Source: an uncultured Planctomycetales bacterium (lineage in GTDB: Bacteria; Omnitrophota; Gorgyraeia; Zapsychrales; JAHFFX01). Taken from it: a stretch of DNA of 64,000 nt. The stretch covers positions 83,659 through 147,658 of the forward strand of contig CAZTCI010000002.1 in assembly GCA_964612665.1 (NCBI GenBank), read 5' to 3'. The notes under the pieces are model-generated. The model was not told the origin of the DNA. It saw only the letters and a list, made by a program, of their open reading frames with translations, and made no database searches. Of the stretch, positions 1 through 64,000 are shown piece by piece. Each line of letters starts with the position of its first letter. The stretch's first letter is position 1. Made by a program: the position numbers and the translations under genes.

Positions 1-2
1 TG

Positions 3-425
3 ACTGCAGAGACACCCTATCAACAATCATATAATCAAGAATCAATTAACAAATCAGCAAGCTGTCTTTTTGATTTCTGGAAAGACATAAAGCTTCCTTA
101 TCCCACTCCGACAGCCCAAGCGGTTCAAGAGCTGGATGGTTTATGCCAACAGCTATTGAACGAGGTTAACCTTTACAGATTCATATTGGACTACCGCACA
201 GATCGCGGTTATCCACCGCCAGTAGATGGACTGATCAAAGCGTGCCGTATTTATGACCGATACAAACACCGCATTGATAACCCATGGGGTTGGTTCCGTA
301 AGATGACCGAGGTTAAAAGCAGGGAGTATTTCGCAGATCAACAGGTTAAACAGCATGAGAAGATCAAGAAGGAGCCGGCAGTTATAGGCAACATACTGGC
401 CAAGATGGTGCAAGCGGGCCAGTAA
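3..425 (+). CDS. hypothetical phage protein, 5'-partial (reading frame open to the window edge)
   Basis: Frame of ORF 156..425 stays open back to nt 3 with no stop; lies directly upstream of ParB-MTase/terminase genes; no recognisable motif. Confidence 0.35.
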   Translation, partial: TAETPYQQSYNQESINKSASCLFDFWKDIKLPYPTPTAQAVQELDGLCQQLLNEVNLYRFILDYRTDRGYPPPVDGLIKACRIYDRYKHRIDNPWGWFRKMTEVKSREYFADQQVKQHEKIKKEPAVIGNILAKMVQAGQ

Positions 426-528
426 GTAAACGGGTCCTTCGGGCGGGGGTGGCTATAGCGGGTCGGCAGGCGCGCGAGCTGTCCGTCCACAAAAAATTAT
501 TTTTTGGCATGTCACAGCACTGGAGGTT

Positions 529-1869
529 TTGATGGTTAAGAAAAAGACTACAAATAAGCAAATTAACATAGCCCCCGAAATTCAAACGGTTTTGTTGAAA
601 GATATCATCCCCGACGAAGAAAATCCTCGAAAAATAAAAAGCGAGGCATACAAAGGTCTTCAAAAGTCTATGGAGAGATTCGGGTGTGTGGTGCCGCTGG
701 TAGTCAATAAATGTGACATGACGCTTGTCTCAGGTCACCAACGCCTAAAGGTGCTGCAGGCGACAGGAATTGAATCGGTTCCTGTAATTATGGTCGATTT
801 AAATGAGATTGAACGGCGTGCGCTTTTGGTCACCATGAACAATACCGAGATCATGGGAGAGTTCACAGATGCTTTGCGGCCATTTATTGATTTAATCCGG
901 GACAATATGCCAGATGAGTTTCTGGACCTTAAGATTGATACCCTTAAAAGTAAGCTGGGCATGGATAAACCGGAAAAAATTGGCAATACGCTTGCTGATG
1001 ATGTGCCTAAACCGCCTAAGGTGCCTAAAACTAAGCGCGGAGATATTTATATATTAAGCGATCACCGATTAATGTGCGGGGACAGCTTAAACGAAAAAGA
1101 CGTTGAGCAGCTGATGGATGGTAAAAAGGCGCGACTATTTGCATCGGACCCGCCTTATTTGGTTGATTACACGGGAGCCAATCGGCCAACAGGTAAAGAT
1201 GGAAAAGGAGGCGGGAAGGATTGGTCAGATACCTATCACGAAATTGATATCAAAGATGCGGGTACATTTTGGTCGGACTATTTGAGGGTAGGACTCAAGT
1301 TCGTTAATCCAAATGCAGCAATTTACATTTGGCATGCTTTTAAAAGGTTTGATGTTCTTAAAGCATGCGTTGAATCTTTAGGAATGATTTGTCATCAGCA
1401 GATTATCTGGGTCAAACCCAGTCCAATCCCTTCATTTTGTTTTTATCAATGGCGGCATGAGCCGTGTGTTTTGGTTTGGCAAAAGGGGAATAAACCGAAA
1501 TTCACAGCAGCTGCAAACAAAACAAATAGCGTTTGGAATCCTGGCTTAATGAAATCCGGGGATCCTACCAAGCCGGAATATTACACCGATGTCTGGGAGT
1601 TGGATTGGGAAGGAAAGAAGCGGCTTGGAAAACATATCCATCCCACTCAAAAGCCCACAGAGGTTTTTGCGATACCTATGCGTGTTCATACAAACGAAGG
1701 GGATATTTGTTATGAACCATTTAATGGTTCAGGATCACAGATTATTGCAGCGGAGCGTTTACATCGGCGTTGCTTTGCGATGGAAATTGAACCAGTCTTT
1801 TGTGATGTGACAGTTCAGCGATGGGAAGATTTTACCGGCAAAAAAGCAAAATTAATCAAAAAGTCATAG
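529..1869 (+). CDS. ParB-like nuclease domain fused to DNA N6-adenine/N4-cytosine methyltransferase
   Basis: N-terminal ParB/Srx-like region (SGHQRLKV...); C-terminal MTase with DPPY motif (LFASDPPY) and SAM-binding region; typical phage ParB-methylase fusion next to terminase. Confidence 0.75.
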   Translation: MMVKKKTTNKQINIAPEIQTVLLKDIIPDEENPRKIKSEAYKGLQKSMERFGCVVPLVVNKCDMTLVSGHQRLKVLQATGIESVPVIMVDLNEIERRALLVTMNNTEIMGEFTDALRPFIDLIRDNMPDEFLDLKIDTLKSKLGMDKPEKIGNTLADDVPKPPKVPKTKRGDIYILSDHRLMCGDSLNEKDVEQLMDGKKARLFASDPPYLVDYTGANRPTGKDGKGGGKDWSDTYHEIDIKDAGTFWSDYLRVGLKFVNPNAAIYIWHAFKRFDVLKACVESLGMICHQQIIWVKPSPIPSFCFYQWRHEPCVLVWQKGNKPKFTAAANKTNSVWNPGLMKSGDPTKPEYYTDVWELDWEGKKRLGKHIHPTQKPTEVFAIPMRVHTNEGDICYEPFNGSGSQIIAAERLHRRCFAMEIEPVFCDVTVQRWEDFTGKKAKLIKKS

Positions 1870-1876
1870 AGATCAA

Positions 1877-2467
1877 GTGGTTAAAAAGAAACTCAACAAT
1901 ACGGATGTGGTAAAAATTGCTGAACAAAAGCGGCATTTATTTCTTTTGGAGAAAGTCCAACAAGGAAAACCGCTTAGTGAACGTGAGATTGTCGAGATTA
2001 GACATTTTGAGGCCGTGCATGAGCCGCATGAGGGATGTGTGAATAGCATTGAGAATCTTGCCAAAATTTTTAAAGTGGATCGACGTACCGCATATCGATG
2101 GAATGAAGAAGGCATGCCGTGGCAAAAAGACGGCTGGTGGAATATTGTAGAGGTTCAAAAATGGCGTGAAAGTCGCAATAAGAAAAAAGAGCAAGAACCA
2201 GAGGGTCAATTTGAAGCCAAGATTGCGGAGGTAAGGTATAACCTTTTAAAATTAAATTATGAAGAACGTATCGGGGATGTGATCTCACTGGCAAAAGTAA
2301 AAGAGGATATCGGCAGCGAAATTCTTATCATTAAGCAGCAATTTCTTTCTCTACCGCGTCAAATTGCTCCGCAGTTGTTCGGATTAGAAATCATCGAAAT
2401 AGAAGAACTTTTAGAAAAGAAACTCAAAGAAATTATATCAGGATTTGCCAAAGGGAAATATCGGTGA
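1877..2467 (+). CDS. terminase small subunit (putative, HTH DNA-binding)
   Basis: 196 aa, HTH-like segment (RRTAYRWNEEGMP), charged coiled-coil C-terminus, immediately upstream of and overlapping TerL start. Confidence 0.5.
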   Translation: MVKKKLNNTDVVKIAEQKRHLFLLEKVQQGKPLSEREIVEIRHFEAVHEPHEGCVNSIENLAKIFKVDRRTAYRWNEEGMPWQKDGWWNIVEVQKWRESRNKKKEQEPEGQFEAKIAEVRYNLLKLNYEERIGDVISLAKVKEDIGSEILIIKQQFLSLPRQIAPQLFGLEIIEIEELLEKKLKEIISGFAKGKYR

Positions 2468-4326
2468 GGCAAGTTGAAGAAAGCTTTTTTTGTGAATTAT
2501 TTAACCTATGGGATTTGCCGGCTGATCTTACCGTTTCACAATGGGCGGATCAGAATAGGGTTTTGGACCCGCGCTCGTCATCCGAACCCGGGCAGTGGTC
2601 GACCGCGCGTACGCCGTATCTTAAGGGCATCATGGATGGTTTTAATGATGCAAAGGTCAGGTCAATTACGATCATGGCGTCCACCCAGGTCGGCAAGACC
2701 GAAGCAATGCTTAATATTTTTGGTTACATTGTTGATCAGGATCCCGGTCCTGCGCTGTGGGTCAATACAACCGAGGAGTTAGCAAAAAGTTTTTGTAAAC
2801 ACCGGATTCATCCTCTGGTCACAATGTCACGGACCTTAGTTCAACATTTGACTGGCAAAGAGGATGATCTAGCGAAACTCGAAATCAGTTTTGACCGAAT
2901 GCCTTTGTTTATTGCCTGGTCGAATTCGCCGGCGGTACTTTCATCAAGACCGATTAAATATATATTCTTTGATGAGGTTGATAAGTATCCAAAATTCTCC
3001 GGTAAGGAAGCAGACCCTATAAAGCTGGGAGAAGAACGTACAAGCACATTTTGGAATCACAAAATAATCAAATGTTCAACGCCAACGACCAAAGAAGGAT
3101 ACATCTACAATGATTATCTTAAGACAGACAGATGCCAGTATTACGTTCCATGTCCGCATTGCGGGCACTACCAGGTTTTAAATTTTCATCAGGTGAAGTG
3201 GCCGAAAGACGAATTTACAACCCAGGAGTTAAAGGATAGGCGGCTGGCAACATATGAGTGTCTTAAATGCAAAGGAAAAATTAAGGACATTCATAAAAAC
3301 AGGATGTTACAGCGGGGCGTGTGGTGTCCAGAATCTTGCGAAGTCAAAGATGGCAAGATTGTTGGAGAGGTACCGGTAACAACGCGCCGCGGCTTCTGGA
3401 TCAATGCGCTTTATTCGCCATGGTTGACATTTTCTGATTTGGCAGCGGAGTTTTTGGAGTCAAAGGATCAAATTAATGATTTGATGAATTTTATCAATTC
3501 AAAGCTGGCCGAAATTTGGGAGGAGAGTTTAGGGACTAAGAAGCCGGATCAGCTTAAAAGATTGGCCAGTCATTGTGATGCCGGTGTTGTTCCTTCTGAA
3601 GCGCAGATTTTACTTGGAGCGGTAGACGTTCAGCGGGATCACTTTTATTTAACGATCAGGGCCTGGGGTTTTCGTCAAAAATCCTGGCAGATTTTATCAA
3701 AGCGGGTAGAAAGTTGGGAAGATGTTGAACATTATATGATCGACACAGAATATCCAAGCGAGATTGAAAGTATCGGGAATTTTAGTGTCAGACTTTTTAC
3801 GATTGATACGGGACACCGCGCAAGTGAGGTTTATGATTTTTGCCGTAGACATGGTGATATAGCCCGCGCTATTAAAGGGCGACGGGTCATTAGCGGGATT
3901 CCGTATAGTGTGAGCAATATTGATAAATATCCGGATGGCAGACCAATGCCAGGGGGTCTTAAGCTATATCTTCTGGATACGACATTTTTTAAAGATAAGA
4001 TTACGCGTTTGGTTGAGAATACGGCAGCCGAAACGCCTGGTGGATGGTATTTCCATAAAAACCCTACGGAAGACTATCTCAATCAGTTTTGCTCTGAACA
4101 CAAAATCATCATCAGAGATAAAAAAGGCCGGCCAACTGAGGCTTGGGTGCCGGTTGGGAGGCATACAGCAACTCATTATTGGGATTGTGAAGTATATGCC
4201 ATGGCGGCAGCTGAAATGCTGCACGTTTTTTCTATGCAGCCGGATGAAAGCCGTCATGTTTATCAGCCGGAAAGCGGCAAAAGCAACTGGATCCCTAAAA
4301 AGACTGGCTGGATAAAGCATGGGTAA
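2464..4326 (+). CDS. terminase large subunit, GpA family (lambda-like)
   Basis: 620 aa; Walker-A-like MASTQVGKTE near N-terminus, C-terminal nuclease region; position between TerS and head genes. Confidence 0.85.
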   Translation: MRQVEESFFCELFNLWDLPADLTVSQWADQNRVLDPRSSSEPGQWSTARTPYLKGIMDGFNDAKVRSITIMASTQVGKTEAMLNIFGYIVDQDPGPALWVNTTEELAKSFCKHRIHPLVTMSRTLVQHLTGKEDDLAKLEISFDRMPLFIAWSNSPAVLSSRPIKYIFFDEVDKYPKFSGKEADPIKLGEERTSTFWNHKIIKCSTPTTKEGYIYNDYLKTDRCQYYVPCPHCGHYQVLNFHQVKWPKDEFTTQELKDRRLATYECLKCKGKIKDIHKNRMLQRGVWCPESCEVKDGKIVGEVPVTTRRGFWINALYSPWLTFSDLAAEFLESKDQINDLMNFINSKLAEIWEESLGTKKPDQLKRLASHCDAGVVPSEAQILLGAVDVQRDHFYLTIRAWGFRQKSWQILSKRVESWEDVEHYMIDTEYPSEIESIGNFSVRLFTIDTGHRASEVYDFCRRHGDIARAIKGRRVISGIPYSVSNIDKYPDGRPMPGGLKLYLLDTTFFKDKITRLVENTAAETPGGWYFHKNPTEDYLNQFCSEHKIIIRDKKGRPTEAWVPVGRHTATHYWDCEVYAMAAAEMLHVFSMQPDESRHVYQPESGKSNWIPKKTGWIKHG

Positions 4327-4552
4327 TTGGATCCCAAAAAAGAAGGGTTGGATCGGAACTCCGGTATCTTCACCGGAAATAGAAGCCCAGCCACAGCCTC
4401 AAGAATATGGTGTTGTTTTTTATCCTGTGCGGTGTCCGAAAAGTAGTTGTAGAAGCAAAAATAACCGGTGTTACAAAAGCACACCACCGATTCGATACCA
4501 TATTTGCAATGATTGTGGGTACAGGTTTAAAAGCAGAGAGGCAGAGGATTAA
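4319..4552 (+). CDS. small zinc-ribbon protein (CPxxC...CxxC)
   Basis: 77 aa with two Cys pairs (CPKSSC, CNDC); 8-nt overlap with TerL stop; N-terminus NWIPKKKGWI duplicates TerL C-terminus NWIPKKTGWI. Confidence 0.45.
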   Translation: MGNWIPKKKGWIGTPVSSPEIEAQPQPQEYGVVFYPVRCPKSSCRSKNNRCYKSTPPIRYHICNDCGYRFKSREAED

Positions 4553-4670
4553 AACAAGTCGTTACCAATTTGTGGTAACGACCCCATTGACGGCAGAGAA
4601 TAAGTTCATAGAATAAAAATTGTTTAAAGATTTACGTTGATAGAAGGGTGGCCACCCCGATATCGACGAA

Positions 4671-4720
4671 AAAAGCGGCAATTTGGGTGCCCAAATCACT
4701 CGAATTGCCGCTTTTTTATT
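4671..4720. terminator. rho-independent terminator-like hairpin (A-tract, 9-bp stem, T-tract)
   Basis: aaaaaGCGGCAATT...AATTGCCGCttttttatt; inner palindrome atttgggtgcccaaat in the loop. Confidence 0.55.
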
Positions 4721-4733
4721 TAATGGAGGAGAA

Positions 4734-5213
4734 ATGAAAAACAAAATTATAGGTTTAATGATTTTTATTTTTATTTCGATGACTTGCCGCGCTATGGCTG
4801 ATTGTGTCGGAACTATTCAATCGATTACACAAGATCCGGATCAAGGAGACATAGTATTTACGACTGAATATGCCTTCAACGGAAAAGTCGTAGATGCATC
4901 GGAAATTCACTATGACGAAACAAGTGGTAACGAAACGGACATAGCAGAAAAAGCTCATGCAGATATAAGAAATCATTGCAATGTCTTGATTCTTCAAATT
5001 CCAGAAAATCAGGCATTCATTGAACAGGCTAAACTCGACCGTAAGAAAGAATTGACAAACCCTTTGGTGTCAAAACTTCAGGTTCTGGTTGGTGATCAAT
5101 ATACCGTGACTCAAGGAACAGTTGTTTTTCAGGGCAAGTCAATCAATGTTAAAGACGATAAGGAAAACTCGGTATCGGATGCCGTCATTGTCGAGGACAT
5201 TAATTCGCCATGA
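4734..5213 (+). CDS. secreted hypothetical protein (Sec signal peptide)
   Basis: Start at MKNKIIGLMIFIFISMTCRAMA with AXA cleavage site; RBS ggagga upstream; stop overlaps next gene start (ATGA). Confidence 0.5.
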   Translation: MKNKIIGLMIFIFISMTCRAMADCVGTIQSITQDPDQGDIVFTTEYAFNGKVVDASEIHYDETSGNETDIAEKAHADIRNHCNVLILQIPENQAFIEQAKLDRKKELTNPLVSKLQVLVGDQYTVTQGTVVFQGKSINVKDDKENSVSDAVIVEDINSP

Positions 5214-6004
5214 AGAAATTTATTTTAGGATTGATGTTTTCTTTTTTCTGTTCGTTAGGGTGGGCGACTAACTATTGCACAGATTCAAACACAAAAGCTG
5301 CCTATAAGCTTGATGAGACTAGTGGGACCGTTACGGACTGCAGCTCTAACGCCAATAATAGCTCCTCTGTCACTAACGTCACACAGAATACAACGGGAAA
5401 ATGGGGAGTAGGAGTTTCATTTACAAATTCAAATCCGCAAAAGATTTTAATTCCTTCAAGTACATCACTCAACAACATAAATCCGATTACCGTTTGTGCT
5501 TGGATAAAAAGAAGCGGCGCTGGTGGGGCAACAGGAAACCTGGCGGATGACGGCACCCTTCTTAGTAAAAACTGGAGAAGCTGGGCTTTATCTTTAAACA
5601 CGACTTTGCAGGTTAGATGGTCGGTTCATTATTCTGGCGGAACTGCAGCCTGGACAACCACAAATGGGAGCATTGTGACCGGAACGTATACGCACGTCTG
5701 CGTTGTCCACAATAGGACCAATGGCTCGGCACCTAGTATTTATGTCAATGGAACGTTACAAAGCACAAATTCAAACTCAACAGATGCAACCATTGATGAT
5801 GATTCTGGTCAAGCGATATGCATGGGAGAGGCTTGCGATTTAAACAGTGACCGGTTAAATGCTTTTGTGGATGAAGTATTAATTTATGGCGGGGCTTTAA
5901 ATTCTACACAAGTAACCAATATAAAAAATTGCGGAATTGATGGTTCTCATTGTGCCAATGGTTTCCCAACTCCAGATTTGTGGAGGCATCCAAGATATGA
6001 ATAA
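5210..6004 (+). CDS. secreted LamG/concanavalin-A-like lectin domain protein
   Basis: Signal peptide MKKFILGLMFSFFCSLGWA; C-terminal motif FVDEVLIYGGALNSTQV typical of Laminin_G_3 domains. Confidence 0.55.
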   Translation: MKKFILGLMFSFFCSLGWATNYCTDSNTKAAYKLDETSGTVTDCSSNANNSSSVTNVTQNTTGKWGVGVSFTNSNPQKILIPSSTSLNNINPITVCAWIKRSGAGGATGNLADDGTLLSKNWRSWALSLNTTLQVRWSVHYSGGTAAWTTTNGSIVTGTYTHVCVVHNRTNGSAPSIYVNGTLQSTNSNSTDATIDDDSGQAICMGEACDLNSDRLNAFVDEVLIYGGALNSTQVTNIKNCGIDGSHCANGFPTPDLWRHPRYE

Positions 6005-8888
6005 AAAATTTCTGTCATTAATTATTTCTTTGGTGATTCTTTTGCTCCCAGCGCAATCTTGGGCGATGTGGTTGACGATCAAGAAGGGGACGACATCAAA
6101 GATTATCACGATTCCCATATATGACAGTTCTTCAACGACTGGCGGCATGTTAACCGGCTTAGTTTACAATTCGAGTAGTTTGACAGCTTATTACAATCGC
6201 GAAGGAGCTTCTGGTGCCGCAACTTCAATAAGTCTAGTTAATGCCACAAAGGGGACATGGACTTCTGGAGGATTTATCGCGGTTGATGGTACCAATATGC
6301 CAGGCTGGTATGAGTTGCACATACCTGATGCGGCTCTTGCGACAGGTGCAAATTCAGCCGTTGTTGAATTAAAGGGCGCTGCAAACATGGTTCCTGTAAA
6401 TATTATGATCCAACTGGTTGATTTTAATCCTGGTGAAGTCTCAACAGGGACTGGATCTAATCAGTTGGATGTTACCAGTGGACGTATTAAGGCAGATGTT
6501 GCATATTGGAACGCTTCTGCCGTAGCCACACCCGATACCGCCGGATATCCCAAGGTCACCCTTAAAGCTGGTAGTGGAACGGGTGAATTAAATCTATCCA
6601 GTGGGAACGTCACTGTAGGTACCAATAATGATAAATCCGGCTATTCATTATCGGGCACTTTAACCACTTTAGATTCCACCTTTGAGAGAGTTAACACAGC
6701 ACAAGCGGGAGCAGCTGGTTCAATTACTTTAGACGCCGGCGCTTCAGCAACCGATAGTCTTTATAACGGTAATTGGGTATGCATCATGAGCAGCACCGGT
6801 GCTGGGCAATGCCGTTTGATCACTGGTTACACAGGATCGACTAAGGTTGCAACGGTCACACCAAACTGGACGACCAATCCATCTTCAAGTTCAGTTTTTG
6901 CCATTGTTCCAGCAGCTTATGAAGCTGGAAATAATGGGAATGTGGCAGGATCAGTTAATAGCGTTACCTCTGGAGTGACTGTTTCGATCAATAACGATAA
7001 GACCGGCTACAGTCTTACTCAATCTTTCCCCACGAATTTTTCCAGTTTAGGTATCGATGGCAGCGGCAGAGTTGATTTGGGCAAATGGATAGGAAATGCA
7101 CCGAATGCGCTTATTTCCGGCCGTGTCGATTCAAATGCCCAGGTAGTTGGAGATAAAACTGGATACAGTTTGACGCAATCGTTTCCTACCAATTTTTCAT
7201 CCCTTTCAATTGATTCAAGCGGAAGAACCACACTGACACCAATAGAGTCATCCGTCTTGGCTAGTGGGACGGCGCAAGCTGGTGCTTCGGGAAGCATAAC
7301 TTTAGCTGCCGGAGCATCTGCTACGGATGATCTTTATAAGGGTTTGGTCGTAAAAATTTATGGAGGCACAGGAGCAGGCCAATCCAGAACGATTTCGGGA
7401 TATATCGGTTCGACCAAGGTCGCAACAGTATCTTGGAATTGGACAGCCACACCAGATAACACTTCGACATACTCGCTTATGTCTGAATCCAATCCATCAA
7501 TCAATAGCAGCTTACAGGTTTCAACAACGGCGAGTGATCCGTGGGGAACAGCTTTGCCAGGGGCATATGGAGCCGGAACAGCGGGGAATATTTTAGGAAA
7601 CAATTTGAATGCTACCGTTTCATCGAGATTAGCCACAAGCGGCGTGCCTACAAACTTCAGTGCATTATCAATTGATGGATCCGGCCGCGTGGATTTAGCT
7701 AAGTGGATTGGTTCTGCCCCGAATGCGTTGATTTCAGGACGGGTTGATTCTAACGCTCAGGTGGTAGGTGATAAAACGGGATATACCGCAGCAACGGTTC
7801 AGGATAAGACTGGCTATTCATTATCTGGAACACTCACCACTTTAGATTCCACCTTTGAGAGGGTTAACACGGCCCAGGCCGGTGCAGTCGGTTCGATTAC
7901 TTTAGACGCGGAGGCTTCAACGACCGATAACCTTTATAACGGAAACTGGGTCTGCATTATGAGCAGCACTGGTGCCGGGCAATGCCGTTTGATCACCGGC
8001 TATACAGGATCGACTAAGGTTGCAACGGTCACGCCAAACTGGACAACCAACCCATCTTCAAGTTCAGTTTTTGCCATTGTTCCAGCAGCTTATATTTCTG
8101 CAGTCAATGGATCCGTCACGGTGGGAACGAACAATGACAAGACCGGCTACAGTTTAACCCAAGCATTTCCGACCAATTTTAGTTCCATGGTAATTGACAG
8201 TAATGGTCGCATCGATTTGAGCAAGTGGCTTGGAAGTGCACCTAACGCGCTTATCTCTGGCCGCGTGGATGCCAATGCACAAGTGGTTGGAGACAAAACA
8301 GGATATACCGCATCAACCGTCAGCGATAAAACCGGTTATAGCTTGACGCAGGCGTTTCCAACTAATTTCAGTTCATTATCAATAGATGCGTCAGGTCGTA
8401 CTGATATCGGTAAATGGTTGGGAACAGCAGTTACAGCAACGACAACAGCCGGAAAACCGGACGTTGTTATTGTGACCAATAATGACAAGACAGGATACAC
8501 CGTTTCAACTGTTGGAGATAAGTCTGGGTATTCTTTAAGTTCTGCCGGTGTCGCTGCTATCTGGAATGAATTGCAAAGCGGCCACACCACATCTGGGACT
8601 TTCGGTAAATATCTTGATGCGCAGATTTCAACGATTACGGCACCTTCCGCGGCGACTATTGCACAATCGGTTTGGGATGAACCTATTTCTGGTCATTTAG
8701 CTTCCGGCTCAACTGGTCAGAAACTTAATACCGCAGGTAATGCTGGGGATCCCTGGGCTATTGATATTTCCAGCGGATACAGCGGTAAAGCTGGAGAAAC
8801 TATCCGCCGTATTGATCAAGATACGAATGGAAACAAAGATGGCAGCGATTATAACGGCATTGAAAAACTAATCAGGGCGCAGAGGTAA
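5998..8888 (+). CDS. large secreted Thr/Ser/Gly/Asn-rich beta-repeat protein (fibre/adhesin-like)
   Basis: Start MNKKFLSLIISLVILLLPAQSWA (signal peptide) overlapping upstream stop; repeated modules NNDKTGYSLTQ(S/A)FPTNFSS..ID.SGR..L.KW.G.APNALISGRVD.NAQVVGDKTGY; C-terminal VW(N/D)E..SGH..G(S/T).G motifs reminiscent of phage fibre proteins. Confidence 0.6.
6639..6920 (+). repeat. 282-bp direct repeat copy 1 inside the large repeat-protein gene
   Basis: Near-identical to 7812..8093 at DNA level (differences scattered, mostly synonymous); encodes GYSLSGTLTTLDSTFERVNTAQAGA..GSITLDA.AS.TD.LYNGNWVCIMSSTGAGQCRLITGYTGSTKVATVTPNWTTNPSSSSVFAIVPAAY. Confidence 0.8.
7812..8093 (+). repeat. 282-bp direct repeat copy 2 inside the large repeat-protein gene
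   Basis: See copy 1; the same 94-aa segment is duplicated 1173 bp downstream. Confidence 0.8.
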
Positions 8889-8890
8889 GT

Positions 8891-9436
8891 ATGGATTACA
8901 TTCCAGTTAATACCGAATTCGTTGATGTCGTAGCCATCCCTGAGTCCACAAGTAGCGATACTGTCAGTTTTAAGGTCTATAAAGCTAGTGACGGATCCAT
9001 ATTTGCTCAGGGCAATGCCGTATTTGTGGGAGGAGTAAATTGGAAAGTAACCTTTACTCCTACGACTTTGAATGAAGTTTACAGCATTGATGTCAAAGAT
9101 GAAACTTTGGATGTCATTCATTCCAATAGTTTCAAGGCAGTAACGCTCACATCATTATCGCAGCCGGTTAATGATGACAACACTGATGAACCTACAGCTG
9201 CAGACTTACTGACCGAAGTCAATAAGGCGATTAAGAAAAGAATTGCCGGTGATGCCGTGCAGTCATATTCAATCGGCGGACGTAATCTTCAATATATGTC
9301 CATTGATCAGCTTTACAACATTCGAGAGAAATTGCGCATGGAAGTCAATGCTTCAAAAGGGCCTGCCCGTAATGTAGGCGGATTTAGAAAAAATCAAACC
9401 GGAGTTAGAAACTGGCAGGATTTATATGAGTGTTAA
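8891..9436 (+). CDS. head-tail joining protein with gpW-like C-terminal domain and an N-terminal beta-rich extension
   Basis: C-terminal ~70 aa (AADLLTEVNKAIKKRIAGDAVQSYSIGGRNLQYMSIDQLYNIREKLRMEV) resembles lambda gpW; located between TerL region and portal as W is in lambda. Confidence 0.4.
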   Translation: MDYIPVNTEFVDVVAIPESTSSDTVSFKVYKASDGSIFAQGNAVFVGGVNWKVTFTPTTLNEVYSIDVKDETLDVIHSNSFKAVTLTSLSQPVNDDNTDEPTAADLLTEVNKAIKKRIAGDAVQSYSIGGRNLQYMSIDQLYNIREKLRMEVNASKGPARNVGGFRKNQTGVRNWQDLYEC

Positions 9437-11042
9437 AAAAGAGAAACAAGGATTACTTGAGAAATTTAATAGCGGTGTAGATCGCGCCATTGGCATTTTT
9501 TCTCCTAAGAGGGAGCTTGAACGCCGGATGTGCCGAATGGCTAATACGTTTGCTATGCGGGGAAGTTATGAGGGCGCCAGGCGTGATCCGGCCAGGGCCG
9601 ATTGGTTACCGCGTGGCGGATCTGCGGATGAGGACATTCTTGATGATCTTCCCATGTTACGTCAGCGTAGTCGGGATTTAGACCGTAATGATGCGATCGC
9701 GTCTGGAATAAGTTCGACCATGGTTTACAACGTTATTGGACACGGCATGTGCCCGCAGAGCCAAATAGATAAAGACAGGATAGGCCTGGATGATGCGTCA
9801 GCAACAAAATTTCAAAGTGACATAGAAAAAGTCTGGGAGCGCTGGACCCCGTTTGCTGACACGGGTGGTCGCATGAGTTTTTGGGAAATGCAGCAGGTGA
9901 TTATTCGGCAAATCATCATGAACGGGGAAGTTATCTTTTTAAGGGAGTCAATAACTGATGAGCCGTGGAGGCCGTATAACCTGGCTTTTAACATGGTTGA
10001 GGCAGACCGTCTTGATACGCCATCGGATAAATTAGCGGATAAATCCATCAGAAGAGGTGTTGAATTAGGAGATCGCGGGCAGCCGGTAGCTTATTGGATA
10101 TGCAACACGCACCCGGGGGATTTTACTTATTCTAAACGTGCCCCTGATTCTAAACATTACGTCCGTTTTCCCATCAGAAGCCCCTACGGGCAGCTTAATG
10201 CTATGCATCTTTATTGGATGAAACGCCCAGGGCAGACGCGTGGAGAGCCATTCTTGGCACCTGTTTTAAATAAATTTAAAGATTTGGCGGATTATATGGA
10301 AGCGGAATTGATTGCTAATAAAATTGCTGCCTGTTTCGCGCTTTTTATCAGACAAAACAATCCGTATGACTCGGCTTTAAAAGCAACCACGAGAACAGAG
10401 AACAGCAAAAGGATTGAAGAACTATATCCAGGCCTTATTGAGAGGTTGGGTCCTGGTGAGGAGGTACAAACAGTTAATCCGACCAGGCCTGGTGCTCAAT
10501 TCGACCCCTTTGTAGACAAAATTTTGTGTTTTATAGGTGCGAGTATTGGATTGCCCCGAGAGCTTATCTTAAAAGATTTCGGTAAATCTAATTATTCAAA
10601 TACTAGAGCCGCAATCTTAGAAGCCAGAAAAATGTTTAAGTCCAAACAATTATGGCTATCTGAAAAATTCTGTCAGCCGGTATTTAACTTGCTGGTGGAA
10701 GAAGCATTTTTGCGTGGGGAGATTAAAGCGCCTAATTTTTATCAATTTCAACAGGATTATAGTCGTTCCAAATGGATCGGTCCTGGATGGGGATATATTG
10801 ACCCCGAGAAAGAAATCAACGCGGCAACAGAGGCAGTTGCCAATAATCTATCGACGCTGGCAGATGAGTGCGCCGCGCATGGTAGGGATTGGGAAGATGT
10901 TCTTATTCAACGTCAGCGCGAAGAGAATATGAAAAAAGATTTAGGAATCCCCGATGCCAATGCGCCTAACACAACGATTACCATTGGTCGCAATGGCAAG
11001 CCGTCTAACCAAGGAGATCCCAATGCACAAGAAAGTCAATGA
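9426..11042 (+). CDS. portal protein, lambda gpB family
   Basis: N-terminal region (DWLPRGGSADEDILDDLPMLRQRSRDLDRNDAIASG) matches the lambda-family portal signature; 538 aa. Confidence 0.85.
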   Translation: MSVKKEKQGLLEKFNSGVDRAIGIFSPKRELERRMCRMANTFAMRGSYEGARRDPARADWLPRGGSADEDILDDLPMLRQRSRDLDRNDAIASGISSTMVYNVIGHGMCPQSQIDKDRIGLDDASATKFQSDIEKVWERWTPFADTGGRMSFWEMQQVIIRQIIMNGEVIFLRESITDEPWRPYNLAFNMVEADRLDTPSDKLADKSIRRGVELGDRGQPVAYWICNTHPGDFTYSKRAPDSKHYVRFPIRSPYGQLNAMHLYWMKRPGQTRGEPFLAPVLNKFKDLADYMEAELIANKIAACFALFIRQNNPYDSALKATTRTENSKRIEELYPGLIERLGPGEEVQTVNPTRPGAQFDPFVDKILCFIGASIGLPRELILKDFGKSNYSNTRAAILEARKMFKSKQLWLSEKFCQPVFNLLVEEAFLRGEIKAPNFYQFQQDYSRSKWIGPGWGYIDPEKEINAATEAVANNLSTLADECAAHGRDWEDVLIQRQREENMKKDLGIPDANAPNTTITIGRNGKPSNQGDPNAQESQ

Positions 11043-12447
11043 GCTGGTTTTTTTAAGGCCATGGGCAATGAAGCAAGATACGTTGATAGCGATGACTGAA
11101 ATTGTCGAACGCCATCTTAATGGAGTCAAACTTTCTCAAGATGAAATTGCAGCAAAGATTGGAGCTGATAAGAACGAACCGCCGGCTTATGAAGTGATTA
11201 ACGGTGTAGCCAATATTCCAATTTTTGGAGTGATCGCAAAGCGTGCTGGCATGGTCGGAAGTATTTCGCAGCCGCGCGGGACATCAGTTGAGCAGATTCA
11301 AAATGATTTTCTTGCAGCTTTGGAGGATCCAAAGGTTAATAGCATTTTGCTTAATATTGACAGCCCTGGGGGAAGTGTTGCCGGCATTCTGGAATTATCA
11401 GATTTAATTTATCAAGCACGTGGGCAGAAGCCGGTTGTGGCTTTTGCTAATGGTCAGATGGATTCGGCAGCTTATTGGTTAGGTTCGTCAGCGGAGAAAA
11501 TATTTACCACAAAGAGTTCAGAGGTTGGTTCCATCGGTGTTTATACCGTGATCAGTGATTATTCAATTCTTTATCATAACGAAGGGATAAAGAAACAAGT
11601 TATTAAAGCCGGTAAATTCAAGGCAGCCGGCGATCCGTCAAAACCATTAACAGAGGAGGAAAAAAATTTAATTCAGGAAGAAGTTAATTCTTATTACGAC
11701 CTTTTTGTTGAGGCTATTGCGCGTAATCGCGGTTTGGCCATGGATAACGTTTTAAAGGTCGCTGATGGCCGTGTTTTTATTGGCCAGAAGGCCGTTGATG
11801 CGGGACTGGCAGATGGTATCCGTACATTTGAGGATCTCTTAGGGCGCGGATCATCAGCTGCAGGTGGAAGAGGGACAAAGACCAAAGTAATCGCTAGTTC
11901 AGATGGCGTTCAGATAGAGACACAAGGGAATTTAGATAAAAATCACAAACAGGAGGAAGAAAAAATGCAATTAACAATCGAGAAAGTCAAAGCAGAGCAT
12001 GCAGCGGTTGCGGATGCTCTTTTACAGGAAGGTAAAGCAGCCGGCATTGAAGAAGGAAAAGTTATAGGGATCGAAGAAGGTAAGAAGATCGGTATTGAAG
12101 AGGCCAAAAAAGCTGCAGCTGCGGAAGCTGTCGCTGCCGAGAAAGTACGTTGTTCGGCGATTCTTGAATCCATGCCTCCAGGTGCCAGAAGTATTGCTGC
12201 TACCGCGATCAAGGAAGGATTAAGTGTGGAGGCTTCCAAAGCCAAATTTTTGGATGCCATCAATGCAGGCACCATCAAATCAATCGGTGATGGTGGAGGG
12301 GAAGAAGCTTTAAATGCTGCAGAAGCTGCCGCTGGCAGCGACCCAACCGGCAAGAAGCATCTGGAACGCGCAGAGAAATATGCCAAGGAAAACAATTGCG
12401 ATGTCGTCACAGCTTTAAAGGCAACCGCAAAACCAAATAAGCAATAA
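11023..12447 (+). CDS. prohead protease (S49/SppA family, gpC-like) with C-terminal Ala/Glu-rich scaffold-like domain
   Basis: NIDSPGGSVAG...GQMDSAAYWLGSSAEKIF S49 peptidase motifs; C-terminal EEGK repeats and AAAAEA scaffold-like coiled coil; start MHKK overlaps portal end. Confidence 0.8.
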   Translation: MHKKVNELVFLRPWAMKQDTLIAMTEIVERHLNGVKLSQDEIAAKIGADKNEPPAYEVINGVANIPIFGVIAKRAGMVGSISQPRGTSVEQIQNDFLAALEDPKVNSILLNIDSPGGSVAGILELSDLIYQARGQKPVVAFANGQMDSAAYWLGSSAEKIFTTKSSEVGSIGVYTVISDYSILYHNEGIKKQVIKAGKFKAAGDPSKPLTEEEKNLIQEEVNSYYDLFVEAIARNRGLAMDNVLKVADGRVFIGQKAVDAGLADGIRTFEDLLGRGSSAAGGRGTKTKVIASSDGVQIETQGNLDKNHKQEEEKMQLTIEKVKAEHAAVADALLQEGKAAGIEEGKVIGIEEGKKIGIEEAKKAAAAEAVAAEKVRCSAILESMPPGARSIAATAIKEGLSVEASKAKFLDAINAGTIKSIGDGGGEEALNAAEAAAGSDPTGKKHLERAEKYAKENNCDVVTALKATAKPNKQ

Positions 12448-12495
12448 GGTTCTTTTAGGTATAGCTTTTTAAAAAATTAACAGGAGGGATAAAAA

Positions 12496-13221
12496 ATGTC
12501 TCAAGAAAATCATGGAGTTAAAACGCTTCTCACAAGTGCCGATTTATTAGTGTATCGCCGTTTAAAACTCGACGGCTCGCAAAATTATGTTTATGCCAAT
12601 GCGGGTGAAGAGTTTGTTGCTGTTTCAACCGATAACACCTTAAATGGTCAGCCCCAAGGTGGTGCTCTTCGCACATCTGCCAGGACTTTTAAGATGACTG
12701 CATCGGGTGTCATTGCTGCAGGTGCCACCATTTACGGCGATATTAACGGAAAAATTAGCACAACCGTTTCCGGTAATCCTATTGGTATCGCTCTTGAAGC
12801 TGCAACGGCAGACGGCGATATCATCGAATGTTTTTTAAATAATGGTGCTGCTGGGACCCTCGATGGGGCTAGTACCGGTATCGTTGCCGATGGCGGCAAT
12901 GGTGCGTTTCCGGTGATTTTTGCCAAGCAGGGGATCACCGATGCGTCTGGTGCAGGTGTGACCATTGTGACCGCACCTTATAAATTCAGGATTATCAATT
13001 GGTGGGTTGTTGCACGCGACACAACGGCTGCCAACGTGAAGTTAAATAATAACGGAACTGACGCAACCGCAAATATCGCCAAAGGTACTGTTAATGACAC
13101 CATTGTGCCAGGCGGTACGATTGTCGCGGCTCAAAAAGATGTTCTGGCTGCAAGTCCATTAAAAGCCATTGCGTCTGTTGCTGGGGCTTTCGATGTATTT
13201 GTCATGGTTATCAAGGTCTAA
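12496..13221 (+). CDS. head decoration protein-like (gpD/DUF2190-like), two-domain
   Basis: Gly/Ala/Thr-rich beta protein located between protease and major capsid; strong RBS aggagg upstream. Confidence 0.4.
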   Translation: MSQENHGVKTLLTSADLLVYRRLKLDGSQNYVYANAGEEFVAVSTDNTLNGQPQGGALRTSARTFKMTASGVIAAGATIYGDINGKISTTVSGNPIGIALEAATADGDIIECFLNNGAAGTLDGASTGIVADGGNGAFPVIFAKQGITDASGAGVTIVTAPYKFRIINWWVVARDTTAANVKLNNNGTDATANIAKGTVNDTIVPGGTIVAAQKDVLAASPLKAIASVAGAFDVFVMVIKV

Positions 13222-13267
13222 TTTAAAACGGAATTAAACCAAAGATTCTTAAACAGGAGGTATTTCA

Positions 13268-14227
13268 ATGATTCTTCAAGTCGGACAACGCGCCACACCG
13301 CGCCTGGATTTAGGTGCTGCATTCATGCAGTATATGCAAAATAACAACGATTTTATTGGGCTTAATGTTTTCCCCATCTTTGGTTCTCAATTGATGGCGG
13401 CTTATTTCCCAGCCATTACCCGCGAAAGTATTTTACGTCGGGCGACGACCAAAAGGGCCCCGGGCGGTAAGTATAACCGGGATGGTTTTGAAACGGTGGA
13501 TATCCCCTTTAGCTGCGTTGAAAACGGCTTGGAAGGGGTTGTGGATGATGCAAAAAGGAATTTGTATCAGAGTTCCTTTGACGCGGAATTGGTTCACACC
13601 CAAATCTTAGGACGCCGTCTTTTGATCGAACAAGAAGTAAGAATTAAAACTTCGGTTATTAATACCACGGTCTTCACAGGCACACCCTTTTATAAGGACA
13701 ATTCTGCAAATCCTTGGACGACTGTGGGAACGGATGTACGCAGTCAGGTTACTTTTGCCAGAGAGAAAGTTCGCTCTAACTGCGGCATGTCGCCAAATGC
13801 TCTGATCATCACACAGAACAATTTGGATGCATTAAAGGTTAATTCTCAAATCACCGATGCCATCAAATACACCGCGCGATTGACCGATGCTGAAATCGTC
13901 AATGCCTTGGCAGATTTCTTTGGCATTCAAAAAGTGTTGATCGCCAAAGCAGTATACAACGGTGCCAAAGAAGGCCAAACATTCGCAGGTTCCTATATCT
14001 GGGATGACAACTATGTCTTCTTAGGTGTTGTTTCCAGCGATACAAGCGGCTCATTAACGGATCCCGCTATCGGACGCACGATTCTTTGGGAGCAAGATTG
14101 TCCTGATAACGTGCATGCCGAAAGTTACCGCGAAGAATCTTCCCGCGGTGATGTCATCCGTGTACGTCAATTCACCCAAGAGTTAATGATCGATAAGTAT
14201 TTCGGTTTCTTAATGAAGGTTCGCTAA
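13268..14227 (+). CDS. major capsid protein (lambda gpE-like family)
   Basis: 319 aa in the lambda E position, RBS aggagg, followed by a strong terminator. Confidence 0.65.
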   Translation: MILQVGQRATPRLDLGAAFMQYMQNNNDFIGLNVFPIFGSQLMAAYFPAITRESILRRATTKRAPGGKYNRDGFETVDIPFSCVENGLEGVVDDAKRNLYQSSFDAELVHTQILGRRLLIEQEVRIKTSVINTTVFTGTPFYKDNSANPWTTVGTDVRSQVTFAREKVRSNCGMSPNALIITQNNLDALKVNSQITDAIKYTARLTDAEIVNALADFFGIQKVLIAKAVYNGAKEGQTFAGSYIWDDNYVFLGVVSSDTSGSLTDPAIGRTILWEQDCPDNVHAESYREESSRGDVIRVRQFTQELMIDKYFGFLMKVR

Positions 14228-14250
14228 TTAAGCGTCCTTTTTAGAGGAGA

Positions 14251-14290
14251 CCCCGGAGGCCTTTAAAAGGGCTTCCGGGGTTTGAGTTAT
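14251..14290 (+). terminator. rho-independent terminator after the major capsid gene
   Basis: CCCCGGAGGCC-tttaaaag-GGCTTCCGGGG followed by tttgagtt. Confidence 0.65.
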
Positions 14291-14639
14291 GAGCTTTAAA
14301 GATGAAATGAAAAACGATTCTGTGAATGTTTTCTTAAATAGCGGTCAATTCGCGGAAACCGTGACTTATACCAAAGATGGCGAGGTGGGCAAACAAATCC
14401 AAGCGATTGTCAATCGCAAGCCGCAGCAGCCAGCCACCGAGGATAATGCGCGAATCGGAGTTAACGATTTCGAGATGTATATTTCGACGGACTGGCTGTT
14501 AGGCATTGATAACATTCGCAGGGGCAAGGATAAAGTTACGCTCGCAATTTATGAAGGATCTCCACAGATGTGCGACTGCTTAGTTGTGGAGGTTTTGGAA
14601 TCAGATCAGGCGATGTGGCACTTGGTTATCAGACGATGA
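14289..14639 (+). CDS. head-tail connector/adaptor protein (putative)
   Basis: 116 aa, position after the capsid gene, ATGA-overlapped with the next gene. Confidence 0.3.
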   Translation: MSFKDEMKNDSVNVFLNSGQFAETVTYTKDGEVGKQIQAIVNRKPQQPATEDNARIGVNDFEMYISTDWLLGIDNIRRGKDKVTLAIYEGSPQMCDCLVVEVLESDQAMWHLVIRR

Positions 14640-15283
14640 GCGACTTAAAAATTCAAGCTAATACAGAAAATGTTCGTACGGTAATTAAGAAATTTCCGTA
14701 TGCCGTCAAATTGGCATTAGCGGATGGTCTTGATCACGGGACGCGCAGTTTTTTTAGTACATTTTATAAAACAAGGTTACAAGGGCCGCCAGGAGTACGT
14801 GCGACACCGGGAGGTATATTTCATCGATTTAGGCGTGTTACTACAGTTGCAGGTAAACCTGTTTTCTTAAGGCAAAGCGCATCACAAACAGAAACAGTAC
14901 GCACGATTGCAAAATCAGCCAAAAATCCGATGAATATGAAAATTGATATTTATACGACTTCAAAGGCAGCCGGAATACTTGAGACCGGTGGGGTGATCAG
15001 ATCATCCCACGGTATGCCGATACCATTAAATGATGAAGCCAAGGCTATGAAGAAAAGTAATCCAGACGCTATTCAAAATTTGGATTTCATCGTTGAGAAG
15101 GGCAAGATTTTTTTAGGAAGAAAGCGGGGATTTCTGGGGCAGCCGCAGCGGCTTTTCATATTATCTCATTCAGTCAGGATCAACCCGCATTTAGGATTTT
15201 ATTCGACGTGGGATGCACATTTAGGACGCTTTGATCAAATTATGGACGATGCCCTTGATGATGCTTTAGACAAGGTCAATTAA
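14636..15283 (+). CDS. hypothetical phage neck/head-completion protein
   Basis: Start MSDLKIQ overlaps the previous stop (ATGA); position in the neck module. Confidence 0.3.
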   Translation: MSDLKIQANTENVRTVIKKFPYAVKLALADGLDHGTRSFFSTFYKTRLQGPPGVRATPGGIFHRFRRVTTVAGKPVFLRQSASQTETVRTIAKSAKNPMNMKIDIYTTSKAAGILETGGVIRSSHGMPIPLNDEAKAMKKSNPDAIQNLDFIVEKGKIFLGRKRGFLGQPQRLFILSHSVRINPHLGFYSTWDAHLGRFDQIMDDALDDALDKVN

Positions 15284-15285
15284 AA

Positions 15286-15750
15286 ATGACAACGGTTCGT
15301 GAAAATATTGTGGCTCAAATCCAAACCATGCTTGGGGCTATAAAGCAGGTTAATGGATACGTCAATGATATCGCAGTTGTCGAAAGATGGCAGCAGCGCG
15401 GTAATTCGCTTGTTAATACGCCGCTCATTGTCATTGTGCCTGGCGAAGAAATAAAAAACCCAGAAGCTAATCCTTTTTATTTGTGTCACCTGCCGATCGC
15501 ATTAGATACATGGATATGTCATGACGAAGCGGACTTAAGTCAGTCAACAGATCAGATCGTTAATAGCATTCTGGGAGATATCGAAAAGTGCTTGATGAGC
15601 GACCCAACATTAGGTGGATATGCACAGGATGCTCTATTTAAAAGCAATACCCAGTTTCAGGGAGCGCCGGGACAGCCGTATGCCGGCATTGTCATCATCC
15701 TTGAAGTTTTATACCAACATCGGATAACAGATTCTACTCAATCGGTTTAA
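15286..15750 (+). CDS. tail terminator/tail completion-like protein (putative)
   Basis: 154 aa immediately upstream of the major tail gene. Confidence 0.3.
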   Translation: MTTVRENIVAQIQTMLGAIKQVNGYVNDIAVVERWQQRGNSLVNTPLIVIVPGEEIKNPEANPFYLCHLPIALDTWICHDEADLSQSTDQIVNSILGDIEKCLMSDPTLGGYAQDALFKSNTQFQGAPGQPYAGIVIILEVLYQHRITDSTQSV

Positions 15751-15762
15751 CAGGAGGGCGAG

Positions 15763-16902
15763 ATGTTAACAAGAAAAAGACAAGTGGTCTGCAAAATAGA
15801 AGCAGTTGAAGGTACAGCAGAAGCCTTGGCGATCGCAGATGCCAAGACGCTGGGGGTTAATCCAAAAATTACGCATGATGTGAAAATGTTTCAGCGTAAT
15901 CCAGCCCGTGCCACGCTGGGTGATCTGGGGCCTATTCCTGGCCAGCGGCCTGGTAAGTATACATTTGGCCTTGAAATTCGCGGCAGCGGAACGGCCATTA
16001 CCGCCCCCGATTGGGGGAAGTTAATGAAAGGCTGCGGGGCCAAGGAGAGCACCGTTAAGTCGATTACCATTGGTGCCGTTACCAATGGTCCTTTTCAACA
16101 TGGCGAAACGGTTACCGGTGGTACATCGACCGCAACAGGCCGCGTTATTTTAAATACGGCTAATGGCACGACGATCATCTACGTGGTTGTTTTAACCGGC
16201 ACATTTCAAAGTGCGGAGGTCATCACCGGTAATAAATCAGGTGCAACAGCAACCACAAGCTCAACAGCTACATCCGTGGGCATTGCCTATGAACCAGACA
16301 CAAACCCGCCAAGCTTAACCATGGCTAGTTATGAAGATGGCCTTGCCAAAACATTAAAAGGTTGTCGTGGTACTTTTAAGATGAATTTCAAGAGTGGAGA
16401 GGTACCGGTCATCGATTTTGATTTCAGCGGTGTGGAGGCGGGAGTTGCCAACACATCACTTTTCACTAATCCGGCTTATGAAGCTACGAAACCACCGGCA
16501 TTTTTGAATGCTAGTTTAACCAACGATGCAGTTGCGCTCAAGATTTCGGATCTTACCTTGGATGCGGGTATCACACTCGCAGGGGTAGATGATGTCAATG
16601 ATACTCGAGGAATTGCATCTTTTATCATTGGTCAGCGCATGGTGAGTGGGTCATTTACTGCCCGCATGGAATTGACAAGCACGCATGATTTTTATTCCAA
16701 ATTGTTTACTGGCGCTCTTATGGTTTTGGATTTCGCCTGGGGAAGTGTTAGCGGAGACAAATTCCGTTTTCAGGCGCCCAAGATTCAATACACCAAGAAT
16801 GATGACGCTGATCAAGGTGGATTAGCTGGCATCAAATGCGCGTTTGCAGTCACAGAAAGTGTTACCCCAGGAGATGATGGCTGGGTTTTATTGTGCCTTT
16901 AA
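15763..16902 (+). CDS. major tail tube protein (gpV-like position) with internal Gly/Thr-rich insertion
   Basis: 379 aa; RBS aggagg; precedes the G/GT chaperone pair and tape measure. Confidence 0.55.
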   Translation: MLTRKRQVVCKIEAVEGTAEALAIADAKTLGVNPKITHDVKMFQRNPARATLGDLGPIPGQRPGKYTFGLEIRGSGTAITAPDWGKLMKGCGAKESTVKSITIGAVTNGPFQHGETVTGGTSTATGRVILNTANGTTIIYVVVLTGTFQSAEVITGNKSGATATTSSTATSVGIAYEPDTNPPSLTMASYEDGLAKTLKGCRGTFKMNFKSGEVPVIDFDFSGVEAGVANTSLFTNPAYEATKPPAFLNASLTNDAVALKISDLTLDAGITLAGVDDVNDTRGIASFIIGQRMVSGSFTARMELTSTHDFYSKLFTGALMVLDFAWGSVSGDKFRFQAPKIQYTKNDDADQGGLAGIKCAFAVTESVTPGDDGWVLLCL

Positions 16903-16927
16903 TTAAACCTAAAAAAGAGAGGTCACT

Positions 16928-17353
16928 ATGTTTAAAGCAGTCGATGTGAAAGCCACTAAACGTTATGTATCACCGAATGATCCGAATAAGGACAATCCTA
17001 CGGTTTTTATCATTGGATCCATTGACCCTGCATTGCGCAGTTTTATCGATGGTAAATGTTCGGCCATTGAGATGGATGATAAAAACAAGTCAGCAAAAAG
17101 GTTGGTGAGGATCAACACCACCCAGTATTCGATGCTGACGTTTAAATATGGTTTGAGAGGTATTGAGAATTTCTTTGCTGCAGATGGTGTGACACCACTT
17201 TTCCTTGCTACCGGCAATCACAACATCGCCGGAGTTTCGTATCCATGCGTGACGGATGATTTCATTCCCTACTTTCATCCCGATTTGATCAGTGAAGTGG
17301 CAGATGAAATCGTTAAATTCCAAAGTCTAAATGGAGAAGAAATAAAAAACTGA
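16928..17353 (+). CDS. tail assembly chaperone (lambda gpG-like)
   Basis: 141 aa acidic protein directly upstream of tape measure; ends at slippery A_AAA_AAC. Confidence 0.55.
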   Translation: MFKAVDVKATKRYVSPNDPNKDNPTVFIIGSIDPALRSFIDGKCSAIEMDDKNKSAKRLVRINTTQYSMLTFKYGLRGIENFFAADGVTPLFLATGNHNIAGVSYPCVTDDFIPYFHPDLISEVADEIVKFQSLNGEEIKN

Positions 17354-17688
17354 TTCTGGCAGTTCGATTGTTCGATAACCAAGAGCAATCGAGCTGCCCT
17401 CGCTTAAAGCGGCATCCGGGTGCGGAGGATCTTGAATGTGACCCTAACGAATGCGAATACAGCATTTGGAATTTTCAGGGACAAGATTTTCAAGGTTGTC
17501 CGGTTAAGAATATCACCCAGCAAAGCGGGGATCTTATACGGATGTACAGGTTTTTTAAGAATGGTATCTTGCCTCGTTTCGGAGGACTTTTAGATCAGGG
17601 TAATCGATACATTGAAGCAATGGAGACAATTGACAGGGAAATTAACCTAATCGCCAAAGAAAAAGAAGCAAAGGAAGGGAATAAATAA
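17344..17688 (+). CDS. -1 frameshift extension of tail assembly chaperone (gpGT-like, T segment)
   Basis: Slippery heptamer aaaaaac at 17344-17350 just before the G stop; the -1 frame is open from 17350 to 17688 and ends overlapping the tape-measure start. Confidence 0.5.
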   Translation, partial: KKLILAVRLFDNQEQSSCPRLKRHPGAEDLECDPNECEYSIWNFQGQDFQGCPVKNITQQSGDLIRMYRFFKNGILPRFGGLLDQGNRYIEAMETIDREINLIAKEKEAKEGNK

Positions 17689-19247
17689 TGGCGGGTTCAA
17701 GGGTCTTAGAAATTATAGCCACCTTGCAAGATAAGGTCACAGACAAGATTGACCAAATGGAGCAAGGTTTTGGTCGTTTAGCCAAACAATTGCAAAGCAG
17801 CGGTCACCACGCGGTCATGATGGGTCGCACAATGGAACAGGTTGGCCGGTCAATGATTTTTACCGGTGCGGCTTTGACCGGTCCTTTGGCATTAGCATTT
17901 AATGCATCCGCACAGTATTCGCAACGGGTAGCTGATCAAATCGATAGGCTCAAAGGAACAACCGCGGCTTTTCAGTTAAGTTTGGCTAATGCCATGCTGC
18001 CAGTTATCGAGAGGTTCAATAATGTTTTGGCGTCTTTGGTGAATGCTTGGAATAGGTTAACACCGGCACAGCAAAATTCTATTGTTCAGACAATCTTTCT
18101 AACCGGCACTTTCTTAACTTTGGGCGGTACGATCGTTACAGTTGCGGGAGCTGTAGTCAAATTTATAGGAGAGTTGGAGAGGTTGACCGCGATGCAGCTG
18201 ATGTTTATTCAAAAGGCTGGAATGGTTGTGTTAGTGACCGCCGCTTGGATAGCAGCCATTGTGTTATTGATCGTATTCTGGGACAAACTTAAAGGAGTGG
18301 CCATACCAGTTTTAAATGGTATTCAGATCGCGATCGATATGGTGGCGATCGGTTTTCAGAAAATGTTGGCATTCGCAGTTGACGGCGCCATCAGGCTTAC
18401 AAACGCGTTAAGCGATGTCTTTATGGCCTTAGGCAGCGTTCAGGGACCCCAGCAGCAGATGTTTTTAGGTATTGCTAATGGCATGCAAAAAGCATCTGGT
18501 GCGCTGCATGTTTTTTATTCCGCACAGCAAAAAACAATTCTCGATTTGCAAAATAACATCACCAATATTCTGGTCACTGGTAAAGGCGCATTATCAACGG
18601 GCGTCGATTCCATGATCAGCAAAATCAAAAATCTTTTTGCCAATCTTAATAATGCTTTCAGTCAAAGCACCAACGTGAATGCGCCGATTAAATATTTTAA
18701 TGCTCTGCAGGAAATCGTACAGCAGACAGCGCAGTCAATGACTACCAGTTTTGGCGAGGGATTTTTCGATGTTATGACCGGTAACTTAAGCGATTTGAAA
18801 AATGTTTTTGCGAACTGGGGACAACAAATCTTGAAGATCATCGCGAACGTTTTAGCAAAATTGTTAATTCTTCACACAATCGGAACGATTGGAATTGGCG
18901 GAGGCAAAACGATAGCGTCCTTAATTATGCATTCGGGCGGCATGATTCAAAGGGCGCATAGCGGGATGCTTGCTTACGATGAGGTTCCGATTATCGCGCA
19001 GACCGGTGAGGCCGTATTATCCAGGCGTGCGGTCGCGACTTTAGGTGCAGACAATGTTAATCGTTTAAATAGTGGGCAGGGAATTGGCGGTGGTCAAAAT
19101 ACAACGGTGACCATTCAAATTAATCCGGTTATTCAAGCCTGGGATACCAGTGACATTATGCGTAATCGCAAGGCGATTTCAGCAGCAATTGCAGAGGATC
19201 TAAGAAGCAATGCACAAATTCGTCAAACAATCAGACAGTATTCATAA
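17688..19247 (+). CDS. tail tape measure protein
   Basis: 519 aa, alpha-helical, hydrophobic central segments, position after G/GT. Confidence 0.7.
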   Translation: MAGSRVLEIIATLQDKVTDKIDQMEQGFGRLAKQLQSSGHHAVMMGRTMEQVGRSMIFTGAALTGPLALAFNASAQYSQRVADQIDRLKGTTAAFQLSLANAMLPVIERFNNVLASLVNAWNRLTPAQQNSIVQTIFLTGTFLTLGGTIVTVAGAVVKFIGELERLTAMQLMFIQKAGMVVLVTAAWIAAIVLLIVFWDKLKGVAIPVLNGIQIAIDMVAIGFQKMLAFAVDGAIRLTNALSDVFMALGSVQGPQQQMFLGIANGMQKASGALHVFYSAQQKTILDLQNNITNILVTGKGALSTGVDSMISKIKNLFANLNNAFSQSTNVNAPIKYFNALQEIVQQTAQSMTTSFGEGFFDVMTGNLSDLKNVFANWGQQILKIIANVLAKLLILHTIGTIGIGGGKTIASLIMHSGGMIQRAHSGMLAYDEVPIIAQTGEAVLSRRAVATLGADNVNRLNSGQGIGGGQNTTVTIQINPVIQAWDTSDIMRNRKAISAAIAEDLRSNAQIRQTIRQYS

Positions 19248-19253
19248 AATAAA

Positions 19254-19595
19254 ATGGCCGACTTCGCATATTCTCCCGATTTTAATTACAAGGTAAAACC
19301 TCGTTATAACGTGCTGATTTCTACTTTTGAAAACAAAGTGGAACAGACACGCCTTAAATCATCAAAGAAATTGCGTTCCTATGAATTAACTTTCGCTAAT
19401 CGTAAAGATACGGAGATGACGGCGGTCAATACGTTTTTCGATACAAAGGCGGGATCGCTGCATACATTTACGGTCAATATTGAAGGTGTAGATATTTTGG
19501 GGAGGTTTGTAGAGGATTCTTTTTATTCGCAGCGTGTTGCTCCCAAAGTTTACACGTATGGATTTAATTTCCAGGAGGTAGCTTTTGCCAGTTAA
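19254..19595 (+). CDS. minor tail protein M-like
   Basis: 113 aa, position and size as lambda gpM. Confidence 0.55.
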   Translation: MADFAYSPDFNYKVKPRYNVLISTFENKVEQTRLKSSKKLRSYELTFANRKDTEMTAVNTFFDTKAGSLHTFTVNIEGVDILGRFVEDSFYSQRVAPKVYTYGFNFQEVAFAS

Positions 19596-20220
19596 TACAA
19601 ATGCTACCTTCATTGCAGAGAAAAATAAAGCGGCTAATCAGCCGATTTTTTTATACACGCTCTATAACTACGATGGTGCAGGAAATAATTTATATTATGC
19701 CGAATATGATCAAGATGTTGTTTATCAGTCAATCAATGATGGATCACCCATCACCTACGTCGCATTTCCTATCACACACGACAATATCAGTGAGAATACC
19801 AGCGGCCAGATTGATAACGTCAAAATCAGTGTTGCCAACACTTCACGATTAATTCAAGCCTACTTGGAACTCTACGAGCTGCGCGGTAAAAAAGTTTCAA
19901 TCAAAACGGTATGGGCAAATCAGCTTGGAGATAATCAGGCTTTTGTTGAGCATTCGTATTACATCGATAGCTGGGTAGCTGATCAAGACACGGCTGCCTT
20001 TACCGTTAGCAGCAAGTTCGATGTTTTAGATAAGAAATTGCCAGGACGTAATTATTCGCGCACTGCATGTGCCTGGGCGCCCAGGTTTAAAGGCACTGAA
20101 TGCGGTTATATCGGTCCTGAAACCACCTGTGATGGCAGTTTGCAGCAATGCCGCATATATAACAATGTTTTGCGCTACGGCGCTCAACCGGCTGTACCAA
20201 GCCAGAAAATCTTCAGCTAA
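19585..20220 (+). CDS. minor tail protein L-like (C-terminal Cys cluster)
   Basis: 211 aa; C-terminal CAW...C.Y....C....QC cysteine cluster like the gpL Fe-S site. Confidence 0.6.
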   Translation: MPVNTNATFIAEKNKAANQPIFLYTLYNYDGAGNNLYYAEYDQDVVYQSINDGSPITYVAFPITHDNISENTSGQIDNVKISVANTSRLIQAYLELYELRGKKVSIKTVWANQLGDNQAFVEHSYYIDSWVADQDTAAFTVSSKFDVLDKKLPGRNYSRTACAWAPRFKGTECGYIGPETTCDGSLQQCRIYNNVLRYGAQPAVPSQKIFS

Positions 20221-20639
20221 TGGACCTTTTGACACAGGAAAAAACAATTGTCCGTAAATATTTGGACGTTAAATACAAACTTCGCGGACGAGCAGTGGAT
20301 AGCGGACTTGATTGCTATGGATTGATCGTAGCCATTTACAAAGACATGGGTTTTGAGCTTTTGGACATTGAAGAGGAGTACAACGAGGACTGGGCATGGG
20401 AAGGCCGGAACCATTTTATTGAGAATTATCACAATCAGTGGATCAAGGTAGAGTGGCCGAGATTTCTAGATGTGGTTTTGTTTAAGAATTCAAAAGGTAT
20501 TGCCAATCATGGCGGAATCGTGCTTCGGGATGACAGATTTCTACATTGCAGCAAAACCAATGTGACGGTCGGCCGGCTGGCTCAAGAGCCATGGGATAAA
20601 CGAATTGATGGGTTTTATCACTTAAAGGCACGCGGATGA
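20220..20639 (+). CDS. tail protein K-like NlpC/P60 peptidase
   Basis: DCYGLI (Cys nucleophile) and HGGIV (His) NlpC/P60 motifs. Confidence 0.6.
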   Translation: MDLLTQEKTIVRKYLDVKYKLRGRAVDSGLDCYGLIVAIYKDMGFELLDIEEEYNEDWAWEGRNHFIENYHNQWIKVEWPRFLDVVLFKNSKGIANHGGIVLRDDRFLHCSKTNVTVGRLAQEPWDKRIDGFYHLKARG

Positions 20640-23600
20640 TCAAAGTCACGCACATACCAAATATTCTTAATAATGAGAATCGCCGCGAGGTGGGGTTTGT
20701 TTATGACCGCGACAAAACTGTCCTTCAATATCTACAGGAATCCGGATTTGAACATGAAGGAATGCGGATTATTGTATCGGGCAAGAAAATTTCTGATTTA
20801 AGCGCGCGGTTAGATAAAGGTGATCAAATTCTTATTTTGCCTGATGTCAAAGGGCCTCTGATTCCTTTGATAGCAGCGGCATTTCAATTGTTAGTTGCCG
20901 CAATTGTAGCCCATCCATTCATTGCTGCCTTCGCATTTCTTTCAATCGGTTACAGTATTTATTCTTACGCCAGCACCAGCCGCAAGCCAGCATTTAATCT
21001 TAGCGGAGGTTCGGGCATTGACAGCGCATCGCCTACGTATTCTTGGGACGGGATTCAAACGACACAGTCAGTCGGTACACCAATTCCGATCATATTTGGA
21101 ACTCACAGAGCTGGCGGCAATATCATCAATCAGTTTATTAATACCGATGGTAATGACAATTATTTAAATATTCTATTGGCTCTTTGTGAAGGAGAAATTG
21201 AAGGCATTTCTAATATTGAAATCAACGGAAACCCTATTGAGAATTTTCAGAATATTACAACAGACCTTCGTTATGGTACGAACAATGAAACCATTGTTAG
21301 CAATTTTCATGATTTGCACAATATTTATGCGGTCAATGCGCAGCTGCAGCAAAGCAGTTCATATGTTTACACCACAATTAACAATGATGTGCAGGCCTTT
21401 GAGATTCATTTATCGCTGTCAAACGGACTTTATTATCAAAATTCCAGTGATGGGTCTATTAATCCGTGGGAGGTTGATTACCGTATCGAATACAAACTCA
21501 CAAGTAGCGGCACATGGATTGATCTAGGTGTTCAAGCCATTAATGATCAAAGTCGAACCAGTGTACAACGTATCTTTCGTAAAGATGGGCTGACAGCCGG
21601 TAAATATGATATTCGGGTTACGCGTACATCAGCTAATAGCGATTTTTATCACACCGGTGACTTATTCTTTCTAAGTGTTGATGAAATAAAAACAGAAGAT
21701 ATTGCCTATAACAATACTGCAAAAATAGGGATTAAGGCACTTGCCACCAATCAATTATCTGGAAGCACGCCTAATGTTACTTGCCTGGTTAAAGGTTTAA
21801 AAATTTTGGTTCCCAAAGTCATGCAGGGAGCCGTCGAGATTGCTTGGGATAACTATTATTGGGATCCGAATGCACAAATTTATAAGCTGCTTTCTGATAA
21901 TTCATCTCTCACATGGGATGGTACCACGTATGTTCGCCGGTATTCTGCCAATCCAGCTTGGTGCTTATATGAGTTGTTGACCAATTCGCGTTTCGGACTT
22001 GGGGAGGTTATCGCAACATCACAGATGAAAATATCTGATTTTGTTGAAATGTCTAAATATTGTGAGGAGAAAGTCAGTAATGGTAGCGGAGGTTATGAGA
22101 AACGATTCAGGATGGATGTTGTCATTGATAGTGCCAGTTCATCATTGGACATTATTTCACAGTTGGCTGCAGTCTTTAATGCGCTGCCATTTTACTCCCA
22201 AGGTTTGATTAAATTAAAAATCGATAAGCCGGATAGCCCAGTGCAGTTGTTTGGTATGGGCAACATCGTTGAGAATACCTTCCAACAGTCATGCAAATCT
22301 TACAAAGACATTTATAACGTTATTGAAGTTCAGTATCTGAATCAGGACATGGATTACGCGCAAGATACGATTTCCTTTATTGATGGAGTGGCTTTAGCCG
22401 CGGGGGATCCTGTCAGAAAGAAATCTATTCGGATTTTTACGACCAAAACGTCATATGCAGTACGGGCCGGCCGGTATGCGCTTTTGGTTGCCAAGTACAT
22501 CAATCGTTCCATTGCTTTTAATGCCGGTATTGATGCGATTGCTCTACAAGCTGGAGATTTGTTTGATTTTTCTCATGATGTGCCGGCATGGGGTTTGTCT
22601 GGAAGAATAATCTCGGGTACTACGACATCAGTTACGCTTGATCAATCGGTCACGCTTCAATCAAGTTTAAGTTATGTGGTGAGGGTCAAGTTTTCAGATG
22701 ACACTATTCAAGAAAGAACAGTGTCCAATGCTGTAGGCACATACACTGTTTTAAATGTGTCTTCTGCTTTTAGCCAGGCACCGCAGGCATTTGATGTTTA
22801 TGCCTTTGGCCAGACCAATAAGGTCGTTAAAACATTTCGAGCAGTCACGCTGCAGCGGATGAACAATTTTGAGGTAGCTCTGCATGGGATTGAATATAAC
22901 GAAGGTGTTTACGATGATTCTGCGGTGGTCCTTCCAGTCAATATCGTGTCTTCTTTGGATCCAACAATTCCTGAAGTCACTAATTTAGTGTTGAGTGAAA
23001 ATGCGGTTAATTTGAATGATGGCACGATTCAAGATGTTATTGATGTTTATTGGCAGGCTCCGGTTATTACCAATTCATTGCGCAGATATGCAAAGGCCAG
23101 GGTGTATATCTCTGCCGATAATGCTGCTAGTTGGCTTTTAGCCGGAGAGACGAGCGGCACCAGTTTCTCAATTCAAAGCGGGATCGCCGTAGGTAATCAA
23201 TACAAAATAGCAGTTGTATCAGTCACTGATCACAACGAAGAAAATGGCATTTTAATAAGCCCGCAGGCCACTATCACCACAATCGGCAAGAATTCACCTC
23301 CCAGCGATGTGACGAATTTCGCAGTAGATCAAAATAACAGTTTTCTTGATTTCTCATGGGATCCCATTCAAGACAGGGACCTAGCGCGCTACATCATTAA
23401 AAAGGGTAGCACCTGGGAGACCGGACAGGTCGTGGCTGAAAAAATAGATGTAACAAAGTTTACAGGTGAGGTGGGGGAAATCGGTCAGGTAACGTTCATG
23501 ATTAAGGCTGTGGATACCTCTGGTAATGAAAGCAATAATCCTGGCATTTATGACATCACCGTAGCACCACCACCAGATTTAAATTTCGTCGTGAATTTTG

Positions 23601-24301
23601 ACCCATGGGCAGCCAATCGTGAATACAAGTTAACTAATATTGCCCGGGAAGAAATGAATATTTTTAATCCAGTCTATGCGCGGGATGTCTTTTCATTAAT
23701 GACTTCACAAACTTGGGCAGATGAGCAAGCAACAGGAAAAGGTTGGGACGAAGCGGTTGCTGCTGGTGATTTGAATTTTAATAAGACTTTTCAGACATCC
23801 GGATCAATTGAACAGGTGGACCCGTGGGATCTGGGATTCTTGTTTGAATTTCATATCATCTTGGACATGTTATTTAACAACGTGGCCGGCGGCACATTGA
23901 CGATTCAAATTGCCATCAGTGAGGACAATGTCACTTGGGGCAACTTTGCCAATGTGGATGGATCAATTAATTATCGTGCCCGGTATATGAAGTTTAAATA
24001 TTTGCTTACATCCGATGGAACAAACAATCTTTATTTTTATGCTGGAACGATTTTTGTCAATGCGCCAAATGTGAGGGTGGCATGGTGGAGGGATGTCGCA
24101 GTTCCAATTGGCGGGGTGACCATTAATTTTGGAACGCCTTTTAACACGACACCTCGTATTACAGCATTAATTGTAAAGAATGCCGTGGGTGTGCCAGAGG
24201 TAGTATCGATTGATTTATCTACGATCACAGTCAAGGTTAAGGATTTAACAAATTCATATATTGGCACCTCAAAGGTTGATGGAGAGGTGAGGGGAAATTA
24301 A
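20636..24301 (+). CDS. tail tip/host-specificity protein (gpI-like N-terminus fused to gpJ-like central fibre)
   Basis: 1221 aa, position after K; N-terminal ~200 aa with hydrophobic segment as in gpI; FN3-like repeats downstream. Confidence 0.7.
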   Translation: MIKVTHIPNILNNENRREVGFVYDRDKTVLQYLQESGFEHEGMRIIVSGKKISDLSARLDKGDQILILPDVKGPLIPLIAAAFQLLVAAIVAHPFIAAFAFLSIGYSIYSYASTSRKPAFNLSGGSGIDSASPTYSWDGIQTTQSVGTPIPIIFGTHRAGGNIINQFINTDGNDNYLNILLALCEGEIEGISNIEINGNPIENFQNITTDLRYGTNNETIVSNFHDLHNIYAVNAQLQQSSSYVYTTINNDVQAFEIHLSLSNGLYYQNSSDGSINPWEVDYRIEYKLTSSGTWIDLGVQAINDQSRTSVQRIFRKDGLTAGKYDIRVTRTSANSDFYHTGDLFFLSVDEIKTEDIAYNNTAKIGIKALATNQLSGSTPNVTCLVKGLKILVPKVMQGAVEIAWDNYYWDPNAQIYKLLSDNSSLTWDGTTYVRRYSANPAWCLYELLTNSRFGLGEVIATSQMKISDFVEMSKYCEEKVSNGSGGYEKRFRMDVVIDSASSSLDIISQLAAVFNALPFYSQGLIKLKIDKPDSPVQLFGMGNIVENTFQQSCKSYKDIYNVIEVQYLNQDMDYAQDTISFIDGVALAAGDPVRKKSIRIFTTKTSYAVRAGRYALLVAKYINRSIAFNAGIDAIALQAGDLFDFSHDVPAWGLSGRIISGTTTSVTLDQSVTLQSSLSYVVRVKFSDDTIQERTVSNAVGTYTVLNVSSAFSQAPQAFDVYAFGQTNKVVKTFRAVTLQRMNNFEVALHGIEYNEGVYDDSAVVLPVNIVSSLDPTIPEVTNLVLSENAVNLNDGTIQDVIDVYWQAPVITNSLRRYAKARVYISADNAASWLLAGETSGTSFSIQSGIAVGNQYKIAVVSVTDHNEENGILISPQATITTIGKNSPPSDVTNFAVDQNNSFLDFSWDPIQDRDLARYIIKKGSTWETGQVVAEKIDVTKFTGEVGEIGQVTFMIKAVDTSGNESNNPGIYDITVAPPPDLNFVVNFDPWAANREYKLTNIAREEMNIFNPVYARDVFSLMTSQTWADEQATGKGWDEAVAAGDLNFNKTFQTSGSIEQVDPWDLGFLFEFHIILDMLFNNVAGGTLTIQIAISEDNVTWGNFANVDGSINYRARYMKFKYLLTSDGTNNLYFYAGTIFVNAPNVRVAWWRDVAVPIGGVTINFGTPFNTTPRITALIVKNAVGVPEVVSIDLSTITVKVKDLTNSYIGTSKVDGEVRGN

Positions 24302-24696
24302 TGGCACTCAAAGGATATTGTCCCAACTGCAAAATATTGGTCGATATGGTGGGGATTCAAACAATAAGGCTTGCCAATAAACAGTATGTGCAGAGCGGTG
24401 CTTGTGCAATCGATGGAAGCTCGGTTGTAAAAGCAATCGCTGATACAGAAATGTTAATTGTTCCGCCTGGGTATTATTTCCCAAAGACGGTGTATGCCGG
24501 TAAAGATACGCCGAGCAAAATAATCAATGATCACAACGGTCAGCAAATAATAACGGCCAAGGGTGTTGTGATATCAACCACAGCTAAGGATAAAAACATA
24601 AAAACGTTAGCTCAAATCGAGGAGGGGTTAAATGAAGATCAAAAGAATATTCGCGTTGATGTTAAGCGCGATGCTGTTGTTGCAGACATGGGTTAA
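24301..24696 (+). CDS. hypothetical phage protein
   Basis: 131 aa, ATGA overlap with the J stop. Confidence 0.3.
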   Translation: MALKGYCPNCKILVDMVGIQTIRLANKQYVQSGACAIDGSSVVKAIADTEMLIVPPGYYFPKTVYAGKDTPSKIINDHNGQQIITAKGVVISTTAKDKNIKTLAQIEEGLNEDQKNIRVDVKRDAVVADMG

Positions 24697-26290
24697 GGCC
24701 GATGAGACGATGTATCGGTACGACGAAAACTTTCCAACGGGTAGTTTCTCTTTAGCAAACTTTCGGGCAACTCTGCGAGGCTTGCATGAAATGGATAAGA
24801 TGCCGCTGCGGCCGCGCGCCAAGCGTTACATCGATGATATGGATTACAGTACCGATGCAGCTGCCCAGGCTGTTTATAGCGGTACCGGTGTCACGTTAAC
24901 GCATGAAGCTTCAATTATACAGGAGGGCAGTTATTCATTAAAGGCAGTGACCGATGCGACAGCCAACCGCAGTTTTTCGCGCACGTTCTCGGTCAATTTA
25001 AGTGCTTTTACAAAAATAACTTTATGGGAGAGGTCTTCCGGTACATCGCAAAGCATACGGTTTTATCTACAGGATGGAGCGGCGCATCAAAGTTATTGGA
25101 CGATTACGACCAGCGGTACCGCCAATACATGGAAACAAGACACGATTACTTTAAGCAGTCCATCGGGAAATAACGGAACGCCAGCCGACCTTACGAGTAT
25201 TACATCGTATGGATATTCCAATTTGACGGCATCAAGTACATATTATTTCGACACGATTAAATCAATTGTCGGAATGACTGTAGTAGTTACAGGGACAAAC
25301 CTTGGATCATATTACAATTCAGTTTTTATCGGTGTTAGTCCACTTCTAGTAAATGCTCAAGCTGCACCAACAATCACCGCACCCACATCAAATCCACGCA
25401 TTGATATTTTAAAGATCAATACCAGTGGGACCTTGTCATGGGTAATTGGAACAGAAAACAGCAGTCCGACTATTCCATGGGCAAACATGCCGCAAAATGA
25501 AATACCGATTTGTTTGGTCTACAACAAAGCGACTGAAACAAAAATATTGGATTATGAGGATCAGGCAACCGACACGAACCAAGGATATATTTTGGCCGAT
25601 GTGAGGCCGTTTTTAAACCTTGGCGCAGGTGCATGGGCCCAGGGGGCTAATATCGCATCGGCATCGAGCATCACACTGGGTAATGATGGGATCTTCTTTA
25701 TCATCACCGGAACAACAACCATTACCTCAATAACCGCAAAGCCGGCCGGTGCGGTGGTGTGGCTTAAGTTTGCCGGCATTTTAACGGTTCAAAGTGGGAG
25801 TAATTTATCTCTTAATGGTAATTTTTTAACTTCTGCCGGTGGGACGTTGCAGTTAGTTTCAGATGGAACTGCCTGGTATGAGGTCAGCCGTCAGCCGATT
25901 AAAACCACTTTTGTCGGTCAAACTGACACCCCATCCAGTTATTCCGGCCAGGCCAACAAAATCCTTGCCGTCAATTCTGGAGAAACTGGTGTTCAGTTTA
26001 TTACTACTTTACCGGTTTCAAATGGTGGTACCGGAGCAACGACGCAAAATTTTGTGGATCTATCGAATACCCAAACAGTAGGGGGAGTAAAAACTTTCTC
26101 ATCTGCTATTAAAGCTTCAGTCAATTTAAATAGCGGGTCAGTCACGAATGGAAGTCTAGGGCAGACAACCTGTGGTACGACTGGTACCTGCAATAACTGT
26201 GATGCGTATGTACCATCGGGATGTTATGTGCGCGGACAGCATCGCGACCCCGATGGTTCAGCCGGCTCTTTATATTATTGCTGTCCATAA
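24632..26290 (+). CDS. tail fibre/receptor-binding-like protein with signal-peptide-like N-terminus and Cys-rich C-terminus
   Basis: 552 aa in the side-fibre position; N-terminus MKIKRIFALMLSAMLLLQTWVKA; C-terminal CGTTGTCNNCDAYVPSGC...YYCCP. Confidence 0.4.
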   Translation: MKIKRIFALMLSAMLLLQTWVKADETMYRYDENFPTGSFSLANFRATLRGLHEMDKMPLRPRAKRYIDDMDYSTDAAAQAVYSGTGVTLTHEASIIQEGSYSLKAVTDATANRSFSRTFSVNLSAFTKITLWERSSGTSQSIRFYLQDGAAHQSYWTITTSGTANTWKQDTITLSSPSGNNGTPADLTSITSYGYSNLTASSTYYFDTIKSIVGMTVVVTGTNLGSYYNSVFIGVSPLLVNAQAAPTITAPTSNPRIDILKINTSGTLSWVIGTENSSPTIPWANMPQNEIPICLVYNKATETKILDYEDQATDTNQGYILADVRPFLNLGAGAWAQGANIASASSITLGNDGIFFIITGTTTITSITAKPAGAVVWLKFAGILTVQSGSNLSLNGNFLTSAGGTLQLVSDGTAWYEVSRQPIKTTFVGQTDTPSSYSGQANKILAVNSGETGVQFITTLPVSNGGTGATTQNFVDLSNTQTVGGVKTFSSAIKASVNLNSGSVTNGSLGQTTCGTTGTCNNCDAYVPSGCYVRGQHRDPDGSAGSLYYCCP

Positions 26291-26308
26291 ACAAGGAGAA
26301 AAAAGAAT

Positions 26309-26647
26309 ATGGAAGATTCAAAAAATAAAAATGAAATTCCTTGGGATGGCGTAGACAGACGACAACCCGAAGCATTAAAAGTCTCGACCTGGGTGATTCC
26401 TATTGTCATCAGTCTTTTAATCACATCTGGTAGTTATTTGACTGCCTTTGGTGGATTCAAAGAAAACGTGGTCAATTTAGATAAAAGGATCAATGCTCTT
26501 GAATCAGATAATGAAAAGCACAAAGAAAGAATCGTGATTTTAGATACGATTGTGCCTCTTCTTCAGCACGACATATCGGATATCAAGTCAGATATCAAAG
26601 AGGTCAAAGAAGACATTAAGAGAGTTTTAATAGCGGTCAAACAATAA
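26309..26647 (+). CDS. single-TM coiled-coil membrane protein (holin or spanin-like)
   Basis: TM segment WVIPIVISLLITSGSYLTAF then heptad-rich coiled coil. Confidence 0.3.
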   Translation: MEDSKNKNEIPWDGVDRRQPEALKVSTWVIPIVISLLITSGSYLTAFGGFKENVVNLDKRINALESDNEKHKERIVILDTIVPLLQHDISDIKSDIKEVKEDIKRVLIAVKQ

Positions 26648-26668
26648 ACAACAAACAGGAGGTTATTT

Positions 26669-26971
26669 ATGTGGGGAAAAATTAAACAGTTTTTCAGTAA
26701 TTTATTTAAAAATCCTTTGGTGATCAAATTTGAGAATTTTTTGGAACAAGTTTTTACTGCCGAGAAACCCATCATCATGGCAACGCTTAAGGACATCGCG
26801 ATTAAAGCGGTTCAAAGCGTCAATAGCATTGGTGATCTGACCAATGATCAAAAAAGGGCGCAGGCTTTTGGGCAGATTTCCGATTATGCCAAGGTTCAAG
26901 GTATTCAAGTGGGGGAATCCATGATTAATCTTGCCATTGAAATGGCCGTACAGGCTGTCAAAGGAAACTAA
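26669..26971 (+). CDS. holin-like small protein (possible LL-H type)
   Basis: 100 aa, RBS aggagg, position in the lysis cassette. Confidence 0.25.
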   Translation: MWGKIKQFFSNLFKNPLVIKFENFLEQVFTAEKPIIMATLKDIAIKAVQSVNSIGDLTNDQKRAQAFGQISDYAKVQGIQVGESMINLAIEMAVQAVKGN

Positions 26972-26972
26972 A

Positions 26973-27188
26973 ATGCCAATCTGGTTAACCATTCTTCTTG
27001 GATTAGGTGGAATTCTAAAAGAGGCGCTTCATGTAGCGGGGCTTGTAATACAGGCGCGCCTTGAAAAAGACCAGGAATTAAGAAAAACAAAGGGGGAAAT
27101 GCTCGATGCGGCCAAAAAAGCTATTGATACCGGTGATGTTGATAATATCATTAACCTTGCTGATAAGCTGCGCCAGCCAGGCAGTTAA
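26973..27188 (+). CDS. i-spanin-like protein (N-terminal TM + periplasmic helix)
   Basis: MPIWLTILLGLGGILKEAL TM then charged helical region; an overlapping out-of-frame lipoprotein gene follows. Confidence 0.35.
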   Translation: MPIWLTILLGLGGILKEALHVAGLVIQARLEKDQELRKTKGEMLDAAKKAIDTGDVDNIINLADKLRQPGS

Positions 27189-27327
27189 GCCGGCGCCAGT
27201 TGTAGAAATTAATATGACCCAGGACAAGGGTGTTTGGAAAGATAAAGACGGCAATTACGTTTTTACGCCGGATGCCTTATGGAGGATTTTTCAGATTAAG
27301 ATTAATGCGAAGTATACGACGAAATGA
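27106..27327 (+). CDS. o-spanin-like lipoprotein overlapping the i-spanin gene
   Basis: Lipobox LLISC after a signal peptide; overlaps 26973..27188 in another frame (Rz/Rz1-like architecture). Confidence 0.4.
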   Translation: MRPKKLLIPVMLIISLTLLISCASQAVKPAPVVEINMTQDKGVWKDKDGNYVFTPDALWRIFQIKINAKYTTK

Positions 27328-27363
27328 AAGAGTATATTAATTTAATTGTTTAGTCTACCCGAT

Positions 27364-27392
27364 TTGACAAAAGTCCTTTATTTTGTTACATT
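27364..27392 (+). promoter_or_regulatory. sigma70-like promoter (TTGACA-17-TACATT) flanked by GTTAC...GTAAC inverted repeat
   Basis: ttgacaaaagtcctttattttgttacatt; possible metalloregulator operator overlapping the -10. Confidence 0.4.
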
Positions 27393-27399
27393 CACACAC

Positions 27400-27699
27400 A
27401 TGATTCATTTTCGTAACAAACTTTTTCTGGCCCTAACTTTTCTTGCCTTCTCCATTTTTCTATCAGTTTCGCTGGGTGGAGAATTTCTACACCAGCACAT
27501 TCATCATCATCAAACTAAAGCTTCTCACGATGACTGCCCAGTATACCAATTGCTGGCGCAGGCATTTCTTTTTGTAATTGCTGTAGTATTTTGCTTACAA
27601 AAAGTTTGTATTTGTAGTACTGTCCCATCCGAAGAAATTTTTATTTCCCGTCAGAAATATCTCCTTCCAAGTCTTCGAGCACCGCCGGTTTCTCTCTAA
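27400..27699 (+). CDS. small two-TM His-rich membrane protein (HQHIHHHQ...HDDC)
   Basis: ATG only 8 nt after the -10 element and no RBS, so coding status is uncertain. Confidence 0.2.
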   Translation: MIHFRNKLFLALTFLAFSIFLSVSLGGEFLHQHIHHHQTKASHDDCPVYQLLAQAFLFVIAVVFCLQKVCICSTVPSEEIFISRQKYLLPSLRAPPVSL

Positions 27700-27748
27700 A
27701 CATAATTTTGGTTAGTAGCGTTTTATTTACCAATTTTAGGGGGGAACT

Positions 27749-29035
27749 ATGCGTAAATTCGTTATTTTGTTTATCCTTTTTTATCAATTATGTTTTTTAA
27801 ATCAAAATTTATTGTGGGCAGACTCATCTGTAGAAGAAGACATGAGAGTGATGAAAGAACAATTCGCTACTATGCAATCGAAAATGAATGCGCTAGAAGA
27901 TAAGGTTACTCATCAACAGGAACAGATCAATGGGTATGAAGCTTCTAAACAAGGGTATGAAAGACGCATTGCCGATCTGGAAGATCAACTGGCAAAACAG
28001 CCCATTCAATCGTCAGCGCCTGCAGCAATAGGGGGTAATCGTTTAATCCCTGCCAAATGGACGCCCGAGATTGGAGTCATGGCTGATACCGTATTGAAAT
28101 TAGACAGTTCCAAAGCAGATGTTGAGGGGAACAACCGTCTTTCTTTAAGGGAATTAGAATTAATATTGGGCAGCAATATCGATCCATTTTCACGGTTGGA
28201 TGCGACCATTTCATTTTCTGATTCAGAAAATCCTGACTTGGAAGAAGCCTACATAACTCGTTTTGGACTTCCCTTTGATACGACCGCTAAGATAGGTGAA
28301 TTAAAGCCTCGGATAGGAAAAGTCTTGGGTGTGCATAGGGACGGCATAGAAACAGTGGATGAACCGCTGGTTATTCAACGTTACTTCGGCACTGAAGGAA
28401 TGCATAAAGCCGGCGCTGAAATAACCAAAACATTGGATCTGCCATTGCCAGTTACACAACAAGTCATGCTAGGCGTGATGCAAGGGGGTAATGGCGATAA
28501 TGGGACTGCTTTTGGGACGACTAGCAGAGCGCCCACCCTTTATGGTCATCTCAAAAATTACAGAGACCTTTCAGATACGATGGGTTTGGAATTTGGGACA
28601 TCCTATATGGGAGGCTCCAAGGATGAGAACCCTAATTTTAATTCTCAAATTCTGGCCTTCGATACAACCTTGACGAAACATCTCAATGCCAACCAGGACA
28701 TCAAATTACAAGCGGAAGCTTTTAACTTAAACCGCAAAAAGACGGTAGATGCCGATGGTAATTTATGGGGTGCCTACGGATTATTGGATGTTCATTTTCT
28801 TCCCGCATGGTCAGCCGGTCTTCGTTACGATTATGCCGAGTTGGTGGATAATCCAGTCGATAATCCCCGCAAGGCGGATTATGGCGGTACGGCTTATTTA
28901 ACCTTCGTTCAAAGTGAATTTGCTCGCTGGCGTGTGCAGTATGAGCATACCGTGCTTGCTACAGGAAAAGATGACAATACCGTTTATTTACAAGGGACCT
29001 TTGTCATCGGCGATCATAAACATAAATTACAATAA
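27749..29035 (+). CDS. outer-membrane beta-barrel (porin-like) protein with N-terminal coiled coil
   Basis: Signal peptide, coiled coil (EDQLAKQ), alternating-hydrophobic beta-strands to the C-terminus; adjacent to znuA. Confidence 0.45.
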   Translation: MRKFVILFILFYQLCFLNQNLLWADSSVEEDMRVMKEQFATMQSKMNALEDKVTHQQEQINGYEASKQGYERRIADLEDQLAKQPIQSSAPAAIGGNRLIPAKWTPEIGVMADTVLKLDSSKADVEGNNRLSLRELELILGSNIDPFSRLDATISFSDSENPDLEEAYITRFGLPFDTTAKIGELKPRIGKVLGVHRDGIETVDEPLVIQRYFGTEGMHKAGAEITKTLDLPLPVTQQVMLGVMQGGNGDNGTAFGTTSRAPTLYGHLKNYRDLSDTMGLEFGTSYMGGSKDENPNFNSQILAFDTTLTKHLNANQDIKLQAEAFNLNRKKTVDADGNLWGAYGLLDVHFLPAWSAGLRYDYAELVDNPVDNPRKADYGGTAYLTFVQSEFARWRVQYEHTVLATGKDDNTVYLQGTFVIGDHKHKLQ

Positions 29036-29059
29036 AATATCCTAACCAAAGGTGGTCAT

Positions 29060-29977
29060 ATGAAGAACCTATTAAAACGCATTACAGCAATTTTACTCAT
29101 GTTATTCGGGACAGTGCCCCATTCTTTCGCTGCTCAGAAATTAAATGTCGTAACGACTCAAACAATTTTGGCAGACTTGGTTAAACAAATAGGCCAAGAT
29201 AAAGTGAATGTGTCGGCTATAGCGTCACCGAAATACAACATTCATTTTATCCAACCTAAACCAAGTGACGTTCGTAAGGTATCTAAAGCGGATATCTATT
29301 TCAATTTAGGTTTGGATTTGGAAGCGTGGTCGGATCCATTGCTTGAGGCAGTAGGTAAGCCTCAATTATTCAGGAATGGTTCTGCTAATGTGGACCTTTC
29401 CCAAGGTATTAGGTTATTGGATGTGCCTGATCATCCGATCACCCGTGCTGAAGGTGACATTCATGCCTTTGGTAATCCTCATTTTCAAATGAATCCAGAA
29501 AATGGTCGTATTATGGTACAGACGATCTTAAAAAAATTAGAGGATGTTGATCCAGCTAATGCGGCTTACTATGAAGCGAATGCCAAAGCATTCTTTAGTA
29601 AACTCGATGCAAAGATCGCAGAATGGAAAAGCATGTGCGCGCCTTGTAAGGGCAAGGAGATTATCTCGTATCACGAGGACATTGCTTACTTTTCAGATTT
29701 TTTAGGAATGAAAGCAGAACAGTTCTTGGAACCTAAACCAGGAATTCCCCCAACGCCTAAACACATGCAGTTTTTAGAAGATTATGCTAAGGCGCACAAC
29801 ATCACAGCGATTGTCCGTCCGACGTATTATCCAGAAGATGCAGCTAAAGCATTGGCGCAGAAGATAGGCGGAAAAGTAGTGACCATTTGCCAAGGAGTAG
29901 GTGAAATACCGGGAACGGATGATTTTTTCAGTTTTTTTGATTATGACTTTAAACAAATCAGCGAAGGAGTTAAATAA
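29060..29977 (+). CDS. znuA: metal (Zn/Mn) ABC transporter substrate-binding protein, ZnuA/TroA family
   Basis: Signal peptide; cluster-9 SBP motifs (HAFGNPHFQMNP, His-rich metal site). Confidence 0.75.
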   Translation: MKNLLKRITAILLMLFGTVPHSFAAQKLNVVTTQTILADLVKQIGQDKVNVSAIASPKYNIHFIQPKPSDVRKVSKADIYFNLGLDLEAWSDPLLEAVGKPQLFRNGSANVDLSQGIRLLDVPDHPITRAEGDIHAFGNPHFQMNPENGRIMVQTILKKLEDVDPANAAYYEANAKAFFSKLDAKIAEWKSMCAPCKGKEIISYHEDIAYFSDFLGMKAEQFLEPKPGIPPTPKHMQFLEDYAKAHNITAIVRPTYYPEDAAKALAQKIGGKVVTICQGVGEIPGTDDFFSFFDYDFKQISEGVK

Positions 29978-30792
29978 TGCATGAATTCTTACATGTGATG
30001 ATGCTTCCTTTTTTAGCGTGCCTCATCCTTGTGGCCAGTCATGCATATTTGGGTTTTCACGTGATTGAGCGTCAGGTCATTTTTGTTGACCTGGCGCTTG
30101 CCCAAATAGCGGTGCTGGGCGCCAGTGTGGCTATGATCGCAGGACATGACCTTAATAGCCCGACGGCATATTGGGTTTCTTTGGCCTTTACGATGGGAGG
30201 AGCGGCTTTATTTTCCTTAACGCGATTAAAAGATGATCGTGTTCCTCACGAAGCGATTATTGGAATCACCTATGTTGTTTCTGCGGCTTTATTGATTTTG
30301 GTATTAAGCCGTTCAGGAGAAGGGGACGAACATATTAAAGAGGCCCTGGTAGGGAATATCCTCCTGGTTGGTAAACCCGAATTAATACGTATTACAATTA
30401 TTTATGCCATTCTCGGGGTCATTCATTTTCTTTACCGGAGGTATTTTTTTATGATCTCCCGCGACCCCAAAGCTGCTTTTGCTCAGGGTATTAATGTTCA
30501 TGGATGGGACTTTCTATTCTATTTGACCTTTGGGGTAGTTGTGACCAACTCCGTCAGGATCGCAGGGGTTTTACTGGTTTTTTCCTATTTGGTTGTGCCA
30601 TCGGTTTGTGCGATTTTTGTAGTAAATAGTTTAAAGAATCGTTTGATGATAGGTTGGATTATTGGACTTTTGGCAAGTATTTTAGGAATGGCTTTTTCTT
30701 ATTATCTAGATTTTCCGACAGGTGCAAGTGTTGTGTGTATGCTTGGCTTTTTGTTAATTACACTTGTTGCTCTTAAAAGATGCTTTAGATGA
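29977..30792 (+). CDS. znuB: metal ABC transporter permease, ABC-3 (ZnuB-like)
   Basis: 271 aa polytopic membrane protein, ATGA overlap with znuA. Confidence 0.7.
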   Translation: MHEFLHVMMLPFLACLILVASHAYLGFHVIERQVIFVDLALAQIAVLGASVAMIAGHDLNSPTAYWVSLAFTMGGAALFSLTRLKDDRVPHEAIIGITYVVSAALLILVLSRSGEGDEHIKEALVGNILLVGKPELIRITIIYAILGVIHFLYRRYFFMISRDPKAAFAQGINVHGWDFLFYLTFGVVVTNSVRIAGVLLVFSYLVVPSVCAIFVVNSLKNRLMIGWIIGLLASILGMAFSYYLDFPTGASVVCMLGFLLITLVALKRCFR

Positions 30793-30856
30793 TGAACTCT
30801 CTTTTTTGATATTTTATTGACTTGTTTTTCCCCCCTTTAAATGTATCCTTATATTA

Positions 30857-33526
30857 ATGGCTAATAAATATAATCGACCAGAGCCGGAGGCCTTTTTACC
30901 TATTGCAAAAGCTGAAGAATCAAGAAAAAAAGGGAAGTTAAAAATATTTCTTGGCTATTCGGCAGGTGTTGGAAAAACCTTTGCGATGTTAGAGGCCATC
31001 CGCCGCCGTCAAAAAGACGGGATGGATGCAGTTATTGCTTATGTGGAAACACACAAACGCAAAGAAACAGAAGCTCTGCTTGAAGGTATAGAAATCATAC
31101 CGCGCGGCGTTTCCTCTTATCGGGGGACAACCCTTGAGGAAATGGATTTGGACGCTGTACTAAGACGCCGACCGCAACTGGCTGCTGTCGATGAACTAGC
31201 CCACACCAATGCCCCAGATTCCCGCCATATAAAACGCTATCAAGATATTCAAGAACTCGTTGCAGCGGGTATCGATGTTTATACCACTTTGAACATTCAA
31301 CATTTGGAAAGTCTCAACGATGTGATCGCCAAGATTTCAGGCGTCAGAATGCGTGAAACCATTCCTGACCGAGTCTTGCAGGAGGCCGATGAGATCGAGG
31401 TCGTAGATATTCCAATCGGCGAACTTTTGCAGAGGTTAAAAGAAGGAAGAATTTATGTACCGGAACAAGCCCAACGCGCCTTGCAAAGTTTCTTTAATGA
31501 AGGTAATTTGACATCTTTGCGGGAGTTGACATTAAGACGCGCAGCCAAGAGCGTCGACGCTCAAATGCAAGGATATATTCAAACAAAGGCTATTGAAGGT
31601 CCTTGGCCTTCACGGGAAAGAATCTTGGTTTGCGTGAGTGCTTATCCGTCGAGTACCGAACTTGTGCGGGCTGCGAGTTTGCTGGCCACCGGCCTTGATG
31701 CTCAATGGTTTGCTGTTTATGTGGAGTCGCCTTTTAAAAGTAAGGTGTCCGATGTGGATCGCAATCAAATAACAAAGACATTGGAGTTGGCTCAAGAATT
31801 AGGCGCCCAGGTGGTTACCTTGACTGCAGACGATATTGCCCCGGAAATCATTGCTTATGCATTGCGTCACAATATCACCAAGATCATTATTGGTAAACCG
31901 CTCAAACATCAATGGCAAGGATTCTTTAAGAATAATCTTGTGGATGAAATCATTCAACATAGCGGAGACATCGATGTCCAGGTAATTAACCGGACCTTAG
32001 ATAAAAGAGATAAATCCGTCACCGCTTTTATTCGTCCGAAAAGTCCATGGTATTACTATTTAAACAGCGTCATTATCGTCGTAATAGCTACTTTAATCAG
32101 TTTTGCATTGAAACCTTTTTTTGCCGCTACTAATCTTGTTATGATTTATATTTTAGCGGTGGTTATATCAGCGTTTTGGTGGGGACGAGGGCCTTCCATC
32201 GTTGCAGCGGTGTTAGGAGTGGGTGTTTTTGATTTTGTTTTTGTGCCTCCATATTTTACTTTTGTTGTGTCAGATATAGAATATCTTTTAACATTTTTTG
32301 TGCTGTTTGTTGTCGGGATGGTTATTAGCTTTTTAACTGGTCAGACACGCCAGCAGACTGAAAATATGCGGCAAAGGGAAAGGCGAACCGCCGCTTTGTA
32401 CGGCTTGAGCCGTGAATTAGCCAAAGCCCTTAATCTCGATGAAATTATCAAAGCTTTTGTCAAACATGCTTCGCAGACATTCGATTGTTTTACGGCTGTT
32501 TTTCTAAAAGAAAAAAATGGCATCATGGAAAAATTTATCGAGGAGCATTTCCCTTTCAATGAACGGGAAAAGGCGGTAACAGAATGGGTATTTCAGAATA
32601 ATCAAGTTGCAGGGTGCAACACCGATACGTTACCGGCCGCTTCTTCCATTTACTTTCCTTTGAGTACCAGCGGAGGGATGTGGGGTGTCATTGGTATTAA
32701 TTTAAAAGACACCAATAATAAAATGACCATGGATGACAGGAATTTATTGGAATCGTTTGTGACACAATGTACTTTGGCTATTGAACGTGTTGCATTGGTT
32801 GAAGAGTCCCGCCAAATACAGCTTATGCGCGAAAAAGAAAATATGCAGTCGGCATTATTCGATTCGATCTCGCATGATTTAAAAACACCTCTGGTTTCGA
32901 TCAAGGGATCCTTAAGCAGTTTGCTTGAGGCGGGCAATCTGGATGAGCGAACAAAAAAAGGTCTGGTGGAAAATGCTTACGAAGAAACCAACCGTATGAA
33001 CCAACTGATCAGCAATTTATTAGATATGGCCCGTTTAGAAGCGGGCGGATTAAAATTATCGTTAAAACTTTCCGAGGTTAGAGATGTTGTTGGCAGCACT
33101 TTGAAACAATTTGAAGGATTATTGACCGGCCGAAAAGTTACCATTAATATTCCTGACGATTTGCCGCACATCCCCATAGATTTTTCGTTGATGTCAAAAG
33201 TGTTAGCCAATGTGATCGATAATGCCATTAAATATGCCCCCTTTAGCAATCTCCCCATAGACATCGAAGCCGTAAAGAACGATGGTTTCGTCGAAATCAG
33301 GGTATTGGATCGAGGCTTAGGTATTCCGGTTGATGATTTAGAGGCCATTTTCGATAAGTTTTATCGCGTCAAAAGACCAGAAAATTTTGAAGGGACGGGG
33401 CTAGGGCTTTCGATTTGTAAAAGGATCGTTGAGGCGCATAAAGGGCGCATATGGGCTGAAAATCGCCCTGACGGCGGATCGATCATAACAATTGCTCTGC
33501 CGGTAGAGATTGATAAAAATGGTTGA
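30857..33526 (+). CDS. kdpD: sensor histidine kinase KdpD
   Basis: N-terminal KdpD domain (GYSAGVGKT), Usp domain, 4 TM, GAF, HisKA (SHDLKTPL), HATPase (GTGLGLSI). Confidence 0.9.
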   Translation: MANKYNRPEPEAFLPIAKAEESRKKGKLKIFLGYSAGVGKTFAMLEAIRRRQKDGMDAVIAYVETHKRKETEALLEGIEIIPRGVSSYRGTTLEEMDLDAVLRRRPQLAAVDELAHTNAPDSRHIKRYQDIQELVAAGIDVYTTLNIQHLESLNDVIAKISGVRMRETIPDRVLQEADEIEVVDIPIGELLQRLKEGRIYVPEQAQRALQSFFNEGNLTSLRELTLRRAAKSVDAQMQGYIQTKAIEGPWPSRERILVCVSAYPSSTELVRAASLLATGLDAQWFAVYVESPFKSKVSDVDRNQITKTLELAQELGAQVVTLTADDIAPEIIAYALRHNITKIIIGKPLKHQWQGFFKNNLVDEIIQHSGDIDVQVINRTLDKRDKSVTAFIRPKSPWYYYLNSVIIVVIATLISFALKPFFAATNLVMIYILAVVISAFWWGRGPSIVAAVLGVGVFDFVFVPPYFTFVVSDIEYLLTFFVLFVVGMVISFLTGQTRQQTENMRQRERRTAALYGLSRELAKALNLDEIIKAFVKHASQTFDCFTAVFLKEKNGIMEKFIEEHFPFNEREKAVTEWVFQNNQVAGCNTDTLPAASSIYFPLSTSGGMWGVIGINLKDTNNKMTMDDRNLLESFVTQCTLAIERVALVEESRQIQLMREKENMQSALFDSISHDLKTPLVSIKGSLSSLLEAGNLDERTKKGLVENAYEETNRMNQLISNLLDMARLEAGGLKLSLKLSEVRDVVGSTLKQFEGLLTGRKVTINIPDDLPHIPIDFSLMSKVLANVIDNAIKYAPFSNLPIDIEAVKNDGFVEIRVLDRGLGIPVDDLEAIFDKFYRVKRPENFEGTGLGLSICKRIVEAHKGRIWAENRPDGGSIITIALPVEIDKNG

Positions 33527-34229
33527 AAACGGCTCTAATAATATACGTATACTTGTGGTCGATGATGAGAAAGCCATTCGACGGTTTCTTAAAATGTCGC
33601 TTACATCTCAAAATTATGAGGTGGAGGAGGCTAAAAGCGGCAAGGAAGCTGTGGAGGTGTTAAAGTCTTTCCGGCCGGATGCTATCCTTTTGGATTTGGG
33701 TTTGCCTGACATGGATGGTGTTCAGGTCACAAAAAAGATAAGGGAAATAACTCAAACGCCCATTGTGATTGTTTCTGTGCGAGATCAGGAGCAAGACAAA
33801 ATTGCCGCTTTGGATGCCGGAGCGGATGATTATTTGACTAAGCCATTTAGTGCGCCCGAACTTTTTGCCCGGCTGCGTGCTGTATTGCGTCGATTGGCTC
33901 GAGTCAAAGATGACCCCGTTTTTAAAATAGATAAGCTGTTAGTTGATTTGGGGCGGCGGCTAGTCAAAGTAGCAGACACCGAAATTCATCTAACGCCCAC
34001 CGAATATGACGTATTAAAAGTGCTGGTTCTTAATGCCGGACGGGTTATGACCCACCAACAGGTCATTAAACAAGTGTGGGCCAAAGATGTCAAAAATTAT
34101 GAAGGCACAGAGCATTTACTGCGCGTGACGATCAGTAATCTACGCACGAAATTAGAACCAGATCCTGCCAGGCCAACCTATATTCTCACCGAGTCCGGTG
34201 TAGGGTATCGGCTCCGTTTCGATTCCTAA
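33510..34229 (+). CDS. kdpE: response regulator KdpE (OmpR family)
   Basis: Receiver domain (VVDDE...D) plus winged-helix C-terminus; overlaps kdpD end. Confidence 0.9.
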   Translation: MIKMVENGSNNIRILVVDDEKAIRRFLKMSLTSQNYEVEEAKSGKEAVEVLKSFRPDAILLDLGLPDMDGVQVTKKIREITQTPIVIVSVRDQEQDKIAALDAGADDYLTKPFSAPELFARLRAVLRRLARVKDDPVFKIDKLLVDLGRRLVKVADTEIHLTPTEYDVLKVLVLNAGRVMTHQQVIKQVWAKDVKNYEGTEHLLRVTISNLRTKLEPDPARPTYILTESGVGYRLRFDS

Positions 34230-34381
34230 CTAATTACACTCCTTAGTGTTATAGCGATATATCCTAGATTAATCTTTATACTTTCTTGATAAAAATCCTT
34301 CCTTTTTTGACGCCCAATTGATTTGAATTCCCCTGGAAATACTGTACCCTTGGAGTAGAAGCTAAAAAGAGGAGGGAGTTC

Positions 34382-34474
34382 ATGGATTGGTTATACGGAG
34401 GAATCATTTTAATTTGTTTTGGGGCCAGCGTTTGGTTTATTAAAGTCTGCCAGGGCCTGGAGGATAAACAATGA
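34382..34474 (+). CDS. 30-aa hydrophobic peptide upstream of kdpF (possible second KdpF-like subunit or leader)
   Basis: MDWLYGGIILICFGASVWFIKVCQGLEDKQ; RBS gaggaggga upstream; stop overlaps kdpF ATG. Confidence 0.25.
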   Translation: MDWLYGGIILICFGASVWFIKVCQGLEDKQ

Positions 34475-34563
34475 ATCCAATTTATCTGGTTAGCGGGGTA
34501 ATTACTTTTGGACTCTTTATTTATTTGCTCGTTGTTCTCTTAAGAGGAGAGGAGCTTTTATGA
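34471..34563 (+). CDS. kdpF: KdpF small subunit
   Basis: [30 protein letters not shown], 30 aa single TM, stop overlaps kdpA ATG. Confidence 0.5.
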   Translation: MNPIYLVSGVITFGLFIYLLVVLLRGEELL

Positions 34564-36263
34564 TGATGGGATGGATGCAGCTTTTTTTATATTTGGTCGT
34601 TTTGATCGCCTTGGTGAAACCCTTAGGGATTTACATGGCTTATGTCTACGAAGGGAATGTGCCCGGACCCTTGCGCTGGTTGAAGGGTATTGAAAGGGGC
34701 ATTTATAGGTTTACTGGTTTGGACGAAAAGCAAGAAATGTCATGGGTAACATATGCCCTTGCCATGCTCGTGTTTAATATAGTTGGCATTGTGCTGCTGT
34801 ATGTTTTACAGCGAGTACAGGTGTGGCTGCCTTTAAATCCTCAAGGGATGGGGGCAGTCAGCAGTGATTCTTCGTTTAATACCGCCGTTTCATTTGCGAC
34901 CAATACAAACTGGCAAGGCTATGGCGGAGAAAGCACCATGAGTTATTTGACGCAGATGGTTGGGCTTGCAGTGCAGAATTTCGTTTCAGCGGCCACTGGG
35001 ATGGCGGTTTTGATTGCCATTATTAGAGGGTTTGTTCAGAAACAAGGGCAAACCTTGGGAAATTTTTGGGTTGATTTGGTTCGTTCGACGCTTTATATCC
35101 TTTTGCCTTTGTCGATTATCCTGGCGGTGGTTTTGGTTTCTCAAGGGGTCCCGCAAACTTTCAGGCCATCGGCTGCAGCACATTTCGTAAACGATCAAAC
35201 TATTGCGTTGGGACCCGTGGCTTCTCAAATTGCCATTAAGCAATTGGGAACCAATGGCGGAGGTTATTTTAATGCGAATTCGGCGCATCCGTTTGAGAAT
35301 CCAACGCCTTTGTCTAATTTTCTCGAAATGCTGGCTATCCTTTTAATTCCGGCCGCGCTTTGTTATACCTTTGGTGTCATGGTCAAGGACCGCCGTCAGG
35401 GGTGGGCATTGCTGGCTGCAATGGTTGCCATCTTTGTTGTCTTTTTAGGTATGGCATATTTTTACGAGTCGCAGCCAAATCCTTTGATCAGTGACAATGT
35501 GAATCACTCGATCACAGGCGGCAATATGGAAGGCAAGGAAGCGAGGTTTAGCACTGCTGAATCGGTTCTATGGGCAACGGCCACCACAGCGGCTTCCAAC
35601 GGGTCAGTCAATAATATGCATGATTCATTGATGCCTTTAAGTGGAATGGTTGCTTTGATCATGATTTTGTTTGGGGAGGTTATTTTTGGCGGTGTTGGTT
35701 CAGGCTTATATGGAATGCTGGCGTTTGTCATTGTTGCCGTATTCGTAGCCGGTTTAATGGTGGGGAGGACACCGGAATATTTAGGAAAGAAAATCGAAAG
35801 TTTCGAGATGAAGATGGCTATGTTGGCTTTATTGATCGTTCCTTTTCTAGTTTTATGTTTAACGGCTTTGGGTTTAATGACAACGTGGGGCCGTGCCGGT
35901 ATTGCCAATGCGGGACCGCATGGTTTTTCCGAGGTTCTCTATGCCTTTGCATCCGCAGCCAATAATAACGGCAGTGCTTTTGCCGGTTTAAGTGCGAACA
36001 CACCTTTCTACAATACTGCACTCGGGCTTGCGATGTTTTTGGGGAGGTATTGGATTATTATTCCGATGTTGGCTTTTGCTGGTTCTATGGTGCGTAAACA
36101 AAAGATTCAAGAGAGCGCCGGCACGCTTTCGACGCATACGCCATTATTTATCGGCTGGTTGATTGCGATTGTGGTGTTGGTTGGCGTTTTAAATTATTTG
36201 CCTGCACTTGTCCTAGGGCCGGTGATTGAACATCTGATGTTGAATCAGGGAATGATGTTTTAA
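34560..36263 (+). CDS. kdpA: potassium-transporting ATPase subunit KdpA
   Basis: 567 aa polytopic, K+ selectivity-filter-like GGG motifs (TNGGGYF). Confidence 0.9.
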
Positions 36264-36271
36264 AGGGGAGT

Positions 36272-38326
36272 ATGACTATGTCTAAAATTTGGAAACGCGC
36301 TTTAATTGATGCTTTTAAGAAACTGGATCCACGCTGTCAGGTGCGGAATCCGGTTATGTTTGTGGTTTATATTTACAGCATTCTGATAACGTGGCTGTTT
36401 GTTCAGGCTATCTTGGGCAAGGGAGAGGCATCACCGGTATTTATTGGTCAGGTGGCGGCCTGGTTGTGGTTTACCATTCTTTTTGCCAATTTTTCAGAAG
36501 CATTGGCGGAGGGACGTGGCAAGGCACAGGCGGATGCTTTGCGGAGGACCCGGCAGGAAACCAAGGCTAAGAAATTGCATCAGCCCAAATACGGTTCTGT
36601 TTATGATCTTACTCTCTCGACGGATTTAAGATCGGGAGATGTGGTGCTTGTCGAAAAAGGTGATATTGTTCCGGCTGACGGGGAGGTCATGGAGGGGATT
36701 GCTTATATCGATGAAAGCGCGATCACGGGTGAAAGTGCTCCGGTTATTAGAGAATCAGGCGGCGACCGTAGTGCTGTAACAGGCGGCACCCGGGTGATTT
36801 CGGATTGGGTAGTAATCAAGGTAACCGCCGGCCCGGGCGAAGGATTTTTAGATCGTATGATCAGTTTGGTCGAAGGTACCAAAAGACAGAAAACACCGAA
36901 TGAAATTGCGCTGCACATTTTGCTTTCCGGTTTAACAATTGTTTTCTTACTGGTCTGCGCGACACTTTTACCTTTTTCTTTATATAGCGTGCAGGTGATG
37001 GGTAAAGGTTCAGCGATAACGATCACAGCTTTGGTTTCGCTTTTAGTTTGCCTTATTCCGACGACTATTGGAGGGTTGGCCAGTGCCATTGGTATTGCTG
37101 GGATGGACCGTTTATTAAGGCGCAATGTCATTGCTATGTCCGGCCGCGCGGTGGAGGCCGCCGGTGACGTGAACGTTTTATTGCTGGATAAAACCGGCAC
37201 GATCACTTTGGGCAATCGTGAGGCCGTTGAATTCATTACATTACGCAATTTCAATACGGATAAGGTGGCCGAATTAGCGCAATTGGCTTCATTGGCCGAT
37301 GAAACGCCCGAAGGACGAAGCATCGTTGTTTTAGCAAAGGGAAAGTATGGGTTACGCAGCCGTTTTCAAGAATCACCGGCAGAGGCCAAGATGACCTTTA
37401 TTCCATTTACAGCGCAATCGCGCATGAGCGGTGTGGATACCGGGGATGCCAAGATTCGCAAAGGTGCTCACGATGCGATTGTCAGTTATGTTAAATCCTT
37501 GGGAGGTGTCATTCCTACGGATTTGAAAGATATTGTGGAACGGATTTCAAAGACGGGCGGGACGCCTTTGGTTATTTGTCGTAATGATGAAATTGCCGGT
37601 GTCATTCATTTGAAAGACGTTGTCAAAGGCGGGATCAAAGAGCGTTTTATGCATTTGCGGAAGATGGGCATTAAAACGGTGATGATTACCGGTGACAATT
37701 CTTTGACAGCTGCAGCCATCGCTGCAGAGGCAGGTGTGGATGATTTCTTGGCACAGGCGACACCTGAAGATAAGTTACGGCTTATTCGTGAGTATCAAGC
37801 AGCCGGCGGGCTTGTGGCTATGGCGGGGGATGGGACTAATGATGCGCCGGCATTGGCCCAGGCAGATGTGGCCGTGGCCATGAACACCGGTACACAGCCG
37901 GCCCGGGAAGCGGCTAACATGATTGATCTGGACAGCAACCCCACCAAATTAATTGAAGTCGTGGAAACCGGCAAACAATTATTAATGACGCGCGGTTCGT
38001 TGACGACATTTAGCATTGCCAATGATATTGCCAAGTATTTTGCGATTATTCCAGCGGCTTTTGCGCTCACATACCCTCAATTGGGTATTCTTAATATTAT
38101 GCATTTGGCAACCCCGCAAAGTGCCATTCTGTCCGCGGTGATTTTCAATGCATTGATTATCCTGGCGCTGATTCCGATTGCTTTAAGAGGAGTGCCTTAT
38201 AGGCCGGTTGGGGCAGCACAGATCTTCCGGGATAATTTATTGATTTATGGGGTAGGTGGTCTTGTTTCACCGTTTATCGGGATTAAATTGATCGATATGA
38301 TTTTGGTAGCATTAAAAATTGTTTGA
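36272..38326 (+). CDS. kdpB: potassium-transporting P-type ATPase subunit KdpB
   Basis: DKTGTIT phosphorylation motif, [14 protein letters not shown]. Confidence 0.9.
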
Positions 38327-38335
38327 GAGGTCTTT

Positions 38336-38974
38336 ATGTTAAAACATCTATTTGTATCTATAAAAATGCTGGCGATTATGACTGTTTTGACAGGGATAAT
38401 TTATCCTTTGCTCATTACAGGGTTCACCCAGGCAGCATTTCATCATCAGGCTAACGGAAGTCTGATTCTCAACAACGGGAAAATTCAGGGGTCTGAATTA
38501 ATCGGTCAATGCTGGGATGATCCGAAATATTTTTTTGGCCGGCCATCTGCAACGTCGCCAGCATGTAACGGGTCTGGGTCGTCGGGTTCCAATCAGGGTC
38601 CGACCAATAAAGCATTGGTTGATACTATTAAATCCAGGGCAGATGCGTTACAGGCCTTGGATCCCGACAATCATGGTCCTATTCCAGCAGATCTGGTTAT
38701 GGCATCTGGTAGCGGCTTGGACCCGCAAATTTCTATTGCCGCAGCAAAGTATCAGGTTGAACGGATCGCACGTGTGAGGAATTTACCAAAGGATGAATTG
38801 AGCATGCTTGTCGATCAATTCACTCAAAGCAGGGATCTTAAATTTATGGGCCAGCCGCGCGTGAATGTCCTTGAGTTGAACATTGTCCTTGATCAATACA
38901 AAGCCGGCGACATTGCAAAAATAAAACCAGTGGAAGTAAAACGAGGATTAATCACTAAGGCGACGATTTTTTAG
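38336..38974 (+). CDS. kdpC: potassium-transporting ATPase subunit KdpC
   Basis: 212 aa, N-terminal TM, GSGLDPQIS motif. Confidence 0.85.
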   Translation: MLKHLFVSIKMLAIMTVLTGIIYPLLITGFTQAAFHHQANGSLILNNGKIQGSELIGQCWDDPKYFFGRPSATSPACNGSGSSGSNQGPTNKALVDTIKSRADALQALDPDNHGPIPADLVMASGSGLDPQISIAAAKYQVERIARVRNLPKDELSMLVDQFTQSRDLKFMGQPRVNVLELNIVLDQYKAGDIAKIKPVEVKRGLITKATIF

Positions 38975-38976
38975 CA

Positions 38977-39231
38977 ATGATTGAAAGAATAATTTATAAA
39001 AAAGGCCGGCAGGTTGTTGAGGTCCGTTCCCGTGGCGGCAAACTTTTGTTTATTAAAAGTAAAGACGGTTATGAAATCAAATGCCGCAAGACCCAAGAGA
39101 TTTGCATCGTTTCTTACGACCATATGTTTCTGGATTCCCTAAAAAGTTTTTTGCCTTTCACGCCTCACGCCGAAGTTCTCCGTAAATCCCAAGAAATCCG
39201 CCGGTCCCTAATTTCTTCCCTTTCCGCATAA
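38977..39231 (+). CDS. hypothetical small basic protein
   Basis: 84 aa, 2 nt after kdpC; no recognisable domain. Confidence 0.25.
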   Translation: MIERIIYKKGRQVVEVRSRGGKLLFIKSKDGYEIKCRKTQEICIVSYDHMFLDSLKSFLPFTPHAEVLRKSQEIRRSLISSLSA

Positions 39232-39314
39232 AGCAAGTTTTAATTTGAGTTATAATGTAAAAAATATAGAATAAAGAATATATTTTAGAAATTTTCTTAG
39301 ATGTGGAGACCTAA

Positions 39315-40370
39315 GTGGAATCAAAAAAATCTATAGTCGCTGTGGATCTATTTTGTGGTGTCGGGGGTTTAACCCATGGATTGATTAAAGCAGGAATTCC
39401 GGTCAAAGCTGGCATCGACATTGATGGCACATGTAAATATGCATACGAAAGTAATAACCGCGCAGTTTTCTTTCAAAAAGATATAAAAATACTCGACGGT
39501 AAAGAATTAAAAATGCTCTATTCTGGAAGCGGTATCAAAATTCTGGTAGGGTGTGCGCCTTGCCAACCATTCTCCAAGCATACTCATAAGAACAGGCAAC
39601 GTAATGAAGATAGCGAATGGGGATTGCTATATCATTTTTCTAAATTAATTAGAGAATCGGACCCTACGATTGTTTCGATGGAGAATGTCCCACAAATTGT
39701 CAAACATAAAGTCTTTAATGATTTTGTTGAAGGGCTTAAGGAAATAGGCTATCACGTTTCTTGGAGTTCTGTTTTTTGTCCGGATTACGGTATTCCTCAA
39801 AACAGAACAAGGCTGGTCCTGCTGGCATCTAAATTAGGTAAAATCAATCTTTTGAATCCAACGCATAAACCCACCAATTATAAAACGGTTGCCGATGCGA
39901 TTGGCAATTTTGAAAGTATCGAAGCTGGAAAATCTTCAAACAGAGACTACCTGCATAGAGCAGCTACTTTAGCGCCGATTAATCTTAAGAGGATAAAGAA
40001 ATCAAAGCCGGGTGGATCGTGGAAAGATTGGAGTAAGGATTTACGTGCTCCTTGTCATCAAAAAGAATCTGGAGAAACGTACAGTTCTGTTTATGCCCGC
40101 ATGACATGGGACAATCCTGCGCCAACAATCACGACACAATTTTTTAGTTTTGGGACTGGTCGCTTTGGCCATCCCGACCAGAATAGAGCCATATCGCTTC
40201 GCGAAGGATCAGTACTTCAAACATTTCCACGAAAATATAAGTTCTTGGATAAACGGACTCCGATGTCGTTTAAAAAGCTTGGAGTCTACATTGGTAATGC
40301 AGTGCCCGTACGTTTGGGTCAAATAATTGGAAAAAGTATCATTAAGCACATCGAAAGTCATAATGTCTAA
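39315..40370 (+). CDS. DNA (cytosine-5)-methyltransferase
   Basis: Motif I FCGVGG, motif IV GCAPCQPFS, motif VI ENV, motif VIII QNRTR; GTG start; AT-rich upstream region. Confidence 0.85.
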   Translation: MESKKSIVAVDLFCGVGGLTHGLIKAGIPVKAGIDIDGTCKYAYESNNRAVFFQKDIKILDGKELKMLYSGSGIKILVGCAPCQPFSKHTHKNRQRNEDSEWGLLYHFSKLIRESDPTIVSMENVPQIVKHKVFNDFVEGLKEIGYHVSWSSVFCPDYGIPQNRTRLVLLASKLGKINLLNPTHKPTNYKTVADAIGNFESIEAGKSSNRDYLHRAATLAPINLKRIKKSKPGGSWKDWSKDLRAPCHQKESGETYSSVYARMTWDNPAPTITTQFFSFGTGRFGHPDQNRAISLREGSVLQTFPRKYKFLDKRTPMSFKKLGVYIGNAVPVRLGQIIGKSIIKHIESHNV

Positions 40371-42036
40371 TCAATCCGATCAGAAGTTTTCTTTTGAAAT
40401 TTCCTTGAGTGTTTTAAACCATTTAGGAAGAAACTTATATCGGAGTTTTGCAACCGTTCTCGGAGAAGCTATTTCTAATTCATGGGATGCTGATGCCAAG
40501 AATGTTTATATTTATATCGATAAGAAAAAGAATAGTTTTTTTATAAAAGATGATGGAATAGGCATGACAGCCGACGATTTTCAGAATAAGTTTCTGAAAA
40601 TTGGGTACTCAAAAAGGCAGCTAGGTAAAAAAGATTCCCCCAAAGGCAGGCCCTACATAGGTAGGAAAGGGATAGGTAAACTGGCTCTCTTGTCGTGCGC
40701 AGAGAAAATTACTGTAATATCGAAGACGAGCGGTGGAGAATATGTCGGAGGTGTTATCGATAATTCCGGCTTAGATAAAGCTATAACCGATGATTTGACG
40801 CCCAAACAATACGCTTTGGGTCAACCAAATCTAAAAGTTTTTGGTCGACATACAAAAAGTCATAATAAAGGTACCATCATTTACTTCGAGGGAATCAAGG
40901 ATGGAATAAAAAATAGTCTAAGTCTTTTAAAGAAAATCGTAGCTTTATATTTTCGGTTTTCTCTTTTGGATCGATCTTTCAATATTTTTATCGAAGGTGA
41001 AAAAATCACCCATGATTGTTTAGACGATCTAGGGGTAAAAACCGAATTTTTATGGAAGATAAATAAAATCCAAGATCCTTATATTCAGAAGCTTCAAGAT
41101 GAGTTCACCCTTAAAGAAAAAAGACAGCTTAATCTAAAAGGAAATATTAAAGGCTTTATTGCTTCTGTCGAAAAACCAAGAGATCTTAAAATAATTACCA
41201 CCGATGAAAGGGTTGGTGTCGACCTTTTTGTGAATGGCAGATTGCGGGAAAGGGATATTTTAAAACATATTCCCACCGCCAGGGTGGTCGAAAGCTATTT
41301 ATACGGCCAAATTCATTTTGATGAATTGGATGATAAAGAAGATCGATTTACCAGTAGTCGGGAAGGCGTGGTCGCCGATGATCCGAAATATAAGAATTTT
41401 CTAGATCAGTTAAGAAGTAAGATCATTGGAGTTATTTTAGAGGATTGGGATAAATGGAGAAGAAAACATAGAGAAGATGGGGATTCCGAAAACCAAGTCA
41501 TTCCTCCAAAAGAGAGAAAGGCCGAAGAGCTATTTAACGAAGTCTCAAAAGATTACTCTCTTCCAAAGGACTCGGCTAATAACAAAAAAGTGGATGGGTG
41601 GGTCAATGCTTTGGGTGAGGATGCCAGATATAATTTTTCGTCTTATGCGGAATGTTTTATCTCCGAGAATTTAATCCGAAGATTTATTCAAGACAATAAG
41701 ATTCCTCTTTCCAAAGAAGCAAAAGAGGAGATCAATAAAATGCAGAAAAAAGAGGCGGAGAGTAAAGGTAAAGGGAATATCAGTATAGAAATCAGAAAAA
41801 TAAAAACAGGTTTAAGTTATTTGTCTATGGATAATCTTGCTGCGTTGGTCGATAAGAAAGACCCTCTTAAGGAGGCCTGTCTTTTGAGAGATGCAAATAA
41901 ATATAAACCAATTAGGGATGCTCTTGCACACACTGCTCTTTTGACAGATGAAGCGAAGCGAAAATTAACTACAGTCTATGACAATATAAAAGGCAGAGTA
42001 ACGACGCTACTGTCTGGTAAGAATAAGAAGCTATGA
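40363..42036 (+). CDS. GHKL-superfamily (MORC/MutL-like, HATPase_c_3) ATPase of unknown effector function, co-operonic with the C5-MTase
   Basis: Bergerat-fold motifs: E35..N39..D42 (GEAISNSWDA), DDGIGM (63-68), GRKGIGK (100-106); start MSNQ overlaps MTase stop by 8 nt; C-terminal ~300 aa uncharacterised. Confidence 0.65.
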   Translation: MSNQSDQKFSFEISLSVLNHLGRNLYRSFATVLGEAISNSWDADAKNVYIYIDKKKNSFFIKDDGIGMTADDFQNKFLKIGYSKRQLGKKDSPKGRPYIGRKGIGKLALLSCAEKITVISKTSGGEYVGGVIDNSGLDKAITDDLTPKQYALGQPNLKVFGRHTKSHNKGTIIYFEGIKDGIKNSLSLLKKIVALYFRFSLLDRSFNIFIEGEKITHDCLDDLGVKTEFLWKINKIQDPYIQKLQDEFTLKEKRQLNLKGNIKGFIASVEKPRDLKIITTDERVGVDLFVNGRLRERDILKHIPTARVVESYLYGQIHFDELDDKEDRFTSSREGVVADDPKYKNFLDQLRSKIIGVILEDWDKWRRKHREDGDSENQVIPPKERKAEELFNEVSKDYSLPKDSANNKKVDGWVNALGEDARYNFSSYAECFISENLIRRFIQDNKIPLSKEAKEEINKMQKKEAESKGKGNISIEIRKIKTGLSYLSMDNLAALVDKKDPLKEACLLRDANKYKPIRDALAHTALLTDEAKRKLTTVYDNIKGRVTTLLSGKNKKL

Positions 42037-42041
42037 GGTCT

Positions 42042-42254
42042 TTATAGTAATTTAGACATTTCGATCTTTAAAGCTTTAGCAATTTTCTGAAGATTTATAA
42101 TTCCAATATTTTTTTCCCCGCGTTCAATTTGTCCCACGTAAGCACGATGTAAATCTGCCTCAAATGCCAGGGCTTCCTGGGTAATCCCTTGTTTCTCTCG
42201 GTACAACCGAATCCGCTTACCTACTTCTTTATTGATATCAGCCAAAGCAAACAC
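42042..42254 (-). CDS. XRE-family HTH transcriptional regulator (controller-like)
   Basis: 70 aa; ITQEALAFEADLHRAYVGQIERGEKN HTH_3 motif; convergent with the GHKL gene, 5-nt gap. Confidence 0.75.
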   Translation of the reverse strand: MFALADINKEVGKRIRLYREKQGITQEALAFEADLHRAYVGQIERGEKNIGIINLQKIAKALKIEMSKLL

Positions 42255-42301
42255 CCTCCATAAGTGCGTAAATATCTTATTGGCGTGCTGCTTATTGGTC
42301 G

Positions 42302-42315
42302 ACTACCTATAGGTA
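42302..42315. promoter_or_regulatory. perfect 14-bp palindrome CTACCTATAGGTAG in the XRE gene upstream region (putative operator)
   Basis: Sits between the XRE gene start (42254) and the divergent small ORF (42372). Confidence 0.45.
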
Positions 42316-42371
42316 GCATTTAATTATTTGTTGTGGTAAGCTGAAATAGCTTAAATAGAGGAAGGGTGGAT

Positions 42372-42542
42372 ATGAAGAGAACTCTCGAGGAAATTTATAC
42401 TAGACTCAAGGCACCCGCCGTTGTGCTTGAGAAAGCAGTCGAAGATAAGACTTTACCGAAAGTTTTTGTAAAGGCTGCTTTGGAAGAGTTGAAAAAGGCC
42501 CAGTCGCTCACAAAGAAATTAAAATCTATGATGAAGACTTAA
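42372..42542 (+). CDS. 56-aa hypothetical ORF divergent from the XRE regulator
   Basis: MKRTLEEIYTRLKAPAVVLEKAVEDKTLPKVFVKAALEELKKAQSLTKKLKSMMKT; RBS gaggaagggtgg; below the ORF-track size cutoff. Confidence 0.2.
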   Translation: MKRTLEEIYTRLKAPAVVLEKAVEDKTLPKVFVKAALEELKKAQSLTKKLKSMMKT

Positions 42543-42547
42543 ATTGC

Positions 42548-42919
42548 TTAAAGTTCCATAAGTCGATCAATGGTTTCTTGGCGCGATTTGGGAGAATTTA
42601 GAGCGGCTATTTTTAGAAGGGTTTTACCGGTGAAACGTTTTAGCATTTTAGAATCTTGGCAATCACGCATTTTGGCAAGAAAATTTGGCGGTAAATTATC
42701 GGCGATTTTCATTAATTGGGATATGCGGGGCCGTGAGACCTTAAAATGACGGCTGGCATGGAGGTAAGATCTAGTGGGGTCTTCAGCTAAGAATTGTTGA
42801 ACTTTAAGGGATTGTTTGATAATATTTCTGTAATTAGGTTCAGGAGGCGGTTGATCCACAGGCAGCGGCTCCCAGAAATTGATTCGAATACTTCGCCCCC
42901 GACGTTTATAAATTTTCAC
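42548..42919 (-). CDS. small ParB/KorB-like HTH DNA-binding protein
   Basis: VSRPRISQLMKIADNLPPNFLAKM resembles the ParB HTH box (SRSHVSNLLRLL...). Confidence 0.35.
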   Translation of the reverse strand: MKIYKRRGRSIRINFWEPLPVDQPPPEPNYRNIIKQSLKVQQFLAEDPTRSYLHASRHFKVSRPRISQLMKIADNLPPNFLAKMRDCQDSKMLKRFTGKTLLKIAALNSPKSRQETIDRLMEL

Positions 42920-42975
42920 AAGTAATTGACATACTTGGGGTTGTGAGTTTAGCTTGCCGTCCGTCCTGGGGAGTT

Positions 42976-43028
42976 TTTACTAAAACCCGTTGCCTGCAAA
43001 CAGAATTAGCAACGGGTTTTATTTTTTA
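42976..43028. terminator. hairpin terminator (AAAACCCGTTGC...GCAACGGGTTTT + T-tract)
   Basis: Perfect 12-bp stem, followed by attttttaaaa on + and preceded by an A-tract; downstream of the minus-strand gene 43043..43906. Confidence 0.5.
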
Positions 43029-43042
43029 AAATAGCGAATATT

Positions 43043-43906
43043 TTATTTCCAGTAACTTCCCAACTTCTCATCCCAAATTGCCGGAACAAACTTGCCCAAT
43101 CCCGCCTCAGGATAATTGGTTAACTCGCCGAACACAATCCGGCCTTCAATGTTATATAGATCAACCCTTATAAAATCTGTTCCTTCAGACAAATTTTTTA
43201 CAATTTCTATCATGTTATTGAAATTAATGGGAGGGTTAATGCGGTCTGGAAAGTTTTCATAAACAAATTTGACCGGCAATAAGGATAAATTGATATCATA
43301 AAAATTCCGTCGATGATTTGTAAATCTTCCTTTGTCAATCTGCACGAATTGTGGATCGCCTTTGAAACAGAAAAATTTGTAATCGTCCGGAACAGCATTA
43401 TTAGACTCAAGCAATTCCTCAAACATGAGCACGGGCCTGATATTCTTATACGCCCACTCATTCTCAAAATCGCAATAATTTCTTCTTAACCAATCATCAC
43501 CCAGCTTGATTAATTCTTCAATGGATTCGTCTTTTAAGTCTTTAACGATCTTAATGACACCTGAAAGGTGATTCGGCTTCATGACAAATTTATTGGCCAA
43601 GAGAAGAGTGGGAATTTTTTCTGCGTCATCCGTAACAGCGTAAAGTTTAGTCAAAATTTCAGAGCCGCATTTCTGCTCGACAAAGCGCCTCACAAGATAT
43701 TTATCGGCAAACATTGTCAGCTTAGGGTTCCGGTCAAACAGCATTTTGAAAATCAAACGCTCGTTGAAAGTTTTTGGTTTTATTAAATTAGGAAATTTTC
43801 CAAAACGGTAACGGAATTCATTCAATGTTCTAAATTGAGGAGAGGTATTGTGTAAAAACTGAACGATGGGTTTGAAAGGATTTCTAAAGATTTTCTTTTC
43901 GGACAT
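43043..43906 (-). CDS. TupA-like ATP-grasp protein (cell-surface polysaccharide/teichuronic-acid-type biosynthesis)
   Basis: 287 aa, KPNHLSG motif, size and pattern of ATPgrasp_TupA. Confidence 0.45.
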   Translation of the reverse strand: MSEKKIFRNPFKPIVQFLHNTSPQFRTLNEFRYRFGKFPNLIKPKTFNERLIFKMLFDRNPKLTMFADKYLVRRFVEQKCGSEILTKLYAVTDDAEKIPTLLLANKFVMKPNHLSGVIKIVKDLKDESIEELIKLGDDWLRRNYCDFENEWAYKNIRPVLMFEELLESNNAVPDDYKFFCFKGDPQFVQIDKGRFTNHRRNFYDINLSLLPVKFVYENFPDRINPPINFNNMIEIVKNLSEGTDFIRVDLYNIEGRIVFGELTNYPEAGLGKFVPAIWDEKLGSYWK

Positions 43907-44067
43907 AAAATTATTGTAAAGAAAGAGGAGTGTGATCGATTTCTATAGAAAATAATCATAAAGTCATAAAAGTCAGCTGTAAACAAATAAATAAGGTGGG
44001 TTTTTTATTTTATGGTATACTCTCAGCCTATCGTAAAGGATAGCTATATATTGTCTTCCAACATAGC

Positions 44068-44547
44068 TTGAACTTAACTTATTTGCGGTTAATTTGTATG
44101 AATAAAAAGACAAAAAAGATTGAAAATCGTCCTTGGATGAATATCTTAACGCCTTGGGCAAGCGCGTTTTTATTTCTTTTAATTTATTATTCTTTTATCC
44201 AATTTCCTATGGAACGTTCTTTTATCAAAGGTCTCAATTACCTCAATCAAAATAAAGCCCTTGAAGCTTCCCAAGAATTCAAAAAAGTCATCCGCGTCTT
44301 TCCAAAATACGAACCCGTCTATCTGAACGTCGCCAATTACTTCTTACAAAATGGACATTTAAAACAATCCATGTCTTATTGGGAATATTCCCGACGGATT
44401 TGTCTCTTAACCGCCGAAATATTCACCGAGCGCGGATTGGTTTATTCCAAATATAGATTGCACCTTGATGATGGCATTGTTTTCTACAATGACCATGTGC
44501 AGAAGTATTATCTTTCCAAACTATTTCCCAGTGATGAAAAAGAATAA
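44068..44547 (+). CDS. membrane-anchored TPR-like hypothetical protein
   Basis: TM segment then helical-repeat-like region. Confidence 0.25.
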   Translation: MNLTYLRLICMNKKTKKIENRPWMNILTPWASAFLFLLIYYSFIQFPMERSFIKGLNYLNQNKALEASQEFKKVIRVFPKYEPVYLNVANYFLQNGHLKQSMSYWEYSRRICLLTAEIFTERGLVYSKYRLHLDDGIVFYNDHVQKYYLSKLFPSDEKE

Positions 44548-45655
44548 TTCCACAGGTCGAATGCTTGAACTAGATGCGATGCGTGGTCTTTCGGCGATCA
44601 GCGTTTTATTATTCCATTACACAACTTTTTATGGCATTGTATTTTCTTCCAATGGCAATCCGCTTTTTCATTTTCCGTGGATCCCGTATCGGCTGCAGCT
44701 TTTTTCCTTATTGAGTGGATTTGTTATTTTGATGATCATTGAAAAGACCGACAGGCCTTTGGACTTTATTGTCGCTCGGGTTTCAAGATTGTATCCCTGT
44801 TATTTTGTGGCCGTCATTTTAATCACATCATTGTTAATGCTGTTTCCGTTAAACACGGATTTCCCTTTGCCAGGGAAAGGGGAGATGACCTGGCCGGTCT
44901 TTTTAGTCAATCTCACCATGTTCCAATCTTGGTTCAGCTGTAAAGATGTCGATGGTGTTTTTTGGTTCTTAGCGCCGGAGATTTCCTTTTATCTAATCAT
45001 TTTGTTTCTTTTTACAATAAAAAAACTAAAATATATAGAAGGTATGGGCCTCTTTGGGCTGGCTTTGGTTGTCTTTAATGCCCGGTTTGGAAGTCTGGGA
45101 CCAATCGATGATCTTTCCGGTATCATTGTCAACTCAAGAATACTATGTTTTTGGCAATATTTTTATGCCGGAATTTTGTTTTATAATTTGAAAACAAAAG
45201 GAGATGCATGGTGGAGACACGCGGGATTAGCGTTGTGTTTCGTGGTTCAAAATGTGATATCAGATAATTTTGTTGGTGTCTTTTGTTTTGGCGTATGCCT
45301 TCTGATGTTTTATCTTTTTATCTATGGTAAATTATCTTGGATTGCTCAAAAACCTTTGCTCTTTTTGGGAACGATTTCTTACAGCTTGTATCTTGTCCAT
45401 CAGAATATCGGCTATATGATGATTAAATATCTAGACCAGCTCGGCGTGTCGACTTGGTTTCGTTTCATTATACCAACCACGATCTCCATTCTTATTGCCA
45501 CCGCCATGACCTATTGGGTTGAGAAGCCGGGATTAAAATTTATTAGAACTAAATATAAAGAATGGAAAAAACACCATCAGTATATCATCATAAAAAACCC
45601 ATTCGCGAAACTTCGTCCATTAACGGCTATGATTACCAAAAAACCCTCTGCTTAA
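44534..45655 (+). CDS. acyltransferase family 3 (OatA/OafA-like) membrane O-acyltransferase
   Basis: ~10 TM; N-terminal LELDAMRGLSAISVLLFH motif. Confidence 0.7.
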   Translation: MKKNNSTGRMLELDAMRGLSAISVLLFHYTTFYGIVFSSNGNPLFHFPWIPYRLQLFSLLSGFVILMIIEKTDRPLDFIVARVSRLYPCYFVAVILITSLLMLFPLNTDFPLPGKGEMTWPVFLVNLTMFQSWFSCKDVDGVFWFLAPEISFYLIILFLFTIKKLKYIEGMGLFGLALVVFNARFGSLGPIDDLSGIIVNSRILCFWQYFYAGILFYNLKTKGDAWWRHAGLALCFVVQNVISDNFVGVFCFGVCLLMFYLFIYGKLSWIAQKPLLFLGTISYSLYLVHQNIGYMMIKYLDQLGVSTWFRFIIPTTISILIATAMTYWVEKPGLKFIRTKYKEWKKHHQYIIIKNPFAKLRPLTAMITKKPSA

Positions 45656-45688
45656 AAATGAGCAAAGGGTTTTTGATAGTATCAACTT

Positions 45689-46010
45689 TTAGAATTTAAA
45701 TGAAATATCCACCGACGCTGCACGCTCATCCACCAACCGCGCTTGAAGATTGATGGAAACAACATTGTTGGGGACAAGAATCAGCCCAAAGAATGGCCCT
45801 GCTTTTTTATCATTTTCAACATCATTGAGAAAGTATCTTGTTCCGCCGGAGGTCACGTCGTCTTTTAGACGGATATCTGAATATTTTCCACCCACATAAG
45901 GGATCACATACCGCATTTTATAAGCCAGTCCAACAGCCGCTTGCCATTCCTGCCATTGGGGGTCGTGATTGCTGGCAAATCCCGGAGTTGAGCCGTTGAT
46001 CGAACTTTGT
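45689..46010 (-). pseudogene. C-terminal fragment of an outer-membrane beta-barrel protein (truncated)
   Basis: Frame open from just after a TGA at ~46010 to 45689; ends ...VDISFKF (C-terminal aromatic); upstream frame is broken. Confidence 0.3.
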
Positions 46011-46164
46011 CATATTTGGCATCGTTCTTACGGCGGTATTTTACGTCAGTAAATAAAGTAATGCCGCTGAATACTGTTATTCTTTAAGTTTACAGAATTT
46101 CAATTTTATTTGACCGTTGAAACGGTGAATATTACTATGGGATTCGTTTTATTTACATTATCTT

Positions 46165-47181
46165 TTGAATATCTCTAATTTATCCCCAAAGATGTCCAAA
46201 AAATTTCTAAAACCAAAAGGATTTGTCACGCCTGAAAAAGAACAATATCACGCTGAGATTTTAGCCAATCGCATCCGCAAACGATGCACCCATCTTTCAA
46301 AACGCTTTAAACGCCAGAACATCGACTGTTTTCGTTTGTATGACTGGGATATTAAGGAAGTCCGGGCCGTTGTGGATTGGTACGCCGGGCATATTGTGAT
46401 CGCCGAATATGTGCGGCTTCAAACCAGTCCGCAATGGTTGCCGCAAATGGCGAAGGCCGTCGGCGAAGCGTTAGGCGTTCCAGCAAATCAAATTCATATA
46501 AAACGCCGTCAAACCAAAACAGAAGAAGGGCCGCGGTATCAAAAGTTGAATAATACTGGAGAGCGTCTCAAAGTCCGCGAACGCGATTTGTATTTCTGGG
46601 TCAACTTAGATGATTATATTGATACGGGATTATTTTCCGACCACCGTGACACGCGCGTTATTGTAAGAAAACTTGCCGCTGACAAAGATTTCCTCAATCT
46701 GTTTGCTTACACAGGTGCTTTTACCTGTGCCGCGGCGGCGGGAGGCGCCCGTACGACGGTAAGTGTCGACCGTTCTGAAACCTATCTTGACTGGGCCGAG
46801 GATAATCTTAAGTTAAACGGATTCTGGAATTCGCAGCATACGTTAGTTCAATCCAATGTTATGAAATATTTAGACCAGGCGCATCGGGAAGGACAGCGCT
46901 TTACGCTCGCATTCATTGATCCACCGTCGTTTTTTCAAGATCAAACAAAAGGCATTGGCTTTGATATTGACCGCGATCATCCGGAATTAATTTTAAAAGT
47001 TTTAAAACTGATGGCGCCCGGATCGACGGTATTCTTTTCAACAAATCATCAGCGCTTTACGCCGCGCCTTAACAATCTTCCGGTTCTAGATCTCAAAGAA
47101 ATTACCCCCGGCACAATTCCTGAAGACTACCGCAATTGTAACATTCACCGCTGCTGGCGTATGACTGTTCGCAATAGTTAA
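46165..47181 (+). CDS. class I SAM-dependent rRNA methyltransferase (RlmI/RlmK-like)
   Basis: FAYTGAFTCAAAAGGA (SAM motif I), DPPSF motif IV. Confidence 0.6.
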   Translation: MNISNLSPKMSKKFLKPKGFVTPEKEQYHAEILANRIRKRCTHLSKRFKRQNIDCFRLYDWDIKEVRAVVDWYAGHIVIAEYVRLQTSPQWLPQMAKAVGEALGVPANQIHIKRRQTKTEEGPRYQKLNNTGERLKVRERDLYFWVNLDDYIDTGLFSDHRDTRVIVRKLAADKDFLNLFAYTGAFTCAAAAGGARTTVSVDRSETYLDWAEDNLKLNGFWNSQHTLVQSNVMKYLDQAHREGQRFTLAFIDPPSFFQDQTKGIGFDIDRDHPELILKVLKLMAPGSTVFFSTNHQRFTPRLNNLPVLDLKEITPGTIPEDYRNCNIHRCWRMTVRNS

Positions 47182-47415
47182 TTTAACAAATTATTTTTAT
47201 GCAAAACATTTTTTTACATCGTGTTTCATTCTTTGGCCTTACTTGTAATTTTATTTGTTATTTATTAGTGGACCCGCAAGTCGTTGAGAAAAGATTGATG
47301 TTGTTCGCCAATTTTTATATACCGTAAAAATATCATTGTCTGATTGTCTAAAGGAAAAAGCGATGTTATATTGACACTCAAAAGCAATCGTTTAACTTTA
47401 TTAGGGAAAAACCAT

Positions 47416-48198
47416 ATGATTAAAAATATTCTGCTGGCTGAAGATGACCGGGTCACGGCGAAGTTAGTCAAAATTCAATTAGAACAGCGAGGTTATCATA
47501 TTTATACGGCGGAAAATGGCATTCAAGCATTAAAGATTTTGGGTTCAAGTCCGGTGGATTTGATTATCACTGACGTGGTCATGCCCGAAATGGACGGCGT
47601 TGATTTATATGCCAGGGTTAAAAAAAATCCGGCAACCGCCAAAATTCCGGTCATCATCGTGACTGATAAAGAAATTTTTAAAGAGTCTTTTTCATCATTG
47701 GGCGTAAGTCATTTTGTTGAGAAATCCACAGACATCACTACTTTAATCGAGAAAATCAAGGCTGTAGCTCAAGCCGCGAATGAAGTAAAGGAATACCACA
47801 AAGTTTTGATAAGCGGAATTCACCGTACGGTATTAGAGGACATGAGCAGAAGTTTGCAAGAACGCGGTTGCTTGGTGACGATGGTCAATAGTTCTGCTGA
47901 TATTCTCTCGTCGGTATTTTCGATGGTGCCGCATATTATTATTCTGGATTTAGTATTGCGCGACAACGCCTTTCCACATGAAATCGTCCGCGCCCTTCGC
48001 GCGTTTAATTTTCTTAAAAGAACAAGAATTTATACTTATCTTTATCTTCCTCCTGATCAACTTGAAGGAGGGGGAGTCAATTTACAACTGGTCGAACACG
48101 ATCTTCAAAGCTGCCGAGATGCCGGTATGGATGATTACTTAGGCCAGTTCAGCCGGCAAGCTTTTGTGCAAAAGCTTAATGAGTTGGGGATTAAATAA
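47416..48198 (+). CDS. response regulator with CheY-like receiver domain plus a second degenerate receiver-like domain
   Basis: LLAEDD...D...TDVVMPEMDG...K receiver motifs. Confidence 0.65.
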   Translation: MIKNILLAEDDRVTAKLVKIQLEQRGYHIYTAENGIQALKILGSSPVDLIITDVVMPEMDGVDLYARVKKNPATAKIPVIIVTDKEIFKESFSSLGVSHFVEKSTDITTLIEKIKAVAQAANEVKEYHKVLISGIHRTVLEDMSRSLQERGCLVTMVNSSADILSSVFSMVPHIIILDLVLRDNAFPHEIVRALRAFNFLKRTRIYTYLYLPPDQLEGGGVNLQLVEHDLQSCRDAGMDDYLGQFSRQAFVQKLNELGIK

Positions 48199-48346
48199 CT
48201 TTTATAAGAATGATGGCTTTGACGAACTCCTCTGAAATTCTTCAGAGGAGTTTTTCTTTCTTGAAGTCTGTGGACACCAGATTCACGACGTAATATACTG
48301 CGATTAGAATTAGAGGTAAATTTTTGTGGGCATATTAAGGAAAGGT

Positions 48347-49624
48347 ATGAAAAAACAGAAAAAAATAGTTTTGTTTGGAATTTTATTGGTGGCTTTTTTT
48401 ATTTTAATGCCAAATGTATGGGCGCAGATGCCAGCCGTCAATGAAATCCAAGGATTGGTTAGAGTCACAGATCTTGATCCTAATATTGTTGTTGATTTAA
48501 GGTATGCAACTAATAACAATTTCACTCACCAACAAGTTTATCCCACCGCCGTTTGTTTGCTGCGTAAAGAAACCGCTCAAAAATTGGCCGAAGCCAACGC
48601 CGAATTCATGAAAGATGGTTACCGCATTAAAATTTGGGACGCGTATCGGCCGCCGTCAGTTCAAGAAATTCTTTGGAACATTATGCCGGATGAACGGTAT
48701 GTGGCGCCGCCCAGTAAAGGCGGTTCTCGCCATAATCGCGGCGGTGCGGTTGACATGACCCTCGTTGATGCCCAAGGCCGGGAATTGGAAATGCCGACGG
48801 GTTTTGATGATTTTACACCCAAGGCCGCACCTAGCAGCAAAGTAATGTCTCGAAAAGCGCGCAAAAATGTCGATTATTTAAACGGCATTATGAGCAAGCA
48901 TGGATTTAAACAATATGAAAATGAGTGGTGGCATTTTGATGACGTTGACTGGCGTTCCTATCCGTTGGTGGATGTGCCTTTTGAAAAATTTACCGCAGCG
49001 GCGCCTTCGCAGCCGTCAAGCGCTGTGCCTGGCGTTTTATTTAATTTGAATAAAGATGTTCATCAGGCGCTGGTCGTTGAAGAAATTTTGCCTGGAAGTT
49101 CGCACGCTCAACTCACGGCATGGGAATGGAATGGCGGACAGTGGCAGAAAGCATTCCCCGCGATGAACGCTATGTTAGGTAACAACGGATTGGTGGCCAA
49201 GGGTGAAAAAATCGAAGGCGATGGAAAAACACCGTCGGGAATTTTTAAGTTGGGTACAGCTTTTGGTTATGCGCTTACAGTGCCGACCAAGTTAGGCTAC
49301 CGTCAAGTAACGGACAAAGACGTCTGGGTTGATGATCCGGATTCTCCTCAATATAATCAATGGGTGAGCGACACGCCGCAAGCTAAATCATTTGAAAAGA
49401 TGAAACGCGACGATGATCTTTATAAATACGGTGTTGTCATTGAATACAATACCGACCCGATTGTTTTAGGTAAGGGAAGCGCGATTTTCTTGCATGTCTG
49501 GCGCAACGGCGACAGTCCAACCTCAGGGTGTGTCGCACTCGCTGAAGAGAATGTTCAAAGAATTTTGTCGTGGCTGGATCAAAGCGCAAAGCCGGTGATT
49601 ATTTTAGGGACGGATATAAGATAA
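48347..49624 (+). CDS. secreted D-Ala-D-Ala dipeptidase (M15D, VanX/DdpX-like) fused to an L,D-transpeptidase (YkuD) domain
   Basis: Signal peptide; M15D motifs (YRPPSVQ, SRHNRGGAVD, EWWHFD); C-terminal HVWRNGDSPTSGCVAL (LDT His/Cys). Confidence 0.7.
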   Translation: MKKQKKIVLFGILLVAFFILMPNVWAQMPAVNEIQGLVRVTDLDPNIVVDLRYATNNNFTHQQVYPTAVCLLRKETAQKLAEANAEFMKDGYRIKIWDAYRPPSVQEILWNIMPDERYVAPPSKGGSRHNRGGAVDMTLVDAQGRELEMPTGFDDFTPKAAPSSKVMSRKARKNVDYLNGIMSKHGFKQYENEWWHFDDVDWRSYPLVDVPFEKFTAAAPSQPSSAVPGVLFNLNKDVHQALVVEEILPGSSHAQLTAWEWNGGQWQKAFPAMNAMLGNNGLVAKGEKIEGDGKTPSGIFKLGTAFGYALTVPTKLGYRQVTDKDVWVDDPDSPQYNQWVSDTPQAKSFEKMKRDDDLYKYGVVIEYNTDPIVLGKGSAIFLHVWRNGDSPTSGCVALAEENVQRILSWLDQSAKPVIILGTDIR

Positions 49625-49640
49625 CGAAAGATAGACAGAG

Positions 49641-49686
49641 CGGCCTGCCTGTGAATTAATTAGCGGGCAGGCCGCTCTCGTTTTTA
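49641..49686 (+). terminator. rho-independent terminator
   Basis: AGAGCGGCCTGCC...GGCAGGCCGCTCT + cgttttt. Confidence 0.65.
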
Positions 49687-49689
49687 GAA

Positions 49690-49960
49690 TGAAACAATTA
49701 CAACTAAGCTATCGCTATTAGATTTCTCGCCTCATTTGTCTTTTCAAAGGGCACATGAATCCTATATTGGTCTACAATGGTTTTTATTGGCATTCCCCAA
49801 GTAAATCGTAATGGTTCAACCAAGGCGGGAATGCCTCTATTTTTTAGGTAATCACTCTTTATCGTGGCTTCTATTTCATCAAAAGCAATATAACAAATAC
49901 CCCACTATATTAGACCAAGCACTATCCCTACAATACCCATCACATAGTTTTCTGACATAG
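49690..49960 (-). pseudogene. small membrane-anchored protein gene interrupted by an in-frame TAG
   Basis: Minus strand: RBS gaggagg, MSENYVMGIVGIVLGLI*WGICYIAFDEIEATIKSDYLKNRGIPALVEPLRFTWGMPIKTIVDQYRIHVPFEKTNEARNLIAIA. Confidence 0.3.
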
Positions 49961-50226
49961 AGCCTCCTCACCCATCGTGAAAACAATCTTTTGAAGCATT
50001 TTTATAAAGTATAACATTCTGAATATTTTGTAATCATAAATTTTATGTTTTCGAACCAACGGCCCAACCTCGGTAATAACACTAATTTGGCCTGTGGCAT
50101 TTCTTATGCTTTTTACCTTCTAAAGATTTTCTGTTTATCTTTTGACAGGCGAATTGTTTTGGGCTATACAACGTATAGCAAATTATTTAGATTTATTTTT
50201 AGGCTTTTTAGAAGAAAGGGGAAAGG

Positions 50227-51099
50227 ATGAATAAATTTTTATGGCAGGTGGTTGTAATCATTTGGGCGGGAATATCTTTTGTGATGATACCTAATATTGT
50301 CATCGCGGATATGGATCCTGACACTTCCACAGAACTTATTGCAAGATCACGGCATATTTATAAGACCGACGTTGATGCCGTCACGGGACAAATCGCCGTT
50401 AATGAATCCCAATTCGGGTTCGCCCAGAATTTTGAAATCGACCGACTTCCGGTGACTGCCGGCTTTAAGATTAAACACATTGATATCAATGAAAATATCC
50501 CCACGAATTTACCGTCGGAGCTGGTTGGTAAAGAACTGCAATTGGGTGTCAAGTTGCCAGCGCCTTGGCTTGATTCTGATCATTATTTTGTGGGAGTAGA
50601 CATCTTTCCATCCATGTACACGGATGATTGGGATTATAAAGCGAGCGCGTTTCGTATTCCTTTCCGGACTTATTTAATTTATAAAGAAACAGAAGATCTA
50701 ATTTGGGTTGCGGGCATTTTGGTCAGACCTCAATACCACACGAGTGTTTTGCCGGTTTTAGGTTTAATTTACCGGCCTAATGACCGTTTGAGTTTTAATT
50801 TAGCGTCGGATGATCCCAATATTGCCTACAAAATCGACGATAAACTCACGGCCTTGGCGGAATTTGGTTTGGTTACGGATGAGTATGAAGTGACGAGAGG
50901 TAATCAGAATGGTGTGGTTTTAAAATATAGTGAACTGAGTGCTGGTGGTGGATTTAAATATGATGTTACTCCGAACATTCAGGCTAAAATTTCTATCGGC
51001 GCGGTGTTTAACCGGAAAATAGATTACCGTGATGATGTCGGGAAGGTTCATCCGGATGGTGGATTGTATACCGATTTCAAACTAAGCGCCAAATTCTAA
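50227..51099 (+). CDS. outer-membrane beta-barrel protein (hypothetical)
   Basis: Signal peptide, alternating-residue beta-strands, C-terminal ...KLSAKF. Confidence 0.45.
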   Translation: MNKFLWQVVVIIWAGISFVMIPNIVIADMDPDTSTELIARSRHIYKTDVDAVTGQIAVNESQFGFAQNFEIDRLPVTAGFKIKHIDINENIPTNLPSELVGKELQLGVKLPAPWLDSDHYFVGVDIFPSMYTDDWDYKASAFRIPFRTYLIYKETEDLIWVAGILVRPQYHTSVLPVLGLIYRPNDRLSFNLASDDPNIAYKIDDKLTALAEFGLVTDEYEVTRGNQNGVVLKYSELSAGGGFKYDVTPNIQAKISIGAVFNRKIDYRDDVGKVHPDGGLYTDFKLSAKF

Positions 51100-51261
51100 A
51101 TCCTTAAAATTATTTCCGTAGGCAATTGAAGAGACGGTCTAAATTAGGCCGTCTTTTTTTTGATTCAGAATAATTATTTGACACGCTAAATGATTTCATC
51201 TATAACCTTAGCATTATTTTTTAGGAAAGACTTAACGATAAGCAACAACTGAGGAGGCAAG

Positions 51262-51669
51262 ATGAAAAAGGAAATCGTATTAGTGACTGCGTTCATGCTG
51301 ACTGTCGCGTCAGCTGTTTTTGCAGAGGGTAATAAGGGTTATTTATATCAAGCAGATTTAAGCAAAATGTGTATTAGGGATAAATCATCCAAGCATGCGG
51401 ATAAAGCTGGCAAAGCTCCAATCTGCGATATGGATAAAGAAAAAGCCAAAGAAGAAGTGAAAGTCACTGCTGAAGAAGTTAAAAAAGAAGCTCAAACAGC
51501 GTCCGAACCAGCTGTTCAGCAAGCGCAAGCTGCTCAAGAAGCTGTTAAAACCGATGCTCCGATGATGGCTGAAGATGTTAAAAAAGAAGCGCAAGCTACA
51601 ACAGAGCAAGCCAACCAAGTAGCGAATGAAATGACTGCACCGGCAACGACGCCAGAAGCGGCGAAGTAA
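51262..51669 (+). CDS. secreted low-complexity Ala/Glu/Lys/Gln-rich protein
   Basis: Signal peptide; repeated (A/E)EVKKEAQ(T/A) units. Confidence 0.4.
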   Translation: MKKEIVLVTAFMLTVASAVFAEGNKGYLYQADLSKMCIRDKSSKHADKAGKAPICDMDKEKAKEEVKVTAEEVKKEAQTASEPAVQQAQAAQEAVKTDAPMMAEDVKKEAQATTEQANQVANEMTAPATTPEAAK

Positions 51670-51698
51670 GATTTGTAATATATTTTAGAGAAGTCGAA

Positions 51699-51742
51699 GG
51701 GCCTTGGGCCCACGCGCCGTACGGTGCGGGGCCCAAGGCCCT
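51699..51742. terminator. GC-rich palindrome (GGGCCTTGGGCCC...GGGCCCAAGGCCC), bidirectional terminator between convergent genes
   Basis: 13-bp perfect inverted repeat between 51669 (+ gene stop) and 51761 (- gene stop). Confidence 0.55.
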
Positions 51743-51760
51743 TGCTATTTTTCGGCGTTT

Positions 51761-52243
51761 TCAAGCTTTGACTTCAATACTTTTCAACAGCGCCAAAACC
51801 TCTTCATTATGACCCTGCGGTTTAACTTTCTCAAATACGTGAACGATTTTTCCGTTTTTATCAACAATAAAAGTCGTTCGTTCAATCCCCATATATTTTC
51901 GTCCGTACATACTTTTTTCAACCCAAACACCATAATCCGTCGCCATCTTGTGATCTTCGTCACTCAAAAGCAAAAAAGGAAGGTCAAATTTTTTGATAAA
52001 TTTATCATGGCTTTTAAGACCATCTGGACTCACCCCTAAAACGACGGCATCTTCATTTTCAATCGGCTTGATCGTATCCCGGAAGCCGCAAGCCTGCACG
52101 GTACAGCCTGGCGTATCATCTTTAGGATAAAAATAAATGACCACATTTTTTTTGCCTTTGTAATCTTTAAGTGAAACAATTTGACTGTTGCTGGCCGGAC
52201 GGGTGAATGGGGGGGCTGGGTCGTTCATTTGAGGACGAGGCAT
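51761..52243 (-). CDS. bcp: thiol peroxidase Bcp (peroxiredoxin, AhpC/TSA family)
   Basis: PGCTVQAC active-site motif. Confidence 0.85.
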   Translation of the reverse strand: MPRPQMNDPAPPFTRPASNSQIVSLKDYKGKKNVVIYFYPKDDTPGCTVQACGFRDTIKPIENEDAVVLGVSPDGLKSHDKFIKKFDLPFLLLSDEDHKMATDYGVWVEKSMYGRKYMGIERTTFIVDKNGKIVHVFEKVKPQGHNEEVLALLKSIEVKA

Positions 52244-52356
52244 TTTTGTTATCTCCTTTTTAGAGTAGCGAGAAGAGAGTAGACAGTAGAGAGTCAGCGA
52301 AATTTTGTTTATTCTCTACTGTCTCTTTACTATTCGCTAGCATGTTTCATGAGTTA

Positions 52357-53157
52357 TTATAATTTTACAGTCCGTTCAACCTTCCGCTGTTTAAATATTA
52401 AATATTCTTTATATCCGACCGCTTTAGCTAACACTATTGCTTTGTCAAAATCCTTTCCAACATCTTGCGGCGCATGCGCGTCGGAGCCGAAGGTGAGAGG
52501 GACACCGGCTTTTTGATAGATTTGAAGGCATTGCGGCGCCGGGTACATTTCTCCGACGGGTTTACGTAATCCTGAGGTGTTGATTTCAACCGTGACGCCG
52601 GTTTTTTTAAATACTTTCGCGGTCTTCTCAATTTCTTTAGTCATGTCGTCGGTTGCCCGGTGTCCAAATTTTTTAACCAAATCAACATGCCCCATGATAT
52701 CAAACAACCCCGATTCAGCGCTTTGGCGCAGAAGAGCGTAGTATTCACGGTAAACAGCATTAATGTTTTCCTGATTCCAGCGTTCGCGGTCATCCGGATT
52801 GTCAAAACCCCACGAGCCGATAAAATGGACCGAGCCAATGATATAATCATAAGGGTAGTTTTGAATAATGGCGCGGGTTTTGTCTTCATACCCAGGAATA
52901 AAATCCGCCTCCAATGCAATCTTGATGCGTAAAGGTGCGTACTTCGAACGGACTTCTTCAATCATTTTGTGATATTCTGGCAGCTGGCGGATATTCATGG
53001 TGATGCGGGGATCTTCATGGGAAACGAGAGGTGCGTGGTCGGAGAATCCAATTTCTTCTAAGCCAATCTTGCGGGCATGTTCGGCATATTCTTTCGGTTG
53101 CCCAACGGCATGGCCGCACAGGGGTGTGTGCATATGGTAATCGGCTAAGGGAATCAT
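52357..53157 (-). CDS. PHP-family phosphoesterase (histidinol-phosphatase-like)
   Basis: N-terminal DYHMHTPLCGHA PHP motif, conserved His/Asp ladder. Confidence 0.7.
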   Translation of the reverse strand: MIPLADYHMHTPLCGHAVGQPKEYAEHARKIGLEEIGFSDHAPLVSHEDPRITMNIRQLPEYHKMIEEVRSKYAPLRIKIALEADFIPGYEDKTRAIIQNYPYDYIIGSVHFIGSWGFDNPDDRERWNQENINAVYREYYALLRQSAESGLFDIMGHVDLVKKFGHRATDDMTKEIEKTAKVFKKTGVTVEINTSGLRKPVGEMYPAPQCLQIYQKAGVPLTFGSDAHAPQDVGKDFDKAIVLAKAVGYKEYLIFKQRKVERTVKL

Positions 53158-53363
53158 TTAGCTCCTTTTCAAAAAGAAAAAAATTTTAATAAGCGACGCA
53201 TTATAGCACAGTCATAGAAGGAAATTCTAGGCGTGTTTTGATAAAAGAAGCTGGCCCTGTACCGATTTCTGGTACAGGGCCGTCGTTCCTTCACCAATTC
53301 CACGGACAATATTGACAGCCTAAAACGCCTATGCTACGATGCGCTTCTTCAAAAAAGGAAAAC

Positions 53364-53906
53364 ATGGAACAATATTATAAAAAATTACTCCAAGACATCG
53401 GCGAAGATCCCACCCGCGAAGGCCTGCGCGCAACGCCCAAACGCGCGGCGCATGCTTTTCAATACATCACCCAAGGTTATAAGAAAAACATTAAAGATGT
53501 TATTAATAACGCCATTTTTGAATCCGACAATGATGAGATGATCATCGTAAAAGATATTGAACTCTATTCTTTGTGTGAACACCATCTTTTGCCTTTCTTC
53601 GGCAAATGCCACGTCGGATATCTACCCAATAAAAAGATTTTAGGCTTATCCAAGATCGCTCGCATCGTTGATGTCTTTGCCCGCCGTTTGCAAGTCCAGG
53701 AAAATTTAACCAAACAAATCGCCGAAACCATCATGGAAGTCGTTGACGCCAAAGGTGTCGGCGTTGTCATCGAAGCCAAGCATTTATGTATGATGATGCG
53801 CGGTGTTGAAAAACAAAATTCAACAATGAAAACTTCCTGCATGCTCGGCCTTTTTCGTGAAAAGATTTCCACCCGTTCGGAATTCTTAAGTTTGATCAAC
53901 ACCTGA
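53364..53906 (+). CDS. folE: GTP cyclohydrolase I
   Basis: [10 protein letters not shown]...[12 protein letters not shown] motifs. Confidence 0.9.
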
Positions 53907-53909
53907 TTC

Positions 53910-54644
53910 ATGATTAAAGCACGAAAATCTCAAAGGGGAACAGCACTCGTTACTGGCGCGGCCAAAAGAATTGGGCAGGCCATTGCCTTGATGTTAGCTG
54001 AAAATGGTTTTGATATCGCGGTGCACTATCAACATTCCCGTAACGATGCCGAAGCAACCGCCAAGCTAATTAGGAAAAAGGGCGTGCGCTGTGAATTGTT
54101 CGCATGCGATTTAAACAACGAAGCGCAGACGCTTTCGCTCATCCGTGATGTCCACCTTAAATTTTCTAATCTCAATCTTCTCATCAATTGCGCCTCGATT
54201 TTTGAAAAATCTAAATTCACAACCGCTGATCTTTCTTTGTTTGACCGTCATTTTGCCGTCAACCTTAAAGCGCCGTTTATTTTGTCTTGTGAATTCCGAA
54301 CGGTTTGCCACCATGGGCAGATCATTAATTTTCTGGACACGGACATTGTTGAAAATAAAACCGATCATGTCGCGTATCTGTTGACTAAAAAAGCGCTGGT
54401 CGAAATGACGAAAATGGCCGCGGTTCATTTTGCGCCTGACATTCGGGTGAACGCGATTGCGCCGGGATTAATCTTGCCGCCTAAAGGTCAAACGGATGAA
54501 TATCTTAACCGCCGGGCCCAAGGCATTCCTTTAAAACGTAAAGGTGATGTCGTTTCTATTTGCAAATCTGTTAAATTTCTTATCGACAACGATTATTTGA
54601 CCGGCCAGATTATTTTTAATGACGGAGGCGAGCACTTGGTGTGA
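53910..54644 (+). CDS. SDR-family pteridine/dihydromonapterin reductase (FolM-like)
   Basis: TGAAKRIG Rossmann motif, Y..K; embedded in the folate cluster. Confidence 0.6.
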   Translation: MIKARKSQRGTALVTGAAKRIGQAIALMLAENGFDIAVHYQHSRNDAEATAKLIRKKGVRCELFACDLNNEAQTLSLIRDVHLKFSNLNLLINCASIFEKSKFTTADLSLFDRHFAVNLKAPFILSCEFRTVCHHGQIINFLDTDIVENKTDHVAYLLTKKALVEMTKMAAVHFAPDIRVNAIAPGLILPPKGQTDEYLNRRAQGIPLKRKGDVVSICKSVKFLIDNDYLTGQIIFNDGGEHLV

Positions 54645-54677
54645 TTGTTAAACGCAATTGACTAGGAAAGGGAAGCC

Positions 54678-55031
54678 ATGGCTAAAGTTCAAATTACGGA
54701 TCTTTTGATCCGGGGAATTATCGGGACACAGGAATGGGAACGGAAAAAGAAACAGGACATTTTGATTAATGTGACCTTTGAATACAACTGTTCCAAATGT
54801 CAAGCAAGCGATGCGATCGACGATGCGGTGGATTATAAATTAATTACCAAAAGAATTATTGATTCCGTTGAAGCGTCCAGCTTCTTTCTATTAGAGAAGC
54901 TGACCCATTACGTTTTAGAAATTGTCATGGAAGATAAAAGAATCAAATGGGCCACGGTCCGCATTGACAAACCGCACGCGCTGCGTTTTGCCCGTTCGGT
55001 TTCAGTGGAATTGACAGCAAAACGTTCATGA
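54678..55031 (+). CDS. folB: dihydroneopterin aldolase
   Basis: 117 aa; GxxxxE/K pattern of the FolB family; fol context. Confidence 0.75.
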   Translation: MAKVQITDLLIRGIIGTQEWERKKKQDILINVTFEYNCSKCQASDAIDDAVDYKLITKRIIDSVEASSFFLLEKLTHYVLEIVMEDKRIKWATVRIDKPHALRFARSVSVELTAKRS

Positions 55032-55411
55032 ACACCGCGATCATTGGACTCGGTTCAAATATCGAGCCGCAAAAAAATATAAAGCATGCACGAAATTTCT
55101 TGGCTCAAGAGTTTAAGGTTCTGGATGAATCCCATTTTGTGACGACTAAACCAATTGGAACAACCACGCAACCGGATTTCCTGAATGGCGCTGTTTTAAT
55201 TGAAACAAATTTGATGCAAGATATAATGCGTAATCGCTTAAAAGAAATTGAAAAAATTTTGGGCCGCACATCCAGCCCTGACCGCTACGGTCCCAGAGTG
55301 ATTGATTTAGATATCCTGGTTTGGAATGATGAGGTCATTAATCCTGATTTTTATGAAAGGGATTTTGTGAAGGATGAAGTTTTAGAGTTATTGCCTGAGT
55401 TGAAATATTAG
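55028..55411 (+). CDS. folK: 6-hydroxymethyl-7,8-dihydropterin pyrophosphokinase
   Basis: IGLGSNI...GPRVIDLDIL motifs. Confidence 0.8.
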   Translation: MNTAIIGLGSNIEPQKNIKHARNFLAQEFKVLDESHFVTTKPIGTTTQPDFLNGAVLIETNLMQDIMRNRLKEIEKILGRTSSPDRYGPRVIDLDILVWNDEVINPDFYERDFVKDEVLELLPELKY

Positions 55412-55485
55412 TTTTGATAACGAGGGCGGTTGTCCTGCGAACAAAATCGCCGGACAACCGCCCATCGCTACGGAGGTAATGAAGC

Positions 55486-56226
55486 ATGCATCTGAAAGAT
55501 CAAGTCGTTTTAATCACCGGTTCGACCCGCGGAATTGGAAAAGAGATTGCCGGAAAGTTTGCTCAGCATGGTGCAACTGTTATTATTGTGGGACGCGATG
55601 AATCATTGGCCCGTTCGGTAAGCGAGGAATTCATCCGAGGAGGATTTAAGGCTGATTTTTATGGCTGCGACGTGACAAATCTAAAAAGTGTCGAAGAAAT
55701 GATTGACAAAATTCTTGACAAACATAATCGCATTGATATATTAATCAACAATGCAGGGATAACGAAGGATAATTTGCTTTTACGCATGACCGAATCTGAT
55801 TGGGATCAGGTCATGACAATTAACCTTAAAGGTGTTTTTAACTGCACTAAAGCTGTCACAAAAGCGATGTTGAAAGCCAGGAAAGGCAAGATTATCAATA
55901 TCGCTTCTGTTATTGGCATAACAGGAAACGCCGGCCAAGCCAATTACGCGGCCAGTAAAGCGGGCATCGTTGGTTTTTCAAAATCAATCGCCCGCGAAAT
56001 CGCATCACGCGAAATCACCGTTAATGTAGTGGCACCTGGATACATTCAAACCGATATGACCGCTCAATTACCAGAAAAAGTCCGTGAACAAATCCTTAAT
56101 CAAATTCCTTTACAACGATTCGGCCAGCCAGCTGATGTGGCTGGCGTTTGTTTGTTTTTGGCTTCCCCGGAAGCTAATTACATTACAGGTCAAACGATCG
56201 TAGTCGACGGAGGGTTGGCGATTTAA
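55486..56226 (+). CDS. fabG: 3-oxoacyl-ACP reductase
   Basis: TGSTRGIG, NNAG, Y..K; upstream of acpP-fabF. Confidence 0.9.
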   Translation: MHLKDQVVLITGSTRGIGKEIAGKFAQHGATVIIVGRDESLARSVSEEFIRGGFKADFYGCDVTNLKSVEEMIDKILDKHNRIDILINNAGITKDNLLLRMTESDWDQVMTINLKGVFNCTKAVTKAMLKARKGKIINIASVIGITGNAGQANYAASKAGIVGFSKSIAREIASREITVNVVAPGYIQTDMTAQLPEKVREQILNQIPLQRFGQPADVAGVCLFLASPEANYITGQTIVVDGGLAI

Positions 56227-56303
56227 TCTCCTACGCAAGCAACAAAGTTTCGCCGCGTAGCAGAATAATTTGAGTGGCAAATAGGCAAAAGGAGGCTATG
56301 GAT

Positions 56304-56543
56304 ATGGCAGTAGAAGAGAAAATTAAGTCGATCATCGCTGAACAGTTAGGCGTGAAACCGGAAGAAGTGACCCCACAAGCTTCGTTTATTGACGATCTCG
56401 GGGCTGATTCTTTGGATACCGTTGAATTGATTATGGCTTTAGAAGAAGAATTCAACGTCGAAATTCCGGACGAAGATGCCGAAAAGATGACAACTGTCGG
56501 TGATGCGATTAAATATATTGAAGCCAAGACTGCCAACAAGTAA
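56304..56543 (+). CDS. acpP: acyl carrier protein
   Basis: [12 protein letters not shown] phosphopantetheine site; RBS aaggagg 9 nt upstream. Confidence 0.9.
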
Positions 56544-56687
56544 GTCCCGCATTTCAAAAGTTTAGGAACCATATAATTTAGAAGAATGCGGTACTACTCC
56601 GCTTCCTCATAAAATGATCAAAAAGTCAAAAAATTTTGGAAAGCGGTAGTAAGCTTGTGGGTAGCTTACCGAACGAACTTTCACTTT

Positions 56688-56716
56688 GCCCCGGTCTTAA
56701 AGCCGGGGCATTCTTT
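56688..56716 (+). terminator. hairpin (GCCCCGGTCTTAAAGCCGGGGC + cattcttt), attenuator/terminator between acpP and fabF
   Basis: Perfect 8-bp GC stem; weak T-tract. Confidence 0.4.
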
Positions 56717-56760
56717 ATATTAGAAGCTTTTATTTAAAAATTTAAAAAAAGTAATCGTCA

Positions 56761-58005
56761 ATGGGAAAAAAACGTGTTGTTGTTACAGGGTTAGGGGTTG
56801 TTTCTCCAGTTGGAACGGGTGTTGAAAAATTTTGGCAATCGCTCGTCCAAGGGAAAAGCGGCATCCGTCCGATCACCCGTTTTGATGCCACCAAATTTGA
56901 CTGCCGTATCAGCGGGGATGTCATTGATTATAATGAAACCGAACATTTTTCAACCAAAGATGCTCGACACTTAGCGCGTTTTGTACAATTTGCGGTTGTC
57001 GCTTCGCGTGAAGCTTTAGCGCATGCCAAACTGGATATCAATCAAGCCAACGCCGACCGCGTTGGCGTTTTGGTTGGTTCAGGAATTGGCAGTATCGGAA
57101 CCATTGAACGCGAGTATCAGAAGTATATGGAGAAGGGCCCAAGCAAGATCTCACCATTTTTCATTCCACGTATTATTATTAATGAAGCATCCGGCCAGGT
57201 TTCAATTCAAACGGGTGCAAAAGGTCCAACGACCTGTGTCGTGACTGCTTGCGCGACCGCCTCAAACGCGATTGGCGATGCTTACCGTTTTATTCAATAT
57301 GGAGATACCGATGTCATGATTGCCGGCGGAACGGAAGCAGCGACGACGGTTTTAGGGATCGGCGGATTTTGTGCGTTGAAAGCTCTTTCAGAAAGAAACG
57401 ACGCGCCCGAAAAAGCCAGCCGGCCTTTTGATTTAAACCGCGACGGTTTTGTGATGGCCGAAGGCGCGGGTGTTGTTATTTTGGAATCTTTAGAACATGC
57501 CAAGGCGCGTGGCGCGAATATCTTAGCCGAGATGGTTGGATACGGTCGTACATCCGACGCTTATCACATCACAGCTCCCGACGCCGAAGGATTAGGCGCT
57601 ATGAAAGCCATGGAATTGGCGCTTAAAGACGCGCAATTAAAACCTGAAGAAATTTCATACATCAACGCTCACGGCACATCGACCAAACTCAACGACAAAG
57701 TGGAAACACTTGCCATTAAGAATTTATTTAAAGACTACGCCAAAAAAGTTCCAGTAAGTTCAACCAAATCCATGACCGGCCATTTACTTGGCGCGGCGGG
57801 CGGGGTCGAATTTATTGCTTGTATTTTAGCGATCCGTGATAGCATCATTCCACCGACGATCAATTATGAAACTCCCGATCCCGAGTGCGATCTCGATTAT
57901 GTTCCTAACCACGCCCGTAAAGCTTCATTGACAACAGCGTTATCCAACTCCTTAGGGTTTGGCGGCCACAACGCCACCCTCATCGTTAAAAAATTCCAAC
58001 CATGA
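56761..58005 (+). CDS. fabF: 3-oxoacyl-ACP synthase II
   Basis: Active-site Cys (CATASNA), [13 protein letters not shown] motifs. Confidence 0.9.
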
Positions 58006-59060
58006 AAAAAGATTATAAAATTGCCGTCATTCCCGGCGATGGTACCGGGCCGGAAGTCATTCGCGAAGGGCTTAAGGTTATTGAAGCCGTTTCGAAGAAA
58101 TGTAATTTCAAATTTCAGACCACTACTTTTGATTTCGGCGGTGCGCGTTATTTACGCACCAAAGAAGTTTTGCCAGCCTCAGCCATCGATGATTTGAAAA
58201 AGTTTGACGCGATTTATTTAGGCGCGATCGGTCATCCGGATGTGAAGCCGGGTATTCTTGAAAAAGGAATTCTCCTTAAACTCCGTTTCGATTTGGATCA
58301 ATATATCAACTTACGACCGGTTAAACTTTATGATGAACACTTTTGTCCGGTCAAAAATAAAAAGCCGGAAGATATAGATTTTGTCGTCGTGCGGGAAAAT
58401 TCTGAGGGACTTTACAAAGGTTTAGGTGAGTTCAAAGATAAAGATACGGCGAATGAAGTTGCTACCCAAGTTTCTTACAATACGCGAAAAGGCATCGAAC
58501 GCTGCGTGCGTTATGCGTTTGAATACGCGCAAAAGAAACGCAAACGCAAACAGCTCACCTTATGCGGTAAGACGAATGTTTTGACATATGCTTTTGATTT
58601 ATGGGAACGAACATTTTATGCGGTCGCCAAAGAATATCCTGATGTCAAAACAGAATACGCCCACGTTGATGCGACGACCATGTGGTTTGTCAAAAATCCA
58701 GAATGGTTTGATGTGATTGTAACTGACAATATGTTCGGTGATATCATCACCGATTTAGGCGCGATGATTCAAGGCGGCATGGGAATCGCCGCCGGCGGTA
58801 ACATTAATCCGCAGGGCGTTTCGATGTTTGAACCGATCGGCGGTTCGGCGCCGAAATATACAGGAAAGAATGTTATTAATCCTTTGGCCGCGATTTGCGC
58901 GGGCGCGATGCTTTTAGAACAATTGGACGAAACTCAAGCCGCGTCTTTAATTGAAAACTCAGCGCAGTTGGTTGTGAAAACAAAATTAAAAGACCTGGCC
59001 GCCGGGCAGATGGGGTATTCGACGTCGGAGGTTGGGGATTTGGTCGTTAAAAATTTATAG
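58002..59060 (+). CDS. 3-isopropylmalate/tartrate dehydrogenase family (LeuB-like)
   Basis: [13 protein letters not shown]...NLRP...[12 protein letters not shown] motifs. Confidence 0.7.
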
Positions 59061-59077
59061 AGTGATTTTAATTAATA

Positions 59078-59653
59078 ATGAGTTTAATCGCCGCTTACAA
59101 AAAATCTTTTAATAATAAACGCTTAATAAGATTCAGGACGAAACATCCTGAAGGAGATAGTTTTGGTTTTTATGGAATTGTTTTAGAAGAGAAAGATAGT
59201 TATATAATCTTGGCTCAAGAAAGAGATTTTGAGTTTGACGGATTGGTCTTGTTGCCTAAAAAAGTTATAAAAGGATATCGAGATTCTAAATTTGAAGATT
59301 GTTCTAATAAAATTATTCGCCACAATAAGGCCATCAATAAATTAAATTTACCTAAATGGTTAACTCAGTGTCATGAAATTCAAGATGTACTTAAAGAAAT
59401 TAAAGACCGAGATATTTGGCCAATAATAGAAATTATTTTTGATCATGGGAAAGAATCTGCATTGTATATTGGCCCGATCAGCGATGTTAATAATAACATT
59501 TTCAATATCTGTGGGTACGACGCTGCTGGAAAATGGGGAAAAATATGTAAACTTAACGTTGATGAAATTTTCAAGATAGAGATCAATAGTTTATATGCAA
59601 AACATTTTAATCATTTTATGCGAAGTATAAATAAACGAAGAACAGGGAATTAA
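59078..59653 (+). CDS. hypothetical protein encoded by an AT-rich insertion between leuB-like and asd
   Basis: 191 aa, Lys/Asn/Ile-rich, no motif; composition contrasts with flanking housekeeping genes. Confidence 0.35.
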   Translation: MSLIAAYKKSFNNKRLIRFRTKHPEGDSFGFYGIVLEEKDSYIILAQERDFEFDGLVLLPKKVIKGYRDSKFEDCSNKIIRHNKAINKLNLPKWLTQCHEIQDVLKEIKDRDIWPIIEIIFDHGKESALYIGPISDVNNNIFNICGYDAAGKWGKICKLNVDEIFKIEINSLYAKHFNHFMRSINKRRTGN

Positions 59654-59654
59654 G

Positions 59655-60665
59655 ATGAAGAAATATAACGTCGCTGTACTTGGGGTAGGTGCTGTTGGGG
59701 AAGAAATGCTGCGCGTTTTGCATCAGCGTCAATTTCCAGTCAACGAACTCAAAGTCTTTGCCCGGACGCCACGCACAATTGAACTGGATGGTCATCGTTA
59801 TAAAGTTGAAACGCTCAACGCCGATTCATTTAAAGGAGTGGACATCGCGCTTTTTGCCGGGACAGAAGGTGATAAAGGCGCGGCGGTGACTTATGCGGCG
59901 GATGCGATTGCCGCCGGTTGCGTTGTGATTGACAATGGCGCTGATTTTCGTTTGCGTGACGATGTCCCGCTCGTTGTTCCAGAAGCCAATGGCGCCGATG
60001 TTAAAAAACACAAAGGCATCATCGCGAATCCGAATTGCTCGACGATCCAAATGGTCGTGGCGCTCGCGCCGATTCACAAAAAATTTGGTTTAAAACGTAT
60101 TATCATTTCAACTTATCAAGCTGTTTCCGGTAGCGGCCGCGGCGGCATTGTTCAGGCCGAAGCCGAGTACCGCGCCTGGGCGAAAGGTAACGGGGAGACC
60201 GTTTCATTTCATATGGATCAATCGGTTGCCTTTAATATTTTTCCGCATATCGGCAGTTTCAACAACGATGGTTCAACCAGTGAAGAAATGAAACTCGTCA
60301 ACGAAACGCACAAAATCCTTCACGATAAAAAAATAAAAATTACCGCCACAACCGTGCGCGTTCCAGTCCGCACCGGTCATTCAGAAGCGGTTTATATTGA
60401 AACGAAAAATCCTATCGATGCTAACAAAGTTAAAGCTCTTCTGAGTCAATCGCCAGGAATTAAAGTTATCGATGATCCTAAAAATAAACTCTATCCCATG
60501 CCTAAAGATTGCGAAGGCACGGATGATGTTTTTGTCGGACGAATCCGCCGCGATCCGGCGGTCAAAAACGGTCTGTGGCTCTGGATCGTCGCCGATAACT
60601 TACGCAAAGGCGCCGCGTTGAATGCGGTGCAGATTGCGGAAGAGTTGATTCGTTTCAAGAAATAA
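59655..60665 (+). CDS. asd: aspartate-semialdehyde dehydrogenase
   Basis: NPNCSTIQ active-site Cys, SGSGRGG. Confidence 0.9.
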   Translation: MKKYNVAVLGVGAVGEEMLRVLHQRQFPVNELKVFARTPRTIELDGHRYKVETLNADSFKGVDIALFAGTEGDKGAAVTYAADAIAAGCVVIDNGADFRLRDDVPLVVPEANGADVKKHKGIIANPNCSTIQMVVALAPIHKKFGLKRIIISTYQAVSGSGRGGIVQAEAEYRAWAKGNGETVSFHMDQSVAFNIFPHIGSFNNDGSTSEEMKLVNETHKILHDKKIKITATTVRVPVRTGHSEAVYIETKNPIDANKVKALLSQSPGIKVIDDPKNKLYPMPKDCEGTDDVFVGRIRRDPAVKNGLWLWIVADNLRKGAALNAVQIAEELIRFKK

Positions 60666-60686
60666 CCATCAGGCTAAACAGCGTAG

Positions 60687-60726
60687 GGCCTAGAGCTAAA
60701 ATTTTACTATGCTCTAGGCCTTTCTT
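60687..60726 (+). terminator. rho-independent terminator after asd
   Basis: GGCCTAGAGC-loop-GCTCTAGGCC + tttctt. Confidence 0.6.
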
Positions 60727-61491
60727 ATGTCAAATATCCGTAATATAAAACTCCTAATTGAATACGACGGTACTAACTTTCACGGCTGGCAGATTCAGGA
60801 TTCGAGTAAGCGCACCGTTCAAGGCGAAATTCGCAAAGCTCTTCAGAAAATTTTTAAAGAAAAAATTATTCTCTACGGTTCCGGGCGGACCGATAGCGGG
60901 GTTCATGCGTTAGGGCAGGTTGCTAATTTTAAAACCTCATCACCTATGCCGGCTCAACAGATGGTGAAGGCTTTAAACGCAAATTTACCCGAGGACATCG
61001 CAATCGTCGAAGCCCAAGACGTTCCTTTAAAATTTCACGCGCAGTTTAGTGTGCGTTCCAAGATTTACCGCTACACCATTTTGAACCGTGTGGCGCGTTC
61101 GCCGGTCGAACGAAATTTTTCATATCATTATCCGTATAAAATTAATTTGACGCATTTGCGGCAAGCTGCCAAAGATTTGATTGGAAAAAAAAATTTTAAA
61201 TCCTTTCAATCAACGGCCAGACGTTCGCAAGATGAATCCGGAAAACGCGGCACTGTGCGGACAGTTAAAAAGATTCAGATTCGAAAAACGGGCGATTGGA
61301 TTTATATCGACATCGAAGCCGACGGTTTTTTATATAAAATGGTCAGAAGTATCGTCGGAACATTGCTTGAAATCGGCTCAGGCCTGCGGCCGGTAAACAG
61401 TATTAACGAAATTTTAAAAGAAAAGAAGCGTCAGGCTTCCGGCGTTACCGCGCCCGCCCGTGGATTATGTTTGTTCAAAGTAAATTATTGA
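60727..61491 (+). CDS. truA: tRNA pseudouridine(38-40) synthase
   Basis: YDGTNFHGWQIQ...GRTDSGVHA motifs. Confidence 0.85.
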   Translation: MSNIRNIKLLIEYDGTNFHGWQIQDSSKRTVQGEIRKALQKIFKEKIILYGSGRTDSGVHALGQVANFKTSSPMPAQQMVKALNANLPEDIAIVEAQDVPLKFHAQFSVRSKIYRYTILNRVARSPVERNFSYHYPYKINLTHLRQAAKDLIGKKNFKSFQSTARRSQDESGKRGTVRTVKKIQIRKTGDWIYIDIEADGFLYKMVRSIVGTLLEIGSGLRPVNSINEILKEKKRQASGVTAPARGLCLFKVNY

Positions 61492-61516
61492 CAAGTCCGA
61501 ATGAAATGATATACTT
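61488..61516 (+). promoter_or_regulatory. sigma70-like promoter for rplM-rpsI (TTGACA ~16-17 nt TATACT)
   Basis: ttgacaagtccgaatgaaatgatatact, ~55 nt upstream of rplM. Confidence 0.4.
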
Positions 61517-61572
61517 TGCAGGCATTTCTTAAAAAGAACTAATTTTATCAATTTCTTGACGAGAGTTTAATC

Positions 61573-62004
61573 ATGCAAAAAACCTACATGGCCAAAAAAG
61601 CAGAGATTACCCCCAATTGTTATCTCCTGGATGCCAACAACAAAATCCTTGGCCGAATAGCCACCAAAGCTGCCGCTATTTTACGCGGTAAACACAAACG
61701 TATCTTCACGCCACATGTCGATTGCGGCGACACCGTTATTATCATCAATGCCGAAAAAGTCAGAGTCACCGGCAAAAAATTAACCGACAAAGAATATCAA
61801 AAATATTCCGGTTATCCGGGCGGCCGAAAAGTTATTAGTCTTGAACAACTTCTTGCCAAACGGCCGACGGAAGTTTTAAAACTTGCCATAACCCGCATGA
61901 TTCCCAAAGGACCTTTGGGCAATCATGTTAAAGGAAAATTAAAAATTTATGCGGGCGACAAACACCCGCACCAAGCGCAAAAGCCGATTCCACTGGCTTT
62001 ATAA
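61573..62004 (+). CDS. rplM: 50S ribosomal protein L13
   Basis: Typical L13 N-terminus (WYLLDA..LGR.A..A..L.GKHK). Confidence 0.9.
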   Translation: MQKTYMAKKAEITPNCYLLDANNKILGRIATKAAAILRGKHKRIFTPHVDCGDTVIIINAEKVRVTGKKLTDKEYQKYSGYPGGRKVISLEQLLAKRPTEVLKLAITRMIPKGPLGNHVKGKLKIYAGDKHPHQAQKPIPLAL

Positions 62005-62036
62005 TCATTATCGCAGATCCTGGGAGGATAAGATTC

Positions 62037-62432
62037 ATGGTAGATGCTGTTAAATATGGTGCTACTGGCCGACGAAAGACATCGGTCGCTCGGGTTAATC
62101 TTTTTCCCGGTAACGGAAAAATTGAAGTGAATAAAAGAGCGTTTGAGAACTATTTTCCCCGGGAAACGGACCGAATTATTATTTTAGAACCTCTTAAGAT
62201 GACTAATATGATTCATAAATTTGATGTTAACGCCAGGGTAACCGGCGGTGGTTTGACCGGACAAGCTGGCGCCATTCGGTTAGGATTAGCCCGGGCGATT
62301 TCCCTATGTGACCCGGAAAGCAAAACAATATTAAAGAAAGCCAACTTTTTAAGCCGCGATCCCAGAGAAAAAGAACGTAAAAAGCCGGGACAAAAGGGAG
62401 CGCGTAAGAAGTTTCAATGGGTTAAACGTTAA
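62037..62432 (+). CDS. rpsI: 30S ribosomal protein S9
   Basis: C-terminal ...RKKPGQKGARKKFQWVKR. Confidence 0.9.
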   Translation: MVDAVKYGATGRRKTSVARVNLFPGNGKIEVNKRAFENYFPRETDRIIILEPLKMTNMIHKFDVNARVTGGGLTGQAGAIRLGLARAISLCDPESKTILKKANFLSRDPREKERKKPGQKGARKKFQWVKR

Positions 62433-62475
62433 GGACATTCAAACGCAGTTAAATTAAAAATAAGTAGTTTAGAAA

Positions 62476-62520
62476 ACCTATCTCCCTTATCAAAGCAGTT
62501 GACGAGATAGGTTTTTTATT
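62476..62520 (+). terminator. rho-independent terminator after rpsI
   Basis: AACCTATCTC-loop-GAGATAGGTT + ttttttatttt. Confidence 0.6.
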
Positions 62521-62582
62521 TTATGATAGGGCCTTCAATCTCCTCGGAAAATTGAAAAACAGGCCCCGAAAAAGGGAATTTA

Positions 62583-63602
62583 ATGATTCGAGCTGGCATT
62601 ATAGGTGTGAGCGGTTATTCGGGCGGTTTGGTTTTAGAACTTCTGCTCAAACACAATCAAGTTCGGGTGAATTATATCAGCGCCCACACCACCCAAGGGC
62701 CAATTGCGGACATCTGGCCGCGATTACGAAACACAACTCATCTTCAGTGTGAAAAAGTCAATCTCAAAAAAGCCATCAGTAACTGTGATGTTGTTTTTTT
62801 GGCTGTTCCTCACACACAATCCATCCAAATTACACCCCAACTCCTTAAAGCTAAAAAGCGCGTCATTGATTTAAGCGCTGACTATCGGCTTAAAGATCCC
62901 AAAGACTATGAAAAGTGGTACGATATAAAACACAAAGACGCTGGCAATCTTAAGAAAGCGGTCTATGGTTTACCTGAACTTTATCGGGAAGCAATCAAAA
63001 AGACTTCTTTGCTCTCTAACCCAGGATGTTATCCGACGGCCGCAATTCTTGCGCTGGCGCCTTTGGTCAGCACGCGCGCTAAAAACATTCAATCCATTAT
63101 TATTGACGCCAAATCCGGCGTTTCTGGTTCGGGACGAAAAGTTACCACAAATCTTATGTTCTCTGAAGTCGATGAGAATTTTAAAGCGTATAAAGTTTTA
63201 AATCATCAGCACACGCCGGAAATCAATTTATATCTATCACGGTTGTCGGGTAAGAAGGAAGCTGTTACGTTTATCACTCATTTACTTCCCATTAATCGTG
63301 GCATCTTAGAAACAATTTATGTTCAGCTGAAAGGCACGACTTCTTTAAAGACTATCGCAGAGATTTATCAGAAATTTTATAAGACCGAGCCTTTTGCCCG
63401 GATTTTACCATCGGGGATTCAGCCTGAAGTAAAATCGGTGGTTGGCACAAACTATTGTGATATTGGCCTGGCGCTGGATCAAACCAAAAATCTGCTTATT
63501 ATCACCAGCGTCATTGATAATTTAATGAAAGGCGCCTCCGGTCAGGCGGTGCAGAATATGAACATCATGTTTGGTTTTAAAGAAGATGAGGGGCTGATAT
63601 GA
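62583..63602 (+). CDS. argC: N-acetyl-gamma-glutamyl-phosphate reductase
   Basis: GVSGYSGG N-terminus, catalytic Cys (NPGCYPTA). Confidence 0.9.
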   Translation: MIRAGIIGVSGYSGGLVLELLLKHNQVRVNYISAHTTQGPIADIWPRLRNTTHLQCEKVNLKKAISNCDVVFLAVPHTQSIQITPQLLKAKKRVIDLSADYRLKDPKDYEKWYDIKHKDAGNLKKAVYGLPELYREAIKKTSLLSNPGCYPTAAILALAPLVSTRAKNIQSIIIDAKSGVSGSGRKVTTNLMFSEVDENFKAYKVLNHQHTPEINLYLSRLSGKKEAVTFITHLLPINRGILETIYVQLKGTTSLKTIAEIYQKFYKTEPFARILPSGIQPEVKSVVGTNYCDIGLALDQTKNLLIITSVIDNLMKGASGQAVQNMNIMFGFKEDEGLI

Positions 63603-64000
63603 AAGTTCTTAACGGCGGAGTTACCAAAGCTTCGGGCTTTAAAGCAAACGGATTAGCTTGCGGCATAAAAAAATCTGGGAAATTAGATTTGGCGCTCATT
63701 GCCTGCGATCAAGCAGCAGTCTCGGCGAGTGTTTTTACAAAAAATTCAATCAAGGCGGCGCCGATTGTTGTGACGCAATCCAAGATGCGTTACAAGCTCG
63801 CGCAGGCAATTATCGTCAACAGCGGGAATGCCAATTGCTTTACTGGAAATTTTGGTATCTTATACGCCCAGAAATCAACGGAGCTTGTCGCTCAATTGAT
63901 GAATATTGATTCTAATCATGTGTTGGTAGCTTCAACCGGCATTATTGGAAAACCGCTTGCATTTAATAAAATTGAAAGCGCCGCGCCGGAATTGGTGAAA
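63599..64000 (+). CDS. argJ: glutamate N-acetyltransferase/ornithine acetyltransferase ArgJ, 3'-partial
   Basis: MKVLNGGVTKASGFKANGLACGIKKSGKLDLALI...; ATGA overlap with argC stop; runs off the window. Confidence 0.8.
   Translation, partial: MKVLNGGVTKASGFKANGLACGIKKSGKLDLALIACDQAAVSASVFTKNSIKAAPIVVTQSKMRYKLAQAIIVNSGNANCFTGNFGILYAQKSTELVAQLMNIDSNHVLVASTGIIGKPLAFNKIESAAPELVK

Follow-up and report, generated by a model that had tools for sequence, protein, structure and literature searches.

A prophage on the 64,000-nt stretch of DNA analysed here (the window) carries an accessory unit in its head gene region that spans positions 4734 to 8888 and includes the Ig-like N-terminal domain of the adjoining W gene (8891-9145, about 85 aa). 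Our tentative reading, to which we give slightly less than even credence, is that this cassette, judged from its sequence, encodes a dispensable collar- or whisker-like neck fibre whose lectin or enzyme tips can be exchanged and whose parts would mature in the periplasm and be joined to virions at lysis. Its constant inheritance with the Ig-like domain of an adaptor makes it look like a set of neck-fibre parts and not like ordinary lysogenic-conversion cargo.

The flanking genes encode a gpA-type large terminase (TerL, 2464-4326, matches to PF05876 and PF20454) and a lambda-family portal (9426-11042, PF05136 match). Three co-oriented genes, coding for sp160, a LamG protein and big963, separate TerL from gpW and the portal on the + strand. 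The features of the locus, and of a further exported protein, are as follows.

4319..4552, + strand: zinc-ribbon protein (Znr), 77 aa, overlapping the TerL stop by 8 nt; weak zinc-ribbon Pfam matches only
4558..4733, + strand: head-operon regulatory leader, of an architecture common to relatives
4558-4582, + strand: leader dyad
4587-4614, + strand: promoter-like TTGACG-16-TAGAAT, sigma-70-like
4646-4657, + strand: GC palindrome in the leader
4670-4722, + strand: terminator-like hairpin with T-run
4725-4731, + strand: RBS GGAGGAG ahead of sp160
4734..5213, + strand: sp160, 159 aa; signal peptide (residues 1-22) followed by a mature part with two Cys
5210..6004, + strand: Sec-exported LamG/ConA-like lectin, 264 aa (PF13385, E=1.3e-21)
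5997..8888, + strand: big963, Sec-exported fibre-like repeat protein, 963 aa
5997-6065, + strand: big963 signal peptide, cleavage between MNKKFLSLIISLVILLLPAQSWA and M
6066-6425, + strand: big963 Ig-like N-terminal domain
8814-8885, + strand: big963 conserved C-terminal tail, ending in DGSDYNGIEKLIRAQR
8891-9436, + strand: W181, whole gene
8891..9145, + strand: W181 N-terminal Ig-like domain (residues 1-85), part of the cassette
9146..9436, + strand: W181 disordered linker (residues ~86-100) and gpW-like head-tail joining domain (about 100-167)
24632..26290, + strand: 552-aa Sec-exported fibre-like protein, directly 3' of the gpJ-like central fibre

Overlaps of 4 nt (sp160/LamG), 8 nt (LamG/big963) and 11 nt (W/portal), together with a spacer of 2 nt between big963 and W, indicate that the series from sp160 to the portal is translationally coupled. 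An earlier note on this DNA had described a cassette of four coupled, co-oriented genes at 4319-8888; this holds for the three signal-peptide genes, but the zinc-ribbon gene follows TerL in nearly all relatives, and the unit begins at 4734 and runs on into the first ~85 codons of W. The three classical Sec signal peptides proposed at that time were borne out (sp160, cleavage between MKNKIIGLMIFIFISMTCRAMA and D; LamG protein, residues 1-19, cleavage between MKKFILGLMFSFFCSLGWA and T; big963), as were the lectin domain of the second protein and the Thr/Ser/Gly/Asn-rich repeat nature of the third, for which about 960 aa had been given. Signal-peptide-like N-termini were rare in the prophage: a crude scan gave 5 of 29 ORFs, the LamG protein being counted by eye since it scored just under the threshold. 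Besides the three cassette proteins, these were a 73-aa lipoprotein and the 552-aa protein that follows gpJ. The latter (signal peptide ..LLQTWVKA, then DETM; 8-Cys C-terminal knot) matched phrog_33904 'tail fiber protein' (E=6.8e-8) and had no strong match in Pfam; exported fibre-like proteins thus occur outside the cassette too.

Homologues of Znr were found by tblastn directly 3' of TerL in relatives with and without the cassette alike, and a regulatory gap of 181 nt separates it from sp160. The gene is part of the conserved backbone of this phage group, lies outside the cassette and may encode a late-gene regulator. Within 16 kb, no + strand promoter-like site scored better, and no terminator-like site was stronger, than those of the leader in this gap. 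Its architecture was found 5' of W in the cassette-less relatives L009 and L014 and 5' of the cassette in L046, L048 and L053, with compensatory changes at three stem pairs among the relatives compared; a search of Rfam gave no family above threshold. The hairpin and RBS of the earlier note are therefore both present, but they do not delimit the cassette: since promoter-like site and hairpin also precede W where the cassette is lacking, they belong to a conserved late leader and not to a moron boundary. In relative L011, a TA-like insert is placed upstream of the leader, unlike the cassette.

Many relatives with similar TerL divergence (48-57% identity) showed the order TerL-Znr-W-portal with a Znr-W gap of only about 200 nt. 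The cassette is accessory and patchy among relatives, as the earlier note had anticipated, although Znr still separates TerL from W where an abutting pair had been expected. The Znr/W junction is a hotspot at which other relatives hold unrelated inserts, including a DUF4065-like pair, methyltransferases, an outer-membrane beta-barrel protein (L175) and small regulators. Co-inheritance was evaluated on 80 metagenome loci recovered by a W profile. Ten W genes carried the N-domain, and a fibre-family gene lay immediately 5' in all nine for which upstream sequence was available, against none of about 60 plain W genes (Fisher p about 2e-11, relatedness of loci ignored). Cassette-bearing lineages occupied at least three separate positions in the TerL tree, a scatter that suggests repeated, horizontal exchange. 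In L219 and L220, which have other backbones and other adaptors, the gene directly 5' of an N-domain-adaptor gene encodes a fibre with a signal peptide and the C-terminal tail of the cassette fibres. The type of this tail tracked the adaptor N-domain subtype in 8/8 loci, regardless of the fibre N-terminal type, and the C-tail of the partner protein matched the N-terminal type of the fibre. Because the co-varying segments adjoin on the DNA, this junction co-variation could be mere linkage.

The gpW-like part of W181 is a backbone gene product bearing a fused Ig-like domain. Its joining domain matched phrog_5774 (E=7e-11) and phrog_118, and the AF2 model placed a low-confidence linker before a helix-strand-strand-helix arrangement. 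The N-domain, a small sandwich of Ig/E-set-like type joined by a flexible linker, was found fused N-terminally to at least five head-tail adaptor families besides gpW: gp6-like Phage_connect_1 (11/56), SU10_adaptor, head completion protein, DUF4054 and Mu Gp36. Fusion to several adaptor families indicates that this domain belongs at the neck, where we propose it as the putative docking site of the fibre, but it could also be an independent neck decoration travelling with the cassette.

Mature big963 is composed of S 13%, T 13%, G 12%, A 10% and N 7%, and its repeat region holds ten DK[ST]GY motifs and three AQAG..GSITL beads. Differences between its two 300-nt internal repeats fell mostly at third codon positions and thus follow no DGR-type pattern. 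The protein had no match in Pfam or PHROG. Inspection of its C-terminal sequence by eye revealed no outer-membrane secretion or anchoring signal, so that its location after export is presumed to be periplasmic. The fibre family is large and appears structural: most of its members lack signal peptides and are encoded in the vicinity of head and portal genes. The N-domain of the fibre, of Ig-like fold with weak matches to phage fibre and BppU_N proteins, was 70-76% identical to signal-peptide-less proteins in phage contigs. The genes of these proteins have portals (about 22), capsid genes (about 14) and terminases (about 11) as neighbours at up to 5 kb, and none of the 25 commonest neighbouring families is a tail family.

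The partner proteins were more variable. Homologues of sp160 occupied the same position in L053, L140 and L217, and unrelated small signal-peptide proteins did so in L046 and L223; it had no match in Pfam, PHROG or PDB and is possibly a periplasmic assembly factor. The LamG protein (LamG domain 77-235, 10 Cys) has LamG counterparts in L053, L217 and the P0024 locus. Its position is taken by a beta-helix-like protein, as judged from sequence, in L046 and by other signal-peptide proteins in L048, L144 and L223. Its C-terminal tail FPTPDLWRHPRYE (5960-6001) is also present on the L046 partner of the same fibre N-terminal type.

For a neck fibre, the following course can be proposed. The late promoter and leader (4558-4733) would drive a single transcript for sp160, lectin, 963-aa fibre, W, portal and head genes, the cassette probably being expressed only late. 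The first three products would reach the periplasm by export, with cleavage of their signal peptides; this compartment would let the Cys-rich lectin form disulfides and keep the proteins out of the cytoplasm. There, W would enter the head-tail connector with its ~85-aa Ig-like domain on a flexible linker, and the domain would thereby be displayed around the neck. Virions would meet the periplasmic contents when the holin permeabilises the inner membrane, or after lysis. The C-terminal tail of the fibre would then dock onto the Ig-like domain of W, and that of the lectin onto the N-terminal Ig-like domain of the fibre, a beta-helix or other enzyme-like protein replacing the docked lectin in relatives. 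The outcome would be neck fibres with exchangeable glycan-binding tips that may aid reversible adsorption. The classical cleavable Sec signal peptides on all three soluble components count against a neck fibre. Tailed-phage virions assemble in the cytoplasm and, as far as a brief literature search showed, no tailed phage is known to have exported virion parts.

Another explanation, somewhat less probable, is a late exported function outside the virion, the Ig-like domain of W being a separate neck decoration in the same mobile block. Lectin or enzyme and fibre would be loaded into the periplasm late and work there on the envelope, or on debris and neighbouring cells once lysis has occurred; receptor masking or superinfection exclusion, shielding of progeny from debris and loosening of surface glycans for release are possible roles. 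The signal peptide on each soluble component, and on the 552-aa protein after gpJ, is in agreement with this, as are the patchy, accessory distribution, the glycan-binding or enzyme-like partners encoded 5' of the fibre (LamG by Pfam, beta-helix-like by sequence), the large signal-peptide proteins of unassigned fold that also fill the partner position in L144 and L219, and a signal-peptide cassette directly 3' of the endolysin gene in the Mu-like phage L054. A fibre in which no outer-membrane targeting signal was seen by eye would also suit periplasmic storage until lysis. However, this leaves unexplained why every cassette-bearing phage has an adaptor-Ig fusion, across several unrelated adaptor families, and why the C-terminal tail of the fibre goes with the N-domain subtype. 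For masking, a protein of up to about 1,000 aa would moreover be costly, and it is unlike the exclusion proteins T5 Llp, Cor and Ltp, which are small.

Lysogenic conversion, preferred by the earlier note, appears unlikely. Classical morons bring a promoter and a terminator of their own and are expressed in lysogens; lambda lom and bor, cor of phi80/N15 and T5 llp are signal-peptide accessory genes between conserved late genes, absent from close relatives. The cassette resembles the latter in its accessory signal-peptide genes at the Znr/W hotspot, where unrelated accessory genes, among them that of the L175 beta-barrel protein, are inserted. A strong sigma-70-like site lies upstream, and secreted lectin and fibre proteins could serve the Omnitrophota host as surface adhesins, for instance in attaching to prey or partner cells. 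One report (PMC10066038) regards members of this phylum as largely predatory or dependent on hosts. However, the cassette, whose base composition is neither anomalous nor foreign, lies behind a late leader and terminator shared with cassette-less relatives, is not set apart by any terminator or promoter-like break from W and the portal, to which it is tightly coupled, and is strictly co-inherited and co-varies with a virion adaptor domain; an outer-membrane export or anchoring signal was not noticed by eye. The unusual exported head-fibre system that the earlier note had listed second is the better fit, with its attachment point at the neck and not on the head shell. Conservation in relatives, which that note had weighed against cargo if uniform, was found in part, a subset of related phages carrying the same genes at the same site. 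Very improbable, finally, is translation from a downstream start that leaves the signal peptides unused and yields ordinary cytoplasmic virion fibres: an ATG in frame does coincide with the predicted cleavage site of big963, the position at which signal-peptide-less homologues begin (MWLTIKKG versus their MKLxxKKG), but a strong GGAGG lies 9 nt 5' of the ATG at 5997 with nothing comparable before 6066, most signal-peptide-bearing homologues are without Met at this site (e.g. ..AFA before LEIVRQKN), and canonical n-h-c regions and AXA-type sites are kept across deeply diverged lineages in all three proteins.

Several known systems share features with the proposed neck fibre. T4 Hoc and the Ig-like add-ons on tail and capsid proteins illustrate how phages append Ig-like domains that bind glycans weakly. 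The W N-domain is likewise an Ig/E-set-like add-on to a core structural protein, but it occurs specifically on head-tail adaptors, of several families, and has a signal-peptide fibre gene immediately 5' wherever the context is readable. PblA and PblB of Streptococcus mitis phage SM1 are fibre-like structural proteins that become bacterial adhesins outside the cell after phage-mediated lysis; they lack signal peptides, and lysis is their only way to the surface. They set a precedent for a host-side role of released phage fibres, without adaptor-domain link or sequence relation to the cassette. The neck passage structure (NPS, collar/whisker) of lactococcal siphophages (TP901-1, 936 group) is a collar that the phage can do without, bears fibres tipped with carbohydrate-binding modules and is found in 73 of 113 phages of the 936 group (PMC6669499). 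The NPS and the cassette are both accessory and patchy; the NPS sits at the head-tail connector, as the cassette products putatively do, and these too would be non-essential. The NPS is co-expressed with the head genes; it has a BppU-like beta-sandwich at its N-terminus, a fibre, and tips of carbohydrate-binding or pectin/alginate-lyase-like type that can be exchanged; the cassette has an accessory fibre gene adjoining W and the portal, a weak BppU_N fold match and lectin or beta-helix-like partners. However, the NPS is one cytoplasmic polypeptide with its own collar ring, whereas the cassette consists of separate genes with Sec signal peptides on all soluble parts, a proposed anchor fused to an adaptor (gpW) and a fibre without sequence similarity to NPS (no PHROG or Pfam match). 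Its host is a diderm Omnitrophota bacterium, unlike the lactococcal host of NPS phages. If the neck-fibre reading is true, virion parts would pass through the periplasm, which would be unusual for tailed phages.

Gene order identified the left 27 kb of the window as a lambda-like siphophage prophage, with the following features.

Prophage features in the window
529-1869, fusion of ParB-N with an N6/N4 DNA methyltransferase, directly upstream of TerS
1877-2467, TerS
2464-4326, TerL, gpA-type
4319-4552, zinc-ribbon protein of 77 aa, followed by a 181-nt gap
4734-5213, sp160
5210-6004, LamG protein
5997-8888, big963
8891-9436, W181
9426-11042, portal protein of the lambda family (PF05136)
10954-12447, S49 protease
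between the S49 protease and the major capsid protein, a 241-aa protein
13268-14227, major capsid protein
between the major capsid protein and the gpJ-like fibre, tail tube, tape measure and gpM/L/K/I-like proteins
20636-24301, gpJ-like central fibre
24632-26290, 552-aa fibre-like protein, directly after the gpJ-like fibre
after the 552-aa protein, small membrane or holin-like proteins

Host genes extend from about 27.7 kb to 64000 (a porin-like protein, ZnuA/B-like proteins, KdpD/E/A/B/C, a C5 methylase with a HATPase_c_3 protein, FabF/FabG, IPMDH, Asd and TruA), which sets the right prophage boundary near 27.3-27.7 kb; no tRNA gene was found in the 64-kb window. At 76-78% identity, the matches of the host FabF carry no source names other than Candidatus Omnitrophica/Omnitrophota, and one metagenomic locus (L053) is a prophage of the same architecture inside an Omnitrophota MAG. 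The identification as a prophage made in the earlier note therefore stands on gene order, host flank and this related MAG, and the host belongs to the Omnitrophota. Among GenBank phages, a search for near-identical sequences gave no useful match to the region. The ParB-N/methyltransferase fusion is present throughout the phage group, at 52-55% identity. Candidate lysis genes occupy 26309-27327 and encode a DUF7365 membrane/coiled-coil protein, a Holin_LLH-like protein (PF09682), an 85-aa membrane protein and a 73-aa spanin-like lipoprotein; no endolysin was recognised from gpJ to the prophage end.

The three genes sp160, LamG and big963 form a cassette whose products are predicted to be Sec-exported. 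As had been claimed from the sequence, all three begin with textbook type I signal peptides, having a charged n-region, a 10-16-residue h-region and small residues at -3/-1 (sequence inspection and a crude scan), with cleavage predicted at AMA/D, GWA/T and SWA/M, respectively. The feature is kept in cassette orthologues from at least seven diverged loci. Outside the cassette, the crude scan found similar N-termini in 2 of 29 prophage ORFs, namely the 73-aa lipoprotein and the 552-aa fibre-like protein. The latter, with a classical predicted Sec signal peptide (..TWVKA/DETM), would be a second exported fibre-like protein of the same prophage, and its C-terminus is an 8-Cys knot (TTCGTTGTCNNCDAYVPSGCY...YYCCP). 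The proposed lectin domain was recovered in the LamG protein (PF13385, E=1.3e-21), which carries 10 Cys; these and the 8-Cys knot may provide a plausible reason for folding in the periplasm. The third protein is indeed the expected repeat protein of about 960 aa, with 48% Ser+Thr+Gly+Ala, ten DK[ST]GY motifs, three beads of about 70 aa and one 300-nt duplication (6630-6929 and 7803-8102, 86% identical). This duplication was rejected as a DGR target because its differences comprise all substitution types, lie mostly at third codon positions and synonymous sites, and are not adenine-specific. PDB sequence searches with the fibre, the lectin and sp160 gave no useful match, nor did PHROG and Pfam scans of fibre segments give a significant one. 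Looking up contigs by the exact sequence of the window's fibre likewise returned no record.

More than 1,594 homologues of big963 were found, none informatively named. The N-terminal domain of big963 forms an Ig-like sandwich (pLDDT about 97), whose fold matches were all weak: phage 80alpha 'Fiber Upper', a phage 'Tail protein' and a protein with a BppU N-terminal domain. Proteins with up to 76% identity to this domain are encoded in 329 IMG/VR stretches; the best 80 of them lack a signal peptide and have their N-terminus precisely where the domain begins. The fibre start adjoins an upstream gene at 65 of 76 loci. Portals (about 22), capsid proteins (about 14) and terminases (about 11) predominate among the Pfam families encoded within 5 kb of fibre genes that lack signal peptides, and the 25 commonest include no tail family. 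Given these neighbours and the starts at the domain, the family looks like a structural appendage of the phage head/neck region. Of the 120 closest full-length homologues, about 35 carry signal peptides, attached to N-terminal domains of several types, and the signal-peptide form looks like a derived minority. One such homologue is found in a Mu-like phage (locus L054), where the cassette follows the endolysin, so the exported form is not confined to lambda-like phages. In this locus, three signal-peptide proteins (a 232-aa LamG-like protein, a 737-aa protein and an 821-aa fibre of the big963 family) are encoded at 6587-12966 between an Amidase_2 endolysin and Mu gp27/terminase genes, the adaptor gene lying outside the fetched region.

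The gene following the fibre, W181, encodes a gpW-like adaptor with an additional Ig-like N-domain (residues 1-85). For assignment to gpW, an alpha/beta domain of about 68 aa encoded between terminase and a lambda-family portal was required. Residues ~100-167 of W181 matched phrog_5774 and phrog_118, the AF2 model of this part is helix-strand-strand-helix, and the gene directly precedes the PF05136 portal; the Pfam gpW model gave no match. Among 80 metagenome loci collected with a W profile, the N-domain was present in 10 W genes, with a fibre-family gene immediately upstream in all nine whose upstream DNA could be read, and none of about 60 W genes lacking the domain had such a neighbour (Fisher p ~2e-11, computed ignoring relatedness). 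Near fibre genes without signal peptides the N-domain was never found (0/76 in IMG/VR), which makes the pairing specific to the signal-peptide type. A word-indexed search returned only 2 proteins with this domain and an exhaustive profile search 81 clusters; a contig scan gave 6 loci with a narrower alignment, the broad one being too divergent for it. The domain is fused N-terminally to gpW, gp6-like Phage_connect_1 (11/56), the SU10 adaptor, a head completion protein, DUF4054 and Mu Gp36, and also occurs duplicated or free-standing. On two other backbones with readable context (L219 and L220), the gene directly before the domain-adaptor gene again encodes a fibre with a signal peptide and the same C-terminal tail. 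The adaptor fusions and fibre neighbours thus suggest a place at the virion neck, tied to the exported fibre. Free-standing copies include a 99-aa one before the W fusion in L048 (12967-13266; also in L138), and duplications are found in P0131, P0133 and P0130, some proteins having two tandem copies before a gpW or gp6-like adaptor. Homology between the N-domains of big963 and W181 was considered and rejected, as BLASTP gave no alignment, and fold searches returned generic Ig-like matches only.

Co-variation was observed at both ends of the fibre. Its last ~22 residues are of two types: type A (D.T[DN]G.K[ED]G..Y[TN]GIE..IR..R) pairs with N-domain subtype A in six loci and type B (..SQAGFYLQDLIKKSRGR) with subtype B in two; the N-terminal domain of the fibre, of which there are three types, makes no difference to this pairing. 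At the other end, the C-terminal tail of the gene upstream tracks the fibre N-terminal type, FPxPDLWxHxRYE being found with MWLTxKKG and YSGRGxGRxIxRGxxR with LEIVRQKN. Such a pattern is expected from a colinear docking chain, but linkage of DNA neighbours alone could also give it. The strict co-occurrence and the junction co-variation with the adaptor Ig-like domain make the head-tail connector a candidate site of fibre attachment, with the same reservation that linkage could mimic it.

Our tentative preference is to read the cassette as an accessory neck-fibre module working like the lactococcal collar/whisker or neck passage structure (NPS). The NPS is dispensable, has a patchy distribution and bears carbohydrate-binding or lyase-like modules at its end (PMC6669499). 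The cassette is likewise encoded with head/connector genes; the big963 N-domain, with its weak match to the BppU N-terminal-domain protein, may or may not be akin to the NPS in fold. However, an NPS is synthesized in the cytoplasm and assembled into the virion, whereas signal peptides are present on the fibre, lectin and small protein of the cassette, which is consequently filed as working like an NPS and not as a member. In the proposed mechanism, Sec would export the fibre, the tip protein and the small partner, the lectin would fold oxidatively in the periplasm, and the exported parts would meet the virion once the holin has opened the inner membrane, or after lysis. Docking would be colinear, from the partner C-tail to the fibre N-domain and from the fibre C-tail to the adaptor Ig-like N-domain. 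An exported fibre, tip protein and small partner are, to our knowledge, without precedent. It is possible, though somewhat doubtful, that some tailed phages of Omnitrophota and other hosts build virion parts outside the cytoplasm in such a two-compartment assembly, with Sec-exported, periplasm-folded proteins docking on the adaptor Ig-like domain at the holin breach. The main rival, itself a rather doubtful possibility, accepts late export and assigns the proteins a non-virion function (receptor masking, debris coating or release aid); the co-occurring adaptor domain would then be an unrelated passenger.

The earlier note had preferred moron or lysogenic-conversion cargo. The cassette does behave as an accessory insertion: it is missing from otherwise syntenic relatives with TerL 48-57% identical, and these run TerL, zinc-ribbon gene, leader, W (70-126 aa where examined) and portal. 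The zinc-ribbon gene, which had been counted with the cassette, belongs to the backbone, as it follows TerL in nearly all relatives with or without cassette. Unrelated inserts at the same junction indicate a true accessory hotspot.

Inserts at the zinc-ribbon/W junction of related loci
L011, DUF4065-like pair, upstream of the leader
L013, methyltransferases
L175, outer-membrane beta-barrel protein
L168, 587-aa protein, reverse strand
L172, L189 and L193, small regulators

The cassette occurs at exactly this site also in L046/L047, L048/L049, L053, the P0024 locus, L140, L141, L144, L217 and L223, in an invariant order: a small signal-peptide protein, at least one larger signal-peptide protein (LamG, beta-helix-like or other), the signal-peptide fibre and a W of about 166 aa. 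L144 has a variant 5.8-kb cassette (1404-6995) with three large signal-peptide proteins (583, 473 and 443 aa) and a short fibre of 326 aa, in which only an N-terminal domain, a handful of repeats and the C-terminal tail of type A are left; L219 and L220 have short fibres of the same type. Cassette lineages fall in at least three separate places of the TerL tree, and the nearest TerL neighbour of the window (L009) is cassette-less, so the cassette and the W N-domain move or are lost as one block.

The cassette nevertheless appears embedded in the late operon. From sp160 to the portal gene, the reading frames are joined by 4-, 8- and 11-nt overlaps and one 2-nt spacer; the cassette is thus encoded with the head/connector genes, between a putative late leader and W/portal, with predicted translational coupling. 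Consensus scans detected neither a terminator-like nor a strong promoter-like site between big963 and W, and no promoter and terminator making the cassette an autonomous unit. The 'strong hairpin terminator' formerly taken as its boundary is part of a conserved leader (4558-4733) which, with its promoter-like site, stands directly before W in cassette-less relatives. In order, this leader comprises a dyad, a TTGAC-type -35, a -10, a small GC hairpin and a hairpin resembling a terminator; the GGTGCC core of the last is invariant, and its stem shows compensatory changes.

Leader counterparts, each after the zinc-ribbon gene and before the first gene of the head operon
L009, 12055-12233
L014, 3185-3342
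L046, 8290-8472
L048, 8618-8792
L053, ~8560-8700

The leader resembles a late promoter followed by a terminator within the leader, an arrangement implying antitermination or activator control and following a logic like that of lambda PR'-tR'. Rfam gave no family for it, only sub-threshold chance matches. The adjacent zinc-ribbon gene, which overlaps the TerL stop, encodes a protein that may regulate it; the motif of this candidate (..CPKSSC..RYHICNDCGYRFKS) bears some resemblance to Ogr/Delta-type zinc-finger late activators, a family for which Pfam gave no call. Foreign base composition was also excluded, as GC (0.38-0.46) and GC3 (0.38-0.50) of the cassette genes are within the range of neighbouring phage genes. 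With a late leader common to W/portal, no boundaries of its own, native composition and co-variation with the N-domain of a virion protein, a classical moron is very unlikely. Bypass of the signal peptides through internal initiation is scarcely credible, since a strong RBS serves the start at 5997 and most homologues lack an internal Met.

We found no description of such a module in the literature, nor is there a curated family for the fibre, sp160 or the adaptor domain. We regard it as a variant on accessory neck fibres, whose genetic pattern is strong and surprising and whose mechanism is unproven and testable. In loci of this kind, the terminator-like hairpin is to be read as a conserved late leader and not as a cargo boundary. 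If the exported proteins end on the virion, the morphogenesis of tailed phages would extend beyond the cytoplasm, and a fibre tail of about 22 aa and an 85-aa Ig-like domain carried by several adaptor families would form a concrete docking pair. Even under the main rival, the module is widespread and unannotated (more than 1,500 fibre homologues and 81 adaptor-domain clusters), and it ties glycan-binding proteins to phages of the Omnitrophota, an uncultured, ultra-small and possibly predatory phylum.

Follow-up and report, generated by a model that had tools for sequence, protein, structure and literature searches.

A repeated beta-barrel cassette in a modular fibre-like gene of a lambda-like prophage

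The stretch of DNA analysed here, 64,000 nucleotides in length and called the window below, carries a large gene (Table 1) in which an earlier note, made from the letters alone, had marked two nearly identical segments of 282 bp. The locus raises the question of how one block came to stand twice in the same gene, and of what kind of protein carries it.

The repeated block and its substitution pattern

The two segments (6639-6920 and 7812-8093) were compared at both the DNA and protein levels. Identical bases were found at 249 of 282 nucleotide positions (88.3%), and 90 of the 94 encoded amino acids were the same (96%; 95.7% for B1 versus B2), bearing out the claim that both intervals encode one block. 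A repeat search delimited the similarity to 300 nt (6630-6929 versus 7803-8102; 86% identity, spacing 1173). The copies start 1173 bp, or 391 codons, apart and are in frame, with 891 bp lying between them. In a self dot-plot of 5997-8888, where the note had expected an off-diagonal line of more than 250 bp, the top 250-nt off-diagonal window reached 88.8% at an offset of 1173; the runner-up reached 60%, and the per-offset maxima had a median of 30%. The two copies were also the sole blastn matches of the block across the whole window, the second at E 6e-102. However, the term "tandem-type" used in the note proved wrong for this gene: because Tandem Repeats Finder gave no array in it and 891 bp separates the copies, a tandem arrangement was dropped in favour of a dispersed one.

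The copies differ at 33 nucleotides, distributed 2, 3, and 28 over the first, second, and third codon positions, and 24 of the differing codons are synonymous and 4 non-synonymous, as the note had anticipated when it called the differences mostly synonymous. The NG86 estimates were dN 0.027 and dS 0.54, giving a dN/dS of approximately 0.05 between the two cassettes. Synonymous divergence was uneven along the pair, at 0.90 in the first 64 codons and 0.13 in the last 30, a difference of marginal significance (permutation P ~0.05). Transitions accounted for 22 of the 33 mismatches and ran in both directions, and adenine bias was absent.

Given that two near-identical repeats of roughly 100-300 bp lie in a phage receptor-binding-type gene, the pair could be taken for the template and variable repeats of a diversity-generating retroelement (DGR), or for the outcome of other programmed hypervariation. 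A DGR target was nevertheless rejected on the mismatch spectrum, which has neither adenine bias nor a single direction of transitions and consists of synonymous third-position changes, the opposite of DGR mutagenesis. Furthermore, no reverse transcriptase was found among the larger ORFs scanned against Pfam, and programmed hypervariation is barely credible here.

Whether the second copy is a mis-joined or wrongly expanded repeat was weighed against short-read data. Three sequencing runs yielded Logan contigs that match the window at 100% identity and end within the 42-nt run common to both copies, which is the assembly trouble that the note had foreseen. One contig (L052) reproduces copy 1 over 6639-6908, and three others (L049-L051) begin at 8052/8064, within the 3' end of copy 2. 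Because the short-read assemblies break in the shared 42-mer and never cross the repeat, the joining of the two copies depends on the window's own assembly. An artefact, however, would be expected to yield identical copies or frame breaks, whereas the 33 differences, 28 of them at third positions, leave the frame open. In addition, copy 1 with its upstream flank (3190-6908) and the downstream flank from 8052/8064 were each independently reproduced at 100%, and homologues display the same kind of architecture. An assembly artefact is thus very unlikely. As three independent assemblies stop in the shared 42-mer, fibre genes of such kind are likely under-recovered in metagenomes.

Table 1. Features of the fibre-like gene and its neighbours, in window coordinates
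Feature	Position	Strand	Evidence or remark
Conserved intergenic element	4587..4716	+	promoter-like site 4587-4614; strong terminator-like hairpin 4670-4716
159-aa protein, first cassette gene, signal peptide, no known family	4734..5213	+	homologue in L003
LamG (Laminin_G_3) lectin-like protein, signal peptide	5210..6004	+	Pfam E 1.3e-21
Modular fibre/adhesin-like protein gene, 963 aa	5997..8888, stop included	+	ORF; GGAGG 10 nt before ATG
Sec-type signal peptide MNKKFLSLIISLVILLLPAQSWA, predicted cleavage after SWA	5997..6065	+	read from sequence
N-terminal Ig-like beta-sandwich, aa 24-141	6066..6419	+	AlphaFold2 pLDDT ~97 over model residues 1-120
Repeat copy 1, aa 215-308	6639..6920	+	GYSLSG linker and beta-barrel B1, core 6687-6905
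42-nt identical run	6879..6920, twin 8052-8093	+	likely recombination substrate; short-read contig break point
F repeat 1, PTNFSSLGIDGSGRVDLGKW...ISGRVDSNAQVVG	7020..7172	+	phmmer self-map, repeat search families D2-D4, regex
Further F repeats	7176-7238 (half), 7641-7790, 8160-8312, 8349-8504	+	phmmer self-map, repeat search, regex
Third, diverged beta-barrel copy B', aa 422-494	7260..7478	+	phmmer/HMM iE 6e-26 to B1; repeat search family D5
Single S module, NPSINSSLQVSTTASDPW...NLNATVSSRLA	7491..7634	+	phmmer self-map; recurs in homologues
Repeat copy 2, aa 606-699	7812..8093	+	GYSLSG linker and beta-barrel B2, core 7860-8078
Two [IV]W[ND]E..SGH..G.G motifs	8547..8729 (8547-8630, 8667-8729)	+	phmmer self-map, regex
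C-terminal segment ending ...GIEKLIRAQR	8712..8885	+	ending GIEK.IR.QR conserved in related phages
gpW-like head-tail joining protein, ~95-aa N-terminal extension	8891..9436	+	PHROG head-tail joining E 7e-11

A mosaic protein with a widespread beta-barrel domain

ATG 5997 is the most likely start of the gene. Its 963-aa product had no match in Pfam, PHROG, NCBIfam or PDB sequences, and the same searches detected neither a known tail-fibre family nor a trimerisation motif or C-terminal chaperone. Internal comparison showed the protein to be a mosaic in which an Ig-like N-terminal domain is combined with three 73-aa B domains and five PTNFS...ID.SGR repeats of approximately 50 aa (F repeats). 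Ten DK[ST]GY motifs stand at the module junctions, and the similarity between the two copies starts at one of them. The note had counted shorter modules at least five times; this held for PTNFS..ID..GR, which occurs five times, but the full DK[ST]GYSLTQ[SA]FPTNFS was found just four times. Similarly, the two C-terminal motifs that it had given as VW(N/D)E..SGH are present, although their actual forms are IWNE..SGH and VWDE..SGH.

The folds were examined with AlphaFold2 models, which are monomers of single domains. The B core was modelled as a confident beta barrel (pLDDT 95-98) and matched solved phage tail proteins weakly in structure (E ~0.02, TM 0.5-0.57). For the N-terminal domain, the structural matches in the PDB were generic Ig V-set folds, and those in BFVD were uncharacterised Caudovirales proteins, a 'Tail protein', a BppU N-terminal domain, and minor tail proteins. 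Sequence searches with B found no match among Pfam, PHROG, NCBIfam or PDB sequences, and when the B and N-domain alignments were run as profiles against the PDB, all matches were at chance level. A B profile, in contrast to these null results, matched 23,180 cluster representatives (50% identity clusters), with up to 13 copies per protein. Among the carriers are a gpJ-like tail-tip protein with Phage-tail_3 and FNIII-A_GpJ domains (P0137), a Phage_BR0599 protein (P0123), and a TcA toxin subunit with VRP1, ABC_toxin_N, Neuraminidase-like and TcA_TcB_BD domains (P0122). Because the last carries 10 B-profile matches, B appears to be a portable surface module, and its spread over so many clusters, gpJ-like and TcA proteins included, leads us to infer that the barrels serve as plug-in binding modules of a phage fibre or adhesin. 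As B is a large family for which Pfam, PHROG and NCBIfam have no model, a curated model would annotate many proteins that are currently hypothetical.

More than 1594 homologues of the fibre were retrieved. Across the top 120, the architecture varies, with 0-7 B domains and 0-22 F repeats per protein, in agreement with the note's suggestion that module number might differ among homologues. Copy counts were used for N, B, and F only, since the iterated profiles for S, W, and C came to overlap one another. One relative (L001) carries an independent tandem duplication of 774 bp (88% nt and 94% aa identity, dS 0.51), in keeping with the recombinational expansion that the note had proposed. Contraction between the two copies is plausible as well, because they have identical runs of 42, 29, 26, and 20 nt in common and are spaced in frame.

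B1 and B2 are mutually closest, and the next relative is a B domain of P0005, at 86-89% aa identity and with saturated synonymous divergence (dS >3). The site of B2 is orthologous to that of the lone B copy in P0005, whereas P0009 shares the B1 position together with the GNNGNVAGSV linker. One copy could instead have been imported from the fibre gene of a related phage through mosaic exchange at the DKTGY junctions. Mosaicism of the gene is clear: in the type of its N-terminal domain it departs from its closest relatives, and its last 123 aa are still 56-58% identical in L001, L002, L003, and L012 (tblastn). The GIEK.IR.QR ending is likewise kept in relatives with the same gene order, including those with the other N-terminal domain type. 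Moreover, at 0.54 the dS is higher than a young duplication would lead one to expect. Nevertheless, among the sampled homologues, in which close relatives are thinly represented, none was nearer to either copy than B1 and B2 are to each other, and we consider such an import unlikely.

The two intervals are therefore probably paralogous copies of one cassette that were duplicated or homogenised by recombination within the modular fibre/adhesin gene of this lambda-like prophage, that is, by ordinary module shuffling in a phage fibre gene. The cassette unit consists of a DK[ST]GYSLSG junction followed by the 73-aa all-beta barrel. A DK[ST]GY junction motif introduces every module of the gene, which is assembled from reusable units (the Ig-like N domain, B barrels, ~50-aa F repeats, and VWDE..SGH motifs). 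Recombination at the junctions or of whole modules, through unequal crossing-over or gene conversion, would have duplicated or homogenised the B cassette within the lineage; the evidence fits duplication and gene conversion alike. Thereafter, the protein would have stayed nearly constant (dN/dS ~0.05), with synonymous sites drifting to a dS of ~0.5. Multiple B copies would make a longer, multivalent receptor-binding fibre, presumably attached to the virion.

Phage late operon and predicted signal peptides

The fibre gene sits between the large terminase (gpA) and the gpW-like/portal genes of a lambda-like prophage, and the genome that carries it was assigned to Omnitrophota. Pfam and PHROG identified the surrounding genes as terminase, portal (gpB), S49 protease, tape-measure, and gpJ-like genes, and the same gene order was found in six related loci (L001-L003, L012, L043, L044). 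Against known phages, megablast with the first 24 kb of the window gave no match, and tblastn gave three partial matches, all to unannotated proteins. The gpW-like gene begins 3 nt past the fibre stop codon, and the NCBIfam phage_HTJ match of its product was below the cut-off. Upstream of the fibre gene lie the genes of a LamG protein and a 159-aa protein. The LamG-plus-fibre pairing recurs in L003, L043, and L009, in the last of which the LamG protein and a leaderless fibre stand at the structural-gene end beside a likely lysozyme gene (EGGY motif only). An Rfam search with the conserved intergenic element gave chance matches only. Because the cassette genes overlap or abut each other and the gpW-like and portal genes, and no terminator was found downstream of the fibre gene, the cassette is considered co-expressed with the virion genes. 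With respect to morons, a promoter-like site and a hairpin lie upstream, the fibre gene is not followed by a terminator, and every related phage examined carries the cassette.

The note's association of the protein with phage fibres was supported in that the gene is part of a tailed-phage structural (late) operon and its modules occur in thousands of phage fibre-like proteins, with demonstrable tail components (P0137 and P0123) among the carriers. Similarity to recognised fibre, tailspike or baseplate families was confined to weak fold matches, which counts against a virion fibre, as do two further observations. The gene is placed among the packaging/head genes of the operon and not behind the tail genes. 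In addition, a fibre would be cytoplasmic and free of export signals, whereas a Sec leader is predicted on the protein and on its two upstream neighbours, which is hard to square with cytoplasmic assembly. The fibre leader has a KK n-region and a 13-residue hydrophobic core, and positions -3 and -1 are occupied by small residues. Among 61 homologues that have this N-terminal domain type, 53 are leaderless and start exactly where cleavage is predicted, with the residue after the leader, and the leader therefore appears to be a lineage-specific addition.

These leaders suggest an alternative in which the fibre, LamG, and 159-aa proteins are Sec-exported during late infection or in the lysogen, and reside in the periplasm or at the cell surface instead of in the virion. 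B would then supply the binding modules of an exported, fibre-derived adhesin. Such proteins might mask receptors against the loss of progeny on debris, exclude superinfection, act on envelope glycans, or serve as an adhesin for the Omnitrophota host. In L001, L003, L043, and L044, as in the window, every cassette protein is predicted to bear a signal peptide, and the absence of the leader from most homologues points to a gain within the lineage. Furthermore, the named leader-bearing homologues come from Omnitrophota MAGs and the host here is also Omnitrophota-like, the cassette has its own conserved promoter-like site, and B domains occur in the secreted toxin component TcA. On the other hand, the cassette's co-expression with virion genes and the typical structural positions of leaderless homologues argue against export, no LPXTG, autotransporter domain or canonical lipobox was seen in the fibre, and export itself is predicted from sequence. 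We regard export as possible but rather doubtful.

Equally tentative is the broader proposal that, in a clade of Omnitrophota lambda-like (pro)phages, the fibre, its LamG partner, and a third small protein gained Sec leaders and became a conserved exported cassette, one that opens the late operon and is preceded by a conserved promoter-plus-terminator element. If export were true, fibres might join virions outside the cytoplasm, or a fibre-derived adhesin might work at the host envelope or on behalf of the host, and the repeated B barrels would be the binding units of the exported cassette. We know of no precedent in tailed phages for deploying fibre-type proteins by export. A search of the published literature on the DKTGY motif, tail-fibre signal peptides, and intragenic fibre duplications found nothing relevant. 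The signal-peptide version of the fibre in Omnitrophota prophages is a concrete, testable oddity regarding where fibre-type proteins are deployed.

A disulfide, which would fit export, might link the two cysteines in B1/B2; by the predicted strand register, these residues probably face opposite sides.

Likeness to known modular surface proteins

Adhesin repeats such as those of Rib/alpha-C, SasG, and Bap are usually tandem and kept near-identical in DNA by concerted evolution. The window protein resembles them in having a signal peptide followed by reiterated beta domains with recombination-variable copy number, but its copies are dispersed and synonymously diverged (dS 0.54), and no cell-wall or outer-membrane anchor was found in it. 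In Tc toxins, the TcA-type protein P0122 carries B-domain matches, whereas the window protein has no TcA shell or channel domains. A further comparison is with the carbohydrate-binding modules that decorate lactococcal siphophage tail proteins, and with the baseplate protein BppU. Here too, different tail proteins receive small beta domains in varying number, and the fold of the fibre N-domain weakly matches that of a BppU N-terminal domain protein (E 1.7e-3), although no common sequence family links them.

For the lambda gpJ and Stf proteins, the likeness lies in the lambda-like prophage itself (gpA, gpW, gpB, S49 protease, gpJ-like) and in the B domains of the gpJ-like P0137. Unlike in lambda, the fibre gene is not downstream of J, and the prophage's own gpJ-like protein (20636-24301) has none of the fibre's modules. 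Work by Tetart, Krisch and colleagues in 1996 and 1998 reportedly established that conserved short motifs act as recombination points in the gp37/gp38 adhesins of T-even phages, and that host range shifts when a small adhesin domain is duplicated. The window protein has no sequence or family relation to the T-even long tail fibre adhesins and differs from them in its DK[ST]GY junction, terminase-portal location, and signal peptide. It is alike in having reshuffled modules, short conserved junction motifs, intragenic domain duplication, and variable module number, and its repeat is a clean example of phage fibre genes gaining or losing whole modules.

Sequence of the repeat pair and independent assemblies

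The fibre ORF (5937-8888, 983 codons) had its best start at ATG 5997, with GGAGG 10 nt upstream, giving a 963-aa protein. A repeat search of the window recovered 6630-6929 and 7803-8102 (300 nt, 86% identity, 1173 bp between starts). Within this pair, the B1 cassette (6639-6920, copy 1) and the B2 cassette (7812-8093, copy 2) were identical at 249 of 282 nt (88.3%) and 90 of 94 amino acids, confirming the near-identical 282-bp duplication proposed in an earlier note. Its statement that the differences are mostly synonymous was also correct, as 28 of the 33 fell on third codon positions and the differing codons comprised 24 synonymous versus 4 non-synonymous ones (Nei-Gojobori dN 0.027, dS 0.54, ratio 0.05). 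The predicted off-diagonal line of >250 bp at ~85-90% identity appeared in a self dot-plot, where the best 250-nt window reached 88.8%, the next-best offset 60%, and the median of per-offset maxima 30%. This pattern of differences led us to reject two other readings of the pair, namely that the second copy is an assembly artefact, which is very improbable, and that the pair represents a DGR, for which the probability is close to nil.

Tandem Repeats Finder detected no array, indicating that the pair is a dispersed intragenic repeat and not, as the label "tandem-type" had implied, a tandem one; with that exception, the first interpretation is essentially right and the finding itself is real. 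The spacing equals 391 codons, and therefore recombination between the copies would keep the reading frame. The copies shared identical runs of 42, 29, 26, and 20 nt, and dS was uneven, being 0.90 in the first 64 codons and 0.13 in the last 30 (maximal chi-square permutation P ~0.05), which hints that the low-dS 3′ end may be a more recent conversion tract.

Logan contigs from SRR12313477, SRR12313478, and SRR12313479, 100% identical to the window, were then compared. Contig L052 spanned 3190-6908, thereby including the first 30 nt of the 42-nt run (6879-6920). L050 began at 8052, and L049 and L051 at 8064, so that these two took in just the final 30 nt of the twin run (8052-8093). Such breaks would be expected of a de Bruijn graph at the shared 42-mer, with k-mers of about 31 nt as estimated from the 30-nt overhangs. 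Because the contigs end in this run, the fibre gene was split between contigs in the assemblies of all three runs, so the anticipated fragility in short-read data was indeed seen. These contigs confirmed the copy-1 sequence and both outer flanks, with copy 2 covered over its final 30-42 nt; linkage across 6921-8051 rests on the window's own assembly.

Modular architecture, variation, and spread of the B domain

Module order was determined by a phmmer self-map and iterated profiles (see table). A DK[ST]GY motif (10 occurrences) preceded every fibre module, and the B1/B2 similarity starts at one such motif. The short modules noted earlier were present too: PTNFS..ID..GR occurred five times and the fuller form DK[ST]GYSLTQ[SA]FPTNFS four times; the two C-terminal motifs were present as [IV]W[ND]E..SGH. 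No fibre modules were found elsewhere in the 64-kb window.

Features of the fibre protein and of the surrounding prophage
Feature	Position	Remark
Signal peptide	residues 1-23	
N-terminal domain	residues 24-141	
Linker	residues 151-214	
B1 cassette	residues 215-308	
F repeat	residues 342-392	
Half F repeat	residues 394-414	
Diverged B′	residues 422-494	
S module	residues 499-546	
F repeat	residues 549-598	
B2 cassette	residues 606-699	
Two F repeats	residues 722-772, 785-836	
Two W motifs	residues 851-911	
C-terminal segment	residues 906-963	
ParB-methylase fusion		first in listed gene order
Candidate small terminase subunit		after ParB-methylase fusion; no family match
gpA-type large terminase	2464-4326	after candidate small terminase
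Small zinc-ribbon (CxxC...CxxC) ORF	about 4330-4560	directly 3′ of large terminase gene
159-aa protein gene	4734-5213	signal peptide
LamG protein gene	5210-6004	signal peptide
Fibre gene	5997-8888	third consecutive signal-peptide gene
gpW-like head-tail joining protein	8891-9436	N-terminal extension
Lambda-family portal, S49 protease, capsid genes		after gpW-like gene
Tape-measure		after capsid genes; weak match
gpJ-like protein	20636-24301	after weak tape-measure match
Signal-peptide cassette	window 4734-8888; L001 8790-12970; L044 3193-8042; L003 1901-5455; L043 115-3479	

AlphaFold2, run on an alignment of 55 B copies, confidently predicted a small all-beta barrel (core pLDDT 95-98), for which Foldseek returned only weak PDB matches (E ~0.02), including the RcGTA virion, a phage tail tube, a phage baseplate, and an E1-enzyme barrel. 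The N-terminal domain was confidently predicted as an Ig-like sandwich with generic PDB matches; its BFVD matches were uncharacterised Caudovirales proteins, a "Tail protein", a BppU N-terminal domain protein, and actinophage minor tail proteins.

Module number varies among homologues, as the proposed comparison revealed: the top 120 carried 0-7 B and 0-22 F copies in many orders. The N-terminal domain occurred as two non-alignable types, swapped between otherwise related genes. Homologue P0005 was collinear with fibre residues 314-963 (70% identity, whole-module indels) and had a single B cassette at the B2 position; P0009 had its single cassette where B1 sits, and the GNNGNVAGSV linker that comes next is shared with the fibre. 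B1 and B2 were each other's nearest relatives, and dS to the P0005 copy was saturated (>3), so judged from these comparisons their near-identity would have arisen within this lineage, whether through duplication or through gene conversion between positions that were already there. With relatives sampled as they are, an origin of one copy in another phage is unlikely. The homologous gene of the related phage L001 carried a truly tandem, independent duplication of a different, 774-bp unit (855 nt aligned, 88% nt and 94% aa identity, dN 0.035, dS 0.51), indicating that module duplication recurs in the family.

Taken together, the two copies are probably paralogues of one domain cassette, within a phage fibre/adhesin gene of modular build. 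The duplicated cassette would have been generated, and would be maintained, by recombination either at the junction motifs or at the modules; it is under strong purifying selection, and the B barrels may serve as multivalent binding units. Phage fibre genes are already known to carry intragenic module repeats, and this pair is a further instance.

Modest added interest comes from the B barrel being unannotated yet very widespread. The full fibre protein had >1594 homologues, none of which was named and among which no Pfam domain was consistent. The B profile matched 23,180 cluster representatives at E <=1e-3 (11,594 at <=1e-10), a single protein carrying as many as 13 copies. B domains occurred with gpJ-type tail-tip domains (P0137), with a Phage_BR0599 domain (P0123), and, in about 10 copies, in a 3351-aa protein of complete TcA-type Tc toxin subunit architecture (P0122), which connects the receptor-binding regions of toxins with modules of phage fibres. 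This co-occurrence suggests that B is a portable surface or binding module.

The signal-peptide cassette and the site of action

The main uncertainty of the fibre/adhesin reading is where the protein acts. Sec-type leaders were read from the sequence on the fibre, LamG, and 159-aa proteins and on their counterparts in related phages, and of 61 homologues that share this N-terminal domain, 53 were leaderless and began directly behind the predicted cleavage site. Both observations favour an exported protein with a non-virion role, a serious rival that we hold to be possible but distinctly the less likely; against it, the cassette genes lie close up against those for the gpW-like and portal proteins, pointing to late co-expression with virion genes. 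The full order of terminase, zinc ribbon, secreted protein(s), fibre, gpW-like, and portal genes recurred in metagenomic phages (L001/L002, L044) and on L003, a MAG contig labelled Planctomycetales, and two short contigs (L012, L043) retained the matching portion. A second modest point of interest is this leader-bearing cassette, conserved at an unusual position in Omnitrophota-associated phages.

The intergenic region before the cassette (window 4540-4740; L001 8600-8795; L044 3010-3200) was strongly conserved between phages that share only about 50% terminase identity. A TTGACN-16-(T/G)A(T/G)A(A/G)T site resembling a promoter lies in it, together with a long hairpin of terminator-like form in which two pairs covary. 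This layout recalls lambda pR′-tR′; no Rfam family matched the element. The zinc-ribbon ORF, of no known family, was kept in related phages (L001 8369-8617; L044 2797-3027). The N-terminal extension of the gpW-like protein is ~95 aa long, and in L001 (12967-13769) a part resembling it also occurred on its own, as a 99-aa gene that precedes a gpW-like gene of 167 aa.

Prophage and host context

The fibre gene lies in a lambda-like prophage. Beyond it were host genes, among them those for a metal ABC transporter, kdpDABC, and fabF. FabF (56761-58005) was 74-83% identical to its listed homologues, every named one of which was an Omnitrophota/Omnitrophica MAG protein, so the window is probably, by this protein comparison, from an Omnitrophota genome carrying the prophage.

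The prophage seems to end soon after the gpJ-like gene and a 131-aa ORF; in this region (24632-29035), on the gpJ-like side, neither an attachment site nor an integrase was identified. ORFs of 552 and 428 aa, with signal peptides and no family, followed the 131-aa ORF, a low-GC stretch at 26-28 kb was without any ORF >=120 aa, and host genes started at about 29 kb. Farther on, a C5 cytosine methyltransferase gene overlapped a HATPase_c_3 protein gene (39315-42036) inside a region of 37-38% GC (low GC at 40-46 kb), for which a restriction-modification or defence island is a possible reading.

Follow-up and report, generated by a model that had tools for sequence, protein, structure and literature searches.

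Type II enzymes built on a GHKL ATPase have been described before. R.HgiDII is one of them, and the HgiDII/BbrUII enzymes cleave DNA at GTCGAC (PMC2441816). GHKL-containing "restriction enzymes" have appeared in REBASE-based surveys since 2008, with their C-termini unassigned. The architecture C5-methyltransferase (C5-MTase), GHKL-HEPN protein and Vsr was described computationally for R.NmeAIP (Orlowski & Bujnicki 2008, PMC2441816), and a PrrC-like role was suggested for fusions of paraMORC to Ymh HEPN domains that lie in restriction-modification (R-M) neighbourhoods (Anantharaman et al. 2013, PMC3710099). Characterised HEPN domains with an Rx4H motif are metal-independent RNases (PMC3710099), and HEPN domains of the Swt1/Abi2 clade occur fused to a DUF499 AAA+ ATPase in R-M or BREX-like operons (PMC3710099). 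The anti-phage activity of another GHKL protein, VcSduA (paraMORC3, Shedu type I-D), needs both its ATPase glutamate and its nuclease (PMC12137116). The general kind of module that we analyse here was already predicted by earlier comparative genomics, and the preliminary description of this locus overstated its novelty, since the architecture had been described computationally in 2008 and 2013. In the papers searched we found no experimental work on pairs of a GHKL-HEPN protein and a C5-MTase. We know of no HEPN-bearing GHKL "restriction enzyme" that has been studied so far.

We examined a window of 64,000 nucleotides, by which we mean the whole stretch of DNA that was analysed. In the ORF and Pfam annotation of this window, the pair of interest follows kdpABC and is itself followed by an HTH gene, two small ORFs, a TupA ATP-grasp gene, an acyltransferase, an rRNA-type MTase and a response regulator. 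Its features are the following:

39245..39272, + strand: promoter-like site TTGAGT-16-TAGAAT upstream of the MTase gene (consensus scan, weak match)
39315..40370, + strand: C5 cytosine DNA methyltransferase, 351 aa (Pfam PF00145 DNA_methylase, E 2e-59, full length)
40363..40370, + strand: 8-nt overlap ATGTCTAA, with the GHKL-HEPN start codon within the end of the MTase gene (predicted translational coupling)
40363..42036, + strand: GHKL-HEPN protein, 557 aa (HATPase_c_3 match)
40363..40947, + strand: GHKL (Bergerat) ATPase domain, residues ~1-195, with motifs I, II and III and a conserved N-terminal segment (residues 9-29)
40948..41367, + strand: S5-fold transducer-like domain, residues ~196-335
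41368..41574, + strand: helical linker, residues ~336-404 (predicted secondary structure; invariant W362, D363, W365, R366)
41575..42036, + strand: HEPN-fold domain, residues ~405-557, then the stop codon; predicted nuclease (RNase-type) effector
41665..41679, + strand: E435-N-L-I-R439, HEPN Ex3[KR] motif (as defined in PMC3710099)
41914..41931, + strand: R518-D-A-L-A-H523, HEPN Rx4H motif with a polar residue after R (as defined in PMC3710099)
42042..42254, - strand: XRE-family HTH protein, 70 aa (HTH_3 3.7e-16; PADLOC Control_protein 1.8e-21)
42276-42283 and 42291-42298: two CTTATTGG copies preceding the palindrome
42303..42316, no strand: perfect palindrome CTACCTATAGGTAG, 49-62 nt upstream of the HTH start

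The MTase gene starts with GTG, with a GGAG box 6-7 nt upstream, and its product carries the motifs FCGVGG, PCQ, ENV and QNRTR. It exceeds the cut-off of TIGR00675 (dcm), and its top PADLOC model is DrmMII (PDLC02651, 4.8e-95, full length). From these matches we take it to be the predicted modification (self-marking) component of the module. The second gene begins at an ATG at 40363, inside ...CATAATGTCTAA, and the two genes have 8 nt in common; its ORF extends back to a TTG at 40327, and the homologues begin at the position of the ATG. The preliminary description had proposed a C5-MTase at 39315..40370 with the motifs named above, an 8-nt overlap with the gene of a 557-aa protein, and no canonical restriction endonuclease gene nearby. 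Coordinates, motifs and the Pfam match all agree with the first proposal, the overlap is seen in the sequence, and the ORF and Pfam survey of the neighbourhood found no recognisable DNA endonuclease near the pair.

The intact Bergerat fold that had also been claimed for the 557-aa protein (E..N..D, DDGIGM, GRKGIGK) stands as well. HATPase_c_3 (PF13589) matches residues 28-125 with E 8e-23 and 81.4 bits, the cut-off being 25; motif I (E35/N39/D42), motif II (D63-D-G65-x-G67) and motif III (G100-R-K-G103-I-G105-K) are all intact, and their residues do not vary among 27 close homologues and hardly vary among 41 diverged ones. Residues 1-335 form a GHKL+S5 unit whose best structural matches are MORC3, SMCHD1 and MutL, the S5-fold domain directly following the GHKL domain as in a MORC/paraMORC module. 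The N-terminus is hence supported as a predicted MORC/MutL-like GHKL ATPase. At the sequence level the resemblance to MORC, SMCHD1 and MutL is marginal (mutl TIGR00585 gives 24.5 bits against a cut-off of 180) and, unlike them, the 557-aa protein has no CW, coiled-coil, hinge or MutL C-terminal endonuclease region. It likewise falls short of the MzaB family (20.9 bits against a cut-off of 850; E 8e-4 in PADLOC, over the GHKL core only). A PDB sequence search with the full protein matched only Hsp90/HtpG N-domains, at E 1e-4. The reading as a sensor histidine kinase was rejected, and so was that as an Hsp90 paralogue, the best folds being MORC/MutL with S5, no DHp being found and the linkage to the MTase being conserved.

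The closest curated family is that of BbrUII/HgiDII (NF050001), whose model positions 1-372 match residues 9-377 with 300.2 bits and E 3.2e-89. The curated cut-off of this family, 550 bits, is not reached, and positions 373-659 of the model, which make up its C-terminal domain, are left unmatched. The two proteins thus resemble each other in a homologous N-terminal GHKL+S5 module and in lying directly after a C5-MTase of one family, but in ours a HEPN domain stands in place of the 287 C-terminal model positions. In the defence-HMM search the PADLOC REase_II models match the ATPase N-terminus at 1e-39, while the DrmMII model matches the MTase.

The C-terminal ~300 aa had been described as carrying no recognisable motif. 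The structure check of this part found an S5 transducer and a HEPN fold, and the region can now be read as S5 transducer, helical linker and HEPN with Rx4H. As the full-length AF2 model was poor at the C-terminus (pLDDT 36-55), a domain-only model built on a more diverse alignment was used instead. In this model the C-terminal part is an alpha-helical up-down bundle resembling solved HEPN domains. E435, N436 and R439 are kept in all 41 representatives (homologues clustered at <=50% identity), as are R518 and H523; D or N stands at position 519, and 38 of the 41 have T524. On the strength of fold and motifs, residues ~405-557 are a modelled HEPN fold with an intact Rx4H site and a predicted nuclease. 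Neither Foldseek of the C-terminal model against the PDB nor the C-terminal profile against PDB sequences gave a significant match. No curated HEPN model was matched above threshold, the best being HEPN_Swt1 (PF18731, cut-off 27.5), which gives 20.4 bits (E 6.6e-4) with one member and 15.7 bits with the family consensus. We detected no PD-(D/E)xK, HNH, GIY-YIG, PLD or half-pipe nuclease fold in the 557-aa protein, and no recognisable DNA-reading or methyl-sensing domain. Among 1.84e9 representatives the C-terminal domain was found in no other architecture, only in the GHKL-HEPN one and in fragments of it.

The putative R.NmeAIP and paraMORC-Ymh enzymes share with our family the order C5-MTase, GHKL ATPase with a C-terminal HEPN, then Vsr. 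A Neisseria gonorrhoeae locus of this kind (L093) has HATPase_c_3, Hypoth_Ymh (at 2.9e-25) and Vsr. The identity between this type and the 557-aa protein is 29% over residues 3-390. The HEPN domains, in contrast, have no detectable sequence kinship, the affinity of ours being a weak one to HEPN_Swt1: Hypoth_Ymh (PF09509) matches none of 29 C-termini at E<=10, and hhalign of the C-terminus against a Neisseria Ymh alignment shows no relation, although this is a weak test because the search for Ymh homologues gave only 3 sequences and the template alignment was shallow (4 sequences).

The other known systems resemble the pair in part. VcSduA, predicted to be a dimeric clamp, also joins a GHKL ATPase to a C-terminal nuclease effector, the likeness being that of a shared GHKL fold, but the fold of its effector is that of a DUF4263 PD-(D/E)xK DNase, and an MTase partner is lacking. 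The PrrC and RloC anticodon nucleases combine an NTPase with a C-terminal HEPN RNase (R and H catalytic) in methylation-based restriction loci and are, by analogy, the functional counterparts that we would name for GHKL-HEPN; their NTPase, however, is of the ABC/Rad50 type, and they are partnered by a type I R-M complex rather than by a solitary C5-MTase. The Swt1/Abi2-DUF499 proteins likewise place an ATPase and a Swt1-like HEPN in a methylation-based defence operon (the Swt1 affinity of ours is below threshold), but the ATPase is of another class and the systems have many genes, including helicases. The window MTase has a full-length match in class 2 DISARM, and GHKL-HEPN homologues follow drmABC elsewhere; in the window, drmA, drmB (DUF1998) and drmC (PLD) are absent from the neighbourhood, where kdpC and the HTH gene are the neighbours instead. 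Finally, the pair resembles type II R-M systems in its adjacent cognate MTase but has no endonuclease of a known DNA-nuclease fold.

The GHKL-HEPN family has more than 5000 sequences in at least 573 species representatives of bacteria and archaea, at 55-81% identity; it has a wide lateral spread and occurs on a plasmid. Across 80 loci that span many phyla, an orthologue of the MTase is encoded in 76. In 74 loci its gene directly precedes the GHKL-HEPN gene on the same strand, at 44-64% identity. The projected gene ends overlap in 63 of 71 loci and overlap or lie within +-30 nt of each other in 68 of the 71. The protein is therefore no stand-alone paralogue without MTase linkage, and the earlier proposal of a MORC/MutL-like ATPase coupled to a C5-MTase, as a candidate non-canonical restriction or defence module, gains from this linkage (76/80) together with the homology to a restriction enzyme family. 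Vsr is found in 39 of the 80 loci. Unbiased clustering of the 80 loci gave no recurrent neighbour other than the MTase and Vsr, so that a separate nuclease is unavailable; in about 90% of loci, the window included, the MTase with or without Vsr is the sole partner. In four loci the gene has no adjacent MTase and comes after DISARM drmABC (drmA-drmB-drmC directly precede homologues in L008, L020 and L029), and hence the MTase is not always needed nearby. In L004/L012 and in L010 a second GHKL protein adjoins the GHKL-HEPN gene, and both have the same MTase in common; HgiDII-type and GHKL-HEPN-type proteins are separate genes within one locus in L004/L012, where the split gene of L004 is a true NF050001 member, its C-terminal piece matching positions 275-554. 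In 72 of 75 pairs the GHKL-HEPN protein shows stronger conservation than the MTase that goes with it, which is atypical for a sequence-specific restriction enzyme. The conservation of the TRD-like region of the MTase equals that of its catalytic motifs.

The analysis shows the domain composition, the intact catalytic motifs, the homology to a restriction enzyme family and the conserved operon. As to function, we put at about even chances that the pair is an R-M-like defence or addiction module in which the MTase marks self and the GHKL-HEPN protein is the 'restriction' arm. The C5-MTase would mark host DNA at one target sequence. The co-translated GHKL-HEPN protein, predicted to consist of a GHKL+S5 ATPase clamp, a helical linker and a HEPN nuclease domain, would sense unmethylated target DNA, either alone or in a complex with the MTase as specificity subunit; elsewhere the module would often comprise three genes, with Vsr. 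ATP binding may then bring about dimerisation of the GHKL domains, as in MutL, MORC and GyrB, which would let two HEPN domains meet and form a composite Rx4H active site. This site would cut nucleic acid, RNA being the likeliest substrate because the characterised HEPN domains cut RNA, and the cell would arrest its growth or undergo abortive infection instead of restricting DNA in the classical way.

The more specific form of this explanation, in which 5mC is read on DNA and execution takes place on RNA, either host RNAs or nascent transcripts of the invader, we hold only tentatively. A MORC-like ATP clamp would close on unmethylated DNA and assemble the composite HEPN site, resulting in methylation-gated abortive infection or in restriction at the transcript level. 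The MTase and the GHKL+S5 unit would then be a conserved sensor chassis with swapped effectors (HgiDII-type DNase, Ymh-HEPN, Swt1-like HEPN and others), and this would account both for one MTase family partnering all effector types and for the ATPase protein being conserved above the MTase.

That the protein is instead a DNA-cleaving, ATP-dependent type II-like restriction enzyme, its HEPN being a DNA nuclease or a DNA-binding or dimerisation domain, appears unlikely to us, although it is the alternative with the most in its favour. Its N-terminal 372 residues are homologous to the GTCGAC-cleaving BbrUII/HgiDII and PADLOC calls them REase_II, the operon is a classical M-R(-V) one with overlapping genes, and the MTases of HgiDII-type and GHKL-HEPN-type partners are one family with a conserved TRD-like region. 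Yet the likeness to HgiDII is confined to the ATPase+S5 module, a C-terminus of HgiDII type being absent and the signatures of PD-(D/E)xK, HNH, GIY-YIG and PLD nucleases not being detected; the characterised Rx4H HEPN domains are metal-independent RNases (PMC3710099), and conservation above that of the MTase is unlike typical restriction enzymes.

Site counts in the window gave no conclusion on the specificity of the MTase, for GTCGAC or for CCWGG. GTCGAC occurs 8 times against 7.0 expected, and 3 of the 8 sites fall in the module, a clustering which is due to the codons of the conserved V286-D287 and to small numbers; CCWGG is over-represented and not avoided. By analogy with HgiDII/BbrUII, which cut GTCGAC, a DNA substrate would be favoured, and this counts against the RNA reading.

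A guard of the PrrC/RloC kind, whose HEPN would be silenced by the MTase or by an unlinked restriction complex and freed upon phage counter-defence, is improbable. The counter-defence factor that attacks the partner might, for example, mimic DNA, degrade SAM or inhibit the MTase. Anantharaman et al. proposed such a PrrC-like role for paraMORC-Ymh HEPN fusions in R-M neighbourhoods (PMC3710099), and a second-line effector would fit both the loci where a second GHKL protein shares the MTase (L004/L012, L010) and the four loci after DISARM drmABC, where it would back a primary system. However, about 90% of loci, the window among them, offer the gene no partner beyond the MTase and, in some, Vsr; such loci contain no restriction activity that could be guarded, and a lone MTase provides no defence that would merit a guard.

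We give little credence to purely selfish epigenetic addiction, in which loss of the module would dilute methylation and the remaining GHKL-HEPN protein would kill the cell, with no antiviral benefit. The tight gene coupling, the lateral spread with its plasmid occurrence and an effector of HEPN toxin type all agree with it, but it is compatible with defence, most R-M systems doing both, and the molecular mechanism that it implies does not differ from that of the best explanation. Least credible is the repair accessory put forward earlier, a MutL analogue aiding Vsr at T:G mismatches from 5mC deamination at MTase sites: the occurrence of Vsr after the gene in roughly half of the loci strengthens it somewhat, but Vsr is missing in the other half and in the window, where the MTase is present, the invariant HEPN active site is left unexplained, many ordinary C5 R-M systems come with Vsr for the plain reason that 5mC deaminates, and gene mobility and defence-island contexts point to a role in conflict.

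The window alone adds one more copy of a common mobile module, but the GHKL-HEPN family is among the most widespread of the GHKL-containing "restriction enzymes", and it offers an easy experimental entry point because only two genes are involved. If the HEPN domain is the effector, a DNA methylation mark would gate RNA-directed suicide or arrest, linking R-M to abortive infection, and the family would provide a bacterial model for MORC-type ATPases coupling DNA state to output. If the protein cuts DNA instead, it would be the first DNA restriction enzyme with a HEPN fold, so that either substrate outcome is informative. In current pipelines GHKL-HEPN proteins receive no label beyond "ATP-binding protein" or generic type II restriction enzyme.

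Two earlier proposals concerned the surroundings. The block had been called an AT-rich acquired island. Its GC content is indeed lower (0.34-0.42, against 0.44-0.51 for kdp and a window mean of about 0.43), but the drop is modest and the low-GC stretch continues to about 46.2 kb; the window contains no tRNA gene that could mark an integration site, and a search for flanking direct repeats gave nothing convincing. This lends weak support to an acquired island. Promoter-like sites in the consensus scan of the region do not exceed the number expected by chance.

The XRE-HTH protein had been taken for an R-M controller. The ORF is real, and its Control_protein match agrees with such a role. Its convergent orientation to the GHKL-HEPN gene speaks against it; conserved linkage and a shared operator do not follow either, as the gene recurs in only 2-3 of the 80 loci, at a distance, and the palindrome occurs just once in the window even when up to 3 mismatches are allowed, with no copy at the MTase promoter. 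The HTH gene is thus probably a neighbour and not part of the module, and the palindrome, from its position, is a possible operator of the HTH protein's own gene.

Judged by its sequence, the window MTase is an unambiguous C5 cytosine methyltransferase: it matches Pfam DNA_methylase over its full length (2e-59) and stands above the cut-off of TIGR00675. The 8 nucleotides at the 3' end of its gene, ATGTCTAA, hold the ATG of the 557-aa ORF, in agreement with the overlapping layout of the preliminary description:

39315..40370, + strand: C5 cytosine methyltransferase, 351 aa, GTG start, GGAG box 6-7 nt upstream
40363..42036, + strand: 557-aa ORF, the GHKL-HEPN gene

The second ORF is formally open from a TTG at 40327; its homologues start at the position of the ATG. 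The module is preceded by kdpABC and followed by an HTH gene of the XRE family, two small ORFs, a TupA-like ATP-grasp gene, an acyltransferase, an rRNA-type methyltransferase and a response regulator. As had been claimed, no classical endonuclease gene was seen near the pair among the ORFs and Pfam matches of the window neighbourhood. The module adjoins the 3' side of what appears to be a kdpD-kdpE-kdpA-kdpB-kdpC cluster (30857-38974), in which the two ORFs preceding kdpA (889 aa and 239 aa) are the putative kdpD-kdpE part. An 84-aa ORF (38977-39231, + strand), gene-called in public assemblies and without family match, begins 3 nt past kdpC.

The preliminary description had recognised no motif in the last ~300 residues of the 557-aa protein. 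We can now divide the whole protein as follows:

residues 1-195: GHKL
residues 196-335: S5 transducer
residues 336-404: helical linker
residues 405-557: HEPN (predicted)

The N-terminal module is a GHKL domain followed by an S5 transducer. It is an ATPase module of the MORC/MutL type with its motifs intact: HATPase_c_3 is found at 8.4e-23 (Pfam), and Bergerat motifs I-III are invariant in the homologue alignments. NF050001, the NCBIfam model of the BbrUII/HgiDII family of restriction enzymes, matches residues 9-377 (3.2e-89), but only with its positions 1-372 of 659 and with 300 bits, under the cut-off of 550; two PADLOC REase_II models give the same partial N-terminal pattern. Because the NF050001 match is restricted in this way and falls below the cut-off, we concluded that the N-terminal two-thirds of the protein are common with a real type II enzyme family while the C-terminus is different.

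This C-terminus was poorly modelled in the full-length structure run. Residues 338-557 were predicted again alone, using an alignment of 29 diverse C-termini (27-49% identity), and gave an all-helical model (pLDDT 90.7, pTM 0.78) for which Foldseek returned no significant match in the PDB. A set of 41 representatives, obtained by clustering at <=50% identity, has no invariant C-terminal residues besides Y428, E435, N436, R439, R518 and H523. These residues make up E-x3-R and R-[D/N]-x3-H motifs, the pair of signatures ascribed to catalytically active HEPN domains by Anantharaman et al. (PMC3710099). When the 29 C-termini and the family consensus were scanned, the most recurrent Pfam match was HEPN_Swt1 (best 6.6e-4, every match being below the gathering score), the consensus aligning to positions 8-107 of the 115 of this model. 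It is well supported by model and motifs, but not proven, that residues 405-557 are a HEPN fold with intact catalytic motifs. Residues 370-557 were also compared with 1.84 billion cluster representatives: all 199 matches have the ~555-aa architecture or are fragments of it, and the domain was found in no other architecture.

Sequence comparison describes the GHKL-HEPN family as very large and unusually conserved. A sequence search gave more than 5000 matches, with full-length relatives at 68-81% identity in Actinomycetota, Planctomycetota, Omnitrophota, Bacteroidota and Ignavibacteria, and at least 573 carriers turned up when each species was represented by a single genome, including many CPR lineages and archaea (Woesearchaeota, Thaumarchaeota, Thermoplasmata, Iainarchaeota). 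A conjugative Paracoccus plasmid bears the pair, its GHKL-HEPN protein being labelled merely "ATP-binding protein" by PGAP. The module is laterally mobile and occurs in defence-island contexts. Unbiased clustering of all neighbouring ORFs in 80 fetched loci yielded two recurrent partners only, the C5-MTase and Vsr; no other nuclease recurs in the conserved module. An orthologous C5-MTase is present in 76 of the 80 loci (same strand upstream in 74), and Vsr in 39 (same strand, directly downstream in 30). The MTase stop is projected to overlap the GHKL start in 63/71 loci and to lie within 30 nt of it in 68/71. The coupling to one MTase family looks obligatory. The core claim of the preliminary description, that a MORC/MutL-like GHKL ATPase and a C5-MTase form a candidate restriction-like module, is supported both by this linkage and by the NF050001 and REase_II matches.

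The family is new, unnamed and very widespread, and its kind was predicted computationally between 2008 and 2013. In R.HgiDII an N-terminal GHKL domain was described with an unassigned C-terminus, and four further GHKL-REase subfamilies were noted, among which R.NmeAIP ends in "Hypoth_Ymh" (Orlowski & Bujnicki 2008, PMC2441816). The paraMORC families were defined and tied to cytosine methylases and Vsr (Iyer et al. 2008); Ymh was later recognised as a HEPN domain, and paraMORC-Ymh fusions in R-M neighbourhoods were proposed to be PrrC/RloC-like (Anantharaman et al. 2013, PMC3710099). The architecture is therefore already known, since the Neisseria example that we examined bears it (a split HATPase_c_3 gene, Hypoth_Ymh at 2.9e-25, Vsr). 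Over residues 3-390, this GHKL-Ymh protein and that of the window are 29% identical. The R.NmeAIP-type locus of N. gonorrhoeae (L093, 2610-5575) is decayed, the MTase and GHKL-Ymh genes each being fragmented and Vsr intact. No relation of the window family's HEPN to Ymh was detectable by the Pfam scan of the 29 C-termini or by hhalign against a shallow alignment of 4 Neisseria Ymh sequences, nor was any curated model found to span the whole GHKL-HEPN protein. A GHKL-nuclease fusion, VcSduA (paraMORC3 / Shedu I-D), was shown to be anti-phage and needs its ATPase and nuclease residues (PMC12137116); our literature search turned up no experiments with GHKL-HEPN/C5-MTase pairs.

The few loci that lack an adjacent MTase carry the GHKL-HEPN gene immediately behind the DISARM core genes drmA-drmB-drmC (PADLOC E down to 0):

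L008/L009, 6001-7674: GHKL-HEPN gene behind drmABC
L020, 3658-5367: GHKL-HEPN gene behind drmABC
L029, 7974-9656: GHKL-HEPN gene behind drmABC

This adjacency and the best PADLOC model of the window MTase, which is DrmMII, suggest a link of the module with class 2 DISARM. Elsewhere one MTase apparently serves two paralogous GHKL effectors: the homologous locus L004 (= L012), at 2386-7680, has in order an MTase, a frameshifted true BbrUII/HgiDII-family gene (pieces of 237+286+70 aa, whose summed score exceeds the family cut-off), Vsr and an intact GHKL-HEPN gene. Another locus, L010 (3011-8378), has an MTase followed by a 628-aa GHKL protein whose C-terminus is of a further type, then GHKL-HEPN and a 227-aa Cys-rich ORF. 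The latter is also found 3' of the GHKL-HEPN gene in L029, and the C-terminus of the 628-aa protein is TIR-like by eye (RILICHTKEDKDLADIIYNLL...), without Pfam match.

The TRD-like region of the MTase is conserved as much as the catalytic motifs. Lying between motifs VIII and IX (window MTase 39315-40367 aligned), it reads …GGxWxDW…CHxxxSGxxYxSVYxRMxWDxPSPTITTQ…GNGRFGHPEQxRAISLREGA. It is common to MTases whose partners are an HgiDII-type gene (L004), a 644-aa GHKL protein (L094, Listeria) or GHKL-HEPN (window, L006, L010 and the Paracoccus plasmid L092). A single MTase family seems to serve many effector types.

To the following reading as a whole we would give an even chance. The MTase would protect self DNA; unmethylated target DNA, read either by GHKL-HEPN acting alone or jointly with the MTase in an MTase:GHKL complex, would trigger ATP-dependent dimerisation of GHKL; this would put two HEPN domains side by side into an active composite site, like other HEPN nucleases; and the likely substrate would be RNA, with arrest or abortive infection as the outcome. 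The hallmark of HEPN cleavage is 2',3'-cyclic phosphate ends. If true, such a methylation-gated RNase would make the family of high interest. The analogy with HgiDII speaks for an ATP-dependent restriction enzyme that cleaves DNA, which we consider unlikely. A PrrC-like guard set free by anti-restriction factors is less probable again, a purely selfish addiction module seems very improbable, and a MutL-like helper of Vsr repair slightly more so. Difficulties for the mechanism are that GHKL-HEPN shows no DNA-reader domain, that the DISARM-linked copies have no neighbouring MTase, and that of 75 pairs compared, 72 have a GHKL-HEPN better conserved than its own MTase (62.9% versus 53.3% mean identity to the window), the reverse of what ordinary R-M pairs show.

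The HTH gene (42042..42254, - strand) had been likened to the controller genes of R-M systems, and its protein does match R-M controller models (PADLOC). Despite this match we leave it out of the system, because its orientation is convergent to that of the GHKL-HEPN gene and homologous loci do not conserve it beside the module. Upstream of it we noted:

42276-42283 and 42291-42298: two copies of CTTATTGG
42298-42303: GTCGAC site
42303-42316: perfect 14-bp palindrome CTACCTATAGGTAG, unique in the window

The stretch 42276-42316 is a likely operator for autoregulation by the HTH protein.

The idea of an acquired island is weakly supported. The 40-46 kb part of the window is modestly AT-richer (0.376-0.384 GC against about 0.43 window-wide), as modules generally are relative to their own flanks in homologous loci, and kdpC is followed by wholly unrelated genes in the two closest available host relatives (KdpB 82-83% identity; closest named, Ca. 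Omnitrophica). Both facts fit acquisition, but the window showed neither integration scars nor tRNAs nor flanking repeats. A 123-aa ORF (42548-42919, - strand) with an HTH-like stretch, SRPRISQLMKIA, gene-called in public assemblies and without family match, is possibly a mobile-element remnant. Between it and the ATP-grasp gene stands a strong terminator-like hairpin (42982-43027: AAAACCCGTTGC ... GCAACGGGTTTT, then TATTTTTT), which was missed by the scan because of its 15-nt loop and which may delimit the inserted block on its right side. In the window, GTCGAC, the SalI site and also that of the related HgiDII/BbrUII systems, occurs as expected (8 versus 7), and CCWGG is over-represented, with 100 sites versus 73 +- 8.7 expected, a count reached by 1 of 100 shuffles.
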